DNA from: Firmicutes bacterium UBA5435 | Lineage (GTDB): Bacteria > Bacillota > UBA5435 | Assembly: GCA_002426645.1 (NCBI GenBank) | Contig: DIRN01000069.1 | Location: 12,469-76,468, forward strand | Length of the DNA stretch: 64,000 bases | Direction: 5' to 3' | In this document: piece by piece, positions 1 to 64,000 of the stretch | Layout: each line of letters opens with the position of its first letter | How positions within the stretch are numbered: position 1 is the stretch's first letter | The notes under the pieces: generated by a model | Told to the model about the DNA's origin: nothing | The model's database searches: none | The model's input: only the letters and a program-made list of their open reading frames with translations | Program-made: the position numbers and the translations under genes

Positions 1-465
1 TCGAGTCTTACTCCAGGTACATCCGTGCTTTTAAAGAGCTTAAATCAGAATGCTATTGTTCTTCAAGAGCCTAATGGTAATGGAGTTCTTGTTCAGGTAG
101 GTATAATGAAGATTAATGTACCTCTTAAAGAAATAGAACTTAGACAAGAGAGTGAATCCCCTCGTGAAAAGAGTAATATATCCTATCTTGCACGTAGAAA
201 AAGCTCGAATATATCTACTGAGATCATGCTTCGTGGTATGACTGTAGAAGAAGCTTTAAATCTTCTTGATAAGTATCTAGACGATGCGTACCTTGCTGGA
301 TTAGAATCAGTTAGGATAATCCATGGAAAGGGAACAGGTACGCTCCGCCGAGCTATTACAGACTACTTAAAGAAGCATCCCCATATTAAAGAGTACAGAC
401 TTGGCGATTATGGTGAAGGAGGCACAGGTGTTACCATTGCTAAGTTCCGCATTCCTAGTAAGTGA
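1..465 (+). CDS. mutS2: MutS2 endonuclease, C-terminal fragment (Smr domain); 5' end lies outside the window
   Basis: Frame 1 is open from the window edge to TGA 463-465. Smr-domain signature ...IMLRGMTVEEALNLLDKYLDDAYLAGLESVRIIHGKGTGTLRRAI... is typical of the MutS2 C-terminus. Confidence 0.8.
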   Translation, partial: SSLTPGTSVLLKSLNQNAIVLQEPNGNGVLVQVGIMKINVPLKEIELRQESESPREKSNISYLARRKSSNISTEIMLRGMTVEEALNLLDKYLDDAYLAGLESVRIIHGKGTGTLRRAITDYLKKHPHIKEYRLGDYGEGGTGVTIAKFRIPSK

Positions 466-1059
466 TTGGCTCATATTACGCGGACCCGAAGAGACCCTTA
501 GGGGTCCGCGACAGTACCCTCTGAAAACCTCTATCGATAAAGTTTTGCAGAACTTGTCTTTGCTACTAACTTTCATATTAAGCTGAACAGCAATATTGAA
601 CCTATCTCCTACTGCCTCAAATATTTTGCTAATATCAATAATGGATACTGCGAGATTCAATTGGTTCACCTCTTTATTTTCTTCAAGCCGTCATTTTCTA
701 CATAGCCAAGTCATTTTATTGACTAAATCCTTACTTTTTTCATGCTGAAAGATTTTTGGATTTCGGGAGGAATAAGTATATAAATGTAGAATATGTATTT
801 AATGAAATTAAATAGTATTGTTCATGTTTAAGTTAACTACTAGTCTAAACGTTTGGGTAGTTGCTCCTCATAAAAGGCAAGAATTTATTCTATCTATAAA
901 CATAGCATAAACATCCGCAAAACATCTAAACATAATATTCAACGAAACTGTCATACAGTTTTCGAGATTGTATATTTCCGATGAACTCATATAACAATTA
1001 GAATTAAATTGTTGAAGGGTAGCAATAAGATCACTATTATGATGGAAGAAGGATTGATT

Positions 1060-1815
1060 ATGCAGATTGACATTACATTCGTTCCACATGAAGACAAGCT
1101 GTTACTCCCGCTTCCGTATAATCAAGTAGTTCAGGGATTTATCTATAATCATCTTGATTATGCATTAAGTTCTTGGCTACATGACGAGGCATATGAGTAT
1201 AAGCGACGTAGATTCAAATTGTTTATCTTTGGACGTCTCACTGGAAAATATGCAATTAAGGAGAAGATGATAGAGTTTCAAGGACCTACTAGCTTAGCAG
1301 TTAGATCTGTAAATAATGATGTGCTATCGTCCTTTGCTCAACATCTGCTGAAAAAGAAAGAAGTTATACTAGGAAAAACACCCTGTACTATTTTAAATAT
1401 AAGTCTTACCCCTGACCCTGACATCGACTTTTCGAAACCAGTTCGGTTAAAGGCTCTTTCACCTGTAACAGTCTATAGCACATTACGTACATTTGATGGG
1501 CGCAAGAAGACGTATTATTATTCTCCAATGGAATCGGATTGGGAAAATCAAGTATTAGAAAATCTCATTCGTAAGAGTCAGGCTATTAGTGAAATAAAGG
1601 GTAATCATTTACCCAACAATGTTTGGATAAGGCCTAAGAATATTAAGACTTCCCATATGAAGATCCTTACGTTTAAGAATACGATAATAAAAGGCTGGAT
1701 GGGAATGTACGAGGTGTTTTTACCTAAAGAATTTTTCTTACTCGGGTACAATGGTGGTTTTGGGGCAAAGAATAGCCAAGGCTTTGGCACGATGGAGGTA
1801 ATAAGTAATGCTTAA
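1060..1815 (+). CDS. cas6: Cas6 crRNA endoribonuclease (type I-B)
   Basis: C-terminal Gly-rich loop GYNGGFGAKNSQGFG is the Cas6 hallmark. It is the first gene of a colinear cas operon. Start placed at ATG 1060 (RBS GAAGGA about 7 nt upstream, MQIDITF...), in frame with the track ORF 1009-1815. Confidence 0.8.
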   Translation: MQIDITFVPHEDKLLLPLPYNQVVQGFIYNHLDYALSSWLHDEAYEYKRRRFKLFIFGRLTGKYAIKEKMIEFQGPTSLAVRSVNNDVLSSFAQHLLKKKEVILGKTPCTILNISLTPDPDIDFSKPVRLKALSPVTVYSTLRTFDGRKKTYYYSPMESDWENQVLENLIRKSQAISEIKGNHLPNNVWIRPKNIKTSHMKILTFKNTIIKGWMGMYEVFLPKEFFLLGYNGGFGAKNSQGFGTMEVISNA

Positions 1816-3799
1816 GACCATGTATAACTTAAGTTTAGACTTCCTTTATTATGAACTCCGGAGGAATGGAGAACCCGATGATCCACTGGAGTGGTATATC
1901 TTTGTGAGAGAGGAAGATCCGCTGCGTATTTTTCCATACTTAATGGAATCTCCAAAAGAGTCTATGGCAACGAATTTTTATGTTTTATTTCCATCACCTG
2001 AAGATGAGACCACTGCCATCTTAGAACAGAGGGAGTTTGATCCTGATAAGCATACACAAAAGATTCCATTTATAAAACCTACAGGTTCGCAATCTCCAGC
2101 TTTAGGTCCTGTCATTAAGCGTTCTTATAATAAAGCTAAAGGAGGCCCTTCAGAAAACACTCTTTGGACGAATATTACTTCATTCGAGAGGATAGCTAAT
2201 GAGGGTAAAGAGTGGTCTGGTTTTTTCAAATATGCAGTAGATGTCTTAAAGAGACCTAATATTAAATTTATGGGCAAGCTCTATGAGGGTGATGAGGAGA
2301 GACCAGCTTTAGTACAGGCAATAGAGATAATTCCGGAGACGAAAACAGCCTTTTTAACAATTATCGGTGAAGATGGAAGATTACCCGGGGAGCACTTGGA
2401 GTATATTCATTATCTGCAGGAGGTAATAGGGGATGAGAAATATGCTACATCAAGTTATTTTCCTGTAGAAAATGGCATAGATATTTTAACCGGAACTAAA
2501 GGCGTTATATATCCTAACGCACTAAAAGGAGCTGGTATAAATATCACCAACGTGGATCGTATTGGCGTTTTTTCCATGTTAGAACCATCAAACGCATGGA
2601 AGAAGTATGCTTTATCTGTGGAGTCTGCAGATCTGCTATATATATTCAGTTACCATTTTAGAGATAAGTTTATAGGCAGAGTTGCTGGAGAAAGGGCTTT
2701 AATTTTACCTGAAGTTACTATGTCTTCAGAGACGCGAAAGGAATTCATTAATGATTTTCTAAATTACGTATCTGCTTCGCAAATGGAAAAAAGGGTATCT
2801 GCAAGGGAGGATTATCTGAGCTTTTTAGCAGCTGAAGAAGATTCTTTGGTCGGTATATCTATTATATGGGCGAAATTTGGACAACTTATGGAGAATGTAA
2901 AGGGCGTAATCTTTGATATTATGCCATCGAGATTATCTGCCCTATCCAAACTTATTGCTAAACAGAAGAAGATTAAATCACCTGTATTTCCACAGTATTG
3001 GATAGAAGATTGCGACTTCGATTTAGGACTTAATGGTTTTGCTAATCTTCTTAAACGCCCAGGAGGAATGCGCAACGCTAAAGTCAATAACGGTATGCAA
3101 TTGTTCAAGGTCAAGAGATATTTAGCAGCATCATTGTATGATGGTCAACAAATGAATGAGACGCTGTTATGGGACGAGATCATAGCCACTGCTCGGGAAT
3201 ACCTTATAGAAGCTCAAAATCGTGGTAATTCTTATGGCTTAACTAATGAAGGCGTTTCAAAGAGCGGAGAGGCATATCTGACATTAGCTGGTTGGGTAAG
3301 ATATATAGCTAGCTATTTAGATTTTTTTAGGAGGGCAGGTGTATTATTAAAGATGAATGACTGGGCTTATGAACCTCATTGTGATGAACTTAGAAAGTTT
3401 TTTAAAGATGCAGAAGCTACAGCGGGTCTGGACACTGAAGAGAAGGTTTACGCGTTTCTAATAGGGGCGCTCTTTGGTAAGTTAATGTCAATTCAAGCTG
3501 CACGAGGTGTTAATGTAGCTTCCAATGCTCTTACATGGCTGAGGCGACTTAGCTTATCCGCGAAGGACCTTCCCGAATTATATGTTAAAATACGTGAAAA
3601 GCTTTTTGCATATCAAAGTAGGGGCAGCAGTAGCATGAATGCAGTTTTAGAAGAAATAGGTCATTTAGGTGTAAAGATAGGTATTCCTAAGAATTTGAGC
3701 GCTATTGAAACAAATTATTATCTTCTTCTTGGGCAATCCCTATCTAATGTATTGATGCCACCGGTTTCTAAAGAGGATATCGAAAGCGAGGAGAAATAG
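1808..3799 (+). CDS. cas8b: Cas8b (Csh1) large subunit of type I-B Cascade
   Basis: 663-aa ORF between cas6 and cas7. Size and position fit Cas8b; no other family motif recognised. ATG 1808 overlaps the cas6 stop (coupled) with GGAGG upstream. Confidence 0.7.
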   Translation: MLKTMYNLSLDFLYYELRRNGEPDDPLEWYIFVREEDPLRIFPYLMESPKESMATNFYVLFPSPEDETTAILEQREFDPDKHTQKIPFIKPTGSQSPALGPVIKRSYNKAKGGPSENTLWTNITSFERIANEGKEWSGFFKYAVDVLKRPNIKFMGKLYEGDEERPALVQAIEIIPETKTAFLTIIGEDGRLPGEHLEYIHYLQEVIGDEKYATSSYFPVENGIDILTGTKGVIYPNALKGAGINITNVDRIGVFSMLEPSNAWKKYALSVESADLLYIFSYHFRDKFIGRVAGERALILPEVTMSSETRKEFINDFLNYVSASQMEKRVSAREDYLSFLAAEEDSLVGISIIWAKFGQLMENVKGVIFDIMPSRLSALSKLIAKQKKIKSPVFPQYWIEDCDFDLGLNGFANLLKRPGGMRNAKVNNGMQLFKVKRYLAASLYDGQQMNETLLWDEIIATAREYLIEAQNRGNSYGLTNEGVSKSGEAYLTLAGWVRYIASYLDFFRRAGVLLKMNDWAYEPHCDELRKFFKDAEATAGLDTEEKVYAFLIGALFGKLMSIQAARGVNVASNALTWLRRLSLSAKDLPELYVKIREKLFAYQSRGSSSMNAVLEEIGHLGVKIGIPKNLSAIETNYYLLLGQSLSNVLMPPVSKEDIESEEK

Positions 3800-3800
3800 T

Positions 3801-4760
3801 ATGAATAGTTATTTAAAGAATAGACATGAGTTTATATTTGCGTATGATATACGTATGGCTAATCCCAATGGAGATCCAGATGAAAATAGACCTAGAGTCT
3901 TACCAGATGGTACGTATTATGTCACAGATGTGAGGCTTAAGAGGTTTATAAGAGACTTTTTTAAAATGCAGGGACGCGATATTCTAGTTGATGATATTGA
4001 AGGTAAGACCACAAACCTTACAGGTCGTGTTGGTGCATATCTTAATAAGATTGGGAAACCAAAGGCGAACGGACAAGAATTGGTTGATATAATTTTAGAC
4101 TCTTTTATTGATGCTCGGCTCTTTGGAAGTACCTTAGCTTTTAAAGAATCAGCAGAACAGAAGTTTTCGCCAGAGCCTAAGACTCTTACTGGTGCAGTGC
4201 AGATTAAACATGGGGAAGCTTTACATCCTTGCCATGAGGTTTGGATAAGAGGTACCACTACCTTTGCTAGCCAAGAAGATAAGACACAGGGCACATTTAC
4301 CGAGATGTATGGTTTAAGATATGGATTATTTGCATTCAATGGAATAGCTAATCAGTATAATGCTGGGAAGTCTCATTTAACGGAAGAGGACTATCGCGAG
4401 ATGCTGCGGGCTATGTGGCTTGGTGTTAGGTCTGCTGCAAATACCCGTAGTAAGGCGGGTCAATCTCCTCGCTTTCTGTTAGAGATAGAGTATAAGACTG
4501 GGAGTGAATTTCAATTTGGATGTCTTTTAGACTATGTAAAAGTCTATGCTAATGATTCTGAGAAGAAAGATCCAACAACATGGTCTAGTCCTGATGATTA
4601 TACTATAGATCTATCCAGGCTCTTCCAAAGACTCAATCAGGCAGCTAACCATATTGATAAAGTATCGTATTGCATAAGTCCGGATATAAGATTAAAGGAA
4701 GAGGATATGAATGCTCTAAGGGAATATACAAACCTTAATTATGATAAGTTGGTGATGTAA
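3801..4760 (+). CDS. cas7: Cas7 (Csh2/DevR family) Cascade backbone subunit
   Basis: 319 aa. N-terminal ...FAYDIRMANPNGDPDENRPR... is the conserved Cas7/DevR motif. Position is after cas8b. Confidence 0.85.
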   Translation: MNSYLKNRHEFIFAYDIRMANPNGDPDENRPRVLPDGTYYVTDVRLKRFIRDFFKMQGRDILVDDIEGKTTNLTGRVGAYLNKIGKPKANGQELVDIILDSFIDARLFGSTLAFKESAEQKFSPEPKTLTGAVQIKHGEALHPCHEVWIRGTTTFASQEDKTQGTFTEMYGLRYGLFAFNGIANQYNAGKSHLTEEDYREMLRAMWLGVRSAANTRSKAGQSPRFLLEIEYKTGSEFQFGCLLDYVKVYANDSEKKDPTTWSSPDDYTIDLSRLFQRLNQAANHIDKVSYCISPDIRLKEEDMNALREYTNLNYDKLVM

Positions 4761-4761
4761 T

Positions 4762-5511
4762 ATGGCGGGCCATTCTGTTGTGGCATTTAAATACCATGCA
4801 CGGTTTGGACATTTTCTGTGTGCAGAGGCCAGTGCAAGCGGTTTATCATACCCTGTGCCTTCACGCACTGCTTTATTGGGTTTAGTAGGAGCAGTTCTGG
4901 GGTTGGAAAAGGATTCACCTCAGGAGCTTCTAAAAGGAGCAGAATTCGCTGTGCACGGCGTTAAACCAGTTACTCATTGGCATACAGCTAAGTTTAGGAA
5001 GGATCCACCGGATACATTATCTTGGACAGTGAGAAGAGGCGCTAAAGGGACATCAAAAAACGAGAAAGCGACATTACCCTCTCAAGAATGGCTCTTCAAT
5101 CCCAGCTATGTAATTATATCGTATTTGCCAGATGAGTACCATAGCGAGTTTGTCAGGCGTCTAAAGACCAAAGAACATTTCTATACGCCATGTATGGGAT
5201 TGAGTGAAATGTTAGCACATCTGGATTTTGTAGATGAGGGTATTGCAGAGTCTACAGGTGAAGACGAAATAATAAATTCTTTGACGTTAGTGAGGGCCGA
5301 CTGTGCTACTTTCGATGTCAGTAAGGTGATTTCAGAGGGGAAAAGGTTAGATGTACATTTGATTAGTCTTCCAAGGGATGTTACGGTTGATAGGGGATTT
5401 ACGCATGCTGATTATATATATGAGACGATGGGAAGACCTATTTCTGTTCGTACTTCTCATGGCTGGCGTGTGACTATAGACGGAGATATAAAGGAGTTTA
5501 TGTATCTATGA
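4762..5511 (+). CDS. cas5: Cas5 (type I-B)
   Basis: 249 aa. Gly-rich Cas5 N-terminal region (..SRTALLGLVGAVLGLEKD..). Tightly coupled to cas7 and cas3. Confidence 0.8.
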   Translation: MAGHSVVAFKYHARFGHFLCAEASASGLSYPVPSRTALLGLVGAVLGLEKDSPQELLKGAEFAVHGVKPVTHWHTAKFRKDPPDTLSWTVRRGAKGTSKNEKATLPSQEWLFNPSYVIISYLPDEYHSEFVRRLKTKEHFYTPCMGLSEMLAHLDFVDEGIAESTGEDEIINSLTLVRADCATFDVSKVISEGKRLDVHLISLPRDVTVDRGFTHADYIYETMGRPISVRTSHGWRVTIDGDIKEFMYL

Positions 5512-7793
5512 AACCTTTAAAATCGCATCCTAATAAATTATTGGAATGCCATATAAGAGAGGTACAACAGGCGGCTAATTCGATTCTATCACGTCACTGT
5601 TGTATACCCGTGGAAGCCGATGTTATAGAAGATATTGTGAGCCTTCATGATGTGGGTAAATCTACGTTATGGTTTCAGAAATATATCAATACTCAACGTT
5701 GGCAAGGGGATCCTATGCAAAAGGCTCATACTCCCCTTGGCTTTGTCCTCTCCACTGCTCTAGGAAGGGCAGCGGGGAGGGATCTTAAGTGGTATTTGCC
5801 TGTGTGTTTCAGCGTATTGGGACATCATAGCGGAATTCCAAGTAGAGAAGATATAAACTCCAAGTTACAGGGCGATGAGTGGCGAGATATATTAGAAAGA
5901 CAGTTTGAAAGTTTCCCTACAGTATCAGCTGCTGAAGCTATTGGACATTCTGCTAATCTATTAGATAATTTGGAGATAGACTTCTTCAAACTATATCGGC
6001 ATTGGTATAAGCTCTTTGTCGATGTGGATAAAATTTTAGAAGAAAATATTGAAGAGGCTATCCATCTTAGGCTATCCACACAATTTTGCTTTAGTGTGTT
6101 GCTTGAGGCTGATAAGGTATACCTTGCTCTCTCTGAGGATGGCAAGGATAGGTATCTTAACTCATCTAAGCCTGATTTTCAAGGAAACCTAGTCGATAGT
6201 TTCATAGCTGATCAGCCATATACACCAATAAATGAATTGAGATCAAAAGTGCGTAAGGAAGCATTAGAAATTATGGATTTGAATTCCGAATCACGGCTCT
6301 TTACGTTGACTTTACCTACAGGACTTGGTAAGACGTTGACCGCTGCATCCCTAGCTTTTACTAGATGGAAAAGGGCGGACGAAGCAAAGAAAATAATTAT
6401 CGTTTTGCCATATCTTTCAATAATAGATCAAACGTCTAAAGTCTATGGGGATCTTCTGGTTAATCCTGAGACTTCAGTGTTGATGCAAAGTCATAGCCTT
6501 AGCGATTATAAGTACGATGATACTGAAGAAGAGGATGCGGAGTTTTTTTTAGATACATGGCAAAGTAGCATTATTATTACTACTTTCGACCAATTTTTAC
6601 TTGCGTTATTAAGCTCTAAAACAAGGCATCAAATGAGATTTCATAATATGGTGGACGCTATCGTTATTATGGATGAGGTGCAAGCGATGCCTACTCATCT
6701 TTGGGATATAGTGGATCAGGCAATACGCAGCATGACTAAATCATTTAACACCACTGTCATAGCTATGTCAGCAACTCAACCAGGATTTATTAGAGATGCT
6801 TGTGAGTTGACGCGAGACAAGGTGAATCTTTATAGCCAATTTAATAGATATCAATTAGTATTGAAACATAGAACCCCAATGAAACTGGATGAATTCAGCG
6901 ATATGCTGCTTCGAGAGAGGAAGAAGGAGCTTAGCGAGAAGAGATTACTGGTTACACTTAATACTCGACGTAGCGCAAGAAAGGTGTTCGATAATTTGAA
7001 GGATTTTTGGCCACATCCAGTATATTTTCTCAGTGCGGATGTTACGCCTAAGGATCGGTTAAATGTCATTGAGAAACTTAAGAAAGATAAGGGGCCATGT
7101 CTTGTGGTATCTACTCAGGTTATAGAAGCAGGGGTAGATATAGATATGGATCATGTTATACGAGATTTTGCCCCTCTAGATAGTATTATTCAGGTCGCTG
7201 GTAGATGTAATCGAAATGGCAAAAAGACGTGTTCTGATGTAGAAGTAGTTTATCTAGTTGGTAAAGATGGAAAGTCATATGCTTCTAAAGTGTATAAAGA
7301 TGTTTCAGGCGGACCTGATCTTAGTTTGCAAGAAACTATTGGTGTTCTTGCGTCTCATGATGTGATACCGGAGCATTCTATACTTCCCTTTTGCGAAGAA
7401 TACTTTAAACGATTATATGAGAAGAAGAATATTGGTGCCACGCATACAAGGCAATGGGCTGGATTTATAGAGCCTTTGCCTGTTTCACAGCTTTTAAGGG
7501 GCGATTCATCACGGCAGCACTCGCTGATAATACCAGAGCGGGATGAAGATAAAGAAGAGCTGCTGCAGATAGTTGAAGAGACGCTTTCTCTGGAAGATCA
7601 TTGGGAACGAAGGAGAAGGCTTCGTAAAATAGCAGCTCGTTTAGCTAGCATAACAGTTAATGTTTGGGCTACTAGAGGATTTAATCCGGCGTATATAGCA
7701 GATAATATAGGTCCATATTGGTTTGTCAGGGAAGGGTATTATCATGAGGTTCGCGGGCTTGATTTGGGCATAAATGAGCCTTTGCTCTTGTAA
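5508..7793 (+). CDS. cas3: Cas3 nuclease-helicase (N-terminal HD domain fused to DEAD/DEAH helicase)
   Basis: HD motifs (LHDVGK, LGHHSG) at the N-terminus. Walker A LPTGLGKT and DEVQ box (IVIMDEVQA) in the helicase core. 761 aa. Confidence 0.9.
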   Translation: MKPLKSHPNKLLECHIREVQQAANSILSRHCCIPVEADVIEDIVSLHDVGKSTLWFQKYINTQRWQGDPMQKAHTPLGFVLSTALGRAAGRDLKWYLPVCFSVLGHHSGIPSREDINSKLQGDEWRDILERQFESFPTVSAAEAIGHSANLLDNLEIDFFKLYRHWYKLFVDVDKILEENIEEAIHLRLSTQFCFSVLLEADKVYLALSEDGKDRYLNSSKPDFQGNLVDSFIADQPYTPINELRSKVRKEALEIMDLNSESRLFTLTLPTGLGKTLTAASLAFTRWKRADEAKKIIIVLPYLSIIDQTSKVYGDLLVNPETSVLMQSHSLSDYKYDDTEEEDAEFFLDTWQSSIIITTFDQFLLALLSSKTRHQMRFHNMVDAIVIMDEVQAMPTHLWDIVDQAIRSMTKSFNTTVIAMSATQPGFIRDACELTRDKVNLYSQFNRYQLVLKHRTPMKLDEFSDMLLRERKKELSEKRLLVTLNTRRSARKVFDNLKDFWPHPVYFLSADVTPKDRLNVIEKLKKDKGPCLVVSTQVIEAGVDIDMDHVIRDFAPLDSIIQVAGRCNRNGKKTCSDVEVVYLVGKDGKSYASKVYKDVSGGPDLSLQETIGVLASHDVIPEHSILPFCEEYFKRLYEKKNIGATHTRQWAGFIEPLPVSQLLRGDSSRQHSLIIPERDEDKEELLQIVEETLSLEDHWERRRRLRKIAARLASITVNVWATRGFNPAYIADNIGPYWFVREGYYHEVRGLDLGINEPLLL

Positions 7794-7828
7794 TTTTTTA
7801 GATATCTATATATGGTGGGGTGATAGAT

Positions 7829-8356
7829 ATGTCTGAAGGAGGAAATGTTACGGGTGGAGGACATCTAGAGGTGAACGGGACAATGATGTGGTATTACCAC
7901 ATTTGTCCTCGGGAAGTTTGGTTGATAGGGCGTCAGATCACCCCCTACAAAGAAGATGATAATATGGAGATGGGCCGATATATATCTGAAAAGTCTTATA
8001 AGCGTGAGAGGAAAGAAGTTGAGATTGGTCCAGTTAAAATTGATGTCCTCTCAGCCCGAAATGGACGGGTTGTTGTGGGCGAGATAAAAAAGAGTTCTAA
8101 ATATATGGAAAGTGCTAAGATGCAACTCTTGCTTTACCTAGATATATTACAGAAGGCAGGGATAGAAGCTGAAGGAGAACTGCGCGTTCCGTTGGAGCGA
8201 AAACGGGAAAGGGTAGTTTTGGATGAAGAAAATAAAAAGAAATTAGAGCATGCGAAACGAGATATTTTGAGAATTTTATATTTGGGCAAACCTCCAGAAC
8301 CTAAAAAGGTAAACTGGTGTACTAAATGCGCCTACAGGGAATTTTGTTGGTCATAA
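7829..8356 (+). CDS. cas4: Cas4 RecB-like nuclease with Fe-S cysteine cluster
   Basis: N-terminal Cys (ICPREVW) plus C-terminal CTKCAYREFC cluster. RecB-motif residues present. Start ATG 7829 (RBS GGTGGGG 8 nt upstream); the track ORF starts at GTG 7820. Confidence 0.8.
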   Translation: MSEGGNVTGGGHLEVNGTMMWYYHICPREVWLIGRQITPYKEDDNMEMGRYISEKSYKRERKEVEIGPVKIDVLSARNGRVVVGEIKKSSKYMESAKMQLLLYLDILQKAGIEAEGELRVPLERKRERVVLDEENKKKLEHAKRDILRILYLGKPPEPKKVNWCTKCAYREFCWS

Positions 8357-8378
8357 AGTATTCTTAGGGGGCTAAGTC

Positions 8379-9374
8379 ATGAAAAAGACTGTGTATTTAT
8401 TTACAGATGGGCAAGTATCCCGTAAGGATAATACATTTGTCTTTCAAAGTGCTACTGATAAGCGTTTCCTTCCGATAGAACAAATAGGAGAGATATATGT
8501 CTTTGGTGAGGTTGATGTAACAAAGAAATTTCTTGAGTTGGCATCTAAGAATGAGATATTAATTCACTATTTTAATTATTATGGCTATTATGTTGGTACA
8601 TTTTATCCGCGGGAGCACCTAAACTCGGGATATATGATACTCAAACAAGCAGAAGCATATATGAACGAGGAAAGCAGGTTAGGATTGGCAAATAAATTTG
8701 TAATGGGAGCAGTAGAAAATATTGAAAGAGTGTTAAAATACTACGAGCGAAGGAAAGAAGGTTTTCCTAGTTTATTATTGGAGCAACTTGGAGAATTGAA
8801 GTCGCAAATTATGCTACAGGAATCTGTTGAAGCTCTTATGGCTATAGAAGGTAATATTCGTAATCTTTATTATTCAGCCTTTGATTTTATAATAGGGGAT
8901 CCAAATTTTAAATTTGTGGAGAGAAGTAGGCGGCCTCCTAAAAACGAATTGAACACGTTAATTAGTTTTGGAAATTCCATGGTATATACTACTGTATTGA
9001 GTCAGATTTATAGAACACATCTTGATCCGAGAATAGGATACCTTCACGCGACTAATTTTCGATCGTTTAGTTTAAATTTAGATGTGGCGGAGATTTTTAA
9101 GCCTATTATAGTTGATAGATTGATATTTAATATACTTAATCATAAGGCTATCACGAAAAATGATTTCTATGAAGATTCTGGCGGTATCATAATGAAAGAA
9201 ACAGGTAAGAAGACTTTTGTAAGCGAGTTTGATAAGCGACTTAAAACTACGATTAAGTTACGAGGGCTAGGAAGATCTGTGTCGTATAGAACTTTGATAC
9301 GTCTTGAGCTTTATAAAATTCAGAAACATCTAATGGGTGAGAAGGAGTACAAGCCATTTGTAGCAAGTTGGTGA
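8379..9374 (+). CDS. cas1: Cas1 integrase
   Basis: 331 aa. Typical Cas1 length and C-terminal acidic catalytic region. Position is between cas4 and cas2. Confidence 0.85.
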   Translation: MKKTVYLFTDGQVSRKDNTFVFQSATDKRFLPIEQIGEIYVFGEVDVTKKFLELASKNEILIHYFNYYGYYVGTFYPREHLNSGYMILKQAEAYMNEESRLGLANKFVMGAVENIERVLKYYERRKEGFPSLLLEQLGELKSQIMLQESVEALMAIEGNIRNLYYSAFDFIIGDPNFKFVERSRRPPKNELNTLISFGNSMVYTTVLSQIYRTHLDPRIGYLHATNFRSFSLNLDVAEIFKPIIVDRLIFNILNHKAITKNDFYEDSGGIIMKETGKKTFVSEFDKRLKTTIKLRGLGRSVSYRTLIRLELYKIQKHLMGEKEYKPFVASW

Positions 9375-9547
9375 AACAATAAACTTATACGTTTAAAGAA
9401 ATAAGTAGGGTCAGTATGTTTTTAGAAGCCCGTTAGAGTGAGCCTTGACAATAATTAATGACTGATGAAGTTCAAATCATAGATCTTATATTCGTCCGAA
9501 AAAATGTGTATTAAGGCAGTAGAATTTTACAATAAGAGAGGATTGAA

Positions 9548-9811
9548 ATGTTTGTTATTCTTGTATATGATATAAAAGAAAAGAGGGTCGCTAAAGTTCT
9601 TAAGAAATGTAGAGAGTATCTCTACTGGGTACAAAATTCTGTCTTTGAGGGCGAGATTACGCCCGTTAAGTTGAATATTCTTAAAGAAGAACTAAACGAC
9701 ATTATAATGTCTGATGAGGATTCGGTAATTATATATTCATTTCGTACGACAAAGTATAGTTCCATTGATATTTTAGGAGTACGGAAAGGTGGAGAGGACA
9801 ATATCCTTTGA
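9548..9811 (+). CDS. cas2: Cas2
   Basis: 87 aa, MFVILVYDI... N-terminus (the beta1 strand with catalytic Asp). RBS AGAGAGGATTGAAATG. Last cas gene before the array. Confidence 0.85.
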   Translation: MFVILVYDIKEKRVAKVLKKCREYLYWVQNSVFEGEITPVKLNILKEELNDIIMSDEDSVIIYSFRTTKYSSIDILGVRKGGEDNIL

Positions 9812-9968
9812 TTTGCATGTCGTCGGTCACCAATAGTGCAAAAACCTCTGGGGTGCGACGACAATCTCAAATTATGCATTTACCTATTTAGCAGGAGTTT
9901 TGTTTTCTAGTCACTTAGAAATTCTACAAAGTCTAACTCGACCAGAATTATTTGCCCAGCTAAAACGG
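9812..9968 (+). promoter_or_regulatory. CRISPR leader (AT-rich, between cas2 stop and first repeat)
   Basis: 157-bp AT-rich non-coding segment immediately upstream of repeat 1. The degenerate repeat sits at the opposite end of the array, so this is the leader-proximal side. Confidence 0.6.
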
Positions 9969-10455
9969 GTTTATATTCTACCTATGAGGGTTTGAAACCC
10001 ACACGGACACTCGCCCGCCCCTGACAGCATCACCGTTTATATTCTACCTATGAGGGTTTGAAACAAAATTGCTTCGTATCTTAAGTATAGCAAATCATAG
10101 TTTATATTCTACCTATGAGGGTTTGAAACTACCCCCTCTTACACACCTCCCGACTGAACTGTATTGTTTATATTCTACCTATGAGGGTTTGAAACTGACG
10201 TCATATGGAGCGCTATGATTTCGAGGCCAGGTTTATATTCTACCTATGAGGGTTTGAAACATCTAATAGGGAATGCTCTTCTTTTCGCAGTGGAGTTTAT
10301 ATTCTACCTATGAGGGTTTGAAACGGCGGAGATGCAACGCTACAAATTCCGCTACACATAGTTTATATTCTACCTATGAGGGTTTGAAACGCAGGCGCAG
10401 GCGGAGGGGTAATCATAGAAGCAATGTTTATATCCTACCTTGTATGGAAGGGCCG
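9969..10455 (+). CRISPR. CRISPR array: 8 x 30-bp repeat GTTTATATTCTACCTATGAGGGTTTGAAAC, 7 spacers (34-36 bp), last repeat degenerate
   Basis: Exact repeats at 9969, 10035, 10100, 10166, 10231, 10295 and 10361. Degenerate copy GTTTATATCCTACCTTGTATGGAAGGGCCG at 10426-10455. The GTTTGAAAC 3' end (8-nt handle) is typical of I-B repeats. Confidence 0.95.
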
Positions 10456-10849
10456 CGTCAAGACCCCTTGTTTAATAAACACGAAATTTAACGCATTTTC
10501 ATGGAATATCCTTTCGACAAGTATTATACACTACGGCGGCTCGCTTGCTCAGTAGGCGATTTAAGTTTGTATCATTCTTTGAGTAAAAGCCGTTAGACCC
10601 TATCAATATACTTATCTGTGTAAATGTTAATTTCTCGCCTTCGTTAGTATAGAATATAACAAGCAAAGACTTTCTTGTGAGATCGCCATTGCTAAAGTTT
10701 TAAGCTTGTTGAGTAAGAATCAAGAGGGCAGTTTCATTTTAACGGTGCTTATAAGCACCACAAAATAATGTATTTTTATGCGCGCAGAAGGATACCTCTT
10801 CCTATTATTGAAATATTATGTACCCAACTAGCGGGGATAAAATATTTCT

Positions 10850-10950
10850 TAACTGAAAAGGCACATTTGCAGAAATGTAGTGTCGCAAAGCCACGGGCCT
10901 AAAATGAGAGAGGGGGAACTTTCATCATGGTAGCCGGGTTATCAGGCTGA
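10850..10950 (+). promoter_or_regulatory. Putative c-di-GMP-I (GEMM) riboswitch aptamer
   Basis: Two-hairpin architecture. Hairpin 1 is GGC(10860)-ACAU-UUGCA-GAAA(10872-5)-UGUAG-UGUCGCAAA-GCC(10892), carrying the conserved CGCAAAGCC junction and a GNRA tetraloop. Hairpin 2 is flanked by a tetraloop-receptor-like CCUAAA (10898-10903) and CAUGG (10926-10930), followed by GGUAGCCGGGUUAUCAGG. The primary sequence is close to the Vc2 GEMM-I aptamer. Confidence 0.55.
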
Positions 10951-11058
10951 GAGGAGCATGGATTTTAAGGGTCTTTTGGAGTATAATTTTGAGATTGAGT
11001 TTTGCGATCTTTTTGAAGTATTTGCAGCTTTGTGCCTTCAAGAAGGAGGCAATTATCA

Positions 11059-11385
11059 ATGAAGAATTCAAAGTTTATTAAAAAAGCTAGTGATATGATA
11101 AGGATAAAAAATATTACGAAGTTCCACAAACGCTTAATGGCTTTAGAAGAAGAGAAAAGTAGACTCCATAAAGGAATAGCAGTAATTGATGAAAGTTATG
11201 AGAAATGCGAAAAATACATGGCGCAAAATAGTAAGAAAAATTCTGAAGTGCCAGTAGATATTATGTTGTTATCACGAATAAGAAGCTTAGAAAAGAAGAA
11301 GAAAGACAAATTAGATAGGTTGGTTCAGGTAGAGAAAGAAATAGTGGCTATAAAGAGAAATATTAAAAACAGTACAATAGATTGA
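11059..11385 (+). CDS. Small basic coiled-coil protein of unknown function (108 aa)
   Basis: ATG 11059 with a perfect RBS AGAAGGAGG 9 nt upstream (the track ORF starts at GTG 11032). Lys/Glu-rich heptad-like sequence. Only ORF between the riboswitch and rpsB. Confidence 0.55.
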   Translation: MKNSKFIKKASDMIRIKNITKFHKRLMALEEEKSRLHKGIAVIDESYEKCEKYMAQNSKKNSEVPVDIMLLSRIRSLEKKKKDKLDRLVQVEKEIVAIKRNIKNSTID

Positions 11386-11431
11386 GCTATCGATAAGAAA
11401 AGATAATTAAAAATTCGTTTGAGTTCATCTA

Positions 11432-11460
11432 TTGATTGAAGTTGCAAATTGTGGTATACT
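11432..11460 (+). promoter_or_regulatory. sigmaA-type promoter of rpsB (TTGATT-17-TGgTATACT, extended -10)
   Basis: -35 TTGATT 11432-37, 17-nt spacer, TG at 11452-53, -10 TATACT 11455-60. Lies about 120 nt upstream of rpsB. Confidence 0.5.
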
Positions 11461-11579
11461 ACAAAAGAGTGCTATAACACACGGTCCCAGATCATTAGAG
11501 GGGTGCCTCTGAAAAGTTAGAGGTTCTCTGATGGAATGAAGGGTCCGGAGGATTAACCATGGAGGGAGGTGGCGAGGAA

Positions 11580-12374
11580 ATGGCCGTTATATCTATGAAA
11601 CAACTTCTAGAGGCAGGAGTTCACTTTGGACATCAGACGCGTCGTTGGAATCCTAAGATGGCACCATATATCTTTACTGAACGTAATGGGATATATATAA
11701 TAGATCTCCAACAAACTGTGCGCAAGATTGAAGAGGCCTATACCTTCGTCAAAGAGACTGTTCAAGAAGGCGGAAACATCCTCTTTGTAGGTACAAAGAA
11801 ACAGGCCCAAGAATGTGTTCAAGAAGAAGCCATTCGTTGCGGAATGTTCTATGTCAATGTGCGTTGGCTCGGTGGTATGCTTACTAACTATAAGACCATA
11901 AGAAGCCGTATTGAGAGGTTAGGGCAGATCGAGCGGATGGAAGAGGATGGTATCTTCAAGGTTTTACCAAAAAAAGAGGTTCTTCAACTCACTAAAGAAA
12001 AAGAAAAGCTGTCAAAGTATTTTGACGGAATACGTGATATGAAGAAACTGCCTTCAGCTATATTCATAGTAGATCCAAGGAAAGAGCGGATCGCTGTAGC
12101 TGAGGCTAGAACACTAGGTATCCCTATAATCGCTATTGTGGATACTAACTGCGATCCTGAAGAAATAGACTATGTCATACCCGGTAATGATGATGCTATT
12201 AGAGCCGTAAGATTATTAACTGGGAAGATAGCTGATGCAGTCTTAGAAGCTCGAGAGGGCCAGCAGGATGTTGCTGAACAAGAGGATTCGGCTGAAGCTA
12301 CTGACGTTGTAGAAGAAGATAATGATATTCAGGAAGATGAAGTAGCTGAGAACGAAGAAGATGGTGAAGTATAA
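11580..12374 (+). CDS. rpsB: 30S ribosomal protein S2
   Basis: [27 protein letters not shown]... is the canonical S2 N-terminus. Acidic C-terminal tail. Start ATG 11580 (GGAGGGAGG upstream); the track ORF starts at 11559. Confidence 0.95.
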
Positions 12375-12497
12375 TCTGTTTTAAAGTTTAGTAAAATAGA
12401 GGAGTGCCTGTATGCTTTGGCAGGCACTCCCTAAGTTGAGTGACACGTAAGGAGGGATACTACCGTTTACCGTGAAGACGGGCATACGGTTAAGTCT

Positions 12498-14453
<1,956 letters not shown>

Positions 14454-14480
14454 GTTTTTTAAGCACTGGAGAAGGCAGCG

Positions 14481-15263
14481 GTGATCCTTATGATTTTAAA
14501 ATGGTTAAATCGTTACAGGAACCGGAATGGCTCTAAGGATAGAAAATGTCCTTCTGAACTAAGATTGCCAGAACACGTGGCGATAATAATGGATGGGAAT
14601 GGTCGCTGGGCCCAGGCAAGAGGATTACCTCGTCAGGCGGGACATCGCGCGGGCATGGAAAACCTTCGCGATATAATAGAGAGTTGTAGTGAATTTGGGA
14701 TAAAAGTGTTGACACTTTTCGCCTTCTCTACTGAGAATTGGGACCGACCAGCTGACGAAGTTAATGCTCTAATTAACCTTTTAGATAAATCTTTAGCAAA
14801 CGAAATACGTGAGATGCATAAGAATAATATTAAAGTTATATTCACTGGACGCCTTTTGGGGTTTCCAAAGAGCCTTCAGAAAAAGCTGGAGGAAGGAATG
14901 AAACTAACTAGTGCGAATAGTTCTATGTTAGTAAATGTGGCTTTAAATTATGGAGCTAGGATAGAGATGGTGGATGCCGTACGGAGTATAGCTGAGAAAG
15001 TTGAAAAAAAAGAGCTTAGGCCCTCTCAGATTAACGAGGAGATCATCGAAGCACATCTTTACACAGCTGGTTTACCAGATCCAGATCTTCTAATACGAAC
15101 TGGTGGAGAGATGCGGGTAAGCAATTTTTTATTATGGCAGATAGCATATACTGAATTATGGATTACTCCAAAATACTGGCCAAGTTTTCAGAGAGAAGAT
15201 CTCTTAGAGGCCATTCATGCGTATTCGAAACGGCAAAGGAGGTTTGGCCGGGTAAGTACTTGA
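14481..15263 (+). CDS. uppS: Undecaprenyl-diphosphate synthase (cis-prenyltransferase)
   Basis: HVAIIMDGNGRWA active-site motif. 260 aa. Confidence 0.9.
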   Translation: MILMILKWLNRYRNRNGSKDRKCPSELRLPEHVAIIMDGNGRWAQARGLPRQAGHRAGMENLRDIIESCSEFGIKVLTLFAFSTENWDRPADEVNALINLLDKSLANEIREMHKNNIKVIFTGRLLGFPKSLQKKLEEGMKLTSANSSMLVNVALNYGARIEMVDAVRSIAEKVEKKELRPSQINEEIIEAHLYTAGLPDPDLLIRTGGEMRVSNFLLWQIAYTELWITPKYWPSFQREDLLEAIHAYSKRQRRFGRVST

Positions 15264-15268
15264 GCTAG

Positions 15269-16111
15269 TTGAAGCAGGTGGTCTTTTTGCTTATATTGAG
15301 AATTTTAACTGCGCTGATTGGGATTCCCGTTATAATTTTGGCGATTTGGTTAGGAAAAACTTCATTTGCTATTGTGGTCTCTATCCTTGTAGTAATAGGG
15401 GCATTAGAATTTTCTGACTTCGTAAAGAAGAAGGGAATAGTACATGGGAGAGGTAAGGTAGTTGCAACTGCCTTTGCTTTTCCTTTACTAGCCTTTTTTA
15501 ACCTCTTTGAGACTGTCATTCCTTTTGCTCTAACTATTTTAATACTTTACAATTTGCTTTTAAGGCTCTTTTCGGGCAAGGTGAAGGATTCCATCCTTTA
15601 TACTTCTGTTGGACTCCTAATTCCCCTTTATACTGGCTTTCTCCCCAGCCACCTTATACTTATAAGGGACATGGAAGGCGCTATGGGCCTTTATTTTTCT
15701 TTAATTACCTTTATGATAGCATGGTCAAATGATACTGCCGCTTACTTTGTAGGAACGAATTTCGGCAAGAGGAAACTTTGTCCAAGCGTAAGTCCAAAGA
15801 AGACTTTTGAAGGCGCTTTTGGGGGGCTAATCGGGGTTATTGTAGTAATATTTATAATGGATTTCATAATGATGAATCAATTTGGGATAACTGTATCTTT
15901 TTCAAAGTGGCATCTCTTCTTTATATCCATAATTGCCAGTCTTGCTGCTACATTTGGAGACTTAGTTGAATCTATGTTAAAGAGAGATGCAAATCTAAAG
16001 GATTCTGGAAATATAATACCAGGGCATGGTGGTGTACTCGATAGGTTTGATAGTGTCTTTTTTGTCGCTCCTATTGTGTATTATTATATAAAGTTTCTTG
16101 TAGGGCTTTAA
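15269..16111 (+). CDS. cdsA: Phosphatidate cytidylyltransferase
   Basis: Polytopic membrane protein with the C-terminal CDS signature (..KRDANLKDSGNIIPGHGGVLDRFDS..). Confidence 0.85.
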   Translation: MKQVVFLLILRILTALIGIPVIILAIWLGKTSFAIVVSILVVIGALEFSDFVKKKGIVHGRGKVVATAFAFPLLAFFNLFETVIPFALTILILYNLLLRLFSGKVKDSILYTSVGLLIPLYTGFLPSHLILIRDMEGAMGLYFSLITFMIAWSNDTAAYFVGTNFGKRKLCPSVSPKKTFEGAFGGLIGVIVVIFIMDFIMMNQFGITVSFSKWHLFFISIIASLAATFGDLVESMLKRDANLKDSGNIIPGHGGVLDRFDSVFFVAPIVYYYIKFLVGL

Positions 16112-16164
16112 TCTCTTAGAAGGGTTGGTAATTTCATGGTTTTAATATGGAGGGTAGATTACTG

Positions 16165-17214
16165 ATGATTAATAAAAAAATATGGTCACAGTATTCTGGT
16201 ATACTCTATTTAATAATACTAATAGTAGGGTCCCTTCTTTTAGTGAAATTCATCTTACCATATTTTACACCCTTTGTAATCGCTCTACTTATAGCCTGTC
16301 TTATAGATCCCATTGTAGATTTTATCGAAAATAGAACTAAACTTTCTCGTGGAATTGCTGTATTTCTTGTCCTTGGAGTTCTTCTTGTAATAGGTACTGT
16401 TCTTTTAACTATAGGCATAGCTAGGATCGTAAAGGAATTAGAGGATTTAGCTATGGCTTTACCGAAGTATGATAACATTATGAGAGGACTTATAATGGAC
16501 TTGATCAATAAGTTTGTAGAGATGTATACGGATGATACTGCTCCAGTTATGGCCATAATTCAGGATAACGTAGACAAAATATATGATACTCTTCGCCTAG
16601 CAGTTAATACTATTATGGGTATGCTTAAGTTTATCCCTGCACTCCTTGTTATACTTATAATAAGTTTTATTGCTACATACTTTATTAGTAGAGATAAGGA
16701 AATCATTGTTCAAAGCCTGTTGAACCTCGCTCCAAAAGAATGGAGACGAAAAGCTCTCATAATGAAGAGTCAAGTTGTCAAAGATACTATGGGGTTCATC
16801 AGAGCACAGTTTATCCTTACCACTATTAATACATTAATAGCTATAATAGGTCTAAAATTGATAGGAGTACGATTCTTTTTTGTCCTTGGGATAATAATAG
16901 GTTTACTTGATTTTATACCAACCATAGGACCAGGATTAATATTCGTACCATGGGCGATCTTTGATTTTCTTATGGATAAAGCAGGAGAGGGTATATATAT
17001 CCTAATTCTCTATGGAGTGATACTTCTTGTTCGCCAAGCATTTCAAGCTGTTATTTTAGGAGAAAATATTGGGGTTCATCCGTTATTAGCTTTAATTTCT
17101 ATATATATAGGTATAAAAGTCTTTGGAGTGGTAGGTTGTATTATAGGTCCTCTGGTAGCTGTAGTTTTAAAGGCGGTCATAGGAGGAACCTTACCATCTC
17201 TTATACAGAAATAA
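16165..17214 (+). CDS. AI-2E family transporter (UPF0118/PerM/YtvI-like permease)
   Basis: About 350-aa polytopic membrane protein with the AI-2E topology and a Gly-rich C-terminal TM region. Start ATG 16165 (GGAGGG 10 nt upstream); the track ORF starts at 16147. Confidence 0.6.
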   Translation: MINKKIWSQYSGILYLIILIVGSLLLVKFILPYFTPFVIALLIACLIDPIVDFIENRTKLSRGIAVFLVLGVLLVIGTVLLTIGIARIVKELEDLAMALPKYDNIMRGLIMDLINKFVEMYTDDTAPVMAIIQDNVDKIYDTLRLAVNTIMGMLKFIPALLVILIISFIATYFISRDKEIIVQSLLNLAPKEWRRKALIMKSQVVKDTMGFIRAQFILTTINTLIAIIGLKLIGVRFFFVLGIIIGLLDFIPTIGPGLIFVPWAIFDFLMDKAGEGIYILILYGVILLVRQAFQAVILGENIGVHPLLALISIYIGIKVFGVVGCIIGPLVAVVLKAVIGGTLPSLIQK

Positions 17215-17234
17215 TTTTTAGGCAGGTCTTTTGA

Positions 17235-18422
17235 ATGAACAATATAACTAATTACTATAGTAAAAAGCGTCTTAGTATAATAGGGTCAACTGGCTCTCTT
17301 GGAACTCAGACATTAAATGTAGTTCGACGTTATTCGGATAGATTTCAGGTGGTGGCCCTTGCGGCGGGAAAGAATACTGAGCTTCTCTTAGAGCAGGCAC
17401 GTGAATTTAAACCGTTGGTGGTCAGCATTACCGATGAATCTAAAATACCCTTACTAAAAAATGAACTTGAAAGTTCCGGGATAAAGATAGTAGGAGGAAA
17501 CAACGGCCTTAGAGAGGTTGCTGCACTTCCAGATGCTGACATGTTAGTGAATTTAGTGGTAGGTGCAGTAGGACTTCTACCTACTTTAGACGCTATCTCT
17601 GAGGGAAAAGAAATTGCTTTGGCAAATAAAGAAACGTTAGTTGCAGGGGGGGCTATAGTAACCCGAGCTGCTAAGGAAAAGGGCATAGATATTATACCAA
17701 TAGATAGCGAGCATTCTGCTATTTTTCAGTGCCTTCAAGGAGGAAGAGAATCGCTCAAGAGAATAATTCTTACCGCATCTGGTGGTCCCTTTCGCCAGGC
17801 TTCCCTAGAGGAGTTGGAGAAGGTGACTCCGCAGGAAGCTTTGCGCCATCCTAATTGGAGTATGGGCGGGAAGATCACAGTTGATTCAGCTACCCTTATG
17901 AACAAGGGCTTAGAGGTCATTGAAGCAATGTGGCTTTTTGGGGTTGAGTTATCCCAGATTGATGTGGTTGTTCATCCTCAGAGTATAATACACTCAATGG
18001 TAGAGTTTGATGATGGGGCTCTCCTAGCTCAAATGGGAGTTCCTAGTATGTTAGTACCTATTCAGTATGCACTTACATATCCAGAAAGGCTTGATTCTGG
18101 TGCGGAAAGGGTTGATTTCGCTACTTTAAAAACTCTAACCTTTGAAGAGCCAGATATGGTAAGATTCCCCGCTTTAAAACTTGCATACCAAGCCTGTAAA
18201 ACTGGTGGAACTATGCCGACAGCCATGAACGCTGCTAACGAGATAGCAGTGGTTTCTTTCCTTTCAGGAAAGACAAAATTTATAGACATCCCGAGAATTA
18301 TAGAGAAGGTCATGGAAAGGCATAATAACATAGTAGATCCATCCCTCGATGATATAATGTTCGTAGACGCCTGGGCGAGGGAGCAGACTCGCCGTTTTAT
18401 AAAAATGGCGAAAGGTTGGTGA
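17235..18422 (+). CDS. dxr: 1-deoxy-D-xylulose-5-phosphate reductoisomerase
   Basis: IIGSTGSLGTQTLNVV NADPH-binding N-terminus. 395 aa. Confidence 0.9.
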   Translation: MNNITNYYSKKRLSIIGSTGSLGTQTLNVVRRYSDRFQVVALAAGKNTELLLEQAREFKPLVVSITDESKIPLLKNELESSGIKIVGGNNGLREVAALPDADMLVNLVVGAVGLLPTLDAISEGKEIALANKETLVAGGAIVTRAAKEKGIDIIPIDSEHSAIFQCLQGGRESLKRIILTASGGPFRQASLEELEKVTPQEALRHPNWSMGGKITVDSATLMNKGLEVIEAMWLFGVELSQIDVVVHPQSIIHSMVEFDDGALLAQMGVPSMLVPIQYALTYPERLDSGAERVDFATLKTLTFEEPDMVRFPALKLAYQACKTGGTMPTAMNAANEIAVVSFLSGKTKFIDIPRIIEKVMERHNNIVDPSLDDIMFVDAWAREQTRRFIKMAKGW

Positions 18423-19474
18423 CTAATTTGACGACTTTTATAGCGTTTCTTGTTGTCTTTAGTATTCTTGTGTTTTTTCATGAGTTTGGACATTTCATCG
18501 CTGCAAAGAGCGTAGGCATAAAGGTGGAAGAGTTTGCTTTAGGATATGGTCCGAAATTATTTGGGTTTTACATTGGTGAGACTTTTTATGCTCTTCGGGT
18601 CCTTCCACTAGGAGGGTTTTGTAAGATGGCGGGTGAAGAGATGGAGCCTGGGTCTGGTGAGATGGCATATGAGATAGAAGGGGTAGACCCTGAAAGGCTT
18701 TTTATGAATAAACCTGTACTTGCTAGGATGTTTACAGTAGCTGCAGGACCTTTTCTCAATTTCATCCTTGCTGCCATCCTCTTTGTTTTAGTCTTTCATA
18801 CGGCTGGCGTTCCTACTGTAGTAGTGCATGATGTTCTTCAAGACTGGCCAGCAGAAGAGGCGGGCATTAGACAGAACGACGAAATTATAGCTATAAACGG
18901 TAAGGGACCCAGCTTCGAGGAGATCCTCATGAACATAAACGCTAATGCTGGTAATCCTATTGATGTTACTATATTAAGAGACGGAAAAGAGATGACTATA
19001 AGGGCAGTACCTAGATACAATCCAGAGGTGCAAGGGGGGCAACTCGGAATAAGTCTTACCTACACTTACATTAAAAAAGGATTTTTAAGGGCATTGCGTA
19101 CAGGAATAGATTTCACTATCAGTACTAGTAGGACTGTGCTTGTAGGAATATGGCAGATGATTGCTGGTAGGATAAAGGCTGATGTAGCAGGACCCGTAGG
19201 GCTCGTTCAAATGGTGGGCACTACTGCACAATATGGTATTCTTTCTCTTATCTTCTTTACTGCACGGCTTAGCGTAAATTTAGGACTTTTAAATCTCTTT
19301 CCTATACCTATATTGGATGGAGGTTGGATACTATTTTTTGCCATTGAGGGTCTTAGAGGTCGTCCCATTGATGCGCAGTATCGAAGTTTTGCTCAATTGG
19401 TAGGAATAGCTCTTCTACTGCTCTTAATGGTATTTGCAACATATAGAGATATTACAAGATTATCCTCTTTATGA
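18416..19474 (+). CDS. rseP: RIP zinc metalloprotease RseP (site-2 protease, with PDZ domain)
   Basis: HEFGHF (HExxH) in TM1, a PDZ segment, and LDGG near the C-terminus. Confidence 0.9.
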   Translation: MVTNLTTFIAFLVVFSILVFFHEFGHFIAAKSVGIKVEEFALGYGPKLFGFYIGETFYALRVLPLGGFCKMAGEEMEPGSGEMAYEIEGVDPERLFMNKPVLARMFTVAAGPFLNFILAAILFVLVFHTAGVPTVVVHDVLQDWPAEEAGIRQNDEIIAINGKGPSFEEILMNINANAGNPIDVTILRDGKEMTIRAVPRYNPEVQGGQLGISLTYTYIKKGFLRALRTGIDFTISTSRTVLVGIWQMIAGRIKADVAGPVGLVQMVGTTAQYGILSLIFFTARLSVNLGLLNLFPIPILDGGWILFFAIEGLRGRPIDAQYRSFAQLVGIALLLLLMVFATYRDITRLSSL

Positions 19475-19495
19475 GGTAAGCCTAATGGGGGGTGT

Positions 19496-20560
19496 ATGTC
19501 TTTGGCGTCGATAAAGAGGCGTCATACTAGAGCGGTTAGGGTTGGAAACCTAACCATCGGTGGGGATGCAATGATCTCAATTCAGTCGATGACTAAGACT
19601 GATACGCGAGATGTGGACGCTACAGTTAATCAAATAGAAGAACTTGCCCGTGCTGGCTGCGATATAGTAAGAGTTGCGGTGTCAGATATGGAGGCTGCAG
19701 AGGCCTTTGGCAAGATACGGGAGAGAAGCTCATTGCCTTTAGTAGCCGATATCCACTTTGATTATCGGCTTGCTCTTAAGGTAATAGAGTTAGGAGCAGA
19801 TAAATTAAGAATAAATCCAGGTAATATTGGTTCCAAGGAGCGAATACGGAAGCTAGTTGAAGCTGCTGCAGCGCGGAACGTACCAATACGAATAGGTGTA
19901 AACGCTGGTTCTCTAGAGAAGCGCCTCTTGGAGAAGTATAGAGGCCCTACAGCTGAAGCTATGATTGAAAGCGCTGCAGATAATGTAAGACTCCTTGAAG
20001 ATCTGGATTTTTTTGATATTGTTGTTTCTCTTAAGGCCTTCGATGTATTAACTACTCTAAAGGCGTATCAGATTTTCTCTGACGAATTCGATTACCCCCT
20101 TCATGTTGGTATTACTGAAGCTGGGACACTTGAAACTGGTGCAATAAGATCCTCTGTCGGAATAGGCGCTATTCTTCTAAATGGTATTGGTGATACGATT
20201 AGGGTATCATTGACAGGACCTCCATCTAAAGAGGTAGATGTAGGGTATGAGATACTTCGTTCATTAAATCTACGCCAACGTGGCCCTACAATAGTCTCCT
20301 GTCCTACATGTGGTAGGTGTGAGATGAATATACCTCAGATTGCCCAAATAGTAACTGAAAAGACTCGACATATAGAAAAGCCCATTAAGATCGCTATAAT
20401 GGGCTGTGTGGTAAATGGTCCTGGTGAAGCTAAAGATGCTGATATAGGGATAGCTGGGGGAAGGGGTGTTGCCCTTCTATTTAAAGCTGGAGAACCTATA
20501 CGTAAGATTAGAGAAGAGAATGTGGTAGAGGAATTGCTTGCAGAGATAGAGGCACTATAG
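19496..20560 (+). CDS. ispG: 4-hydroxy-3-methylbut-2-enyl diphosphate synthase (GcpE)
   Basis: 354-aa IspG with C-terminal Cys motifs (CPTCGRC...GC). MEP-pathway neighbour of dxr. Confidence 0.9.
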   Translation: MSLASIKRRHTRAVRVGNLTIGGDAMISIQSMTKTDTRDVDATVNQIEELARAGCDIVRVAVSDMEAAEAFGKIRERSSLPLVADIHFDYRLALKVIELGADKLRINPGNIGSKERIRKLVEAAAARNVPIRIGVNAGSLEKRLLEKYRGPTAEAMIESAADNVRLLEDLDFFDIVVSLKAFDVLTTLKAYQIFSDEFDYPLHVGITEAGTLETGAIRSSVGIGAILLNGIGDTIRVSLTGPPSKEVDVGYEILRSLNLRQRGPTIVSCPTCGRCEMNIPQIAQIVTEKTRHIEKPIKIAIMGCVVNGPGEAKDADIGIAGGRGVALLFKAGEPIRKIREENVVEELLAEIEAL

Positions 20561-20609
20561 CAAGATTTCTGAGTGCGAGCTTATAAGGAATTAAAGGAGC
20601 GTGGTTTTG

Positions 20610-22364
20610 GTGCGGATGTCACAACTTTATGCACCCACCTTAAGGGAAGCCCCTGCAGAGGCGGAGATATCTAGTCATGCTTTAATGCTTAGAGCTGGCT
20701 TAATTCGTAAACTTGTATCTGGGGTTTATTCGTATTTACCGTTAGCTTATAGAACACTAAGAAAGATAGAAGATATTGTTCGCGAGGAAATGAATAGGGC
20801 AGGTGGTCAGGAAATACTCATGTCAGCTATCCAACCAGCGGAGCTTTGGATAGAAAGTGGACGATGGAATGACATGGGCTCTGAAATGTTTCGTCTCAAG
20901 GATAGAAATGGCAGACAGTTTTGTTTAGGTCCAACTCATGAAGAGATATTTACCTTTCTAATCAGAGATGAAGTTAGATCTTATAAACAGCTTCCTCTCT
21001 TGCTCTATCAAATACAGACGAAGTATCGTGATGAAATGCGTCCTCGATTCGGCCTTATAAGAGCCAGGGAATTCATAATGAAGGATCTATATAGCTTTGA
21101 TATTGATGAAGCTGGTTTAGAACGTAGCTATGAAAAAATGTATGAGGCATACTGCAGAACGTTCGAACGTTCTGGTTTAGAGTATGTTGTAGTTGAAGCT
21201 GATACAGGTACCATGGGTGGGAGCGCTTCTCATGAATTTATGGTAGTGACAGATACGGGTGAAGATCTAATAGCAAAATGTTCAAAATGTGGCTATGCTG
21301 CAAATATTGAGAAGGCTGAATGTGTAGCTCCCAAAGGGCTCAATGCAGATCGGGTAGAAATAGATGGTGAAAACCCTAAAGAAGTCATTACCCCTAATAT
21401 AAAGAGCATAGACGAACTATCGTCTTTCTTGGGTAAGTCTGGGAAGGATATGATTAAAACACTAATCTATTTGGCTGATGGACAACCTATAGCAGCTCTT
21501 GTGAGAGGCGACAGAGAAATCAATGAGATAAAACTAAAGAATTTTTTATCCGCGTTCACACTTGAGCTAGCGGATGAAGCTACGATAATGGAAGTTACAG
21601 GGGGGCCGTTAGGATTTTCAGGACCTATAGGGTTAACGGGAATTAAGTTAGTAGCAGATGAAGAAGTACCTTTTATTCAGGACGCAGTAGTAGGCGCTAA
21701 CCAAAGAGATAAGCATTTAATTAACGTAAACTACGGAAGGGATTTTAGCGCAGATAACATCGCTGATATACGTAAGGCAGTGGAAGGCGATGCATGCTCT
21801 AAGTGTGGTGAGCCCATTGAAGTGGTCAGAACTATTGAGGTAGGGCATATATTTAAGTTAGGTACAAAATATACTAGTGCTCTAGGCGCTACTTTTTTAG
21901 ATGAAAATGGTCGTGAGCGCCCTATGATAATGGGCTGTTATGGTATAGGAGTTACACGTACCATGGCAGCTATAATTGAGAAAAATCACGATGAGAAGGG
22001 TATAATCTGGCCGTTTTCAGTTGCGCCCTTTCACGTTACTATAGTTCCCATTAATATAAAGAATAGTGAGCAAAAGGCTGCTGCCTTTAAGCTATATAAA
22101 GAGTGTTTAAACAATGGAGTTGAAGCTGTTATAGATGACAGAGATGAACGATCAGGTGTGAAGTTTAATGACGCTGATCTTATAGGGTTCCCTATTCGTA
22201 TTACAGTAGGCCCTAGATCCCTCAAAGAAGGCAAGGTGGAGATTCGACTAAGACAGAGCGGCAAGGAGATTCAAGTGCCTTTAGGATCAGCGGTGGAAAA
22301 GATTAAGACGTTGATCAAGGAGGCTGTCATATATGAAGATCGCTGTAGTGATTCCGGCATATAA
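20610..22364 (+). CDS. proS: Prolyl-tRNA synthetase (bacterial type with INS editing domain)
   Basis: RMSQLYAPTLREAPAEAEI matches the ProS N-terminus (E. coli [20 protein letters not shown]). Class II motifs present, about 585 aa. Start GTG 20610 or 20601, or ATG 20616. Confidence 0.9.
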   Translation: MRMSQLYAPTLREAPAEAEISSHALMLRAGLIRKLVSGVYSYLPLAYRTLRKIEDIVREEMNRAGGQEILMSAIQPAELWIESGRWNDMGSEMFRLKDRNGRQFCLGPTHEEIFTFLIRDEVRSYKQLPLLLYQIQTKYRDEMRPRFGLIRAREFIMKDLYSFDIDEAGLERSYEKMYEAYCRTFERSGLEYVVVEADTGTMGGSASHEFMVVTDTGEDLIAKCSKCGYAANIEKAECVAPKGLNADRVEIDGENPKEVITPNIKSIDELSSFLGKSGKDMIKTLIYLADGQPIAALVRGDREINEIKLKNFLSAFTLELADEATIMEVTGGPLGFSGPIGLTGIKLVADEEVPFIQDAVVGANQRDKHLINVNYGRDFSADNIADIRKAVEGDACSKCGEPIEVVRTIEVGHIFKLGTKYTSALGATFLDENGRERPMIMGCYGIGVTRTMAAIIEKNHDEKGIIWPFSVAPFHVTIVPINIKNSEQKAAAFKLYKECLNNGVEAVIDDRDERSGVKFNDADLIGFPIRITVGPRSLKEGKVEIRLRQSGKEIQVPLGSAVEKIKTLIKEAVIYEDRCSDSGI

Positions 22365-22956
22365 TGAGGAAAAAACTATAGGAGATGTTCTTAATGTAGT
22401 CAAAGAAGTCGAGACTATTGATGAGATAATAGTAGTTGACGACGGTTCTTTGGATCATACTGCGGAAATAGCAAGACTTGAAGGGGTTAAAGTTATTTCT
22501 TTAGAAAAGAACGTTGGCAAGGGTGGTGCTGTAAAGGTAGGATTTAATAGTACAGATGCCGAGATCATTGTTCTCCTGGATGCTGATCTTTTAAATCTTT
22601 CTCCAAGGCATATTAATGCACTCTTAGAACCTGTAATAAATGGTAGTGCTGATATGACCCTTGGAATCTTTGGAAATGGTCGTTTCCGCACTGATTTTGC
22701 TCAGAAAGTAGCCCCTACTTTAACGGGTCAGAGAGCAATTAAACGGGAATTATTGGAGGCCACAGCCCATCTTGATCTTGCTAGATTCGGAGTTGAGAAA
22801 GCCCTTACTGAATGTGCAAAAGAGAAAAAGGCGAATGTGGTTCCTGTTAAACTAGACGGGGTCTCTCACGTCACAAAGGAAGAAAAATTAGGCTTTTGGG
22901 AGGGGTTTAAAGCTAGGGTAAGAATGTATTGGGAAATATTAAAGGCCATGCACTAG
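22333..22956 (+). CDS. Family 2 glycosyltransferase (dolichyl/polyprenyl-phosphate sugar transferase-like)
   Basis: MKIAVVIPAYNEE...VVDDGSLDHT...DADL are GT2 motifs. RBS AAGGAGG 9 nt upstream. Overlaps the proS 3' end by 32 nt. Confidence 0.75.
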   Translation: MKIAVVIPAYNEEKTIGDVLNVVKEVETIDEIIVVDDGSLDHTAEIARLEGVKVISLEKNVGKGGAVKVGFNSTDAEIIVLLDADLLNLSPRHINALLEPVINGSADMTLGIFGNGRFRTDFAQKVAPTLTGQRAIKRELLEATAHLDLARFGVEKALTECAKEKKANVVPVKLDGVSHVTKEEKLGFWEGFKARVRMYWEILKAMH

Positions 22957-22971
22957 AGGAGAGAATAGCAA

Positions 22972-25900
22972 ATGTCTGAACTATATGTCATTGAGCCTGA
23001 TAATGATGGAAGTAGTCTCTCAAGGCTTGTAGAGATGTCAGGCGTATCAGGTAAATTAAAAGAACTTTTACACGATGCAAGAATAGATAAGGTATTGGTA
23101 AATGTAAGAGATAGGATTTGGGAGGTACACATTCGGACTAATAATCCTCTTCTTTCCGTAGACGGTAAGACCTTTAAAAAGAGTATCACCCTTCCTGTAA
23201 AGGGGCTTAAAGGATGCATATTTCAGATATCAAGGGATCCACGAGGTCTTTCGTTAGAGGAAGCTCTCAAGATTGAGTGGGAGAATATCCTTACAGAGTT
23301 AAAAGGTAGGCAACCAGCTATAAATGGATTGCTTTCTATGTCGCGTTGGAGCATCGCTCATGAGGGGCCAGAAGAAGTTTTGGTAGAGGTCGTTGATGAC
23401 ATAGGGGTTACATTCCTTAGTGATAAAGGATGCGCTGAATTGATGGAAGCCCTCATACTAGAGAGACTTGGTAAAAAGGTAAAGGTGCGTTTGATCGTAG
23501 GCGACTTTGACGATGAATTCGAAGAGATACTTTCAGAACAGGAATTAATAGAGAAGAATGAAGTCGCACAGGCACTAAAAGATCAGGGTAATAGGTCCAA
23601 GTCAGCTTTTGTTGGAAACAAGGGTATAATCTTAGGGCGTCCTATTAATGTTGAACCAGAGAAGATAAGACCCATAAATGATATAACAGAAGAAGAAAAT
23701 AATATTATCACTGAAGGGATGATATTCTCCAAGGATGTTCGTTTATTGAAGAGCGGACGCACCTTGGTTACTTTCGGCATTACTGATTTTACAAATTCAA
23801 TAGAAGTAAAGGTCTGGGAGAATGAGAAGGAAAACAAGGCAAGTGAAGCATGCCAGGAAGATTCATGGGTACGAATAAAAGGCAATGTTCAGACAGATAA
23901 GTTTTCACAGGAACTGACTCTACAACCATCTGATATCCAACTCATTGAGCCTTACGAAAGAGTGGATTCTGCTACTGAGAAACGTATTGAACTCCATTTG
24001 CATACTAAGATGAGTGCTATGGATGCAGTTGTTGATGTTGAAAGGGCAGTACATCAATGTGCAAAGTGGGGACATCCTGCTATTGCAATAACTGATCATG
24101 GTGTTGTACAGTCACATCCTGCTGCCTTTGATGCAGGTCAAAAATATGGGGTTAAGATACTCTATGGTTTAGAAGGATACCTCGCTAACTCAATAGATTC
24201 CGCCAAGGACTACCATATTATAATTATCGCAAAGAATGATATAGGCCTGAGGAATCTATACAAACTGGTAAGCATCTCACATCTTGATGACTTTCATCGT
24301 CACCCTAGGATACTTAGGGATAAACTAGTGGAATTGCGAGAGGGCCTTATCCTTGGATCAGCTTGTGAGGCAGGAGAGCTATACCAGGCTATTATTTCTG
24401 GTAAATCTGAAGACGAGACAGATGAGATAGCTAATTTCTATGATTACCTAGAGATTCAACCTATAGGAAATAATGAATTTATGTTACGGAATGGGCAGGT
24501 TACATCGGAAGATGAGTTAAAAGATTTTAATCGTAAAATATTTGAGATTGGAAAGAAATTAGGTAAGCCAGTTGTAGCTACTAGTGACGTGCACTTTTTA
24601 GATCCTCATGATGAAGTTTTTCGTAGGATCCTTATGGCTGGTCAAGGCTATGAAGATGCAGATCTCCAACCTCCTTTATACCTTCGCACAACAGATGAGA
24701 TGCTAGAAGAACTATCTTACCTTGGAGAAGAAGGCGCTAAAGAAGCTGTTATCACCAATCCTAAGCTCATAGCCGATATGGTTCAAGACTTGAGGCCTGT
24801 CCCTGATAAACTTTATACTCCTAAGATAGACGGAGCTGAGGAACAGATTCAAACTATGGCATATAATAAGGCTAAGGAGTTATATGGAGATACTCTCCCA
24901 GAAATAGTAGAAGCACGTCTGAAAAAAGAATTGAAGTCTATAATTGAGAATGGCTTTTCAGTTATATACTTAATCGCTCATAAGCTGGTAACTAAGTCTT
25001 TATCCGACGATTATCTAGTCGGTTCTAGAGGCTCAGTTGGTTCATCTTTCGTGGCGACTATGTGCGATATAACAGAGGTAAATCCTTTACCCCCTCATTA
25101 TCGTTGTGGAAACTGTAAGTACTCTGAGTTCTCTAAAGATACAAAGATAATGTCAGGATTTGATTTACCAGATAAAGCCTGTCCAATATGTGATGAGAAG
25201 TTACATAAAGACGGACAGAACATACCTTTTGAGGTTTTCCTAGGCTTTAAAGGAGATAAGGTACCAGACATTGATCTTAACTTCTCTAGTGAATATCAGG
25301 AGCGGATTCATAAGTTTACTGAAGAGCTCTTTGGTTCTGAACACGTGTATAGAGCGGCCACGCTCTCTACTTTAATGGATAGGACTGCATATGGTTTTGT
25401 CAAGAAGTACTTTGAGGAACGCACGAATCATATTAGAACAGTAGAAATAAATAGACTGGTAAAAGGGTGCTGTGGAGTTAAACGTACTACAGGGCAACAC
25501 CCTGGGGGCCTTATGATAATACCCCAGGATAGAGATGTACATGAATTTACTCCTCTTCAGTATCCTGCAAACGATAAAAGATCTAATACTATTACTACGC
25601 ATTTTGAGTATGGTTCATTTAAAGAGAGGCTTCTCAAACTTGATCTTTTAGGGCATACTGATCCAACTCAATTACGTATGTTACAAGATATAACAGGTGT
25701 TGAAGTAAAGAAAATTCCCCTAGATGATCCTGCAACCATGAAGATCTTTTCTGGTCTGGAATCACTCGGTATAGACCGTGAATATGCTGGAGGAAAAGTA
25801 GGAACATTAGGAGTCCCAGAATTCGGAACGCCATTCGTTCGTCAGATGCTTGAGGCTACTTTGCCAACGACTTTTGCAGAACTCATAAGGATAAGTGGTC

Positions 25901-26685
25901 TTTCTCATGGTACAGATGTGTGGCTTAATAATGCGGCAGACCTTATAGCGAATAAGACTGCTACGCTTGCTGATGTTATTGCTATGAGAGACGATATAAT
26001 GAACTACCTCATATCTTGTGGCGTTGAACCATCTAAGGCTTTTAAAATTATGGAGAATGTCAGGAAAGGAAGGGGACTCTCTGCAGAGGATGAAGAAGCC
26101 ATGAAGGCTGCTGAAGTTCCAGAATGGTACTGTGAATCAGCAAAGAAAATAAAGTATCTTTTCCCCAAGGCCCATGCTGCGGCCTATGTAACCATGGCCT
26201 TTAGGCTAGCTTACTTTAAGGTTCATTATCCAGCGCCATTTTACGCCAGTTACTTTACTGTAAAAGCGGATGAATTTGATGTGAACATGGCTACTATGGG
26301 CAAAGAAGAACTCCGTGCAGAATTGGAAAAACTACGTGCTAAGGGTAATGATGCGACTCCTAAAGAAGCTGGTCTCTTGGAAGCTATGGAGGTAGCTTTA
26401 GAAGCCATTACAAGAGGTGTAACCTTTCTTAACGTTGATCTTCAGAAGTCCCATGAGTCGAAATTCCAGGTTAAAGGGGATAGTATACTCCCTCCTTTTG
26501 TTACTCTCCCGGGCTTAGGCACTAGTGCAGCAAAGAATATAGTAATTGAAAGGGAGAAGAAACCTTTTACTTCAATAGAGGATTTAAAGACGCGAGCTAG
26601 GCTGAGTAAAACTGTGATAGAGATCTTAAAGGAAAGCAACGTCTTAACTGACTTACCAGAGAGTAATCAATTGACACTATTTTAG
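22972..26685 (+). CDS. polC: DNA polymerase III PolC-type alpha subunit, but lacking the intra-PHP 3'-5' exonuclease domain
   Basis: PolC N-terminal domain, OB fold, PHP (ELHLHTKMSAMDAV...ITDHGVVQ), Zn module (CGNCKY...CPICDEK), palm/fingers, C-terminal ...NQLTLF. Near-colinear with B. subtilis PolC except that the exonuclease block is absent (1237 aa against about 1430). Confidence 0.9.
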   Translation: MSELYVIEPDNDGSSLSRLVEMSGVSGKLKELLHDARIDKVLVNVRDRIWEVHIRTNNPLLSVDGKTFKKSITLPVKGLKGCIFQISRDPRGLSLEEALKIEWENILTELKGRQPAINGLLSMSRWSIAHEGPEEVLVEVVDDIGVTFLSDKGCAELMEALILERLGKKVKVRLIVGDFDDEFEEILSEQELIEKNEVAQALKDQGNRSKSAFVGNKGIILGRPINVEPEKIRPINDITEEENNIITEGMIFSKDVRLLKSGRTLVTFGITDFTNSIEVKVWENEKENKASEACQEDSWVRIKGNVQTDKFSQELTLQPSDIQLIEPYERVDSATEKRIELHLHTKMSAMDAVVDVERAVHQCAKWGHPAIAITDHGVVQSHPAAFDAGQKYGVKILYGLEGYLANSIDSAKDYHIIIIAKNDIGLRNLYKLVSISHLDDFHRHPRILRDKLVELREGLILGSACEAGELYQAIISGKSEDETDEIANFYDYLEIQPIGNNEFMLRNGQVTSEDELKDFNRKIFEIGKKLGKPVVATSDVHFLDPHDEVFRRILMAGQGYEDADLQPPLYLRTTDEMLEELSYLGEEGAKEAVITNPKLIADMVQDLRPVPDKLYTPKIDGAEEQIQTMAYNKAKELYGDTLPEIVEARLKKELKSIIENGFSVIYLIAHKLVTKSLSDDYLVGSRGSVGSSFVATMCDITEVNPLPPHYRCGNCKYSEFSKDTKIMSGFDLPDKACPICDEKLHKDGQNIPFEVFLGFKGDKVPDIDLNFSSEYQERIHKFTEELFGSEHVYRAATLSTLMDRTAYGFVKKYFEERTNHIRTVEINRLVKGCCGVKRTTGQHPGGLMIIPQDRDVHEFTPLQYPANDKRSNTITTHFEYGSFKERLLKLDLLGHTDPTQLRMLQDITGVEVKKIPLDDPATMKIFSGLESLGIDREYAGGKVGTLGVPEFGTPFVRQMLEATLPTTFAELIRISGLSHGTDVWLNNAADLIANKTATLADVIAMRDDIMNYLISCGVEPSKAFKIMENVRKGRGLSAEDEEAMKAAEVPEWYCESAKKIKYLFPKAHAAAYVTMAFRLAYFKVHYPAPFYASYFTVKADEFDVNMATMGKEELRAELEKLRAKGNDATPKEAGLLEAMEVALEAITRGVTFLNVDLQKSHESKFQVKGDSILPPFVTLPGLGTSAAKNIVIEREKKPFTSIEDLKTRARLSKTVIEILKESNVLTDLPESNQLTLF

Positions 26686-26845
26686 AATATAGGTTAATGT
26701 GTTATCAGCTCTTGAGGAATTGGCAAATTTATAGATAAAAAAGGATAATTTATGTACTTGTATTACAATAAAAGAAATGGTACACTTACATAAGAAGGTT
26801 CGTTTATAAGGTCGTGCTTAGCAAGGCAGAATGGAGTAATTGTAA

Positions 26846-27880
26846 TTGAGAAGGTTTAAGTCCACAGTTCCTTTCTTTCTCATAACAGGCATTTTGGTCA
26901 TATCAGCTATTACATGGACAAAATCAAGCTTAGAGTCAAAGGTCACTTTTGATTCTAAATTAGTTATGGATACTATGGTTACTATAAAGGTAATAGGAGA
27001 AAGGGAAGAAAAGGCACGTAAAGCTATAGATGATGCTTTTGATGCCATATCCCGAATGGACAGGCTTTTAAGTTTATATGTTAAAGGGAGCGATGTGACG
27101 CGAATCAATGAAGCATCAGGGGAAGGATATGTGGAAGTAAGCTCTGATGCATTGAAGGTCATTAAAGCTGCCATTAGCTATTCCAGGCTTACAGAAGGTG
27201 CCTTTGATCCTAGCATAGGCCCTCTCATCCACCTTTGGAACTTTGATACTGGTAAAGGTCATTTGCCAGACCCTGAGGAAGTCATCTGGGAACTAGCTAA
27301 GGTGGATTATAGAAAGATTATAGTAAATGATGATAAGAGAGAGGTAATGCTAAGTGATGAAGGCATGAGGCTCGATCTAGGGGGAGCAGCTAAAGGGTAT
27401 GCAGCAGATGTGGCATTAGAAGTCTTGCAAAGACACGGTATAAAGTCAGCCCTTATTGATGTAGGTATGAGTAGTATGCGGGTGCTTGGTCTTAAACCTA
27501 AAGGTGAAGTATGGAGAATAGGTATTAGCCACCCTAGAGATCCTCAGAAATATCTTGGGATCTTGCTACTTCAAAGCGGAGAAGCTATAGGGACTTCCGG
27601 CGATTACCAGCAATTCTTCATGGAAGATGGTAATAGATACTTTCATATATTAGATCCAAGGACAGGATGGCAGCCTAAGGGCACCACGAGCGTTACTATT
27701 CTAACAGATAATGGATTAGACGCTGATATCCTTTCTACGGCCATCTTTGTTTTAGGACCAGATGAAGGTATGAAATTTGTTGAAGAACAAGATGGGGTCG
27801 AGGCGGTGATGGTCACTGAGAACGGAGAAATTTTGCTCTCCTCAGGACTCAAAGGAAGATTCAAGGCAGCAGGTGAATGA
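26846..27880 (+). CDS. apbE: FAD:protein FMN transferase (ApbE family), secreted/lipoprotein-like
   Basis: N-terminal signal/TM segment. ApbE family motifs (DLGGAAKGYAAD, GTSGDY, H.LDPRTG). Confidence 0.85.
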   Translation: MRRFKSTVPFFLITGILVISAITWTKSSLESKVTFDSKLVMDTMVTIKVIGEREEKARKAIDDAFDAISRMDRLLSLYVKGSDVTRINEASGEGYVEVSSDALKVIKAAISYSRLTEGAFDPSIGPLIHLWNFDTGKGHLPDPEEVIWELAKVDYRKIIVNDDKREVMLSDEGMRLDLGGAAKGYAADVALEVLQRHGIKSALIDVGMSSMRVLGLKPKGEVWRIGISHPRDPQKYLGILLLQSGEAIGTSGDYQQFFMEDGNRYFHILDPRTGWQPKGTTSVTILTDNGLDADILSTAIFVLGPDEGMKFVEEQDGVEAVMVTENGEILLSSGLKGRFKAAGE

Positions 27881-28415
27881 TACTGGGTATATTAAAAAAT
27901 TGCTATATATATCTTTTCTTATCTCTATTGGGATAGTCCTCCATTTAATAGAAGGAATGATAAGCGGATTCGGGCTTTCATTAATAGTTCCAGGTATTAA
28001 GTTGGGTTTAGCAAATATAGTAACTCTTATAACCATTGTTTTATTTGGGTTAAGAGAGGCTCTATGTGTTGCAACCCTTCGCTCTTTGCTTGGGTCTTTA
28101 CTATCGGGGAGATTTTTAACTTTGAGTTTTTACATGTCTACAGGGGGAGGTATAGTTAGCGCATTTTTTATGGGATTTATATACTCTAGATTTCCGGATC
28201 TATTTAGTCTTATAGGCATTAGTGTTCTAGGGGCAGTGATACATAATTTGACTCAAATTATGATCTTTTATATATGGGCAGGTCATTTTGGAGTATTCTT
28301 CTATGCTCCATATCTTACTCTTGTGGCTATACCCACTGGTTTTTTCGTTGGTTTGGTGACAATATATGTAACGAAATACTTTAGAAGATCATATAAAAGA
28401 AATAAATTATTTTAA
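27873..28415 (+). CDS. Membrane protein of the Gx-transporter / heptaprenyl-diphosphate-synthase component I family (PF07456)
   Basis: 180-aa polytopic protein overlapping the apbE stop by 8 nt. ApbE plus this family is a recurrent Firmicutes gene pair. Confidence 0.55.
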   Translation: MNDTGYIKKLLYISFLISIGIVLHLIEGMISGFGLSLIVPGIKLGLANIVTLITIVLFGLREALCVATLRSLLGSLLSGRFLTLSFYMSTGGGIVSAFFMGFIYSRFPDLFSLIGISVLGAVIHNLTQIMIFYIWAGHFGVFFYAPYLTLVAIPTGFFVGLVTIYVTKYFRRSYKRNKLF

Positions 28416-28469
28416 CCCTATAAGGTAGAAAGATTCTGAGGTTTCTTGGAGAGGAGGAATTATTAATCC

Positions 28470-28727
28470 ATGTTACAATCAAGCAGAATAAAACCTATCT
28501 GGCTCTTCATATTCATATTATTTATTGGAATAGTAATTGGCAGTATAATTGGGGAGCTTCTGGGAGATTATATTCCAGTCTTATCAAAGGGTCCGACACT
28601 TCGGCTTGCACCTCAGACTCTAAGTGTAGGCGATATGGCTAGCTTAACCTTTGGATTCATGCTTCGTCTAAATACATTTACAATTGTCGGAATTATTCTT
28701 GCTATAGCTATTCTAAGATATTTATAG
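28470..28727 (+). CDS. DUF4321-like small membrane protein
   Basis: 85 aa with two TM segments and a GELLG motif. Usual position upstream of maf/radC/mreB in Firmicutes. Confidence 0.5.
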   Translation: MLQSSRIKPIWLFIFILFIGIVIGSIIGELLGDYIPVLSKGPTLRLAPQTLSVGDMASLTFGFMLRLNTFTIVGIILAIAILRYL

Positions 28728-28768
28728 TTTTGAAGGGAGGAATTCACCTGAATCTGGTGGATTAGATT

Positions 28769-29362
28769 GTGAAGAGAATCGTTTTAGCTTCCACTTCGCC
28801 GCGTAGAAGGGAACTTCTTAATCAAATAGGATTATCTTTTGATATTATCCCAAGCTCTACTTTGGAAAAAGATATAGACTCTTCTGATCCTATTCAGGGG
28901 TCAATAGAGGCCGCCGAAATAAAAGCATTGAATGTTGCTGCTAAATTAAGTGGCGATGTATTAGTAATCGCTGCTGATACCGTTGTAGTTATAGATGGTA
29001 TGGTCTTGGGAAAACCTAAAGATAAGGATGAAGCTAAATCTATCCTCAGGCGCTTAAGTGGAAGAGTTCATGAAGTTATCACTGGATTTTTTGTTATTAA
29101 TGTCTTAACGGATAAGAGAAGTTCAGGTTACGAAAGGACAAGAGTATGGTTTCGTCAGTTAACCGAGGAGGAGATAACCTCTTATGTAGAATCTGGCGAA
29201 CCTATGGACAAGGCTGGAGCATATGGTATACAAGATTTAGGGTCTTTACTAATTAAGAGGATAGAGGGGTGTTACTTTAATGTTGTAGGGCTTCCGATAA
29301 GCTCTCTCTGCGAAGTTTTAAAGGACTTCGGGGTAAATCCTTTACTTAGGATAAATAGTTAA
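28769..29362 (+). CDS. maf: Maf nucleoside-triphosphate pyrophosphatase (septum formation protein)
   Basis: ILASTSPRRRELL N-terminus. 197 aa. Confidence 0.9.
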   Translation: MKRIVLASTSPRRRELLNQIGLSFDIIPSSTLEKDIDSSDPIQGSIEAAEIKALNVAAKLSGDVLVIAADTVVVIDGMVLGKPKDKDEAKSILRRLSGRVHEVITGFFVINVLTDKRSSGYERTRVWFRQLTEEEITSYVESGEPMDKAGAYGIQDLGSLLIKRIEGCYFNVVGLPISSLCEVLKDFGVNPLLRINS

Positions 29363-29421
29363 TTTCAATGAATGGTTGGGGGTTTTTTAAAATTTTTCAT
29401 AAGAGAAAGAGGGCGTTTTAT

Positions 29422-30144
29422 ATGATGGATTCTAATACCTATGATTACCGCTTCACAATTAAGGATATGCCTGAGGAGGAAAGGCCTAGGGAGCGTTTAT
29501 TGAAATTTGGACCCGATGTTCTAACTACAAGTGAGCTTCTTGGGATTCTCATAAGAACAGGTACACGTTCTAATACCGCGGTAGAATTGGGAAATAAGCT
29601 TTTAGCTCGCTTTGGTGGATTAAAAGGAATAGTCAAAGCAGATATTCATGAACTTACAGTAGTGGAGGGAATTGGGTTAGCAAAAGCTATTCAGATTAAA
29701 GCGGCTATAGAATTAGGTAGGCGAGTAATAGCCTTAGATAGAGAGAGTCGTTCTTCTATTAGAACCCCATCAGATATTGCAGACTTACTCATGTTTGACA
29801 TGCGTTATCTCGATAAAGAGCACTTTAAGAGTGTCCTCTTAAATACGCGAAATGAGGTACTTGATATAGTTACCATATCTATAGGTAGCCTTGACGCATC
29901 TTTAGTACATCCACGTGAGCTTTTTAAGGATGCTATCAGGCGTAGTTGTGCTTCTGTTATCCTTGTACATAATCATCCTAGCGGAGATCCTACTCCTAGC
30001 ATGGAAGATATAAAACTAACTAGACGCCTTAAAGAAGGTGGAGCTTTATTAGGCATAAGAGTTCTTGATCATATAATTATTGGAGATAATAGATTTTTAA
30101 GCCTTCGAGAGTTGGGTCTCTTAGATAAGCGAAGTAAAGAGTAG
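29422..30144 (+). CDS. radC: RadC-like JAB-domain protein
   Basis: HhH N-terminal region plus the HNHPSGDPTPS JAMM motif. Start ATG 29422 (RBS AGAGAAAGAGGG); the track ORF starts at 29368. Confidence 0.85.
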   Translation: MMDSNTYDYRFTIKDMPEEERPRERLLKFGPDVLTTSELLGILIRTGTRSNTAVELGNKLLARFGGLKGIVKADIHELTVVEGIGLAKAIQIKAAIELGRRVIALDRESRSSIRTPSDIADLLMFDMRYLDKEHFKSVLLNTRNEVLDIVTISIGSLDASLVHPRELFKDAIRRSCASVILVHNHPSGDPTPSMEDIKLTRRLKEGGALLGIRVLDHIIIGDNRFLSLRELGLLDKRSKE

Positions 30145-30187
30145 ACTTTATAATTTGAAGGTGTAAGGCGAGAAAGGGGAACGCCAT

Positions 30188-31255
30188 ATGATATTAGATT
30201 TTATAGCGGGTAAATTCTCTAAGGATATGGGTATTGACCTAGGTACTGCAAATACCCTTGTTTACGTTAGAGGTAAAGGCTTGGTACTTCAAGAGCCAAC
30301 AGTAGTAGCTGTCCATAAGAACACGGGTGAGATTTTTGCTGTGGGAAACGAAGCTAAACAAATGGTGGGAAGAACACCTGGAAATATAGTTGCCATTAGA
30401 CCCCTCAAGGACGGTGTTATTGCTGATTTCGATATAACTGAAAAGATGTTGCGTTATTTTATCTCTCGTGCCCATAGACGTAAGACTTTAGTGAGGCCTC
30501 GAGTAATTGTTGGTATTCCCACAGGTGTTACAGAGGTTGAAAAACGAGCGGTTCTAGATGCTGCTTTACAGGCTGGAGCAAGAGAGGCATATTTAATCGA
30601 AGAGCCTATGGCATCAGCTATAGGTGCAGGGCTTACAGTTGCTGAACCTAGAGGGAATATGATTGTGGACATAGGTGGAGGCACTACAGAAGTAGCTGTT
30701 ATTTCTTTAGGAGGTATTGTCACGTCGCGTTCAATAAGAGTTGCAGGCAATGAAATGGACGAAGCGATTGTTCAACATATTCGTAGGGCTTATAACTTAA
30801 TGATCGGAGAGCGAACTGCTGAAGATGTTAAAACAGGAGTCGGTTTTGCTAAGATCTTTGAGGATGAAGAGATCCCAGAGGATATGAGAGAAATAGAGGT
30901 TAGAGGCAGAGATCTTGTAACAGGACTTCCTAAGACTATAGTTGTTACGGCAGAAGAGATCGAAAAGGCTCTATCCGAGCCTGTAAGGGATATAATTGAT
31001 GCTGTAAGAGTAACCCTTGAAAGAACTCCTCCAGAATTAGCAGCTGATATAATGGATCGAGGGATAATTATGAGTGGTGGAGGTTCCCTTTTGAGGAATC
31101 TTCCTAGACTCTTAAGCAGTGATACGGGAATGCCTGTTCATCTTGCAGAACATTCTTTAAGTTGTGTGGCAATGGGAACAGGTAAGGCTATAGAACACTT
31201 TGAAGATTATAAACGTACTGTCAGTGCCTTAACATCTCAGAAGAGGATCAATTGA
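30188..31255 (+). CDS. mreB: Rod-shape determining actin homolog MreB
   Basis: [13 protein letters not shown] phosphate-1 motif. Full-length actin-fold ATPase. Confidence 0.95.
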
Positions 31256-31285
31256 TGGAATAACGAGAATAGGAGGCTGAACTGT

Positions 31286-32119
31286 GTGTTCCAGGGGGTA
31301 AGGTTTAAACGTATCTTAGTAAGTATAATTTTTATCCTCATCCTTATAGTATCTATACATGTCACCTCGCATGAGCGCGAGGAGGTTACTTTTTTGGAGA
31401 GGATTATACGTGATACCATATCCCCCTTACAATCTCTTTTGAATAGCACTGGAGCACGAGTCTCTGATTATTTTAATACAGTTATACATGTTAAGAAGAT
31501 AAAGGAGGAGAATCTCCACCTCACGAAAGAAGTTTCTCAGCTTCTTGCTGAGAATAATGAGTTAAGAAGGGCCCAAAAAGAAAATGAGCGTCTCAGGCGG
31601 ATGTTAGGGTTTAAGGAAGAGACCCCGTATCAGCTTCTTCCTGCTAAGGTAATAGCCCGTGATCCATCGAACTGGACAGACACGATAATTATCGGTGTTG
31701 GGGAAAAGGATGGCGTGAAGAAGAATATGGCTGTTGTGACTGAATTGGGTTTAGTAGGGCATATAATATCAGTCACAAATTATACAGCAAGGGTTCTTTT
31801 ACTTATAGATTCACGGAGCGCTGTAGGGGCCAGATTAGAGAGATCTAGAGACTTAGTTATAGTTGAAGGCCTTGAAGAGGAGGAGACTCATTTCTGGATG
31901 AAACCTTTAATAAGGGATGTAGATGTAAAAGAAGGGGATAGGGTAGTTTCATCTGGTTTAGGAGGCATCTACCCCGGAGAGCTCCTTATCGGAGAAGTCA
32001 TTCAGGTCAAGACAGATGAATACAATGTGACAAAGCATGCTTTAATTAAACCCTTTGTGAATTTTATGAAGCTGGAAGAAGTCTTTGTCATTATAGGCCC
32101 TTTAGAGGAAGAGTTTTAG
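31286..32119 (+). CDS. mreC: MreC
   Basis: N-terminal TM, coiled-coil (LTKEVSQLLAENNELRR) and C-terminal beta domain. Follows mreB. Confidence 0.85.
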   Translation: MFQGVRFKRILVSIIFILILIVSIHVTSHEREEVTFLERIIRDTISPLQSLLNSTGARVSDYFNTVIHVKKIKEENLHLTKEVSQLLAENNELRRAQKENERLRRMLGFKEETPYQLLPAKVIARDPSNWTDTIIIGVGEKDGVKKNMAVVTELGLVGHIISVTNYTARVLLLIDSRSAVGARLERSRDLVIVEGLEEEETHFWMKPLIRDVDVKEGDRVVSSGLGGIYPGELLIGEVIQVKTDEYNVTKHALIKPFVNFMKLEEVFVIIGPLEEEF

Positions 32120-32169
32120 TAAAATAGATGGCAATTCGTGGGTCTAAAGTAGTGAAAGAGGGATGCTAT

Positions 32170-32682
32170 ATGAAATTCGCTGTGTGGGTAGTCGCCTTCT
32201 TAATGAATCTAGTCTTTCAGTCAACATTATTTACTTTCTTTCAGATTAAAGGGGTAAGGCCTGATCTCCTTATAATTTTGGTTATATTCGTTGCATTATT
32301 CAGAGGACCAGTGGAAGGTGGCAAAGCCGGTTTTTTAGCTGGCCTTTTAGAAGATTTGGTTGTAGGCCAGTTCATAGGGATGAATGCATTCATTAAGATG
32401 TTCGTAGGCATAGTAGTTGGTCTTTTTGAAAAACGTCTTTATAGAGAAAACCTTCTTATACCAACTGCTATGGTTTTTATAGGAACCTTTATTGCAGGAA
32501 CTCTCTTTATTTTATTATTTAACTCTTTTGGACCAGATATTAAATGGATAGAAGGACTCTATTCTTTGGTAATGCCTACGTGTCTTTATAACACTATAAT
32601 AGGGTTCTTGATATATAAACCCATATATAGACTCCATAAACATTTTAAAGGTAAGAGGTGGTCGTTTAGGCAAATTTTTTAA
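32170..32682 (+). CDS. mreD: MreD
   Basis: About 170-aa polytopic membrane protein after mreC. Start ATG 32170 (RBS AAAGAGGGA); the track ORF starts at 32128. Confidence 0.7.
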   Translation: MKFAVWVVAFLMNLVFQSTLFTFFQIKGVRPDLLIILVIFVALFRGPVEGGKAGFLAGLLEDLVVGQFIGMNAFIKMFVGIVVGLFEKRLYRENLLIPTAMVFIGTFIAGTLFILLFNSFGPDIKWIEGLYSLVMPTCLYNTIIGFLIYKPIYRLHKHFKGKRWSFRQIF

Positions 32683-32712
32683 CCTCGTATCTATATAGTG
32701 CAGGTGAATTTC

Positions 32713-34518
32713 ATGATAAGTGAAAAAGAGTTAACATCGAGGATTAGAATTTTTGGAATACTTGTACTCTTTCTCTTTCTCGTACTCTTTTTAAGACTTT
32801 GGTATCTACAGATTGCCAGAGGCGATGAATATGATGTAATGTCAAAAAATAATAGGGTAAGGCTCCTTTCGCTGGAAGCACCAAGGGGTCTTATTCGTGA
32901 CAGGAATGGGGAGATCCTTGCAACGAGTAGATTTGCACCTACAGTTTCTATAGTACCAATGGAGTGGAAGAACTCTAACCATGTGATTGAGGTCTTAAGT
33001 GAAATTATCCAGATGAGCACTGAAGATATTGAGAAGAAGATAGCTGCTTCGGCTTGGAGACCCTTTGAACCTGTTCGTATAAAAATAGATATATCACCTG
33101 AGGTGGTAATAAAGATAGAGGAGCGCCGAATAGATCTACCTGGCGTTATCATAGAGCAATTACCAGTTCGTCAGTATGTGCTAGGCAACTTTGCCACTCA
33201 TATATTAGGATATATTGGCGAGATAAATGAAGAGGAACTAAAGGCTTTAAAGGGCAAAGGATATAGCATAGGAGATCTATTTGGTAAAATAGGGGTAGAG
33301 AAGACCTTTGAAGAGAATTTAAAGGGTATAAAGGGCATACAGCAGGTAGAGGTGAATGCTCTTAGTAGACCTGTTAGGATCTTAGGTGAAGAGAGTCCAA
33401 TCCCAGGTAATGATATTGTACTTACTATAGATAGACGTCTTCAGGAGATAGTGGAAGTTGCTCTAGAAGAGGGGCTCATCGATGCCAGGAAAGATCCTAG
33501 ATATAAGGATGCAAAGGGTGGAGCCATTATTGTAATGGATGTACGGAATGGAGAAATTTTAGCTATGGCTAGTGCTCCTGATTATGATCCTAATCTCTTC
33601 GTTGGGGGCATATCTGTAACTAATTGGAACAAGCTCATAGAAGATCCGTACCGTCCTTTATATAACCGGGTCATGAGCGGAGAATACCCCCCTGGATCCA
33701 CCTTTAAGATAATTACTGCTTTTGCTGCACTTGAGGAAGGGCTTGTGGATTTGAATGATAAGTTTTATTGTACAGGAAGTGATCCTACAATTCCAGATAA
33801 GAAGTGCGCTATTTGGTATTCAACTGGCAGTGGTCATGGTGAGCAGAACCTAATAGAGTCAATAAAGAATTCATGTAATATAACTTTTTATGAATTAGGA
33901 AAGCGTATAGGCGTTAATAAACTAGCTGAATATGCTAGGGACTTTGGTTTTGGGAGCCCTACAGGGATTAATGTCTCACCTGGGGATAAGGGTGGACTAG
34001 TTCCAACTAAAGAGTGGAAGTTGGAGAAGAGATTTCTACGCTGGGTAGAGCCAGCTGAAACCATGGATTTCTCCATAGGGCAGGGTTTCTTTAACGCTAC
34101 TTTACTTCAGATAGCGGCTGCTTACGCTACGATAGCCAATGGCGGAACCCTTTATAAACCTTTAATAGTCAAGGCCATCAATTCTTCGACAGGAGATTCC
34201 TTACGCAGATTTGAACCTCAGGTAGTTAGGGAGATCCATATGTCACCTATGACTGAGATGATCCTAAAAGAGGGCATGCGACGTGTTACTGTTGATGGTA
34301 GTGCAAGGGAAGTATTTGCAGATTTCCCCATATCAACTGCAGGAAAAACCGGAACTGCCGAAGTAAGTGGTGCAGATAACCATGCTTGGTTCGCTGCTTT
34401 TGCACCTGCAGAGTCGCCAGAAGTAGTTGTTATAGTGCTCGTTGAGAATGGTGGATATGGGGGTAAGGTAGCTGCTCCTATAGCACGGAAGGCTTTAGAA
34501 GCATATTTTCGATTGTAA
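32713..34518 (+). CDS. mrdA: Penicillin-binding protein 2 (elongasome transpeptidase)
   Basis: N-terminal TM, PBP dimerisation domain, transpeptidase motifs STFK, SCN and KTGTA. Confidence 0.9.
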   Translation: MISEKELTSRIRIFGILVLFLFLVLFLRLWYLQIARGDEYDVMSKNNRVRLLSLEAPRGLIRDRNGEILATSRFAPTVSIVPMEWKNSNHVIEVLSEIIQMSTEDIEKKIAASAWRPFEPVRIKIDISPEVVIKIEERRIDLPGVIIEQLPVRQYVLGNFATHILGYIGEINEEELKALKGKGYSIGDLFGKIGVEKTFEENLKGIKGIQQVEVNALSRPVRILGEESPIPGNDIVLTIDRRLQEIVEVALEEGLIDARKDPRYKDAKGGAIIVMDVRNGEILAMASAPDYDPNLFVGGISVTNWNKLIEDPYRPLYNRVMSGEYPPGSTFKIITAFAALEEGLVDLNDKFYCTGSDPTIPDKKCAIWYSTGSGHGEQNLIESIKNSCNITFYELGKRIGVNKLAEYARDFGFGSPTGINVSPGDKGGLVPTKEWKLEKRFLRWVEPAETMDFSIGQGFFNATLLQIAAAYATIANGGTLYKPLIVKAINSSTGDSLRRFEPQVVREIHMSPMTEMILKEGMRRVTVDGSAREVFADFPISTAGKTGTAEVSGADNHAWFAAFAPAESPEVVVIVLVENGGYGGKVAAPIARKALEAYFRL

Positions 34519-34624
34519 GCAGGAATATTACGATAAATGCCGAATTTATCATAAAGAGTCCCTTTAAATTGAGTTTTAAAATAATGAATAGTAAATGCGG
34601 TTAATTCTTTGGAGGAATTAAGAA

Positions 34625-35332
34625 ATGTCAAAAGAAGTTGAGGAGAACCAAATTCAGAAAAGTGAAAAGAGTAAAGAAGGTCTCCCTAAGGAGGTCGTGG
34701 ATTTTAAAGGCACACGGCAAGGACTTTTGATTCTCTTGGATGGTCAGGAAGACTTTAAAGTCATAAAGAAACGATTGAAGGAGAAGTTTGAAACATCAAG
34801 AGATTTTTTTACAAGATCAGAGGTCATTGTAGATATCGGTGATCGGGTACTTACTAATGAAGAAACGAGAGAGCTTGCCAGATTAATCCGAGAAGAATGT
34901 GGACTTAGGTGCCGAAGGATCGGGGACAAGATCGTTGATGATGTGGAAGACGAAGAGGAAGGTGCAAATCAGCCTGAAAAGGAATTGGAAACCCTCCTTA
35001 TAAAAAGAACTATCCGCTCTGGGCAACGGCTTTATCACGACGGAAATATAGTTATACTTGGCGATGTAAACCCTGGTGCTGAGGTAGTTGCTACAGGAGA
35101 TATTATTATCATAGGAACCTTCAGAGGGGTGGCTCATGCTGGAGCAGGAGGAAATGAGGATGCTATAATTGTTGCAACTTCTTTAAGACCAACCCAAATA
35201 AGGATAGCTGATTTCATCACACGCGCACCAGATGATGAGCGGTATGGAGCAGCTAACCTAACAGAAATAGCTAGGATAAAAGGAGGATATGTAGTTATTG
35301 AAGCCTACACGAGCGGAGTTTCTTTATTATAG
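34625..35332 (+). CDS. minC: Septum site-determining protein MinC
   Basis: C-terminal beta-helix MinC domain (..IILGDVNPGAEVVATGDIIIIG..). Precedes minD. Confidence 0.85.
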   Translation: MSKEVEENQIQKSEKSKEGLPKEVVDFKGTRQGLLILLDGQEDFKVIKKRLKEKFETSRDFFTRSEVIVDIGDRVLTNEETRELARLIREECGLRCRRIGDKIVDDVEDEEEGANQPEKELETLLIKRTIRSGQRLYHDGNIVILGDVNPGAEVVATGDIIIIGTFRGVAHAGAGGNEDAIIVATSLRPTQIRIADFITRAPDDERYGAANLTEIARIKGGYVVIEAYTSGVSLL

Positions 35333-35365
35333 TAATATATAGGGTGCGAAGGAGGTGTTTCTTGC

Positions 35366-36178
35366 ATGGCAGGAAGGACTATTGTAATAACATCTGGAAA
35401 AGGTGGAGTAGGCAAGACCACAACCACTGCTAATTTAGGTGCTGGTTTAGCGCTACTTGGTAAGAAAGTCGCGGTGATAGATGCAGATATAGGTCTTCGT
35501 AACTTAGACCTTGCATTAGGATTGGAAAATAGGATCGTATATCATCTAGTGGATGTAGTAGAAGGGAACTGTAAATTAAGACAAGCTCTTATTAAAGATA
35601 AAAGATTTGATAATCTATCCCTTCTCCCCGCTGCTCAGACCAGGGAAAAGGACTCAGTTACTCCAGAACAGATGAAACGACTCTGTGATGAATTGAGACT
35701 CGAATTCGATTACGTTCTCATGGATTCTCCAGCTGGTATAGAACATGGTTTTAGGAACTCTGTTGCAGGAGCAGATGAGGCTATAATTGTAACAACCCCA
35801 GAGATGGCTGCAGTAAGAGATGCTGATAGGATAGTGGGGATCCTAGAGGCGATGGAGATAGAGCATCCGCGACTTTTGATTAATAGGATGAAGATGGACA
35901 TGGTTAGGCGCAACGACATGATGGATATTGAGGATATCTTAGAGATCCTTGCTATAGATCTTATAGGTGTTGTTCCGTACGACGAAGGGATAATAGTTTC
36001 AGCAAACAAAGGGGAGCCTGTTGTCTTTAATTCTCGTTCCATAGCAGGGCAGGCATATAAGAATATCGTGCGAAGGTTAGAAGGCGAGGATATTCCTATA
36101 ATGTCTCTTAATGGGGCACCTACGTTTCTTGAACGATTAAAGACTTTATTTTCTATATCGAAAAGTAAGAGTAGTTGA
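35366..36178 (+). CDS. minD: Septum site-determining ATPase MinD
   Basis: Deviant Walker A ITSGKGGVGKTT. C-terminal amphipathic helix. Confidence 0.95.
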   Translation: MAGRTIVITSGKGGVGKTTTTANLGAGLALLGKKVAVIDADIGLRNLDLALGLENRIVYHLVDVVEGNCKLRQALIKDKRFDNLSLLPAAQTREKDSVTPEQMKRLCDELRLEFDYVLMDSPAGIEHGFRNSVAGADEAIIVTTPEMAAVRDADRIVGILEAMEIEHPRLLINRMKMDMVRRNDMMDIEDILEILAIDLIGVVPYDEGIIVSANKGEPVVFNSRSIAGQAYKNIVRRLEGEDIPIMSLNGAPTFLERLKTLFSISKSKSS

Positions 36179-36232
36179 TTGTTATATGCGTCGGCTTCCC
36201 AACGATATATTTCAGGGAAGGGAGAGATCAAG

Positions 36233-36514
36233 GTGCCTTTTTTTAAAAACTTTTTTGGACGTAGAAAGGCTGGTAGCAAAGAAACGGCTACAGAGAGACT
36301 ACGGTTAGTGTTGATACATGATCGAATGGAGACATCAAATACGTTCTTCGATGATATGAAGAAAGAGCTATTAGGGGTAATCTCAAAGTATGTAGAGATA
36401 GATGAGAATCTTACAAAGGTTAATTTTAATCGATCAGATACATCTGTAGCCTTAGAAGCTACTATCGCTATAAAGAACGTGAAACGTCCGTATCAGGATA
36501 GAGAAAGGTCATAA
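36233..36514 (+). CDS. minE: Cell division topological specificity factor MinE
   Basis: GTG 36233 with RBS GGGAAGGGAGAG 6 nt upstream gives VPFFKNFFGRRK..., the canonical MinE membrane-targeting N-terminus. The track ORF's TTG 36179 adds 18 non-conserved residues. Confidence 0.8.
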   Translation: MPFFKNFFGRRKAGSKETATERLRLVLIHDRMETSNTFFDDMKKELLGVISKYVEIDENLTKVNFNRSDTSVALEATIAIKNVKRPYQDRERS

Positions 36515-36738
36515 ATCATTGCATGTAAAGGCATAGATATGACAAGCGTTGCAGTGAATAAAATAGGGGTTAAGAGAAAGAAATATATAAACAAGGAAGG
36601 TCGAAGAATTGCAGAAGGGAGTTTTACTCCAAGCAATGATTTGATGGATATAGTCATAGAGAGGAGGAAATAGAATTATCGCATTCCTACCATAGCTAAA
36701 GTAGTGGGCTTCCTGCGATTAAATTCTAATGATTGAGG

Positions 36739-37857
36739 ATGGTCTTTGATAGGCGACTTATTAAAGAAATCGACTATATCCTCTTGATAACGGTAGCGAT
36801 TCTAATAGTAGTAGGATTAATTATAATCTATAGCGCTACTAGAACGAATAAAGCGCTTAATAACGGCGATCCTTTTTATTTCCTCAAAAAGCAGATACAA
36901 TGGATATTGTTAGGAATAATTGCATTTGTTTTCCTGATAAATATTGATTATCGGGCATTGCAAAAATTTTATTATCACATATATATATTGAATATTCTCC
37001 TTTTACTTGCGGTCTTAATATCAGGTAAGGTAGGGGGAGGCGCCCAACGCTGGCTATATTTTGGTAGCATGGGCATTCAACCTTCAGAATTTGCAAAGTT
37101 GGCTATTGTTATAACACTTGCACAGTTTCTTTCAGATGAATCGAATACTATAGGTCTGCGCAAGGTTATCAAAGCCTTTCTACATATAGCGCTCCCTACA
37201 GTATTAATAGCGCGGCAGCCAGATTTAGGTACTGCTATTGTATTCATTGTTATCTTCTTTGGAATGCTATATATAGCGGGTACACCGAAGCGCATATTAG
37301 GGGGTATGCTCTTAATAGGATTATTGGCATCTCCCTTTGTATATTTTTCCTTTCTCAAACCCTATCAGAGAAAACGATTACTCATCTTTCTTAATCCATC
37401 TGCTGATAGTCTTGTCTCAGGGTATAATATAATACAGTCTAAGATAGCTATCGGTTCTGGAAAGGTTTTAGGTAAAGGGCTATTCGCAGGGACCCAAACG
37501 CAATTGAGTTTCTTGCCAGCGAGACACACTGATTTCATATTTTCCGTAGTTGGAGAAGAGTTCGGATTTATTGGCTCCGTTTGCATTCTCTTTTTATACT
37601 TTATACTTCTGTGGCGCGCTCTTCTAATCATAGCCTCGGCTAAAGATGATTACGGCCGCCTTATAGCTACAGGGGTTGTATCTGTATTTGCTTTTCACAT
37701 ATTTGTAAACATTGGAATGACTTTAGGAATAATGCCAGTAACAGGCCTGCCATTACCGTTTTTGACATATGGAGGCAGTGCTATGTTAGCGAATTTAATA
37801 GGTATAGGACTTTTGGTAAACGTGGGAATGCGAAGGAAGAAGCTCGTCTTTAAGTGA
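36739..37857 (+). CDS. rodA: SEDS-family peptidoglycan glycosyltransferase RodA
   Basis: FtsW/RodA/SpoVE family 10-TM protein in the mre-min-rodA context. Confidence 0.85.
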   Translation: MVFDRRLIKEIDYILLITVAILIVVGLIIIYSATRTNKALNNGDPFYFLKKQIQWILLGIIAFVFLINIDYRALQKFYYHIYILNILLLLAVLISGKVGGGAQRWLYFGSMGIQPSEFAKLAIVITLAQFLSDESNTIGLRKVIKAFLHIALPTVLIARQPDLGTAIVFIVIFFGMLYIAGTPKRILGGMLLIGLLASPFVYFSFLKPYQRKRLLIFLNPSADSLVSGYNIIQSKIAIGSGKVLGKGLFAGTQTQLSFLPARHTDFIFSVVGEEFGFIGSVCILFLYFILLWRALLIIASAKDDYGRLIATGVVSVFAFHIFVNIGMTLGIMPVTGLPLPFLTYGGSAMLANLIGIGLLVNVGMRRKKLVFK

Positions 37858-38037
37858 TTAAGGACCCCTTTAAGATCTTCTTTAAAAGCTAACCAAAACA
37901 TGTATTTCTTACTTAAAGAGTGAACTTTTTAAACTTATTAGTGCGAGATTTTCTAAAAGAAGATAGAGGCTTAATCAGATCATTTGGGAAATATATAAGG
38001 AGAAGAACAAATTATTTTTCCGGAGGTCTGAGGGCTG

Positions 38038-38310
38038 ATGAAGAACTTTTTGCGATCTCTTGCTATATCTTTATTGATTTTAGCGTGTGTTCTCGCATTT
38101 CAGAGACTTTCTTTACCTGGTAAGCATAGGGTCATGTCATTCGTTGAATATGTGGTTACAGGTGAATATGATTGGGGCCAATTAGGCGAGACTTTAAGTC
38201 ACGTAGTAGGAGAGAATCTCTCTAGAGGGGCTAGCCAATTTAGGTTGCGAATTAATGAAATTCGTGAAGTATTAGCGGAAAAGTCAATGAAATACGGGAA
38301 GACTAATTAG
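38038..38310 (+). CDS. Small hypothetical protein with N-terminal signal/TM segment (90 aa)
   Basis: ATG 38038, GGAGG 10 nt upstream. MKNFLRSLAISLLILACVLAF hydrophobic N-terminus. No recognisable family. Confidence 0.4.
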   Translation: MKNFLRSLAISLLILACVLAFQRLSLPGKHRVMSFVEYVVTGEYDWGQLGETLSHVVGENLSRGASQFRLRINEIREVLAEKSMKYGKTN

Positions 38311-38322
38311 GAGTGTAGAAGT

Positions 38323-40188
38323 TTGATCATAAAAGATAAATTATATAATAAGATACTACCGAAGGTATCTAAACCAGGTAGATATCTAGGATTTGAATGG
38401 AATTCTGTTCATAAAAAAGAGAGGGGAGGCGAAGAAGAAAATAAAAACAGGATTAAAATAGCCCTGGCATTTCCAGATATTTATGAAATAGCCATGTCGC
38501 ATTTAGGACTAAAGATACTCTATCATATTCTCAACGGACGAGACGATGTAGTAGCTGAGAGGGTTTTTGCTCCGTGGGTTGATATGGAAGCACTTATGAG
38601 GGATGAGAATATGCCTCTTTTTACTCTTGAATCCATGACGCCTGTAAGAGAATTTGATATCATGGGGTTTAGTTTACAATATGAGATGAGCTTTACCAAC
38701 ATCTTGAATATGTTAGACATGGCTGGTATACCTCTATTTACCCAAGAACGCGGAAATGATGATCCTCTTATTATAGCGGGAGGGCCCTGTGCATTTAATC
38801 CTGAACCCTTAGCAGACTTTATTGATATCTTCGTTATTGGTGAGGGTGAAGAGGTCATATTAGAGATTATTGATGAATATAAAAGGGTGCGTTCGACATT
38901 TAACCGCGAAGAACTGTTAAAGAGCCTTGCTAAGATCCCTGGGGTATATGTTCCATCCCTTTATACAGTGAGCTATAAGGAAGATGGTTCTTTAGAAGGA
39001 ATTAATCCTAGAGTTTCTGGTATACCTGAAAGAATCACGAGACGTATTGTAAAAGATATAGATAACGCTCCTTATCCAAAGGATCTTATTGTCCCAACTA
39101 TTCAGGTAGTACACGATCGTATAGCACTTGAGATAGGAAGAGGTTGCACACGCGGATGTCGGTTTTGTCAAGCAGGGATGATTTATAGGCCTGTGCGAGA
39201 AAGAAACATAGAAACCCTTATGAGCCTGGCAGAAGAGATAGAAAAGAAGACTGGGTATGAGGAGATTTCTTTACTTTCTCTCAGCTGTGCTGATTATTCT
39301 AGGATCGAAGAACTTATACGGGAATTGATGGATGGGTACGAAGGGAAGGAAATCTCTATCTCGTTACCTTCTTTACGAGCTGATGCATTTTCAGTTGCCC
39401 TAGCCCGTGAGGTACAACGAGTTCGAAAGACAGGGCTAACTTTTGCTCCAGAGGCTGGTACGCAACGTTTAAGAAATGTAATAAACAAAGGCGTTACAGA
39501 AGATGATCTGTTAAAAGCCATTGACGCTGCGGTAGAAGCTGGCTGGCAGAATGTAAAACTTTATTTTATGATGGGATTACCAACAGAGACTTATCAAGAC
39601 CTAGCAGGCACTGGCGAATTAGCCAGAAAGGTTGCTAAGATTAAGAAAGGTCTTGCAGTTACTGTAAGCGTATCCATCTTCGTGCCTAAAGCTCATACTC
39701 CTTTTCAATGGGTAGCGCAGGACACTATTAGCACAATAACAGAGAAAATTGAGTTTTTAAAGAAGAATGTAAGAGGAAAGGGTATAACCTTTAACTGGCA
39801 TGATGCACAACTGAGCTTTCTAGAGGCAGTATTTGCCCGCGGCGATAGGAGGCTTTCAACTGTGCTCTTCCAGGCGTGGAAGATGGGTTGCACCTTTGAT
39901 AGCTGGTCTGAAGAATTCGATTATTCCCTTTGGGAGAAGGCTTTTCATAAAAGCGGTATTGAACCTACATATTATAGTAATAGGGTGAGGGACCTAGATG
40001 AGTTCCTTCCGTGGGATCATATAAATACAGGTGTAAGTAAAGCTTTTCTTAAGAATGAGTTTGAAAAGGCATTACAAGGTGAGTTGACGCCGGATTGTCG
40101 TTATGATAAGTGTCATGGCTGCGAGATATGTCGAGAGTTTCGTGTTAAACCTCTTCTATCATCAAGAAGGGGCGGTGATATGGAATGA
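38323..40188 (+). CDS. B12-binding-domain radical SAM protein (TIGR03960-like)
   Basis: CTRGCRFCQAG radical-SAM Cys triad after an N-terminal B12-like domain. 621 aa. Paired with the next gene. Confidence 0.8.
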   Translation: MIIKDKLYNKILPKVSKPGRYLGFEWNSVHKKERGGEEENKNRIKIALAFPDIYEIAMSHLGLKILYHILNGRDDVVAERVFAPWVDMEALMRDENMPLFTLESMTPVREFDIMGFSLQYEMSFTNILNMLDMAGIPLFTQERGNDDPLIIAGGPCAFNPEPLADFIDIFVIGEGEEVILEIIDEYKRVRSTFNREELLKSLAKIPGVYVPSLYTVSYKEDGSLEGINPRVSGIPERITRRIVKDIDNAPYPKDLIVPTIQVVHDRIALEIGRGCTRGCRFCQAGMIYRPVRERNIETLMSLAEEIEKKTGYEEISLLSLSCADYSRIEELIRELMDGYEGKEISISLPSLRADAFSVALAREVQRVRKTGLTFAPEAGTQRLRNVINKGVTEDDLLKAIDAAVEAGWQNVKLYFMMGLPTETYQDLAGTGELARKVAKIKKGLAVTVSVSIFVPKAHTPFQWVAQDTISTITEKIEFLKKNVRGKGITFNWHDAQLSFLEAVFARGDRRLSTVLFQAWKMGCTFDSWSEEFDYSLWEKAFHKSGIEPTYYSNRVRDLDEFLPWDHINTGVSKAFLKNEFEKALQGELTPDCRYDKCHGCEICREFRVKPLLSSRRGGDME

Positions 40189-40937
40189 GAATATGGTCTA
40201 AATTCTCAAAGACAGGACCAGCAGTCTTCATGTCTCACCTGGACCTTGTAAGAGTTATGGAAAGAAGTGCGCGAAGGGCAAATTTGCCTATAGCTTTTTC
40301 TAGGGGGTATCATCCCCGTCCTAAGCTCGCCTTTGGTCCAGCTCTATCTCTTGGTATAAGTAGCTCAGGTGAATATTTAGACATAGAGCTATTAGGTGAA
40401 ATGGATTTAAATGAATTCATTTTTAGACTGGAAAGCGCCCTCCCTAAAGGTCTTAATATACTTAAAGCTTGTAAAGTCTCAAGTAATGTTAAATCGCTCA
40501 GCTCCCTTATAGATACCGCCTCATATAATGTAAAAGTGAGGTATTCTAGTAGGGGATCGCACCATGTTCCCCTTTCTTATGACGATCTTAAGGGAGAACT
40601 TATCTCCTTTCTTGAACTCCCGGAATTTTTTGTGGAACGCCAAGTTAAGGGAGGAAAAAGGAGAGTAATAAATATAGCTGGATTAGTAGAGGGATTGAAG
40701 ATCTCGGAACATAGATCCGAATCTATTCTCCTTGAGATGTTGCTACCAATTGGTACAAGAGGAGTTGTTAGACCAGAAGAGGTTATATCAGCCGTTTTCA
40801 CGAAAATTGAAGGAATAGAATTTGAAATAGCTAATATACATCGGAATGAACTTTTTATAACTATCCAAGACGGAAGAAGACGAATTTCGCCAATTGAATA
40901 TTCTTTTATAGTTCTTGAGAATTTATCGGGGAGTTGA
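40185..40937 (+). CDS. Radical-SAM-associated protein (DUF2344 / TIGR03936-like)
   Basis: 250 aa. Start ATGA-overlaps the rSAM stop. This is the typical partner of the upstream rSAM in Clostridia, next to rng. Confidence 0.65.
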   Translation: MRIWSKFSKTGPAVFMSHLDLVRVMERSARRANLPIAFSRGYHPRPKLAFGPALSLGISSSGEYLDIELLGEMDLNEFIFRLESALPKGLNILKACKVSSNVKSLSSLIDTASYNVKVRYSSRGSHHVPLSYDDLKGELISFLELPEFFVERQVKGGKRRVINIAGLVEGLKISEHRSESILLEMLLPIGTRGVVRPEEVISAVFTKIEGIEFEIANIHRNELFITIQDGRRRISPIEYSFIVLENLSGS

Positions 40938-40946
40938 AAGATAAAT

Positions 40947-42641
40947 ATGTCAAAGGATATAGTGGTTAACGTAGATGCCGCCGAAACCCGAGTTGCTATT
41001 ATAGAAAATGGAACCCTTGTTGAGTTGTTTATTGAGAGGACTGCGAATCGTCGAATCGTCGGCAATATATATAAAGGTAGGGTCACTAACGTATTACCAG
41101 GAATGCAATCGGCTTTTGTAGATATAGGACTTGAACGAAACGCCTTTTTATATGTAGACGATGCTCTTGCCACTGCTGAGCTTCGTTCAGTAGGTCATGA
41201 TGATATTGATGGTTTACAGACACCTTCTATAAAAGATGTGCTTAAAGTAGGGCAGGATATTCTAGTTCAAATTACAAAGGAGCCTATGGGGACTAAAGGC
41301 GCTAGAGTTATAACCCATACTACCTTACCCGGTCGATATGTAGTTTTAATGCCTACAGTAAATTATATAGGGATATCTAGACGCATATCTTCAGAGAAGG
41401 AAAGGGACCGCCTTAAAAAGATTGCTAAGTCCATAAGGCCAAAAGGAATGGGTTTAATAGTGCGTACTGTGGCAGAAGGGAAAGATGAGAAGGAATTGAC
41501 TAATGACGTTAGATTCCTTTTTAAAGTATGGCGTAGGATAAGAGATACCGCCAAGAGAAGTAAGAGCCCTGCTCTCCTCTATGAAGATCATGACTTGCTT
41601 TATAGGGTTGTAAGAGATTTTTTCACATCTGAGGTAGATAGATTTTTAATAGATTCTAAGTCTCAATATGAAGAGGTCTTAAGCTTATTAAATATAATTG
41701 GTTCCAATCTCAAGAGGAGGGTTACTCTTTATCGGAAGAACGCCCCTATCTTTGATTATTTCGGGATAGAATCTGAGATAGATAAGGCTTTGAAACGTAA
41801 GGTATGGCTAAGTTGTGGAGGATACCTGATCTTTGATCAAACAGAGGCTCTAACTAGCATAGATGTAAATACTGGTAAGTACATAGGTACTACTAATCTT
41901 GCTGATACAGTTCTAAAGACTAATTTAGAAGCAGCCAAAGAAATTGCTCGACAATTGAGATTGCGCAATATTGGTGGTATAATAGTAATTGATTTTATCG
42001 ATATGGCATCTCAAAAGGATGAGCATAAGGTCGTAGAGATCTTTGAGAGGGAGCTTAAAAAAGATAAGACCAAAACTCATGTGCTGGGATTTACTCGCCT
42101 AGGTCTTTTAGAAGTTACGAGAAAGAAGACTAAAGAAGGGCTAGATGATATACTTCAACGCACTTGCACTTGCTGTGATGGAAAGGGAAAGGTGCTATCT
42201 GAAGAGACTGCGGCAATAAGAGCTGAACGTGAAATACGGAGATTAGCCAGACAAGCGGAGTCAGAAGCAATTCTAATAGAAGTTCATCCAGGGGTTGCAG
42301 CGCTTCTCATAGGTTCTGGTGGGAGTAATCTTCGTAAGATAGAAGAGGAAACCGGAATGTATGTATATATAAAAGGGTCAGCGGAATTAAGCACAGATGG
42401 TATTAAAGTAGTTAGTGTTGGAGCCAGGCTTGAGGTTGAGGAGAAGGCTCTTCCTGTAAGAGAAGGACAAATAATGGAAGTAAAGATAGAAGAGTCTCAC
42501 GTTTCAAATCGTGGCAACGGTATAGCTAGGGTTGATGGTTATGTCATTGATATAGAAGACGGGGGAAAGTTCGTAGGCAAGAAGGCAAAAGTAGAGATAA
42601 ATAAGGCATTCAGGACCTATGCAAAGGCTAAGTTACTTTAA
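40947..42641 (+). CDS. rng: Ribonuclease E/G family endoribonuclease (Rng-like, with C-terminal TRAM/S1-like domain)
   Basis: S1 domain N-terminus (IYKGRVTNVLPGMQSAFVDIG), DNase-I-like and RNase H subdomain motifs. C-terminal TRAM-like region. Confidence 0.85.
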   Translation: MSKDIVVNVDAAETRVAIIENGTLVELFIERTANRRIVGNIYKGRVTNVLPGMQSAFVDIGLERNAFLYVDDALATAELRSVGHDDIDGLQTPSIKDVLKVGQDILVQITKEPMGTKGARVITHTTLPGRYVVLMPTVNYIGISRRISSEKERDRLKKIAKSIRPKGMGLIVRTVAEGKDEKELTNDVRFLFKVWRRIRDTAKRSKSPALLYEDHDLLYRVVRDFFTSEVDRFLIDSKSQYEEVLSLLNIIGSNLKRRVTLYRKNAPIFDYFGIESEIDKALKRKVWLSCGGYLIFDQTEALTSIDVNTGKYIGTTNLADTVLKTNLEAAKEIARQLRLRNIGGIIVIDFIDMASQKDEHKVVEIFERELKKDKTKTHVLGFTRLGLLEVTRKKTKEGLDDILQRTCTCCDGKGKVLSEETAAIRAEREIRRLARQAESEAILIEVHPGVAALLIGSGGSNLRKIEEETGMYVYIKGSAELSTDGIKVVSVGARLEVEEKALPVREGQIMEVKIEESHVSNRGNGIARVDGYVIDIEDGGKFVGKKAKVEINKAFRTYAKAKLL

Positions 42642-42658
42642 AACTGGGGGTTAGGTTA

Positions 42659-43711
42659 TTGGCACGAGACACAGATAAAAAGAGAAAACATTTGACAATA
42701 GCAGATGTGGCTCGAATAGCCGGTGTTTCTGGGATGACGGTGAAGCGTGTCTTAGATCAAGAGGATTGTGTCAGGGAAGAGACTAGAGAAAGGGTTTTAA
42801 AAGTTGTTAAAGAACTAGGATATGTACGCAACCCCAATGCCCGCGCTTTAAGCAAGCGTAAGAACTTTAACATTGGCATTTTAATCTCTAGGTCTTTACA
42901 AGGGCATGTTTATACTGAAAGCTTTATGGGAGAGATAATTGATGGCATTCAAGGAGCTCTTGTAGATACAGACTATCATGCATTGATAGAAGCCACTACA
43001 GGTAGCCATGACAGCGATCTACCAAAATCTTTTAGACAAAGGAAGATAGACGGGGCTATTATTATGGGAGCCCCGTTCTCACCATCCTTTATAAAAGCAT
43101 TGAGTGAAGAAGGCTTACCAATAGTAATAACTAGTCGCTATCTACCTTTAAGTGAACTCCCTGATACTGTTAGTGCAGTTGAACCTGCAAATCAAGAAGG
43201 GGGAATGCTTGCAGCTAGACATCTTATTGAAAAGGGGCATAAAGACATATTCGTGATAGGTGTTGCCAAAAATCGAGTTCATCAAGAGCGTTTCCATGGT
43301 GCTTTATCAGAAATCAAACGAACAGGGCTAAAAGTTAATGAACCTATATTTTGCATGAATACACCTTATGAAGCTGGCAAAAACTGTGCAAAAGAGCTCT
43401 TAGAACGCGGGAAACTCATGAAACGAGCTTTCTTTATTACACATGCCCAAATTGGTATAGGTTTCCTTGATGAACTTTCCGATGCAAAGGTTAATATACC
43501 TAACGATATTTCCGTTATTGTTTATGGCGATTTAGAGCTCCTAAGAAGATATATCCCTCCTATAACAACTGTAGGTATTAATTATATTGATCTTGGCTAT
43601 ACAGCTGCAGTTGAATTATTAAAGCGTTTGGAAGTTCCGAATATTCCTAAAGCACGTGAGATAAATCCTATGCTCTTTGAACGAGCCTCAGTGAAAGATA
43701 TTAATATTTAA
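42659..43711 (+). CDS. LacI-family transcriptional regulator
   Basis: HTH LTIADVARIAGVSGMTVKRVLD followed by a periplasmic-binding-protein-like sugar-binding domain. The true start may be TTG 42695. Confidence 0.85.
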   Translation: MARDTDKKRKHLTIADVARIAGVSGMTVKRVLDQEDCVREETRERVLKVVKELGYVRNPNARALSKRKNFNIGILISRSLQGHVYTESFMGEIIDGIQGALVDTDYHALIEATTGSHDSDLPKSFRQRKIDGAIIMGAPFSPSFIKALSEEGLPIVITSRYLPLSELPDTVSAVEPANQEGGMLAARHLIEKGHKDIFVIGVAKNRVHQERFHGALSEIKRTGLKVNEPIFCMNTPYEAGKNCAKELLERGKLMKRAFFITHAQIGIGFLDELSDAKVNIPNDISVIVYGDLELLRRYIPPITTVGINYIDLGYTAAVELLKRLEVPNIPKAREINPMLFERASVKDINI

Positions 43712-43779
43712 ATCTTTTTACAGGAGGAGTTTTTAATTTAACGCCGAAATAATCTCTTAATAAAGGTTAGTTTTGCACC

Positions 43780-43805
43780 CATTTATGTTATCGCTAACAT
43801 AAATG
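43780..43805. promoter_or_regulatory. LacI-type operator palindrome CATTTATGTTA-tcgc-TAACATAAATG
   Basis: Perfect 11-bp inverted repeat around a central CG (TGTTATCGCTAACA core, cre/LacI-family-like). Lies 60 bp upstream of the oxidoreductase gene and downstream of the regulator gene. Confidence 0.6.
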
Positions 43806-43866
43806 ATGTATGATATCAATTTAGGCTCATCGAAAGGAGCAAATATAAGACAGGGAGGATAATAGG

Positions 43867-45129
43867 ATGAAGACTAATTATGATGTAATTGTTTGTGGGG
43901 GAGGCCCTGGTGGTATTGGTGCTGCAGTAGGAGCAGCTAGGGCTGGTGCTGATGTACTTTTAATTGAGCGTTATGGATTTTTAGGTGGAGGAGCCACGGC
44001 AATGATGGTTAATCCTTTTATGACGTACTTTGCTGGGAAACGTCAGATAATCCATGGTGTCTTTCAACTAATGCTTAATAAATTAACAGCTATGGGGGCA
44101 TATGGGAGTGAGAAGGCTCCCCGGGCTTTTGATGCAGAAGCCTTTAAAATAGCTGCTGAAGAGATATGCAGAGAAGCAGGGGTGACCTTACTTTATCATA
44201 CTTTTCTCGCAGATGCTCAAACTCAGGATAATCAGATTCAGAGTATTAGTGTAGCTACTAAAGATGGATTGAAGACCCTACAGGCTAAGATCTTTATTGA
44301 TTCTACTGGAGACGGAGATATAGCGTTCTTTGCTGGGGCAGATATAGAAAAGGGGCGTTCTGAAGATGGTTTAACTCAACCTATGACGTTGAATTTCCGT
44401 ATGGCAGGTGTTGACATTCAGAGACTTCCCTCGCGTGCGGAGATTACAGCTAAATATGTGGAGGCCAAGGAACGTGAAGAAATTCAATGTCCTAGAGAAA
44501 ACATATTGTATTTCTTTGCAACCCAACTTGATGTAGTCCATTTTAATCAAACACGGATAATCCGTCATGATGCCACTGATCCAATATCTTTTACCCTTGC
44601 AGAGATAGAGGGTAGACGTCAGGCATGGCAGATTTCTCAATGGTTGATAAGAAATATCCCTGGTTTCGAGAAAGCCTATCTTCAGCAAACAGCTCCTCAA
44701 ATAGGAGTGCGAGAATCCCGTAGGGTCATTGGAGAGTACCTTTTAACAGCGGAGGATCTGCTTAGTGCCCTTAGATTTAAGGATGTTATAGCTTGTGGGA
44801 GTTATTCAGTAGATATCCATAATCCAGATGGGGAAGGGACTGTTATTAAAAAGCTAAAACCAGGTGAATGGTACGATATCCCTTACCGTTCTTTAGTCCC
44901 TCTTAAAGTAGATAATTTATTAATTGGTGGACGTTCCATCTCCTCTACTCACGAAGCTCACTCTGCCATCCGTGTGATGCCTATTGTTTTTGGAATAGGG
45001 CATGCTGCTGGTGTTGCAGCGGGACTATGTATAGCTTCTGGTACCATACCGCGTCAGGCAGATTACAGGAAGATTCAAAGAGAACTATTGAGGCAAGGAG
45101 CAACACTAGGGGATATTTGCTTTGAATAG
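43867..45129 (+). CDS. FAD-dependent oxidoreductase (PF12831-like)
   Basis: Rossmann GxGxxG VIVCGGGPGGIGAAVGAARAGADVLLIERYGFLGG at the N-terminus. 420 aa. Confidence 0.8.
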   Translation: MKTNYDVIVCGGGPGGIGAAVGAARAGADVLLIERYGFLGGGATAMMVNPFMTYFAGKRQIIHGVFQLMLNKLTAMGAYGSEKAPRAFDAEAFKIAAEEICREAGVTLLYHTFLADAQTQDNQIQSISVATKDGLKTLQAKIFIDSTGDGDIAFFAGADIEKGRSEDGLTQPMTLNFRMAGVDIQRLPSRAEITAKYVEAKEREEIQCPRENILYFFATQLDVVHFNQTRIIRHDATDPISFTLAEIEGRRQAWQISQWLIRNIPGFEKAYLQQTAPQIGVRESRRVIGEYLLTAEDLLSALRFKDVIACGSYSVDIHNPDGEGTVIKKLKPGEWYDIPYRSLVPLKVDNLLIGGRSISSTHEAHSAIRVMPIVFGIGHAAGVAAGLCIASGTIPRQADYRKIQRELLRQGATLGDICFE

Positions 45130-45192
45130 AAGGACTTTGCTTATGATTGTTGAATACATTTCTTATATTCCTAATTAAGGAAGGTGTATAAG

Positions 45193-46217
45193 ATGTCAGA
45201 AACCAAAGAAAAATTTGACCATATAGAACATTCTAAGAACATGTATGCATTAGCAAGACCACGTGAGTTTAGTTTTAAAGCAACGTCTGCTACTGAATTT
45301 GAGGATTGGAAGAAATCATTCAGCGAGCGTTTAAAGAATATCTTAGGCCTTAATAATATTGCGAGGGATCTAAAAGGATATAAACCAGCAGCTGAACTCT
45401 TTGAGTCTGTAGACAAAGGTGATTACCTACAGGAGAAATGGTACCTTAAGGTAGAACTCACCCTATGATATATCAGAGCCTTTACCTTTAGTACTAACAC
45501 CTCATGGCCATAACCATCCTGAAATATATAGGGGAGGCTAAGACAGAACGAGACCTGGCGTCAATAGCTCAAGGAGAACGCGACATAGCTGTTCAGGCAG
45601 TACGAGAGGGCTATATCGTTATGTCACCTACCATAAGAGGATTTGGAGAGACACGAACTGAAGAAGATATAAGGGATGGGAGAGTAAGTTCCTGTAGGCT
45701 CCAATTAATGCATGGTCTGTTGGTAGGTCGTACACCTATTGGGGAACGAGTTTGGGATATGTCGCGTTTAATTGATTGGGCTATAGATAATTTACCCATT
45801 GATAAAGAGAGAATAGCCATTACAGGGAATTCAGGTGGGGGTACTGTGTCTCTATTTGCTGCAGCATGTGATGAGAGGATCTCTGTTGCAGTTCCCAGTT
45901 GCTATTTTTGTACCTTTGAGGGGAGTATAGGTACTATCCGTCACTGTGACTGTAATTATGTACCTGGTATCTTAAGGTTAGCTGAGATGTACGAGGTAGC
46001 TGGTTTAATAGCTCCGAGACCTTTATGTGTTATCGCTGGGGTAGAGGATAAGATATTCCCTATTGAGCACGTACGTGAGGCATACAAAAACCTTAGTGAG
46101 ATCTATGAAGTAGCAGGTGTCTCTGAACGTTGTGAGCTTTATATTGGCCCAGAAGGACATCGCTATTACAAGGCAGGGTCTTGGCCATTTATTCGTAAAT
46201 GGTTTAGCAAAGCCTAA
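45193..46217 (+). pseudogene. Alpha/beta-hydrolase (esterase, AXE1/dienelactone-hydrolase-like) disrupted by two frameshifts
   Basis: N-terminal part in one frame (45193-45468). Central ..LPLVLTPHGHNHPEIYRGG* is in a second frame. GNSGGG nucleophile elbow and C-terminal GPEGHRY His are in a third (45504-46217). Confidence 0.55.
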
Positions 46218-46251
46218 ATAAAGAGCCTTAGCTAAATACTTTGCTTTTTTC

Positions 46252-46280
46252 TTGACAAAGGGGTCAATACATAGTAAAAT
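46252..46280 (+). promoter_or_regulatory. Consensus sigmaA promoter TTGACA-17-TAAAAT for rplU operon
   Basis: -35 TTGACA 46252-57, 17-nt spacer, -10 TAAAAT 46275-80. A 96-nt structured leader follows (possible L21 leader). Confidence 0.6.
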
Positions 46281-46376
46281 ATAGCGTGAGCATATTTTTG
46301 CCTAACCGCTCGAAGCAGGTCTTAAAAGATTATCTACCTGACTTTGGCGAGTATATTCTGAGGAGGATAACTTTGT

Positions 46377-46691
46377 ATGTACGCAGTTATTGAAACTGGT
46401 GGTAAACAGTATAAAGTGAGTGAAGGCGATATTTTAAAGATCGAGAAGTTAAATGTAGAAGAAGGTCAAGATGTAAAATTTGATAAGGTGCTTCTTTATA
46501 GTAATGGAGACGAATTACAGATTGGAAAGCCGTTACTTGAGAATGTTTCAGTCTCAGGTAAGGTTTTAGCCCATGGAAAAGGAAAGAAGATAATAGTTTT
46601 TAAGTATAAACCCAAGAAGAACTACCGTAAGAAGAAGGGTCATCGTCAGCTCTTTACTAAAGTTCGCATCGAAGAAATTGCCATAGCTTAA
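46377..46691 (+). CDS. rplU: 50S ribosomal protein L21
   Basis: [18 protein letters not shown]... is the canonical L21. Confidence 0.95.
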
Positions 46692-46706
46692 GCATGAGGT
46701 GCCTAA

Positions 46707-47042
46707 ATGATCGAAGTGTGGTTTTTAAGAGACGATGAAGATCATATAGTGGAATTTCGCGTATCTGGACACGCAGAATTTAATGAGTACGGCGCGGATA
46801 TTGTATGCGCTGCTGTTTCTATTCTTGTTCAAAGCGCAATCCTTGGACTTGAGGAACATCTTAATATAGAGATTGATGTCAAGGTTGTTTCTGGAATGAT
46901 AGGATGTACTATTTCAGAGATAGAAGATAGTATCATGCGTTTGAGAGTTGATGCGATTTTAGAAACCATGATCCTTGGATTACAGGGAATAGCAGAAGAA
47001 TATGAGAAAAACGTTAAAATAATTGAGGCTGATCGGTGTTAA
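46707..47042 (+). CDS. prp: Ribosomal-processing cysteine protease Prp (YsxB/DUF464)
   Basis: 111 aa between rplU and rpmA. Conserved GHA..CAAVS motif (catalytic His/Cys). Confidence 0.85.
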   Translation: MIEVWFLRDDEDHIVEFRVSGHAEFNEYGADIVCAAVSILVQSAILGLEEHLNIEIDVKVVSGMIGCTISEIEDSIMRLRVDAILETMILGLQGIAEEYEKNVKIIEADRC

Positions 47043-47064
47043 ACTGGTATGGAGGTGAACAATT

Positions 47065-47364
47065 ATGAGAATAGATCTTCAGTTTTTTGCGAAGAAGAAG
47101 GGTGTTGGTAGCTCTAGGAATGGTAGAGATAGTGAATCAAAGCGCCTTGGCGTAAAGAGATATGGTGGGGAGCTTGTCTCGGCTGGTAGCATTATTATAA
47201 GACAGAGAGGTACTAAAATCAAGCCAGGCGAAAATGTAGGTCTTGGAAGAGATCACACTCTCTTTGCCACTATTGACGGATATGTTTCTTTTGAACACTC
47301 GGGTAGGAACGGAAGGAAAGTAAGCGTACTTTCTGAAGATGAATGGATGGCAATAAACGCATAA
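47065..47364 (+). CDS. rpmA: 50S ribosomal protein L27 (with N-terminal propeptide cleaved by Prp)
   Basis: [23 protein letters not shown]... gives the Firmicutes N-terminal extension followed by the L27 core. Confidence 0.95.
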
Positions 47365-47384
47365 GAATATATTTATAAATCTGG

Positions 47385-47426
47385 ACGTGCTCGTATTAAA
47401 TGAAAGCGGGCACGTTTTTTCTTTTT
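47385..47426 (+). terminator. Rho-independent terminator after rpmA
   Basis: Stem ACGTGCTCG (47385-93) with CGGGCACGT (47407-15), followed by TTTTTTCTTTTT. Confidence 0.8.
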
Positions 47427-47676
47427 AGTCCAGCAATGTACAGCTGAACATCTATAAGTCAATTCAAGTCATACTTATACATGAATCAATAAAGTTTAAA
47501 AGATATACATGAAAAGAGGAAATATGGTAAAAATGTCGAATAAATAAATACTGCGCTATATTTATGGTAAAAGGCTAAGTTATTTTATTAATGTTGCTTT
47601 ATTACAACTTTTCTAAAGTGGCAGCAAAATAAGTGTATTCGTATTCAACATGACTAGATAAGGGTGTGGGCTTGTT

Positions 47677-48576
47677 ATGCAACGCAAGGAATTTTCAAAG
47701 ATCTTTGGTATTATAATGGTTCTTTTCCTCCAAACCATCATAATCCTTTGGCTATCTCTAAATGTCTATATAAAAGATGTTGAAGCTTCGTATGAAGTTC
47801 CCGTTATTGCTTTGCGAATTCCCGCATTCTTTGCGATTATTTTGTCATGCGTTAGCGTAAGAATGACTAAGAGATTGGTAGAGATGGCTAATGCTGAAAT
47901 AGAGAGTGAGCTATATCGAGTGGAACTTCAACGGAGTAAGGAGCTCATAGATTCTCTTCGAGCACAACGTCATGATTTTTATACTTATCTCAGCGTTCTT
48001 ATGGGACTCATACAACTTGGGAAGACTAATAAAGCTATAGATTATATATCTGATGTCGCGAAGAATTTACAGGAAATTGGCTCAATAGCTGAGCTTGAAG
48101 ACCATTCTATCTTGAACGCGCTTATTGTAACAAAGAAAAGCAGAGCTTTAGAAGAAGGGTTTACCTTTACACTTAAGTTTCAAACGGCTTTAAATGATGT
48201 AAAGATCTCTGAGTATAAACTTTCAAGGATTTTAGGGAATATAATAGATAATGCTATAGATGCTCTTAAAGAAAACCGTCCACTTGAACCTAGGCTAGAG
48301 GTTACTGTAGAACGAAGAGAGAATACAATCGTATTTAGTATATGGAATAACGGTCCTCCTATCTCTAAAGATAAGATATGTAGGATATTTGAATCAGGAT
48401 ACACTACTAAAGATGGTGATGGGCATGGCTTGGGTCTTAGCATTGTAAAGACCCTTGTGAGTGAGATGGGTGGCACTGTAGATGTTACAAGCGATTTAGA
48501 AGAAGGCACCTGTTTTACTATAGCTATACCATTTGTTCTTTTATCAATATCACAAAGTGATAAGGAAATACCTTGA
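47677..48576 (+). CDS. Membrane-anchored sensor histidine kinase (2 TM, SpoOB/CitA-type alpha-helical DHp with H-box QRHDF, intact GHKL ATPase)
   Basis: TM1/TM2 with a roughly 15-residue external loop. H-box RAQRHDFYTYLSVLMGLIQLG. N-box LGNIIDNAIDA, G1 WNNGPPI, G2 GHGLGLSIV. No adjacent response regulator. Sits in the rpmA-(spo0B)-obg slot. Confidence 0.8.
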   Translation: MQRKEFSKIFGIIMVLFLQTIIILWLSLNVYIKDVEASYEVPVIALRIPAFFAIILSCVSVRMTKRLVEMANAEIESELYRVELQRSKELIDSLRAQRHDFYTYLSVLMGLIQLGKTNKAIDYISDVAKNLQEIGSIAELEDHSILNALIVTKKSRALEEGFTFTLKFQTALNDVKISEYKLSRILGNIIDNAIDALKENRPLEPRLEVTVERRENTIVFSIWNNGPPISKDKICRIFESGYTTKDGDGHGLGLSIVKTLVSEMGGTVDVTSDLEEGTCFTIAIPFVLLSISQSDKEIP

Positions 48577-48690
48577 ACTTATATTTTTTATAGTATATAC
48601 TGAAGATATCAGATCACGAGATAAGCAGTTTGATGCTATCTCGTTTCTTGTAAAATGAGGTGAATCCCTCGGTGTGGTACGGAGGTGTAA

Positions 48691-51088
<2,398 letters not shown>

Positions 51089-51093
51089 TATAG

Positions 51094-52347
51094 GTGAATA
51101 AGAGTGAAGTCTTTGAGAGGGCCTCTAAGGCGAAGGATGCAGCACGTCTCCTTAGTAATCTTTCAACTGAGGTAAAGAATAATGCCCTTCTTGCTATGGC
51201 TGATGCCCTTGAGCAGGAGACGGATACTATAATACAATCTAATAAGATTGATGTAGAGATAGGGAAGAAAAAAAATCTTCCTGCTGCTCTCGTTGACAGG
51301 CTCGTACTGAATGAATCGAGAATAAAGGGTATGGCTGATGGTTTACGCGAAGTAGCTGAACTTCCAGATCCTGTAGGTAAAGTCATTTCCATGTGGCGGC
51401 GCCCTAATGGTCTTGAGATCGGCCGGCGTCGTGTTCCCCTTGGTGTAGTAGGTATAATCTATGAGGCTAGACCAAATGTTACTGTGGATGCAGCAGGACT
51501 TGCTCTTAAAGCAGGGAATGCAGCTTTACTGCGTGGGAGTTCCGAGGCGATAAACTCTAATAAAGCCATTGTAAAGATAATAAAATCTGCTGCAAGAGGT
51601 AAGGGGATTCCTCCAGGAGCTATAGAACTCATAGAACGCACTGATAGAAAAGCAGTAGAGGAAATGATGAAGTTGCGAGGTTACATTGATGTCTTGATTC
51701 CTCGAGGAGGTCCAGGACTTATTAAGGCTGTAGTTGAGAACTCCATTGTGCCTGTGATAGAGACAGGCGCTGGAAATTGCCACACCTATATTGAAGCATC
51801 AGCAGATCTAAAGATGGCAAAGGCAATAGCTTTTAACGCAAAGACTCATCGACCTGGTGTTTGTAATGCCATGGAGACTTTGCTTGTAGATAAGCGCATA
51901 GCCCAGGAGTTCCTACCCGAGTTAGTTAAGGTCCTTCAGGAAGCAGGGGTGGATATTAGAGGGTGCGAAGAAACATGTAAGATAGTCACTAATATTAAGA
52001 GAGCTAATGAAGATGACTGGTCTACAGAATACCTAGATCTGACTTTAGCAGTAAAAATAGTGAATGGTATAGACGAAGCTATAGCGCATATAAACAAGTA
52101 CAGTACAAAGCACTCTGAGGCTATAGTTACTAGAGATTATAATATGAGCCGTAGGTTCTTAGAAGAGGTGGATGCTGCAGCTGTTTACGTTAATGCCTCT
52201 ACAAGATTTACAGATGGGAATCAGTTCGGGTTAGGTGCTGAAATGGGCATTAGCACTCAAAAACTTCATGCTCGCGGACCTATGGGCCTTGAAGAGCTCA
52301 CTACCACTAAGTTTGTAATTTACGGTAACGGACAAATTAGAAAGTAA
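51094..52347 (+). CDS. proA: Gamma-glutamyl phosphate reductase
   Basis: Aldehyde-dehydrogenase-fold ProA (..NASTRFTDG.., catalytic Cys region). 417 aa. Confidence 0.9.
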   Translation: MNKSEVFERASKAKDAARLLSNLSTEVKNNALLAMADALEQETDTIIQSNKIDVEIGKKKNLPAALVDRLVLNESRIKGMADGLREVAELPDPVGKVISMWRRPNGLEIGRRRVPLGVVGIIYEARPNVTVDAAGLALKAGNAALLRGSSEAINSNKAIVKIIKSAARGKGIPPGAIELIERTDRKAVEEMMKLRGYIDVLIPRGGPGLIKAVVENSIVPVIETGAGNCHTYIEASADLKMAKAIAFNAKTHRPGVCNAMETLLVDKRIAQEFLPELVKVLQEAGVDIRGCEETCKIVTNIKRANEDDWSTEYLDLTLAVKIVNGIDEAIAHINKYSTKHSEAIVTRDYNMSRRFLEEVDAAAVYVNASTRFTDGNQFGLGAEMGISTQKLHARGPMGLEELTTTKFVIYGNGQIRK

Positions 52348-52457
52348 GGTATATTTACAAATAGCGCACACAGAACCTTTGATTGTATGCGCCATAAATC
52401 CCATAAAAGGAGGGATATGGAACGGTATTCCTTTAGGGGATATTGTGACATTCTTCT

Positions 52458-53114
52458 GTGAAAGTAATTAAAGATAACAAAATCCGTAGGATCGGAATAA
52501 TGGGTGGAACCTTTGACCCTATTCATTATGGTCATCTCGTAACTGCTGAAGCAGCGCGTGCTGAATTTGATATGGAAGATATAATCTTCGTTCCTTCAGG
52601 ACGTCCGCCGCATAAACACGAATACGAGGTGAGCGAAGGTGAAGATCGTTACTTAATGACTGTGCTAGCAACTATAACCAATCTGAACTTCCAAGTATCC
52701 CGAACTGAGTTAGAGAGGGAAGGACCTACATATACAGTTGATACCCTCATAGATTTCCGAAAGAAATATAAAGATGACGTGGAACTTTATTTTATTACAG
52801 GCGCGGATGCTATCTTAGAGATCTTTACATGGAAAGACGTTCCGAATCTCTTGTCCTCTTGCTCTTTTGTTGCAGCAACACGCCCAGGATATTCTAGAGA
52901 GAAACTCAACGGGATAATCGATACCATCAGAGAGCGGTATGGGACTAATATATATTATTTAAATGTTCCTGCCCTTGCTATATCATCTACTGATATAAGG
53001 GAGCGGGTGAGGAGCGGTAGACCCATTAAGTATCTTTTACCTGAGGCTGTTGAGGATTATATAGCAAAGAAAGGGCTTTATGGAGAACCAATGAGGACGC
53101 GTTTAAATGGATGA
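52458..53114 (+). CDS. nadD: Nicotinate-nucleotide adenylyltransferase
   Basis: [16 protein letters not shown] (H/T)xGH motif. Start GTG 52458 (alternative ATG 52500). Confidence 0.85.
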
Positions 53115-53694
53115 AGAACTTGTAATCAAAGCAATTAAGAGAGTAATGTCTCCCCAAAGATTTCTTCATTCTCTTGGGGTGCAAGATACTGCTGAAAAGC
53201 TAGCTGCAAAGTACGGTGCTGATGTGAAGAAAGCTTCTTTAGCAGGTCTTCTTCACGACTATGCTCGTGATCTTGAAAATTCATCTCTCTTAAAGAAATC
53301 TATAGACTTTAGTATGTCTATTAATGAGGTTGAGAGGTTAGCGCCAGTATTACTCCATGGTCGTATTGGAGCAAAGCTTGTTCAGGAAGAGCTTGGCATA
53401 GACGATGATGAGGTTCTGAGCTCTATATCATATCATACTACTGGTACTTTAAGTATGACATTATTGCAGCAGATAATATATGTTGCTGATTACATAGAAC
53501 CTAGCAGGGACTTTCCTGGTGTCCAGAAGATACGAGAAGCTACGTGGAATAACTTGGATTTAGGCACCTTAGAAGCCTTTGAACATACCTTAAGTTATCT
53601 CCTTGAAAGGAAGGTATTGATACATCCAGCTACGGTAGAAGGTAGAAACTTCCTTCTATCTAAATTATATATAAACCGTAATGGAGGTCAATGA
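53107..53694 (+). CDS. yqeK: HD-domain bis(5'-nucleosyl)-tetraphosphatase YqeK
   Basis: HSLGV..., LLHDYAR HD motifs. Conserved nadD-yqeK pair. Confidence 0.85.
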
Positions 53695-54818
53695 ATTTGA
53701 AGGTAAGGATCTTTTTTATTACCCTTTTTCTAATCATAGTATTCCTTATAGGGAAAGTTATAATATATCCATTTCTTCAGGGCCCTGACTATTTTACTGA
53801 TAAGAGGATAAACCTTCTTATTCTAGGTATAGATGATGTGGAAGGTACAAAACGTTCTGACACTATTATCGTTAGTTCTCTTGATTTAGATGGGGATGAG
53901 TTCTGGTTTCTTTCTGTGCCTAGGGATACCATGCTAGATATAGAAGACTATGGACTTGATAAAGCTGGACATGCTTATGCTTATGGTGGTATAGAGTTGA
54001 CCTATAAAACCGTGTCTGAACTTTTAGATATACCCCTTCACCATTACGTACTCCTGGATTACAATGGGTTTAAGAAGATAGTAGATATAATGGGTGGGGT
54101 AGATATAGAGGTTGAAAAGCAGATGCACTATGAGGATAAGACAGCTGGATTTATCATAGATTTAGAACCTGGCTTTCAGAAGTTAGATGGAGAAAAGGCT
54201 CTACAATATGTAAGGTTTAGATCTGATGGTGATGGAGATTTAGGACGCATAGGACGTCAACTAAAGTTTATGCGTAGCGCTGCCCAACAGTGGGTCCAAC
54301 TTTCTTTCCTTTGGAAGGCTCCCTCTCTTTTCTTTGCATTGCGAGAAGGGATTCGTACTGATATGTCATTTTCTACACTAATGGCTTTAGCTGGCTTTGC
54401 TAAACACTTTAAAACAGAGAAGTTTTTTGCCACTAAACTTCCAGGAGATGCACGTTACGTAGATGACATAAGTTTTTGGATACCAGATAAAGATAGGATA
54501 GATGCCCTTGTAGGTAAGTTTTTTTATGGTGAGGGTAGGACGGAAAGACCACGTATAGAAGTATTGAACGGGAATGGAATTCCAGGAGCTGCTAGGAAGG
54601 TCAGTGACTTGCTTATAGATAATGGATTCAATGTAGTAGGTGCTGGAGATGCATGGAGCTCTGACTTTGAAGAAACATTGATAATAGATAAGGTAGGCTA
54701 TAGGGAGCTAACTACTGAACTGGCTGGTATTCTAGATGCACCTGTGCTCATTGATTATGGTGGGAGTATAAAATATTCAGAAATTTTAGTTATAGTAGGT
54801 AAAGACAGAGTGTTTTAA
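53691..54818 (+). CDS. LytR-CpsA-Psr (LCP) family cell-envelope phosphotransferase
   Basis: N-terminal TM. LCP core (LILGIDD...RSDTIIV...VPRDT). C-terminal LytR_C-like extension. Confidence 0.85.
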   Translation: MNLKVRIFFITLFLIIVFLIGKVIIYPFLQGPDYFTDKRINLLILGIDDVEGTKRSDTIIVSSLDLDGDEFWFLSVPRDTMLDIEDYGLDKAGHAYAYGGIELTYKTVSELLDIPLHHYVLLDYNGFKKIVDIMGGVDIEVEKQMHYEDKTAGFIIDLEPGFQKLDGEKALQYVRFRSDGDGDLGRIGRQLKFMRSAAQQWVQLSFLWKAPSLFFALREGIRTDMSFSTLMALAGFAKHFKTEKFFATKLPGDARYVDDISFWIPDKDRIDALVGKFFYGEGRTERPRIEVLNGNGIPGAARKVSDLLIDNGFNVVGAGDAWSSDFEETLIIDKVGYRELTTELAGILDAPVLIDYGGSIKYSEILVIVGKDRVF

Positions 54819-54842
54819 GTAGGTACTTGGAGGGGATATAAT

Positions 54843-56204
54843 ATGCTTATAAATCCTAGTGAAGTTCTTGAGACTATAAATATGGTTGAAGCAGAACATC
54901 TAGATATACGTACTGTAACTTTAGGTCTAAGCCTGAAGGATTGCGTTCATCAAGATCCTGCTTTATTTAGAGAACGTGTCTATAATAAGATAGTAAAGGT
55001 TGCAGGGAGACTATGTACTGTTGTAGAAGGGATACAGAGACGATACGGCATACCTATAGTAAACAAAAGAATCGCTGTTACCCCAATCTCCGTAGTAGGG
55101 GGTTCCTATGATAAAGAAGCATTAGTAGAGGTAGCTCATACCTTGGAAGATGCAGCCTGTGAGGTTGGAGTAGATTTCATAGGTGGTTTTTCTGCTTTAG
55201 TTCATAAGGGGTATACAAAGGGTGATAGAGCGCTGATAGAGGCTATCCCAGAGGCTTTATCTACTACAAAAAGAGTGTGCTCTTCAGTGAACCTTGCTAC
55301 GACTAAAGCAGGTATTAATATGGACGCAGTCCTTCATATGGGACGAATTATAAAAGAGTGTGCTAGACAGAGCCAGTCCCATGGAGGAATAGCTTGCGCA
55401 AAGTTAGTGGTATTTGCAAATGTCCCAGAGGATAATCCCTTTATGGCTGGTGCCTTCCATGGTGCTGGAGAGGGAGAAGCAACGATAAATGTAGGGATAA
55501 GTGGACCAGGAGTAGTACGCTCCGTTGTTGAGAGGTTTCCAGATATAGATCTAGGAGACTTATCAGAGCAAATAAAGAAGACCGCATTTAAGATAACCCG
55601 TGTTGGAGAATTGGTAGGGAGAAAGGTAGCAGAGGAATTGGGGATTCCCTTTGGCATTGTAGATCTCTCTTTAGCACCTACTCCTGCACCTGGTGATAGC
55701 GTTGCTAATATCCTTGAGGCAATGGGACTTGAACGCTGTGGGACTCATGGTACTACTGCAGCGTTAGCTCTTCTCAATGAAGCGGTTAAGAAAGGTGGTC
55801 TTATGGCTTCTTCATATGTTGGAGGCTTGAGTGGAGCATTTATACCTGTAAGCGAAGATCAGGGTATGATCGAAGCAGTAATGAAAGGTGCACTTTCTCT
55901 CAACAAGTTAGAAGCCATGACCTCAGTCTGTTCTGTTGGCCTGGATATGATAGCTGTTCCTGGGGATACTTCGGACGAGACAATTTCCGCTATCATAGCA
56001 GATGAAATGGCTATTGGAGTTATTAATAATAAGACTACTGCAGTACGTATAATCCCTGCTATTGGCAAGAAAGAAGGGGACATTATAGAATTTGGAGGGC
56101 TTCTTGGTTCTGCTCCAGTAATGCCAGTGAGCGACTTTGATTCATCATCTTTTGTCAGAAGGGGTGGCCGTATTCCTGCACCAACACGGGCACTAACAAA
56201 TTAG
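54843..56204 (+). CDS. UPF0210 (DUF711) family protein
   Basis: 453 aa, [28 protein letters not shown]... is characteristic of UPF0210. No ACT-domain partner ORF nearby. Confidence 0.75.
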
Positions 56205-56743
56205 AAGCTACCAAAGAACCATCTTGTTATGGATATAGCAGCTATAAAGGCTGCTATATCTGCCATTAAACCTACAGTAAGAGCGTGGCGAAACTTTTTT
56301 ATGCCAATTGAGGCGAAGTATATTGTTAAAATGTAGACTGTAGTATCAGTACTGCCCTGTATAGTAGAGGCAAGACGTCCAGCATACGAGTCAGGACCAA
56401 GGGTATGAAAGAGATCTACTGTCATAGTTAACGATGCTACTCCTGAGAGTGGTCTTACGATAAAAAGTGGAACCACTTCTGCTGGGATACCTAAAGGGAC
56501 GAGGATGGGGCTTAAGATATTAGTAAAAATCTCCATAGCCCCGGAATCTCTGAAGATCCCTATAGCTATGAAGAGGCCTACCATATAAGGGATGAGCTTT
56601 ATGGCTGTCCAAAAACCTTCTTGGGCACCTTCAACGAAAACTTCGAAGACTCTTACTTTTTTGTAATAACCATAGCCTAAGATGAGGGACATGAAGATGG
56701 GTATGGCCCACCGCGATGCCTGAGTTATAAGGGAAAAGAACAC
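56201..56743 (-). CDS. spmB: Spore maturation protein B (nucleoside-recognition-domain membrane protein)
   Basis: 180-aa membrane protein downstream of spmA on the minus strand. Confidence 0.75.
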
Positions 56744-56749
56744 CTAGAC

Positions 56750-57385
56750 TCACCTCCTTTTCTTCCTATGTACATTGTGATTTTTGTGTGCTATTTCAGC
56801 TTGCTTTTTTCGTTTATTCTTTGCTCTGAATATGGCATCTGCAATTATAGCTACTGCTGTGGAGCAGCTGGTAGCAAAGAGAGTAGTCCCTACGATCTCG
56901 CTAGGGTTTGCAGACCCTGATGCAGCACGCATAGCAATAAGGGTAGTTGGGATCAGTGTTACACTGGAAGTATTAATGGCAAGAAAGGTGCACATACCTT
57001 CACTTGCTGTGCTCTTATCTTCGTTAAGTTCTTGTAGCTCCTTCATTGCTTTCAGTCCAAAAGGGGTGGCAGCGCTACCAAATCCCATCATATTTGCACA
57101 GATATTCATGAGGATACAACCCATAGCAGGATGTCCCTTTGGAAGAGACGGGAAGAGAAATTTTATAACGGGATAAATTAGGTCTGTCATTCGTTTTAAG
57201 AGACCAGATTCTTCCGCTACTTTTGCCATGCCTAACCAAAGCGTCATTATTCCAATGAGACCGATTACCTTTTCTACTGCTCCATTTGCTGATGAGACTA
57301 TGGAGTTTGTTACGACATCGACATTACCGTTTACAGCAGCTATAAGTATTCCTCCCACTATGAGTAAAAAGAATATTAAGTTCAT
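56750..57385 (-). CDS. spmA: Spore maturation protein A
   Basis: 211-aa nucleoside-recognition (Gate) domain membrane protein. spmA-spmB pair. Confidence 0.75.
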   Translation of the reverse strand: MNLIFFLLIVGGILIAAVNGNVDVVTNSIVSSANGAVEKVIGLIGIMTLWLGMAKVAEESGLLKRMTDLIYPVIKFLFPSLPKGHPAMGCILMNICANMMGFGSAATPFGLKAMKELQELNEDKSTASEGMCTFLAINTSSVTLIPTTLIAMRAASGSANPSEIVGTTLFATSCSTAVAIIADAIFRAKNKRKKQAEIAHKNHNVHRKKRR

Positions 57386-57396
57386 ATTTTTACCTC

Positions 57397-58677
57397 CTAA
57401 TCATGAATGATGACCATGGTACCATCAGGAACATTCTCATAAAACCATTTAGCGTCTTCGTCTTTTAATCGAACACATCCGTGACTAGCAGGACCACCTA
57501 ACTTATCTAGTTCTTCTTCTTTAAGGCGCCAGTCACTATCTCTTGGTATGGAATGAAAGAGGTAATTATCCATAAAACGTACCCAAAAGATTGCCCCTTC
57601 TCCGTATTTATAGGAGAAAAACTGAAGTCCTCTATTAACTATATGGTATATACCTGGTGGAGTTTCGCGCCCTGGTGCTCCACCTGAAGCCAGCATGACT
57701 TTTATAGGCTCGTTACCACGTCGTACTATTACTAAATGGGTCCCAGAGAGGTCTACTTCAACCCATAAGGTATCTTCTTTGATTTCCATGGTAGTAAAGG
57801 AAAAACTCATAGGATCTATTGGTTCGCCTGTTATTGAGGTGGCTTCTACCATCACATCATATTTATGTCCTGGTTTGAATAGATATGCCTCTTTAAAGGT
57901 TAGCTTCTTATCTTCTACTAGCGTAACCCCATTCATATTAGATACACTTATCTTACCTTCTTCAATTGGTTCATCGAAACTTATCTCTATTGGACGATAG
58001 AGTCCTACTCCTTTTGAACCAGGTGTTGGAGAGATCTTTATAGGTTGAGGTTTAGCAGCTGTTCTAAAGGACAAGGTCATTCCTTCTTTTATGTATATAT
58101 TATAAGTCCTATGGTTTTCTAACCTTTCAGTTGGTAAGAGCGTCCATTGGGTATAGTCTTGATATTCTTTACCGTTAAAGAATTTGATTGTCGGAAGGAG
58201 TTTACCATCCGCATTAGCAGATATCTTATCCCTTAAAGAACTAAGATCTACTGGACTATTGAATCTTATGATTATTGGTCCTGATGTAGGGGGATCTACA
58301 GTAGGATATATACCTAAGATCTCTAACGGAACCTCTTGTTTAATGGTTATAATTCCCCATTTTTTCAATGGGCACATCTTCATTTTAATTCCTTGGATCC
58401 TTATGTAGATCTCTCCACACTTTATAGGCCTTTCTTGGGATATTGTAAGTTCTAAAGTGGATGGGGTGGTCCACTTTGATACTATCTTCATCTGAGTCCA
58501 CGGAGAGTCTGAACTTACTAATATTTTTTTGATCTCTCCATCTTTAACAGATAAAAAGAAATTCAAGGTGACTTTAAGAGTCTCTGAATCTCTATCTATT
58601 GTATAGGGTATATAAAAGCTTACAAGAAGACCCCCAGCAAGGATGAGAATGAAGAGACTTAGAACGACGTATTTCAC
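57397..58677 (-). CDS. L,D-transpeptidase (YkuD domain) with N-terminal anchor and Ig-like repeats
   Basis: C-terminal HGCVRLKDEDAKWFYENVPDGTMVIIH catalytic His/Cys motif. First gene of the ldt-spmA-spmB minus-strand operon. Confidence 0.85.
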   Translation of the reverse strand: MKYVVLSLFILILAGGLLVSFYIPYTIDRDSETLKVTLNFFLSVKDGEIKKILVSSDSPWTQMKIVSKWTTPSTLELTISQERPIKCGEIYIRIQGIKMKMCPLKKWGIITIKQEVPLEILGIYPTVDPPTSGPIIIRFNSPVDLSSLRDKISANADGKLLPTIKFFNGKEYQDYTQWTLLPTERLENHRTYNIYIKEGMTLSFRTAAKPQPIKISPTPGSKGVGLYRPIEISFDEPIEEGKISVSNMNGVTLVEDKKLTFKEAYLFKPGHKYDVMVEATSITGEPIDPMSFSFTTMEIKEDTLWVEVDLSGTHLVIVRRGNEPIKVMLASGGAPGRETPPGIYHIVNRGLQFFSYKYGEGAIFWVRFMDNYLFHSIPRDSDWRLKEEELDKLGGPASHGCVRLKDEDAKWFYENVPDGTMVIIHD

Positions 58678-58840
58678 TCTTTTCCTTCTCCTTTATTTTA
58701 TTTAGGACTAAACTCCTATAGATATATATATTTTAATCAATGAAAGAGTATGTTCTTTGAAGGAAAGAACTATTATTTCTCGAAGTATATATTTGACATA
58801 TTCTTTAGACGAACTAATTGAGTTCGGGAAGGGGATGGCT

Positions 58841-59958
58841 ATGGGGGAGATTATTCGGAATGTGCGTTTTGAAGAACTGGAAGCCTTTAACCGTTTTTTA
58901 GAACGGTCTTATGGACACAAATATGGGTTTTTCAAAAGCTCTCATGCACCACATAATCCAGATGCTATTCGTTGTAATCTAGTAGTGGAGCGAGATGGAT
59001 GTATAGTATCTCATGTAGGTACTTATCCTATGGATATAATTATAGGGTCAGCGCGTATTTTATGTGCTGGTGTAGGAGGGGTTGCAACCCATCCAGAAGA
59101 ACGTGGCAAGGGCTATATGTCGCAACTCATGGAAGAATCATTGCGTAAGATGAGAGAAGAAGGATATCATATATCTGTTTTATGGGGGAATCAACAGCGT
59201 TATAGTAACTTTGGCTATGAAACATGTGATATACAGTATAAGCTAACTATAAATAGAATATCTCTTGAACATTTCAAGGTTCAGCCTGTCCCTCTAGAAG
59301 AAGTAGATCCTCAGGATGAAGATGTGATAAAGCGCATACACCAGTTACACTCTACACTTCCTTATAGAGTTGAACCAAAACACTTTGATTTGAGACTCCT
59401 TAAGTATAAAGTAAGAGTATTTTTAGGACCTGACGGATATCTTCTATCACGCAATGAAAAAGCAGGTAATCTAGAGATCCATGAGATAGTTTCTCCAACT
59501 CATCAAGAAGCGGGGTTAATCTTAGGAGCCTTAAATTGGACGTTTGGATCAGCTGCTAGTTTAAGGTTAGAGCCTGGTGAAGGGGAACGCGCGGACCGAC
59601 TTCTCATGTAGCTAGTTATTGGAGCGCGATGCCCCAAGGAATGTTCAGGATAATCCATTGGCCTAGGTTATTAACTGCTCTAAGGCCTATCTTAATTGAA
59701 CGAGCATGGGATTTATCTGATTTTTCTATAGCTATAGGTTGCAAATGGCAGCCAGATGTAGAAGTTGCCACAGTTATATGGGACGGAAGTAATATGCAGG
59801 TATCTGAAGGTCGTCATTGCGATGAATACGTTGAAGTAGATGGAAGGCTTTTAATATCCTTGCTCTTAGGTAGGCCTTGTTTGGATTACAAACCTTTGGG
59901 GCTCTTCGGAAGATTACTTCCTGTGCCTCTTCATATACCAATTCAGGATCATGTATAG
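58841..59958 (+). pseudogene. Eis-like multi-domain GNAT N-acetyltransferase interrupted by a frameshift (or assembly error) near 59600-59630
   Basis: GNAT motif A GVATHPEERGKGYMSQLM. Second GNAT-like domain runs to 59611. The SCP2-like C-terminal domain (MFRIIHWPRLLTALRP...) continues in another frame at 59629-59958. Confidence 0.5.
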
Positions 59959-60003
59959 TAAAGTCTTGAGGAGTAATAACGAATAATACGGAGGAAAGGT
60001 TTT

Positions 60004-61071
60004 ATGGATAAACTTAAAAGTTTAGCTAAGCTTAAGGATGGTATAAAGTCAAGGAGGTTTTCGTCGTATGATACTACTGGTGGGAATCGTGATTCTATAC
60101 CCATTCCTGCTAATAGCGAAGTAGATATAGCTCAAATGAGTGGTCCAGGATGCATCCGACATGTATGGATGACTACAACGGAGGATGATAATAATCTACG
60201 TCGTCTAGTTCTTAAGATGTATTGGGATGGAGAAGTTAATCCTTCTGTTCTTTCTCCACTGGGTGATTTCTTTGGTCTTGGACATGCAAAGGCTGTATAT
60301 CTTAATTCAATTCCAATACAAGCATTTTACTTAGGGTTAAATTGTTGGTTTCCGATGCCATATAGCGAAGGTGCTAAGATAGTAGTCTCTAATGACTCTG
60401 ATAAGGATAGTTTCCTTTATTATTATGTAGATTATGAGGAGTGGGCTAAGCCTCAGTATGATTTGGCGCGTTTCCATGCTAACTGGAGAAGAGAACTTGT
60501 AACTAAGGATAATGCACCTGAGGGCCCTAATCGTTTTGGTCAAAATGAGAGACTTAATATAACAGGTGATGGTAACTATGTGATCCTAGATGTTACTGGC
60601 AAGGGCCATTATGTGGGATGCTTCCTGAACCTTGATACTAATGAACCGGGTTGGTGGGGAGAGGGGGATGATATGTTCTTTATTGATGGTGAAAAATGGC
60701 CTCCTGATCTCCATGGAACCGGCACTGAAGATTACTTTTGTGGAGCATGGAATTACAATAGGCTTAATCGGACCTATTGTACACCGTACTTTGGCTATCA
60801 TTTTCGTGGTAATATAGATTATACGGGTAAGCATTCTCAGTACAGGTTCCATATCCAGGATCCTATTTACTTTGAACGTTCACTTAAATTCTCTATAGAA
60901 CATGGTCATGCCAATGATAAACAGGGTGATTGGACTAGCACAGCATTTTGGTATCAAATTGGAAGAACAAAGCCGTTACCAGCTATAGGTCGCTTTGAAG
61001 AGCGTATTCCCTATTCACATGGTGGGTTGGAACGATGGCCTGGAAAAGATAGAAAGGGATTAAATCTATAA
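60004..61071 (+). CDS. DUF2961 / GH172-family glycoside-hydrolase-like protein
   Basis: 355 aa with conserved ..IRHVWMT.., WWGEGDDMFFIDGE, HGTGTEDYF segments of DUF2961. Confidence 0.75.
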   Translation: MDKLKSLAKLKDGIKSRRFSSYDTTGGNRDSIPIPANSEVDIAQMSGPGCIRHVWMTTTEDDNNLRRLVLKMYWDGEVNPSVLSPLGDFFGLGHAKAVYLNSIPIQAFYLGLNCWFPMPYSEGAKIVVSNDSDKDSFLYYYVDYEEWAKPQYDLARFHANWRRELVTKDNAPEGPNRFGQNERLNITGDGNYVILDVTGKGHYVGCFLNLDTNEPGWWGEGDDMFFIDGEKWPPDLHGTGTEDYFCGAWNYNRLNRTYCTPYFGYHFRGNIDYTGKHSQYRFHIQDPIYFERSLKFSIEHGHANDKQGDWTSTAFWYQIGRTKPLPAIGRFEERIPYSHGGLERWPGKDRKGLNL

Positions 61072-61113
61072 GAGATGAAACGCTACAACATTAATGTCCT
61101 AGCGTTTCATTGG

Positions 61114-61142
61114 TTGACAAATTGAATGTCTATGCATATAAT
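61114..61142 (+). promoter_or_regulatory. Consensus sigmaA promoter TTGACA-17-TATAAT for arsR-permease operon
   Basis: TTGACA 61114-19, 17-nt spacer, TATAAT 61137-42. Confidence 0.65.
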
Positions 61143-61148
61143 ATCAAG

Positions 61149-61193
61149 TATACATCAATTTTTTTTGATATATACATCAAACTATTTTGATTT
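61149..61193. promoter_or_regulatory. Tandem inverted repeats (CATCAA-N6-TTGATA, twice): putative ArsR/SmtB operator
   Basis: TATACATCAA / TTGATATATA, then TATACATCAA / ..TTGATT. Located immediately downstream of the -10, overlapping the likely +1. Confidence 0.5.
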
Positions 61194-61213
61194 ATAGGAA
61201 AGGATATGGGTAA

Positions 61214-61525
61214 ATGAAGCTATTAAGTGATTATGCTCAAATCTTTAGTGCTATGGCTGATGAACTACGCCTTAAAGTTCTTTTGTATTTATATGTAAAT
61301 GGCGAAAGATGTGTGTGCCATATTGGAAATTATTTTGACCTTGGTCAGTCTAATATCTCCTACCATTTGAAAATATTATCTGATGCAAAGATTATTAATA
61401 AGAGGCAGGTCGCTGTATGGAACTATTATTCATTAAATCGAGATAGTGATGTTTATAATCTCTTGGAGAAAATTCTTAAAGATGTAAGGACAAAGGAGTG
61501 GGACGATAATGCCTCAAATGAATAA
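61214..61525 (+). CDS. ArsR/SmtB-family metalloregulator
   Basis: wHTH ..CVCHIGNYFDLGQSNISYHLKILSDAKII.. with an upstream metal-site Cys pair. 103 aa. Confidence 0.85.
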   Translation: MKLLSDYAQIFSAMADELRLKVLLYLYVNGERCVCHIGNYFDLGQSNISYHLKILSDAKIINKRQVAVWNYYSLNRDSDVYNLLEKILKDVRTKEWDDNASNE

Positions 61526-62432
61526 TTTAGTTGGAGCAGGGAAGATGTTTTTATTTCTTATGGGAGAGCTAATGCTACTTTTTATAGGAATTAGTTTCTT
61601 CATAGCCCTTATACAAATTTATTTATCAAAGGAAAGAATTAAAAGAATACTTACTACCCAAAGGAAGGGGATAAATAGTATATTAGGCGCACTTCTAGGG
61701 GCTATTACACCTTTTTGTTCCTGTTCTACCGTTCCTATTTTAGTAGGATTATTAAAAAGTGGCGCTCCCTTCTCAGGTACATTATCATTTTTATTGACTT
61801 CACCTATATTAAATCCTGCTATTATAGGAATGTTTCTAGTGTTTTTGGGGTTAAAAGCTACTATCATATATACTGCTTCCACCTTCGCGTTTGCTGTTAT
61901 AGTAGGGTTGCTCCTTGATAGATTTGGTTTTGAAAAAGAGGTTAAAAACGTTAGTATAAGAGGGGATATTGGTGATGAGTTGGTATATGAAAAACTTCAA
62001 GGAACTTTCTGGGCCAAAAATATGATAGCTTTCCGACACGCATTTATCGAATCGCTATCCCTCTTTAGACAAGTATTTCCATATTTACTTATTGGTGCGG
62101 GTATAGGTTCTTTCATTTATGAATTTGTTCCTCAAGATTTATTATCAAATTTTTCTGGTAAGTCTAAAATACTATCTGTACCTATCGCTGCTATAGTTGG
62201 CGTACCTATGTATATTAGGACAGAAACGATGATACCAATAGCTAGAATAATGATTGATAAAGGCGTGAGTCATGGTACCATGGTAGCTCTTATAATTGGC
62301 GGTGCAGGAGCAAGTATTCCAGAACTATCGTTATTGAGTTCTATATTTAAGAAGAAAATGATGATTGCATTTGTTCTTTCAATTTTATTAGTTGCTATCG
62401 TTACAGGTTATGCCTTTAATATTGTAATGTAG
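61509..62432 (+). CDS. DUF318/ArsP-type permease (TPFCSCS motif)
   Basis: 8-TM permease with the conserved ..ITPFCSCSTVP.. Cys motif of the ArsP/DUF318 family. Overlaps the arsR stop. Confidence 0.8.
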   Translation: MPQMNNLVGAGKMFLFLMGELMLLFIGISFFIALIQIYLSKERIKRILTTQRKGINSILGALLGAITPFCSCSTVPILVGLLKSGAPFSGTLSFLLTSPILNPAIIGMFLVFLGLKATIIYTASTFAFAVIVGLLLDRFGFEKEVKNVSIRGDIGDELVYEKLQGTFWAKNMIAFRHAFIESLSLFRQVFPYLLIGAGIGSFIYEFVPQDLLSNFSGKSKILSVPIAAIVGVPMYIRTETMIPIARIMIDKGVSHGTMVALIIGGAGASIPELSLLSSIFKKKMMIAFVLSILLVAIVTGYAFNIVM

Positions 62433-62452
62433 GAAGGGAAAGGGGTGATAAT

Positions 62453-62599
62453 ATGAGTAAAAAGAAGGATTCTATTTTTTCTAAAATCTTTAAGCCTAAA
62501 AAATCATCTTGTTGTTGTAATATAGCAATTGTTGAAGAGCCAGATGAGCCTAAGGATGAAAAACTAAAAGAAAAAAAGCCACGCCAGAGAATTAACTAA
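62453..62599 (+). CDS. Small Cys-rich peptide (48 aa, SSCCCN motif)
   Basis: ATG 62453 with RBS GAAGGGAAAGGGG upstream. MSKKKDSIFSKIFKPKKSSCCCNIAIVEEPDEPKDEKLKEKKPRQRIN. Not in the ORF track (below size cutoff). Confidence 0.4.
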   Translation: MSKKKDSIFSKIFKPKKSSCCCNIAIVEEPDEPKDEKLKEKKPRQRIN

Positions 62600-62706
62600 T
62601 TGCGGATATAATCATAGCATTAAGAGTAGTCTTAACCATTGAAATCTAAAGGCAGTCATGGTATCATTGAGCCAAGCATTAAATGAATATATGAGGCTGT
62701 GCATTT

Positions 62707-63068
62707 ATGAGTAAATTAACCTTACAGCAATTAGAGTTAACTTTGTAGAAGGCAGCTGATAGAATTGAACGCAGCAGAGTATAAAGATTATATCTTTGGC
62801 TTTCTATTTTTAAAACGAATAAATGATGAGTTGCCGGTAGAGCAAAGAGAAAGAAGAGATAGGGCCTGAATTAGATGATGCATATTAGTATTTGATTAAA
62901 AAGTTTGCTGATAGTGGTGGCGGGAAAGGTGGAGAGTTTTATACCCTAGAGGGGGTAGCGCGTGTATGGGTTAAGATTATAAAGCCTCAAGAGGCGATAA
63001 ACTTTATGATCCTACTGAGGAAGAAGCTTAATGAGTATCTTAAGGAATTAGGCTTTGACGAGATATAA
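62707..63068 (+). pseudogene. hsdM: Decayed remnant of a type I R-M methyltransferase gene (hsdM): N-terminal and C-terminal pieces with internal deletions and stops
   Basis: MSKLTLQQLELTL*, AAEYKDYIFGFLFLKRINDE (HsdM N-domain signature), GKGGEFYT (the GEFYTP motif), ..YDPT.., ..NEYLKELGFDEI*. Spread over three frames within about 360 bp. Confidence 0.55.
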
Positions 63069-63078
63069 GGTGGAATTT

Positions 63079-63783
63079 ATGGAGCTATCATTTGAATACG
63101 GAAGGCAAACCATTAATTTTAATATTATATATAGGCGCAGAAGAACAATGGAAATCCGCGTTGAGCCACCAGGTAGAGTGAGTGTAATTGTACCTGAGGG
63201 CATACCAAAAGATATAATTATAGAGAAGGTAAGGGATAAAGCCTCCTGGATAGCGGAGAAACTCCTTTTCTATAAGGATATAAAGAAGCACTTTGTCAAT
63301 AGTGAGTCTTTTATGTACCTTGGGAGAGATTATCCCCTACAGATTCAAATTGAGCCACAATGCAAGAGACCAGAAGTTAAGTTAAAGCAAGGTAAGTTTT
63401 ATATTAGGACTCCATCAAATGATGAAGGTGTTATTAGAGATGCTATGGAGATATGGTATAGGGAGAGAGGGCTTAATAAGATTAAAGATAGAATAACATA
63501 TTATGGACCTAAATTTCCATGTAAGCCTAGAGCAGTTCGAGTAAAGGAGCAGAAGAGGCGATGGGCGAGTTGTACTGGCAACGACGCCCTCCTCTTTAAC
63601 TGGAGATGTATAATGGCTCCTTTGCCAATTGTAGATTATATTGTAGTGCATGAGATGTGTCATATGGTCCATAAAAACCATTCAAAGCAATTCTGGGATA
63701 TGGTGGCTTCTATACTACCAGATTACAAGGAGAGAAGAGAGTGGCTTAAGAAGAATGGAATTAGTATAGTAATGCAAATCTAA
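63079..63783 (+). CDS. YgjP-like M48/WLM-family zinc metallopeptidase (DUF45), typical companion of type I R-M operons
   Basis: HEMCHMVHKNHSKQFW HExxH motif. RBS AAGGTGG 6 nt upstream of ATG 63079; the track ORF starts at TTG 63055. Confidence 0.8.
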   Translation: MELSFEYGRQTINFNIIYRRRRTMEIRVEPPGRVSVIVPEGIPKDIIIEKVRDKASWIAEKLLFYKDIKKHFVNSESFMYLGRDYPLQIQIEPQCKRPEVKLKQGKFYIRTPSNDEGVIRDAMEIWYRERGLNKIKDRITYYGPKFPCKPRAVRVKEQKRRWASCTGNDALLFNWRCIMAPLPIVDYIVVHEMCHMVHKNHSKQFWDMVASILPDYKERREWLKKNGISIVMQI

Positions 63784-63850
63784 CGATAGGAATATTTATC
63801 ACTCCATTATGGCTAATCTATAAAGGATATAGATTGTAGGGTGATGATAA

Positions 63851-64000
63851 ATGAGAGATGGACTCAGAAGAGTACTAATATGGGAAGTCATTGGCGCTAT
63901 ATTCATTATAGTAGGAGGTTCACTCATACATTTTTTATATGAGTGGTCAAATCATTCTCAAATAGTTGCTATCTTTAGTCCGATAAATGAGAGCCTTTGG
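63851..64000 (+). CDS. Hypothetical membrane protein, 3'-truncated by window end (HFLYEW...PINESLW motif; possibly DUF6512-like)
   Basis: ATG 63851, frame open to the window end. Confidence 0.35.
   Translation, partial: MRDGLRRVLIWEVIGAIFIIVGGSLIHFLYEWSNHSQIVAIFSPINESLW

Follow-up and report, generated by a model that had tools for sequence, protein, structure and literature searches.

A c-di-GMP-I (GEMM-I) class riboswitch with a natural uridine at the C92 position in the leader of an orphan small gene from an uncultured Clostridia lineage

The GEMM-I (c-di-GMP-I) riboswitch class is well known, and as a member of it the element described here is ordinary, apart from one unusual feature, a rare U that replaces C in its ligand pocket. 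GEMM-I elements are numerous in Clostridia, where they precede very varied genes, and rare variants with a changed ligand occur among them (PMC7266159). The crystallised reference is Vc2 of Vibrio cholerae, located upstream of tfoY. Vc2 acts on the stability of an upstream sRNA (bioRxiv 10.1101/617340). G20 and C92 of its pocket are less conserved than A47, and the mutant structures 3MUM, 3MUR and 3MUT have been described (PMC9049102). The exchange C92U lowers the c-di-GMP response of Vc2 without abolishing it, the affinity of this mutant being above that of the double mutant (bioRxiv 10.1101/617340). Changes in the pocket can also re-target the fold: G20A gives cGAMP binding (PMC6140456), and the double change G20A/C92U turns the GEMM-I fold towards c-di-AMP (PMC7288161). 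The GEMM-Ib c-AMP-GMP riboswitches (for example Geobacter Gs1761) have the same fold as the element studied here and were re-targeted by a single pocket substitution, G20 to A, with C92 kept (PMC6140456, PMC7266159).

We analysed a 64-kb stretch of DNA (the window) that derives from a fermentation metagenome (SRR1562006) and in which a reading of the sequence alone (the sequence-only reading) had proposed a GEMM riboswitch at 10850-10950. Like this element, Bc1 and Bc2 of the Bacillus cereus group and Cd1 of Clostridioides difficile are GEMM-I aptamers in Firmicute 5' leaders, and Cd1 controls the flagellar flgB operon by terminating its transcription. Bc1 has a long platform, with about 220 nt before the AUG, and uses two intrinsic terminators (PMC11218506); the window also has a long leader, but without a terminator and with an orphan small protein as the target. 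Searching both strands of the window with 4227 Rfam families gave a single match at gathering threshold, RF01051 (c-di-GMP-I) at 10850-10946 on the forward strand (65.1 bits versus a gathering score of 35, E 1.7e-10), which aligns to model positions 1-87 of 87. A permissive Rfam scan of 10400-11620 again placed RF01051 there and suppressed two overlapping families of the same clan on account of their lower scores, while c-di-GMP-II was matched neither in the window at gathering score nor, at E <= 5, within 10400-11620. The covariance search hence bears out the proposed GEMM candidate at about 30 bits above the gathering score, and the same aptamer was independently recovered with 70.5 bits on a related contig (L003; 849 bp, ENA), which comes from a different sample and encodes an 82%-identical downstream protein. 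By fold, the alignment identifies the element at 10850-10946 as a genuine GEMM-I class member.

The sequence features that had first pointed to the class were all found again, and together they mark a type 1 aptamer (GNRA tetraloop and receptor): GGC-ACA, a hairpin 1 capped by a GAAA tetraloop (10872-10875 in the covariance-model alignment), GUCGCAAAGCC (10882-10892), the predicted tetraloop-receptor halves CCUAAA (10898-10903) and CAUGG (10926-10930) flanking a hairpin 2 of about 9 pairs, and GGUAGCCGGGUUAUCAGG (10929-10946), all on the forward strand. Folding for minimum free energy (MFE), independent of the covariance model, recovers P1 and both hairpins as a three-helix junction. P1 is formed by CUG (10853-10855) and CAG (10943-10945), that is by the pairs C10853-G10945, U10854-A10944 and G10855-C10943, a reading based on these folds and on a register analysis against 104 natural aptamers; in the ligand-free fold an additional A10856-U10942 pair is possible. 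Nucleotide roles were taken from the literature (PMC4744006, PMC6140456, PMC9049102) by laying Vc2 numbering on the window through the Rfam alignment. Accordingly placed are the G20 equivalent G10860 (model position 11), which contacts a ligand guanine (PMC6140456, PMC4744006), the C44 equivalent C10884, which forms the universally conserved interhelical pair with the G83 equivalent G10933 (PMC4744006), and A10887 (model position 38), the equivalent of the invariant A47, which intercalates between the two ligand bases (PMC4744006, PMC9049102). C10884, G10933 and A10887 all occupy the expected model positions. The window thus shares with Vc2 the three-helix fold, the GAAA tetraloop and its receptor as well as the C44-G83 pair and the G20 and A47 equivalents; it differs in its short P1 (3 bp), in its Clostridia host and in having U where Vc2 has C92.

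This U is U10942, model position 83 in the alignments of both window and L003; it stands just 5' of the 3' strand of P1, where C92 of Vc2 forms a Watson-Crick pair with the second ligand guanine, and it represents a rare state. It follows directly on the segment GGUAGCCGGGUUA, which the sequence-only reading had listed and which is indeed present; the base after it, however, is U where nearly all family members carry the ligand-pairing C, a difference that had gone unnoticed. We deduced the Vc2 C92 position from G83, A47 and the P1 geometry of the Vc2 construct and then checked the placement empirically. For this check, a register-preserving pattern with 29 fixed bases and a free pocket position was used to collect 104 distinct natural GEMM-I aptamers from metagenomes. 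The base equivalent to C92 is C in 103 of the 104, A in one and U in none. The single A, on the minus strand of metagenome contig Ga0316201_10077501 (L236), is possibly a further pocket variant. A scan of viral contigs had returned mostly chance matches, with about five real aptamers, and was superseded by the more specific metagenome pattern.

The same collection bears on the register of the alignment. From the top P1 pair to G20, the junction comprises 5 or 6 nt in 91 of the 104 natural aptamers. In the standard register it measures 5 nt in the window and 6 nt in L003, with a P1 of 3 bp, whereas treating the U as an insertion and placing C10943 in the pocket leads to junctions of 6 and 7 nt and leaves P1 with 2 bp only. 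Junction and P1 lengths make a U at the C92 position, common to both orthologues, the better reading of the alignment. Measured against the canonical G20/A47/C92 pocket, the aligned sequence retains G20 (G10860) and departs at C92 (U10942). Because C92 is a determinant of specificity and affinity and does not define the fold, we file the RNA in the GEMM-I fold family and not with the canonical pocket, and its affinity or specificity may differ from that of canonical members. Assignment to GEMM-Ib is contradicted by position 20, which is G (G10860) in the window and A according to the GEMM-Ib criterion (PMC6140456); the two depart from the canonical pocket at different positions, G20 being replaced and C92 kept in GEMM-Ib, G20 kept and C92 replaced by U in the window. 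The C92U variant of Vc2 is engineered, whereas the U of the window is natural and common to two orthologues. We take 3MUR to be the structure of this Vc2 mutant. Its pocket has the same G/A/U bases as we read in the window, and it keeps a partial c-di-GMP response (bioRxiv 10.1101/617340). A natural U at this position could help to map how affinity and specificity are tuned within the GEMM-I fold.

The two orthologous loci are most similar in the aptamer itself. Identity between window and L003 amounts to 96% in the aptamer, compared with 89% upstream of it, 89% in the leader, 88% in the open reading frame (ORF) and 90% after the ORF, and the only substitution in a stem turns a U-G pair of the window into a C-G pair in L003, an improved pair. 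The excess over the 88-90% of the flanks argues that the aptamer is under stronger constraint than the adjoining coding sequence. We sought further orthologues for covariation by scanning GTDB genomes and JGI metagenomes with patterns and all 85 fetched loci with a profile, and obtained none. About 70 nt upstream of the aptamer, at 10739-10779 on the forward strand, the window contains a perfect hairpin (GGTGCT-TATA-AGCACC) that is partly conserved in L003; it has a sub-threshold match to the histone 3' stem-loop (23.5 bits, E 7e-4) and is almost certainly a generic hairpin. Towards its 3' end (about 700-849), L003 diverges from the window just past the promoter-like site of rpsB and runs into poly-T followed by an Illumina adapter (AGATCGGAAGAGCACACGTCTGAACTCCAGTCAC), which marks this end as an assembly artefact.

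As the sequence-only reading had noted, a small ORF with a perfect Shine-Dalgarno (SD) sequence lies about 110 nt downstream: AAGGAGG occupies 11043-11049 on the forward strand, 9 nt before an ATG at 11059 that is 112 nt past the last base of the aptamer. The ORF (11059-11385 on the forward strand, stop included) encodes 108 amino acids. Comparison with L003 gave a dN/dS of 0.28 in frame versus 0.96 and 1.87 in the other two frames, which supports a real, selected gene. AlphaFold2 predicts an antiparallel two-helix hairpin of coiled-coil type (helices at residues 2-59 and 66-107, mean pLDDT 89). No Pfam family scored above cutoff for the protein, and Foldseek against the PDB returned generic helical hairpins only, with no match at E <= 1e-3. 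With the gene judged real and the aptamer confirmed, cis control of the gene by a cyclic-dinucleotide second messenger, as had been proposed, is the natural reading. The riboswitch would place an orphan gene for a 108-aa helical hairpin in a cyclic-dinucleotide regulon, and this is the only functional clue for the protein. A 34-aa upstream ORF in the source annotation (10958-11062, forward strand), the stop of which overlaps the ATG at 11059, is cut short in L003, where a stop follows 6 codons, and was rejected as a probable false call.

Relatives of the small protein are few. A k-mer protein search found two clusters, and phmmer, run exhaustively over 1.8 billion representatives, added two further relatives with 43% and 32% identity, bringing the family to about four known relatives (108-141 aa as called); the 185,579 species-representative genomes and the JGI metagenomes yielded none. 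An additional phmmer match to an 807-aa protein covers only query residues 45-100 and was judged spurious. Residues invariant in the family include S46, C50, P65, D67, I68, S72 and R73 (window numbering). Both distant homologues (L004, 3001-3426; L005, 895-1248) are encoded directly upstream of rpsB, so that the small gene adjoins rpsB in three divergent, uncultured Clostridia-like lineages. No GEMM-like element was detected upstream of these two homologues at gathering score or at E <= 10, which suggests that the pairing of riboswitch and gene is specific to the lineage of the window.

The leader between aptamer and small gene offers a candidate expression platform that the sequence-only reading had missed. 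On the forward strand, nucleotides 10995-11043 form a collinear complement of aptamer positions 10853-10894 in three blocks, pairing aptamer AAGGCACA (10858-10865) with leader UGUGCCUU (11031-11038), aptamer UUGCAGA (10867-10873) with leader UUUGCAG (11021-11027) and aptamer GUCGCAAAGC (10882-10891) with leader GUUUUGCGAU (10999-11008). RNAduplex assigned -31.2 kcal/mol to the duplex of this strand with the 5' half of the aptamer, compared with -18.1 +/- 3.2 kcal/mol for dinucleotide shuffles of the leader (z = -4.1); a duplex as good was reached by 1 of 2000 leader shuffles and, when the aptamer half was shuffled instead, by 5 of 2000; among 276 genomic control segments there was none. In L003 the corresponding duplex has -32.9 kcal/mol, matched by 2 of 2000 shuffles. 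Significance is a property of the full collinear duplex only, as the 8-nt match of AAGGCACA to UGUGCCUU alone is equalled by 248 of 2000 shuffles. The anti-aptamer helix takes in the G20, C44 and A47 equivalents and would thereby exclude the ligand pocket, and its 3' end is the anti-SD arm. That arm belongs to a second predicted structure, an SD-sequestering hairpin (UGCCUUC-AAGAA-GGAGGCA, 11033-11051, forward strand, -9.8 kcal/mol) that is invariant in L003 and forms in the aptamer-state folds of L003. While Vc2 acts on upstream sRNA stability (bioRxiv 10.1101/617340), the platform of the window is an anti-aptamer/anti-SD strand, clean-looking, long-range and directly testable.

A scan of 10560-12500 returned no terminator-like site. 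Two weak candidates for intrinsic terminators, GGGUCUUUUGG near 10974 and an AGAUUG/CGAUCU stem at 10992-11012, were rejected, the U-runs of the leader not being conserved in L003. As to the 5' end of the transcript, a hexamer TAAAAT (10838-10843, forward strand; TTAAAT in L003) was picked out by eye as a candidate -10 element, having been missed by the consensus promoter scan; it is weak, is accompanied by no good -35 and would put the start near 10850.

Constrained folding compared the aptamer state (A) with the anti-aptamer state (B) and gave a ddG(B-A) of +1.6 to +4.6 kcal/mol for the window and of -3.0 to -3.4 kcal/mol for L003. In these models the two states are nearly iso-energetic, the balance that a ligand-tipped switch needs. 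Unconstrained MFE folding of the window does not pick the anti-aptamer helix. The riboswitch is present in two sequences only, between which the anti-aptamer blocks are almost invariant, and two such nearly identical sequences provide no covariation support for the alternative helix. For transcripts starting at 10850, the modelled unpaired probability of AAGGAGG is 0.29-0.30 in the aptamer state versus 0.57-0.84 in the anti-aptamer state, in both sequences; with a start at 10846 or earlier the contrast is gone in the window (0.42 versus 0.38), UUCUU then being paired to the SD region. From SD accessibility in the modelled states we infer a translational OFF switch, the direction being the weakest step.

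Beyond the small gene lies rpsB (11559-12374), and between the two a promoter-like site with an extended -10 (TTGATT-17-TATACT, 11432-11460) is conserved in L003. t44 is an RNA element that precedes rpsB in enterobacteria. Directly past the promoter-like site, at 11460-11557 on the forward strand, we observed a full-length, sub-threshold match to t44 RNA (RF00127; 32.7 bits against a gathering score of 44, E 8e-5), and the rpsB leader (11386-11575) folds more stably than its shuffles (z = -2.3). For a Clostridia lineage, the stretch 11460-11557 could represent a diverged S2 autoregulatory leader. Judged by these features, rpsB seems to be served by a promoter and a leader of its own, so that the small ORF is left as the target of the riboswitch.

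We favour, with moderate confidence, a GEMM-I riboswitch in the leader of a monocistronic-looking small gene that reads its ligand, most likely c-di-GMP, through G10860, A10887 and U10942 and turns translation OFF at high c-di-GMP. The aptamer (10850-10946) would bind the cyclic dinucleotide at the three-helix junction, with U10942 probably engaging it through a G-U wobble, for which reason we propose a lower affinity than that of canonical members. Without ligand, the leader strand 10995-11043 would invade the 5' half of the aptamer including the pocket bases, which would tie up the anti-SD arm (UGUGCCUUC), leave the SD sequence free and permit translation of the 108-aa protein. With ligand, the aptamer would be locked and the leader strand freed, its 3' end could fold onto GGAGGCA (-9.8 kcal/mol), and the resulting SD hairpin would lower translation. 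Direct support comes from the identity and conservation of the aptamer, the real ORF, the anti-aptamer complementarity, the SD hairpin and the missing terminator; the identity of the ligand, the direction of regulation and control at translation are what we infer. Points that weigh against this reading are the U at the C92 position, which is missing from the 104 natural aptamers and lowered the response of Vc2 to c-di-GMP (bioRxiv 10.1101/617340), and c-di-GMP synthesis by the organism, for which a search of the 64-kb window found no ORF with a GGDEF motif.

The pocket base is where the choice of ligand is most exposed. The element could be a GEMM-I variant with an altered preference, either for 3',3'-cGAMP bound in the orientation opposite to that of Geobacter GEMM-Ib or for two ligands alike: with G20 kept, U10942 would form a Watson-Crick pair with adenine, the U is kept in both orthologues although absent from all 104 natural aptamers, its register is backed by the junction lengths, and pocket changes such as G20A (PMC6140456) and G20A/C92U (PMC7288161) are known to re-target the fold. 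We nevertheless consider this variant improbable, as two other families of the clan scored below RF01051, no sign of a cGAMP synthase was seen in the window and the alternative register, with C10943 in the pocket, could still apply. Similarly doubtful is a more specific proposal in which the G20/A47/U92 pocket defines a GEMM-I subtype, a cGAMP reader or a low-affinity c-di-GMP sensor for high concentrations, that controls a small coiled-coil effector adjoining rpsB. The missing canonical C, together with a gene association that is not conserved beyond one lineage, might even suggest a decaying, non-functional relic or a chance resemblance, but an E-value of 1.7e-10, the intact set of tertiary-contact nucleotides, an aptamer more conserved than the neighbouring coding sequence and its coupling to a statistically significant anti-aptamer strand make this very unlikely indeed.

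If aptamer and ligand are as favoured, the output may still differ, and we give a minority chance to an ON switch, to an effect on the stability or processing of the mRNA (RNase III, for instance, might cleave the anti-aptamer helix of roughly 40 bp) or to Rho-dependent termination. The OFF direction derives from thermodynamic models whose outcome for the window changes with the 5' end assumed, Vc2 acts through RNA stability and not through termination (bioRxiv 10.1101/617340), and Bc1 provides a precedent for a long and complex GEMM-I platform (PMC11218506). The invariance of the SD hairpin and the exact coincidence of the anti-SD arm with the 3' end of the anti-aptamer strand, a textbook translational OFF layout, speak for the favoured output. 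Control might also extend further downstream, the riboswitch mainly governing the essential rpsB-tsf-pyrH-frr operon by read-through with the small ORF as a passenger. That no terminator-like site separates the stop of the small ORF (11385) from rpsB (11559) and that three divergent lineages have the small gene immediately before rpsB would fit such an arrangement. It seems an unlikely one given the conserved promoter-like site (11432-11460) with its full-length t44-like leader, and a GEMM element was found neither near rpsB-tsf in any of the 17 nearest relatives nor with either distant homologue of the small gene.

The sequence-only reading had set the riboswitch immediately downstream of a CRISPR array. 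It does lie downstream, but a gap of about 395 nt that holds a terminator-like hairpin (10541-10559) separates it from the array, which consists of eight 30-nt repeats (GTTTATATTCTACCTATGAGGGTTTGAAAC) at 9969-10455 on the forward strand, the last of them degenerate (10426-10455). The loci of the distant homologues have MutS2 or another gene on the upstream side of the small ORF. On these grounds we rejected a functional link with the array; the array is probably unrelated to the riboswitch and the proximity, which the sequence-only reading had not recognised as such, looks incidental. Among species representatives, the nearest EF-Ts shares only 72% identity and comes from Christensenellaceae/Christensenellales MAGs, which is consistent with an uncultured Clostridia lineage as the host. 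Together with the array, the region 1039-9811 on the forward strand makes up a complete-looking type I CRISPR-Cas locus, in which Cas3 (5508-7793), Cas4 (7820-8356), Cas1 (8379-9374) and Cas2 (9548-9811) are preceded by four more ORFs.

Follow-up and report, generated by a model that had tools for sequence, protein, structure and literature searches.

PolCs that lack the DnaQ-type exonuclease are a described variant of this replicative polymerase. They account for 6% of PolCs and are confined to Clostridia and Negativicutes that carry PolC together with DnaE1 (Timinskas et al., NAR, online 2013, PMC3919608). In canonical PolC the exonuclease interrupts the PHP domain; in E. faecium PolC it comprises 211 residues lying between PHP strands 3 and 4. 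An engineered S. aureus PolC from which the N-terminal and exonuclease domains were deleted (PolC-ΔNΔExo) polymerises rapidly, with a kpol of 330 per s (PMC3656037), so exonuclease removal does not cripple synthesis. The PHP domain itself can bind metals through a nine-residue motif, HHDHEH[C/H]DH (defined in PMC12926913), and it is this precise set of nine residues, together with three Zn ions, that Mycobacterium tuberculosis DnaE1 uses for proofreading (PMC5636811); G. kaustophilus PolC reportedly has no PHP exonuclease activity. According to PMC12926913, bacteria with PolC and DnaE3 have PolC PHP sites that are “often inactive,” with the built-in DnaQ domain making up for an inactive PHP.

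We analysed a 64-kb stretch of bacterial DNA, referred to here as the window, which encodes a PolC in a single unbroken ORF (Table 1). This ORF is almost certainly a genuine exonuclease-less PolC of the known kind. A GGAG-type ribosome-binding site lies ~9 nt 5′ of its ATG, and the protein as a whole scored far above the cut-offs of two NCBIfam equivalog profiles for PolC (1565.2 bits against 873 for NF001688, and 1414.5 bits against 1043.45 for TIGR01405). These profiles aligned as two stretches, the second placing residues 407–1237 on profile positions 608–1444. The ORF reading and the equivalog matches bear out a first-pass annotation of this DNA, which had described an uninterrupted PolC ORF, near-colinear with B. 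subtilis PolC.

Table 1. Features of polC and its immediate upstream neighbours (positions in the window).
Feature	Position	Strand	Evidence
proS, canonical upstream neighbour of polC	20601..22364	+	NCBIfam NF006625, 810 bits
GT2 glycosyltransferase gene between proS and polC	22333..22956	+	all NCBIfam matches glycosyltransferases
polC, 1237 aa, naturally without DnaQ-type exonuclease insert	22972..26685	+	single unbroken ORF, NCBIfam, Pfam
N-terminal region, divergent, NI/NII-like, residues 1–228	22972..23655	+	weak Pfam matches
OB domain, residues 248–325	23713..23946	+	Pfam tRNA_anti-codon, 36.6 bits
PHP domain, uninterrupted, nine metal ligands	23989..24594	+	Pfam PHP and alignment
13-residue loop GYLANSIDSAKDY where canonical PolC holds the ~200-aa exonuclease	24175..24213	+	DNA read directly
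Pol III alpha core (palm, thumb, fingers)	24844..26088	+	Pfam DNA_pol3_alpha 191 bits, finger domain 85.8 bits
Tandem helix-hairpin-helix DNA-binding module, residues 1149–1230	26416..26661	+	Pfam HHH_6, 47.8 bits
Predicted beta-clamp-binding motif QLTLF at the C-terminus	26668..26682	+	C-terminus ...ESNQLTLF

The exonuclease is absent from the ORF. We aligned the window protein and its best 120 matches with MAFFT, giving 121 PolCs, and measured the spacer between the PHP metal ligands E401 and H415, the position at which the insert would lie. This spacer is 13 aa in the window protein; it ranges from 12 to 32 aa in the 70 exonuclease-less proteins, versus 212 to 214 aa in the 51 that contain the exonuclease. 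The PolC ORF had no Pfam match to RNase_T (PF00929) even at E ≤ 1, the outcome expected when this search was first proposed. A custom HMM built from the 51 exonuclease inserts had no match among six-frame ORFs of at least 40 aa across the whole window (best E-value 0.15); applied to seven further loci (L001–L007), the same HMM matched only the exonuclease-containing polC genes of L002, L003 and L006. Structures of known architecture gave the same picture, as full-length E. faecium PolC (9QPC) aligned to the window protein in two stretches and the engineered, exonuclease-deleted G. kaustophilus PolC (3F2B) in one, covering residues 229–1237. The first-pass annotation had called the DnaQ-like exonuclease cleanly absent and the PHP halves directly joined, and in both respects it was correct. 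Two of its details needed amending. Four chance D-x-E tripeptides do occur, at residues 180, 355, 935 and 1040, though none stands in the context of an exonuclease motif. The junction peptide it quoted spans nt 24157–24273 rather than ~24173–24260, with the linker itself at nt 24175–24213.

Outside the missing insert, the protein has the domains of a complete PolC. At the N-terminus, the Pfam profiles DNA_pol3_a_NI and DNA_pol3_a_NII scored 18.5 and 25.6 bits, slightly under their respective cut-offs of 22 and 26.3; these domains are poorly conserved according to the literature. The OB domain precedes the PHP domain, as is the order in PolC, and Pfam PHP matched in one stretch, with residues 340–490 on positions 1–148 of the 164-position model. 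D766 and D768 are invariant across the 121 aligned PolCs, and in a separate 42-sequence alignment (A1) D766, D768 and D891 are invariant together with the Zn-finger cysteines C712, C715, C737 and C740. By homology, we take D766, D768 and D891 to be the polymerase catalytic triad. The C-termini of homologues carry QLSLF or QMALF variants of the predicted clamp-binding motif.

An AF2 model of the window PolC (pLDDT 86, pTM 0.76) was consistent with this domain map. Its superposition on the PolC-ΔNΔExo structure of G. kaustophilus (3F2B) gave TM scores of 0.95/0.96 and an rmsd of 2.3 Å. The target-normalised TM score fell to 0.79 against full-length E. faecium PolC (9QPC), because the exonuclease domain of 9QPC has no counterpart in the model. 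A beta-barrel was predicted at model residues 14–97, in the OB region, and consecutive strands (model residues 167–177 and 186–192) were linked by a short loop with a pLDDT of ~89–90.

The first-pass annotation had implied that such a protein is unusual, and had proposed an alignment to related PolCs to see whether the deletion is lineage-wide. It is: 70 of the 121 aligned PolCs are without the insert, among them proteins from Sporomusa, Thermosinus, Pelosinus, Veillonellaceae, Heliorestis and Paradesulfitobacterium. The architecture is recurrent and has been in print since 2013 (PMC3919608). The implied unusualness is thus not supported, and the window PolC is a further example of a variant previously recorded from Clostridia and Negativicutes. 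In a bootstrapped neighbour-joining tree, a split with 100% support parted the window PolC from the large exonuclease-less clades of Negativicutes, Heliobacteria and Desulfitobacteriia, and the window protein grouped (76%) with an exonuclease-containing, Halanaerobiales-like clade. This placement beside an exonuclease-containing clade points to a separate loss, and suggests two or more losses of the insert.

The gene lies in a conserved chromosomal setting. NCBIfam profiles gave the order uppS-cdsA-ytvI-dxr-rseP-ispG-proS-[GT2]-polC, and an uppS-cdsA-dxr-rseP...proS-polC order is common to three exonuclease-less loci, L008, L009 and that of Sporomusa carbonis (L010). The ORF is the organism's positionally orthologous housekeeping polC, encoding a complete PolC-type Pol III alpha minus the DEDDh exonuclease. 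The 207-aa ORF immediately upstream is similar in size to the missing exonuclease, and was considered as a split-off copy of it; this was rejected, as it encodes a GT2 glycosyltransferase, and the GT2 gene occupies the same position in L008 and L009. A nearby 184-aa candidate with an “ExoX-like_C” match was also rejected as an exonuclease, its match being to a 30-aa C-terminal motif alone, with no nuclease domain. No dnaE was found in the ~80 kb read (window plus flanks). GC skew in the window is strongly positive (about +0.2), and nearly all genes are co-oriented. The host, known from a fermentation metagenome, clearly belongs to the Bacillota, as a deep uncultured lineage, and is not Bacilli-like: the window encodes the sporulation protein YtvI, and no database entry exceeds 65% identity to the host ProS, whose best named relatives (58–61% identity) are from Limnochordia, Thermoanaerobacter and Caldanaerobacter.

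All nine metal ligands of the PHP motif (HHDHEHCDH) are present in the window PolC, as H342, H344, D351, H376, E401, H415, C465, D539 and H541. The motif is complete and invariant in 70 of 70 exonuclease-less and 51 of 51 exonuclease-containing relatives; in our alignment, ligand 8 is N in G. kaustophilus PolC. Since all nine ligands are present and are invariant in the 121 proteins, the mechanism with most support is cis proofreading by the PHP domain. The trinuclear metal site would perform 3′-5′ proofreading by the mechanism of Mycobacterium DnaE1 and Thermus Pol III, and a co-resident DnaE1 with a PHP site of its own may serve as a backup proofreader. Among the consequences named in the first-pass annotation (a DnaQ acting in trans, PHP activity or an unusual fidelity regime), PHP activity is the one that the nine ligands favour. 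We give the whole account, a genuine exonuclease-less PolC with cis proofreading by PHP, a probability of roughly 60%. The PHP-proofreading step taken by itself, by analogy with DnaE1, has about even odds.

Several observations temper this assignment. We know of no PolC for which PHP exonuclease activity has been demonstrated, nor, to our knowledge, has any exonuclease-less PolC been biochemically characterised. Because the ligands are equally invariant in exonuclease-containing clostridial relatives, their conservation is not specific to loss of the exonuclease, and these residues could be kept for structural reasons or for some other catalysis. We also looked for substitutions convergent among independent exonuclease-less clades and rare in exonuclease-containing PolCs. 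Such substitutions would mark a functional take-over; stringent thresholds yielded none, and relaxed ones gave only weak candidates, such as A420 versus V. In favour of the assignment, the intact PHP sites of all 70 exonuclease-less PolCs, taken with the often inactive sites described in PolC+DnaE3 bacteria (PMC12926913), fit a complementarity of the two proofreaders. We speculate, at somewhat less than even odds, that the DnaQ insert has been precisely and repeatedly excised solely where the PHP site is intact, and that PHP alone suffices as the cis proofreader of a PolC-type replicase. If so, these lineages would have gone back to the proofreader of ancestral bacteria, and PolC could dispense with its “hallmark” exonuclease.

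A second way to proofread would be in trans, with a separately encoded DnaQ/epsilon-like DEDDh exonuclease docking on PolC or on the clamp. In E. coli, epsilon docks on DnaE. The arrangement is known in DnaE1 systems, and mycobacteria use a DnaQ beside PHP (PMC11348249). Bacterial proteomes average more than three stand-alone DnaQ homologues (PMC12926913), so candidates probably exist in the host genome. The neighbourhood of polC argues against such a partner: no DEDDh domain was found in six-frame ORFs of the window, no RNase_T annotation among called genes in 10 kb on each side (~8 kb past its left end and ~8.4 kb past its right), and none in the 10-kb flanks of three other exonuclease-less polC loci. 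Moreover, with the PHP site intact, a trans factor is unnecessary. We therefore regard trans proofreading as unlikely, though it is the strongest of the alternatives to PHP proofreading in cis.

Slightly less probable again is that PolC has been demoted, with a DnaE1 that has its own PHP proofreader replicating the bulk of the genome and the exonuclease-less PolC restricted to a specialised or minor task that it performs without proofreading. Timinskas et al. raised this possibility, and reported that all exonuclease-less PolCs occur in clostridial genomes whose DnaE1 bears every hallmark of a replicase able to work by itself, and that in some Clostridia DnaE1 stands alone (PMC3919608). However, the window PolC retains the invariant catalytic aspartates, the Zn finger, the helix-hairpin-helix module and the clamp-binding motif, its housekeeping locus is conserved, and we saw no sign of relaxed constraint. 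The strongly positive GC skew (about +0.2) and co-oriented genes also speak against demotion, such a pattern being typical of PolC-driven replication, but they are confounded by coding-strand bias.

It is very improbable that the gene is an accessory paralogue with a canonical, exonuclease-containing polC elsewhere in the genome. One Thermotogae genome does have an extra exonuclease-less PolC and one Clostridia genome has two PolCs, but nearly all PolC+DnaE1 genomes surveyed have a single PolC (PMC3919608), and the canonical proS-polC position is held by the exonuclease-less gene both here and in three other lineages. Finally, a decaying pseudogene is negligibly likely and an assembly collapse is effectively excluded, because the deletion is in frame and exactly at domain boundaries, all catalytic residues are intact in a confidently predicted fold, the exact protein occurs on at least six contigs from three sources (NCBI, ENA and Logan), and a 70%-identical orthologue (P0001) has the same 13-aa junction, with the insert missing at this junction from 69 further homologues as well.

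A natural PolC that resembles the crystallographers' ΔExo construct and has a complete PHP site is a convenient test of whether PHP proofreading extends beyond DnaE1. The answer bears on the division of labour and on proofreading in the PolC+DnaE1 replisomes of Clostridia and Negativicutes, and is relevant to PolC-targeted antibiotics and to mutation-rate models for anaerobes. The window contributes only one more example, and an uncultured one; for experiments, cultured Negativicutes of this architecture offer a better starting point.

Compared with canonical PolC (B. subtilis; E. faecium 9QPC), the window protein is colinear outside the insert and has the Zn finger, catalytic aspartates and clamp motif in common, but it is without the ~200-aa DEDDh exonuclease. 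Its PHP domain is reminiscent of M. tuberculosis DnaE1 and Thermus Pol III alpha, which have the same nine-residue trinuclear-metal motif in an uninterrupted PHP barrel, and as in those enzymes a short loop lies beside the PHP active site where PolC normally has DnaQ. These polymerases nevertheless belong to the other Pol III alpha group, with ~20% identity and a TM score of ~0.65 to the window PolC, and exonuclease activity has been demonstrated for them and for no PolC that we know of.

The laboratory PolC-ΔNΔExo constructs (G. kaustophilus 3F2B; S. aureus, PMC3656037) had the exonuclease removed at the same loop at which it is missing here. They are deletions that also lack the N-terminal domain, whereas the window PolC is natural and keeps its N-terminal region; its 13-aa linker is ~12 residues shorter than that of the 3F2B construct, and it has the full PHP ligand set, in contrast to G. 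kaustophilus PolC with its Asn at ligand 8. The closest counterparts are the natural exonuclease-less PolCs of Sporomusa, Thermosinus, Pelosinus and Heliorestis. From these named proteins the window PolC differs in sequence, at about 51–53% identity, and it shares with them the NTD-OB-PHP-Pol3-HhH order without the exonuclease insert, the junction between PHP ligands 5 and 6, the intact nine-residue site and the proS-adjacent locus.

The polC reading frame is single, as the first-pass annotation had described, and a GGAG-type ribosome-binding site lies ∼9 nt 5′ of its ATG. Pfam orders the domains of its product as NI/NII (weak), OB, PHP, DNA_pol3_alpha, finger domain and HHH_6, and the C-terminal end is the clamp-binding motif QLTLF. 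Scores against the two NCBIfam PolC equivalog models were 1565 and 1414.5, far over the cut-offs of 873 and 1043, respectively. In a MAFFT alignment of the query and its 120 best database hits (121 PolCs), the acidic residues D766 and D768 are invariant; these two, D891 and the zinc-finger cysteines C712, C715, C737 and C740 are all invariant in a 42-sequence alignment, and the three acidic residues are taken by homology to be the polymerase catalytic triad. All nine PHP metal ligands (H342, H344, D351, H376, E401, H415, C465, D539 and H541) are present and fit the “active” motif HHDHEH[C/H]DH as used by Timinskas and Venclovas (PMC12926913). As a polymerase the query is complete and conserved: it retains a clamp tether, and its PHP domain is unbroken and carries every metal ligand.

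A DEDDh domain is absent from this protein in cis and from its neighborhood. The first-pass claim that the exonuclease is missing was borne out by Pfam, the equivalog HMMs, structures and spacer length. Pfam found no RNase_T/DnaQ family in the query even at E≤1, as had been anticipated, and both equivalog models matched in two stretches, the second pairing residues 407–1237 with profile positions 608–1444. In the query, 13 residues separate the PHP ligands E401 and H415; across the alignment this spacer is 12–32 residues in the 70 exo-less PolCs versus 212–214 in the 51 exo-containing ones. A custom HMM built from those 51 inserts matched none of the six-frame ORFs of ≥40 aa in the 64-kb window (best E-value 0.15). 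The earlier statement that the protein contains no DxE was literally wrong, since four chance DxE tripeptides occur; because none lies within an exonuclease-motif context, the slip is immaterial.

Structural comparison located the same gap. Residues 229–1237 aligned in one stretch with engineered G. kaustophilus PolC-ΔNΔExo (3F2B), and the query aligned in two stretches with full-length E. faecium PolC (9QPC), whose 211-residue exonuclease is placed between PHP strands 3 and 4 (PMC12592400). In an AlphaFold2 model of residues 229–1237, built from a 42-sequence alignment (mean pLDDT 86.3, pTM 0.76), E401 and H415 sit on consecutive β-strands (model residues 167–177 and 186–192), and the loop that connects these strands is short (pLDDT ∼89–90). 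The model superposed on 3F2B with TM 0.95/0.96 and rmsd 2.3 Å. The query is effectively a natural version of the ΔExo construct made for crystallography. Against 9QPC the query-normalised TM was 0.95 and the target-normalised TM only 0.79, because the 9QPC exonuclease has no counterpart in the model.

The gene is neither an artefact nor a spare copy. The exact protein occurs on at least six contigs of the public collection (NCBI, ENA and Logan assemblies), one of them a 118-kb contig from a fermentation metagenome (ERZ922851 / SRR1562006, PRJNA260163), and its closest relative (70% identity; JGI and Logan) has a 13-residue junction identical in length. The locus, rpsB-tsf-pyrH-frr-uppS-cdsA-ytvI-dxr-rseP-ispG-proS-[GT2]-polC, is a classical Firmicute housekeeping cluster. 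Exo-less polC holds the same position in L008 (a 695-kb contig), L009 (a 317-kb contig) and the Sporomusa carbonis chromosome (L010). The ORF between proS and polC, similar in size to the exonuclease, was rejected as a split-off exonuclease; it encodes a GT2 glycosyltransferase. This gene is absent in Sporomusa and may be a lineage marker. Related loci continue 3′ of polC with rimP-nusA-ylxR-L7Ae-infB; relative to these, the region directly 3′ of the query polC is a local rearrangement.

Features of the window, its left flank (L012) and two related loci
Feature	Location	Strand	Details
Type I-B-like CRISPR-Cas locus	1009–10390		cas6, cas8b (TM1802 family), cas7, cas5, cas3, cas4, cas1, cas2
cas2 of this locus	∼9548–9811		
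CRISPR array	9969–10390		3′ of cas genes; 7 copies of 30-nt repeat GTTTATATTCTACCTATGAGGGTTTGAAAC, spacing 64–66 nt
c-di-GMP-I riboswitch	10850–10946	+	RF01051, 65 bits; between CRISPR array and rpsB, directly 5′ of next ORF
117-aa ORF	11032–11385		No Pfam match
GT2 gene	22333–22956	+	207 aa; 32-nt overlap with 3′ end of proS
GT2 counterparts (207/208 aa), same place	L008 9332–9955; L009 9298–9924		Two nearest long-contig relatives
polC	22972–26685	+	1237 aa, no interruption
Junction loop between PHP halves	nt 24175–24213	+	DNA sequence
OB fold	Residues 248–325		Pfam
PHP domain	Residues 340–490		Pfam; single stretch, positions 1–148 of 164-position model
Genes 3′ of polC	26846–36200		apbE, heptaprenyl-diphosphate-synthase component I-like gene, maf, radC, mreBCD, pbp2, minCDE
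RNase E/G family protein	40947–42641	+	Extra KH-like and C-terminal TRAM domain matches
ExoX-like protein, 184 aa	L012 2996–3550		∼5 kb before window position 1; 26.6 bits to C-terminal motif PF20600

Plus-strand GC skew over the window is very strong and uniform (+0.13 to +0.25), falling to +0.06 only at 56–60 kb, the site of the three minus-strand genes; AT skew is positive for the most part, and almost every gene points the same way. The ExoX-like protein was rejected as an exonuclease, having only a 30-aa motif and no DEDDh nuclease domain. Its gene lies between a CvpA-like gene and U32 peptidase/mutS2 genes, which we take to be the polX position in B. subtilis.

Exo-less PolCs are a kind already known, though from bioinformatics only, and the query is a genuine further example. 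Timinskas et al. found them only in Clostridia and Negativicutes and always with DnaE1 as partner, the sole exception being an additional copy in Thermotogae; they make up 16% of PolCs within the PolC+DnaE1 system (PMC3919608). Our database search agrees: the 70 of 121 PolCs sharing the deletion include Thermosinus, Sporomusa, Pelosinus, Veillonellaceae, Heliorestis, Paradesulfitobacterium, Zhaonellaceae and Peptococcaceae. Judged by its ProS (no other database sequence exceeds 65% identity; named relatives Limnochordia and Thermoanaerobacter at 58–61%), the host lineage is new. In a neighbor-joining tree (1142 well-occupied columns, 100 bootstrap replicates), exo-less PolCs were monophyletic in 0/100 replicates. 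A split with 100% support placed the query, 8 other exo-less and 28 exo-containing PolCs on one side and the large exo-less clades of Negativicutes, Heliobacteria and Desulfitobacteriia on the other; the query’s group joined an exo-containing Halanaerobiales-like clade with 76% support. At least two independent losses of the insert at the same loop are only suggested, because this is a neighbor-joining tree of a biased top-120 sample with no outgroup.

The first-pass observation stands, and its interpretation, trans proofreading (by a stand-alone DnaQ or by PHP activity) or an unusual fidelity regime, is partly supported. Proofreading in trans by a stand-alone DnaQ remains an alternative, but no such gene was found in the window, in the stretches of flanking DNA retrieved at its two ends or within 10 kb of exo-less polC at three other loci. 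Demotion of PolC, with DnaE1 as main replicase, also remains, having been raised by Timinskas et al. (PMC3919608). That the query is an accessory paralogue is unlikely given its synteny.

We infer that the PHP site of the query would supply 3′-5′ proofreading in cis, a plausible mechanism. The nine ligands show no variation across the relatives, whether exo-less (70/70) or exo-containing (51/51); their equal conservation in exo-containing clostridial PolCs is a caveat to cis proofreading, and convergent substitutions marking a functional take-over were sought among the aligned exo-less PolCs and none was found. To our knowledge, PHP nuclease activity has been demonstrated for no PolC. An intact PHP site in every exo-less PolC sampled fits the complementarity described in the literature: in PolC+DnaE3 systems the PolC PHP site is often inactive, and the built-in DnaQ domain is said to complement a PolC PHP that is inactive (PMC12926913). 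Insert loss need not harm synthesis, since a rate of 330 per s is reached by an engineered PolC-ΔNΔExo of S. aureus (PMC3656037). The query shares its ligand set with M. tuberculosis DnaE1, which proofreads by exactly this nine-residue, three-zinc PHP site (PMC5636811). In contrast, ligand 8 is Asn in G. kaustophilus PolC (ATGNVHYL) and Asp in the query (ATSDVHFL); this Asn is cited as the reason that the G. kaustophilus enzyme is without PHP exonuclease activity (PMC5636811).

Follow-up and report, generated by a model that had tools for sequence, protein, structure and literature searches.

The locus between rpmA and obg

The stretch of DNA analyzed here (hereafter the window) comprises 64 kb of contig DIRN01000069.1 from Firmicutes bacterium UBA5435. 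Within it an open reading frame of 299 amino acids, beginning with ATG, lies between rpmA and obg; details of the locus are given in Table 1. A gene between rpmA (L27) and obg is the genome-neighbourhood criterion for spo0B (PMC6136694), and it is this spo0B slot that the reading frame occupies. It is preceded by 312 nt of non-coding DNA, and assemblies of several different origins encode an identical protein (six contigs read). The organism is an uncultured member of the Bacillota from a fermentation metagenome; eleven proteins of the window, L21, L27 and MreB among them, belong to 90%-identity clusters that contain no more than two sequences. At the start of the spacer a hairpin followed by a T-run is, judged from its sequence, likely the terminator of rpmA; a hairpin and T-run are also present at the equivalent position of a sister locus (L083, described below). 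A simple terminator scan did not call this hairpin, and a promoter and terminator scan gave no signal above shuffled expectation.

Table 1. Features of the rpmA–obg region, in window coordinates.
Feature	Position	Strand	Basis or description
rplU	46377-46691	+	ORF; L21 called on identical metagenome contig
prp	46707-47042	+	Peptidase_Prp match; Prp called on identical metagenome contig
rpmA	47065-47364	+	ORF; L27 called on identical metagenome contig
Hairpin then T-run, 3′ of rpmA	47384-47426	+	Read from sequence, aligned with L083
Conserved intergenic block with 0A-box-like core ATGTCGAATA	47513-47550	+	Candidate cis-regulatory element
Kinase	47677-48576	+	Membrane histidine kinase of 299 aa; probably one half of an AgrC-type receptor, the kinase half
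Hairpin of two N-terminal TM helices	47701-47862	+	Hydropathy, AF2 model, AgrC model match
SPOB_a-type DHp domain, residues 84-139	47926-48093	+	PF14689
GHKL catalytic ATP-binding domain, residues 180-286	48214-48534	+	PF02518; N, F and G2 boxes, G1 box with Asn
obg	48694-49971	+	Domains GTP1_OBG, MMR_HSR1, DUF1967; 117 nt past kinase stop codon

The first-pass annotation had described a membrane histidine kinase in the spo0B slot, and this description stands: the gene is flanked by rpmA and obg, and its product combines an intact HATPase_c domain with a SPOB_a DHp domain and a pair of TM helices. In Pfam the SPOB_a domain scores 48.3 bits (cutoff 28.1) and HATPase_c 88.4 bits (cutoff 26.4); HATPase_c_5 is matched at 52.6 bits. 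Catalytic motifs were read from an alignment of 27 homologues. The H-box reported earlier, QRHDFYTYL, is present as QRH99DFYTYL, and the phospho-accepting residue, His99 (codon 47971-47973), is nearly invariant in the alignment. The claim that the GHKL domain is intact was likewise borne out, with all four boxes found: the N box (GNIIDN192AIDA), the G1 box, the F box (IFESGYTTK) and the G2 box (GHGLGLSIV). Across the alignment N188, N192, G241, G251 and G253 do not vary. The sequence of the G1 box is W-N-N-G-P-P-I, in which Asn takes the place of the Asp found in many kinases; ThkA, an active kinase whose structure was determined with ADP-Mg (3a0t), has the same variant.

Hydropathy shows hydrophobic segments at about residues 9-27 and 43-61, and the TM helices themselves are placed at about 9-31 and 42-62, with a loop of ~10-15 residues between them; an extracytoplasmic sensor domain is absent. 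The AF2 model (mean pLDDT 79.8) contains helices at residues 2-35 and 43-113. Its best structural matches are the active kinases HK853, ZraS-ADP and ThkA-ADP-Mg (TM 0.82 and rmsd 2.1 Å for the last); the AgrC kinase module ranks 26th and Spo0B lies outside the top 50. Motifs and predicted fold together indicate that the protein is apparently a catalytically competent membrane histidine kinase, with a GHKL domain that looks built for ATP binding and phosphorylation of His99.

The kinase also appears to stand alone. No REC or LytTR ORF was found by phmmer within the 64-kb window, in agreement with the earlier claim that a partner response regulator is absent, and Spo0F and Spo0A are likewise absent there. 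Nor does the window hold an AgrB, membrane-partner or AgrD-like ORF; the AgrD-like C-terminal motif is missing from every one of its frames. A scan covering most of the window's ORFs of 120 aa or more recognized no sporulation-specific gene. A gene pair at 56201-57385 on the reverse strand had been taken for spmAB, but both genes match just the generic Gate domain and no NCBIfam model at E≤1e-10, and NCBIfam thus leaves SpmA and SpmB unconfirmed.

Agr-linked relatives and a probable divided receptor

The two closest relatives of the kinase, P0002 (63% identical; locus L101) and P0003 (57% identical; locus L083), are both encoded directly upstream of obg and both follow a membrane-protein gene. 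Locus L101 reads membrane protein, kinase, Obg. Locus L083 reads L21-Prp-L27, an AgrD-like peptide of 44 aa, a polytopic membrane protein of 165 aa, kinase and Obg, with no AgrB within about 4 kb. In a search with the family alignment that gave at least 600 genome-contig matches, none of the best 80 has L27 or Obg within 4 kb. CitA-type kinases are numerous among the genome-contig matches listed, and close relatives of the window organism are absent from them.

In more distant family members the kinase shares its operon with genes for AgrB, for AgrD-like peptides and for LytTR regulators. The order is agrB-agrD-membrane protein-kinase in L103, membrane protein-kinase-agrB-agrD in L085, membrane protein-kinase-agrB-LytTR regulator in L061, and kinase-agrB-agrD-LytTR regulator in L021, L024 and L030; agrB and agrD are also both present in L023 and L060. 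In a floA-linked subgroup a LytTR regulator is found about 2 kb downstream of the kinase. Eight AgrD-like peptides have a common C-terminal core, seven of them with the motif Y-[E/Q]-P-x-x-P, and for the sister system a cyclic peptide is predicted from MKRFNKKAIFGVLGAFLLAIASGGIGTACIGFYYEPEMPKACDK. This agr link, evident both in the slot relatives (a membrane partner in each, an AgrD-like gene in one) and in the distant agrB/agrD/LytTR operons, had been missed by the first-pass annotation.

In the relatives a further four to five TM helices either come from a gene of their own, upstream of the kinase, or are fused to the kinase. Against the Staphylococcus AgrC model (NF046015; 414 positions) the fused proteins match almost from end to end: L023 (447 aa) over 41-398 and L060 (436 aa) over 50-400. 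Residues 10-263 of the window protein align with positions 139-395 of the same model, at a score of 61.4 bits against a curated cutoff of 500, and kinase module and hairpin are collinear with AgrC: the two TM helices of the window protein, compared with six to seven in an AgrC-type polytopic sensor, correspond to the last two. The likeness extends to the GHKL subtype, which matches PF14501. The kinase differs from AgrC in its DHp domain, which is of the SPOB_a (CitA/Spo0B) type, in the division of the receptor over two genes in many family members, and in a locus that has no agrB, agrD or agrA nearby and sits in the spo0B slot. Targeted literature searches turned up no account of a split AgrC.

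Among curated models the best score is to NF008298, for the CitA/DcuS/MalK kinases: 130 bits where 520 are required, with the match covering both the DHp and the catalytic domain. The window kinase shares its SPOB_a DHp type with these kinases. Unlike them, however, it is about 240 aa shorter, has neither a periplasmic Cache/PAS nor a cytoplasmic PAS domain, and lacks an adjacent CitB/DcuR-type regulator. Membership of the CitA/DcuS group is rejected on this architecture together with the trees described below.

The membrane partners and AgrD-like gene of the slot relatives, the distant agr operons, the AgrC-collinear fusions and the trees lead us to a reading that we hold to be probable: the product of the gene is an active membrane histidine kinase, an orphan belonging to an agr-associated SPOB_a-DHp family, and is best understood as one half, the kinase half, of an AgrC-like receptor split in two. 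The rpmA–obg slot of the lineage would then hold a cassette composed of an agrD-like peptide gene, a 4-5-TM membrane protein and a 2-TM kinase, from which the window genome retains the kinase alone. The TM hairpin lacks a sensor domain; its signal would reach it within the membrane, coming from a partner protein, from a peptide encoded elsewhere, or from both, and the phosphoryl group would pass to a regulator encoded outside the window. By family precedent that regulator is most likely of the LytTR/AgrA type, with Spo0A the main alternative. The precedent comes from more distant members, because the nearest subclade (slot kinases, P0004, P0005 and P0009) has no regulator adjacent.

Several observations sit uneasily with the split receptor, among them the low AgrC score and the lack of AgrB within about 4 kb in L083. 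The window copy is locally without every feature that defines agr: agrB, agrD, the membrane partner and the LytTR regulator. Furthermore, its position and orientation upstream of obg are those of spo0B, which the model explains only as coincidence or as a permissive site. The missing membrane-partner gene (present in both closest relatives) and AgrD-like gene (present in L083), with just 312 nt of non-coding DNA in their place, might also mean that the kinase is a non-signalling relic, nearing pseudogenisation after loss of its partners. We regard such decay as very improbable, given that the reading frame is intact, that catalytic motifs and TM hairpin are kept in comparison with relatives 57-63% identical, that the identical protein recurs in assemblies from several sources, and that a candidate regulatory block upstream is conserved. 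Searches of the 312-nt spacer by blastn and tblastx found no relic of the membrane partner or agrD and returned only this 38-nt block.

Relationship to Spo0B

Spo0B shares with the window kinase both the rpmA–obg position and a SPOB_a DHp domain with an RHDF H-box. The Spo0B group as considered here covers the clostridial Spo0B-type proteins Moth_0560 and Dtox_3313 and the Paenibacillus Spo0B-TM variant, which, like the window kinase, has two N-terminal TM helices (PMC12826061); the genuine clostridial Spo0B-type proteins recovered are soluble, measure 140-194 aa and have no HATPase_c. A metagenome search with Obg returned 13 loci, at no more than 65% identity, among which L088 and L089 (Moorella) hold genuine Spo0B-type proteins in the slot. 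The window kinase and a Moorella Spo0B-type protein are 27% identical over 136 aa (E 9e-14), with homology reaching the start of the C-terminal domain: at the level of the DHp domain the kinase is homologous to clostridial Spo0B.

Beyond this level the two diverge. The GHKL domain of Spo0B is degenerate and non-catalytic, whereas that of the window kinase is intact. The best 120 Spo0B-type matches measure 140-197 aa, against 299 aa for the kinase, and HATPase_c is found in none of them; conversely, PF14682, the C-terminal domain of Spo0B in Bacilli, has no match in the window protein. Two residues of helix alpha-1, Asn at H+4 and Gln at H+7, are invariant in a seven-sequence Spo0B alignment; these positions hold Thr103 and Ser106 in the window kinase and Thr and Asn in P0002 and P0003.

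Phylogenetic relationships were analyzed by neighbour-joining on short alignments, with 100 bootstrap replicates (51 taxa in the DHp set). With the DHp domain alone (87 columns), all 100 replicates recover the slot clade as monophyletic and about 80/100 give it a purely agr-linked sister; the slot kinases are sister to Spo0B-type proteins in 0/100, although these degenerate sequences form long branches. Addition of the catalytic domain (207 columns) gives as sister the agr-linked P0009 and/or P0005 in 88/100, and CitA-type kinases form a separate clade in both trees. A phylogeny had been proposed in the first-pass annotation as a check; both trees place the window kinase with agr-linked kinases, and the DHp-only tree does not group it with Spo0B-type proteins. 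Grouping with CitA/DcuS kinases combined with a lack of synteny in related genomes had been named there as grounds for rejection: the grouping was not found, and synteny is seen only in the two closest relatives.

By closeness to Spo0B-type proteins the slot kinases rank 8-14 of 47 kinases. The mean distance to clostridial Spo0B-type proteins is 0.79 for the family of short kinases as a whole and 0.85 for CitA-type kinases, and because the clostridial DHp domain is nearer to the former, this family is a concrete candidate for the source of Spo0B.

These data bear on the possibility that the kinase is the local orthologue of Spo0B, kept in situ as a Spo0F-to-Spo0A phosphotransferase with ancestral TM helices and an active ATPase domain. 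Slot, strand and place directly upstream of obg would all agree with this, as would the DHp homology to the Moorella protein and the lesser distance of the short-kinase family. The specificity residues xVGLQL (see below) are one residue removed from the QVGLQL of D. acetoxidans Spo0B, whose phosphorelay has been validated in vitro; a 2-TM Spo0B is known in Paenibacillus (PMC12826061), and B. anthracis Spo0B is reported, in work cited in PMC12826061, to have ATPase and autophosphorylation activity. However, the trees give no support to orthology with Spo0B, other kinases lie nearer to Spo0B-type proteins (the slot kinases rank 8-14 of 47), the H+4 and H+7 residues are replaced by Thr and Ser, the size and HATPase_c content of the best 120 matches differ, PF14682 is unmatched, and in the sister loci the very same slot also includes a membrane partner and, in L083, an AgrD-like gene. 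We consider a kinase-competent Spo0B quite improbable. The earlier suggestion of an ancestral-type relative of Spo0B is unsupported on the same points: 0/100 groupings, a rank behind other kinases in closeness, loss of both invariant residues, and a place nested among agr-linked kinases.

A conserved upstream element and the possible output of the kinase

The TGTCGAA reported earlier at 47534-47540 is indeed present, 137 nt upstream of the start codon. The window contains five copies of this heptamer where 4.4 are expected; since this frequency is at chance level, only conservation among loci carries weight. The block around it is 82% identical over 38 nt to positions 2845-2882 of L083, in a spacer that has otherwise diverged, and the TGTCGAATA core recurs 61 nt upstream of the distant L085 cassette. 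The element is thereby kept upstream of three cassettes, with a near match, TGTGGAATA, in L081. A conserved mini-ORF (MSNK and stop in the window, MSNT and stop in L083) was considered as the cause of the conservation and rejected because L085 has CTG in place of ATG. Conservation of TGTCGAATA suggests that the cassette may be under transcriptional control, possibly by Spo0A.

At the specificity positions H+7, +8, +11, +12, +14 and +15 the window kinase reads SVGLQL, and P0002 and P0003 read NVGLQL. In family members that adjoin a LytTR regulator these positions are QV[SG]LE[LM], QVGLTI, QVMLQA and similar. Residues of the form xVGLxL are widespread in the SPOB_a/CitA family; CitA-type kinases, for instance, have HVGLQL and FVGLQL. 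CA_C3319, an orphan kinase of C. acetobutylicum, has specificity residues identical to those of the window kinase, which is likewise an orphan within the 64 kb; CA_C3319 is of the HisKA type with an HK_CA:3 catalytic domain (PMC6136694), whereas the window kinase has a SPOB_a DHp and lacks HisKA and PAS domains.

It is possible, then, that the slot kinase has exchanged a LytTR partner for Spo0A, which it would phosphorylate directly, coupling a membrane or peptide signal to sporulation entry, with Spo0A in turn controlling the cassette through the 0A box. The identity with CA_C3319 and, more generally, the resemblance of N/S-V-G-x-Q-L to orphan kinases of genomes in which direct phosphorylation of Spo0A is predicted (PMC6136694) point this way, as do the different residues of LytTR-adjacent members, the orphan state of the nearest subclade and the presence of TGTCGAATA upstream of three cassettes. 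The route by which Agr peptides reach sporulation in C. difficile is, moreover, an open question (PMC11210211). Against this, the specificity code was calibrated chiefly on HisKA-type DHp domains, xVGLxL is common throughout the SPOB_a/CitA family, the supposed spmAB genes encode merely Gate-domain proteins and TGTCGAA occurs at its chance count. On balance a direct Spo0A kinase seems to us fairly unlikely. Any link to sporulation is in fact hypothetical, since the kinase groups with Agr receptor kinases and not with Spo0B.

A more far-reaching reading combines these elements: the rpmA–obg slot may preserve, or have re-acquired, a kinase-competent membrane relative of the family from which Spo0B arose, an Agr-type peptide receptor that passes a quorum signal directly to Spo0A, with feedback by Spo0A via TGTCGAATA. 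We hold this to be improbable; if true, Spo0B would be the stripped-down descendant of an AgrC-like quorum-sensing kinase and the locus a living intermediate.

Taken together, the comparisons favour the split AgrC-like receptor. They describe a receptor architecture in which a family with SPOB_a-type DHp domains, linked to agrB/agrD and LytTR, is often split into a gene for 4-5 TM helices and a gene for a 2-TM kinase. For annotation the consequence is practical: a gene that satisfies the neighbourhood rules for Spo0B can be a true kinase, the window kinase should not be annotated as Spo0B, and inference of the phosphorelay in this lineage should not rest on it. Should the connection to Spo0A prove true, the kinase would link a peptide quorum signal directly to entry into sporulation, a step that in C. 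difficile, where Agr peptides promote sporulation, is currently unexplained (PMC11210211).

An intact membrane kinase between rpmA and obg

As the first-pass annotation had claimed, a membrane histidine kinase occupies the rpmA–obg interval, the spo0B slot: its reading frame is intact, encodes 299 aa with two N-terminal transmembrane (TM) helices, an SPOB_a DHp domain (PF14689; Pfam 48.3 bits, cutoff 28.1) and HATPase_c (88.4 bits; HATPase_c_5, 52.6 bits), and is flanked upstream by rplU, prp (Peptidase_Prp) and rpmA and downstream by obg. The GHKL domain, also said to be intact, is so. In an alignment of the window kinase with 26 homologues, from which the motifs were read, the whole catalytic core is present: H-box (QRH99DF), N box (GNIIDN192AIDA), G1 box (N-N-G-P-x-I), F box (IFxxG(F/Y)TTK) and G2 box (GxGLGLSIV). 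The Asn-for-Asp variant in G1 is common to ThkA, an active kinase with a crystal structure with ADP-Mg.

The top structural matches of an AlphaFold model (mean pLDDT 79.8) are the canonical active kinases HK853, ZraS-ADP and ThkA-ADP-Mg (the last with TM-score 0.82, rmsd 2.1 Å); the kinase module of AgrC comes 26th and Spo0B is absent from the top 50. The intact motifs and the predicted fold show a real kinase. The loop connecting its two TM helices is ∼10–15 residues and the protein has no extracytoplasmic sensor domain. Nor does the 64-kb window contain a receiver or LytTR reading frame: the reported lack of a partner response regulator is confirmed, and the kinase is an orphan within the window.

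The two genes previously called spmAB match only the generic Gate domain and no NCBIfam model, leaving that identification, and the spore formation it was taken to indicate, tentative; no sporulation-specific gene was found among the window reading frames scanned (most of those of at least 120 aa). The spacer between kinase and obg holds an inverted repeat, ACGAGATA...TATCTCGT, then TTCTTGT, which may act ahead of obg as a weak terminator or attenuator; at L083, the locus of a close relative, the kinase stop codon is merely 21 nt from obg. Elsewhere in the window, a CRISPR-Cas locus (cas6, TM1802-family large subunit, cas7, cas5, cas3, cas4, cas1) precedes an array of at least seven copies of the 30-nt repeat GTTTATATTCTACCTATGAGGGTTTGAAAC, spaced 64–66 nt. 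All 11 window proteins looked up (L21, L27, Prp, MreB, MinD and others) fall into 90%-identity clusters of one or two sequences; the source lineage is sparsely sampled, turning up in a fermentation metagenome (SRR1562006) and in a small number of further runs.

Coordinates of features in the window and at related loci (L numbers)
Feature	Source	Position
Kinase	window	47677–48576 (+)
SPOB_a	window kinase	residues 84–139
HATPase_c	window kinase	residues 180–286
Conserved block	window	47513–47550
Conserved block	L083	2845–2882
Kinase–obg spacer	window	48577–48693
Gate-domain genes	window	56201–57385 (−)
Proteins looked up	window	46377–56204
CRISPR-Cas and array	window	1009–9374, 9969–10407
AgrD-like peptide	L083	3229–3363
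AgrD-like peptide	L085	5775–5894
AgrD-like peptide	L103	3355–3462
AgrD-like peptide	L102	224–337
AgrD-like peptide	L021	2082–2207
AgrD-like peptide	L030	5318–5452
AgrD-like peptide	L024	1352–1504
AgrD-like peptide	L023	5369–5506
AgrD-like peptide	L060	5332–5475
P0007 region	L087	4001–5580
kinase-nfeD-floA-X-LytTR operon	L019	3850–7544

Relation to Spo0B

From the L21/L27/Obg neighbourhood, Davidson et al. (2018; PMC6136694) predicted Spo0B in 18 of 30 spore-forming Clostridia, and validated the D. acetoxidans phosphorelay in vitro; because their criterion demanded that Spo0B have no Pfam domain, a slot protein with HATPase_c would be left out. A Spo0B with two TM helices, as in the window kinase, is known from Paenibacillus (PMC12826061), and a report cited there ascribes ATPase and autophosphorylation activity to B. 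anthracis Spo0B.

Spo0B-type slot genes recovered here encode 180 aa in Moorella thermoacetica (L089; 98% identical to M. thermoacetica protein P0124) and 157 aa at L088. A profile search found 347 Spo0B-type relatives, the best 120 of which are 140–197 aa long with PF14689, some with PF14682 (the Spo0B C-terminal domain) and none with HATPase_c, whereas the longer window kinase has it. At the DHp level the two are homologous: the window kinase matches the Moorella protein with 27% identity over 136 aa (E 9e-14), covering the DHp and reaching into the first part of the catalytic domain, a stretch that is degenerate in Moorella. In an alignment of seven Spo0B sequences, position H+4 (counted from the phospho-accepting His, His99 in the window kinase) is always Asn and position H+7 always Gln; the window kinase and its only close relatives, P0002 (63% identical) and P0003 (57%), together the slot clade, have Thr and Ser/Asn there.

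The proposal of an ancestral-type Spo0B orthologue found no support in phylogeny. Neighbour-joining trees (BLOSUM62 distances, short alignments) were made from the DHp only (87 columns, 51 taxa, Spo0B-type proteins included) and from the DHp plus catalytic domain (207 columns, 47 taxa, kinases only, Spo0B-type proteins left out), and the slot clade was monophyletic in 100/100 replicates of each. Its sister in the first was purely agr-linked kinases in about 80 of 100 bootstraps and Spo0B-type proteins in none; in the second it was the agr-linked P0009 and/or P0005 in 88/100. The smallest distances to the clostridial Spo0B-type proteins belong to P0007, P0004 and the L061 kinase, with the slot kinases ranking 8–14 of 47, and the short-kinase family's DHp lies closer to the Spo0B-type DHp (mean distance 0.79) than does that of CitA-type kinases (0.85). 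P0007, from a Thermacetogeniaceae MAG, has the nearest DHp among the kinases sampled and the same specificity residues (QVGLQL) as D. acetoxidans Spo0B; its gene lies outside the slot, and a Germane (GerM-like) domain protein comes next.

Agr-linked relatives and a probable split receptor

Synteny in relatives extends only to P0002 and P0003, whose genes are both directly upstream of obg. Among the matches listed, no L27, L21 or Obg lies within 4 kb of any of the best 80 genome loci: living in the slot sets this small clade apart. The P0003 locus, L083, reads L21-Prp-L27, a 44-aa reading frame with a strong RBS (MKRFNKKAIFGVLGAFLLAIASGGIGTACIGFYYEPEMPKACDK), a 165-aa polytopic membrane protein, kinase and Obg; that of P0002 (L101, a 1.5-kb contig) holds a membrane protein 62% identical to that of L083, the kinase and the start of Obg. 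Between L083 and the window, housekeeping proteins are 66–73% identical; their sources are related but distinct organisms with a common arrangement.

The next relatives (30–37% identical) are found in agr contexts: membrane protein-kinase-AgrB (PF04647)-39-aa peptide (L085); AgrB-35-aa peptide-membrane protein-kinase (L103); membrane protein-kinase-AgrB-LytTR regulator (L061); kinase-AgrB-peptide-LytTR regulator (L021, L030, L024); and fusions of 447 aa (L023) and 436 aa (L060), each with AgrB and a peptide after it. The fused proteins match positions 41–398 and 50–400 of the 414 in the curated Staphylococcus AgrC model, the window kinase positions 139–395. The simplest reading is an AgrC-like receptor that appears split in many family members: one gene would give the first 4–5 TM helices, the other the last two plus the kinase.

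The family's small peptides resemble AgrD, with a hydrophobic leader and a core with Cys or Ser, and the 44-aa L083 peptide conforms. Seven of eight carry Y-[E/Q]-P-x-x-P as a C-terminal motif; in a longer list 8/9 contain it, as a rule with a basic tail after it, and the nine precursors of that list are unannotated or nameless. Several have Ser in place of the expected thiolactone Cys, which suggests lactone-type or linear signals. A further operon recurs in Clostridia MAGs (L004, L005, L008, L013, L014, L015, L019, L043, L055): a short 2-TM SPOB_a kinase, NfeD-like and flotillin-like FloA proteins (both called by eye from their sequences), a ∼150-aa protein X and a LytTR response regulator.

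A possible link to Spo0A

The window holds five copies of TGTCGAA, a match to the Spo0A-box consensus, where 4.4 are expected. That at 47534 is part of a 38-nt block 82% identical to its L083 counterpart, the rest of the spacer being unalignable. The core of the window block, TGTCGAATA, recurs at L085, 61 nt ahead of the cassette, with similar A-rich flanks; the L081 version is TGTGGAATA. By sequence comparison an element upstream of the cassette is conserved, and the TGTCGAA block looks like a putative cis-element. An alternative reading of the window and L083 blocks, an RBS with a 4-codon mini-ORF (MSNK* and MSNT*, respectively), was rejected: at L085 the start position is CTG, and a DNA or RNA element seems more likely than a leader peptide.

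Specificity residues (H+7, +8, +11, +12, +14 and +15; register of Davidson et al., checked with their KinA and Spo0B entries) are SVGLQL in the window kinase, as in the orphan kinase CA_C3319 of C. acetobutylicum, NVGLQL in P0002 and P0003 and QVGLQL in D. acetoxidans Spo0B; members of the family whose gene neighbours that of a LytTR regulator have QV[SG]LE[LM], QVGLTI or QVMLQA. Because xVGLQL also occurs in CitA-type kinases (HVGLQL, FVGLQL), the argument is only suggestive. We consider an AgrC-like origin of Spo0B, together with a direct quorum-to-Spo0A link, quite improbable.

The cassette of peptide, membrane protein and kinase genes may have settled in the slot in a forebear common to the three taxa, after which the window genome would have lost the genes for peptide and partner. 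The window kinase would sense by way of a membrane partner and/or a peptide whose genes lie elsewhere, and its regulator would most likely be a LytTR protein, or else Spo0A.
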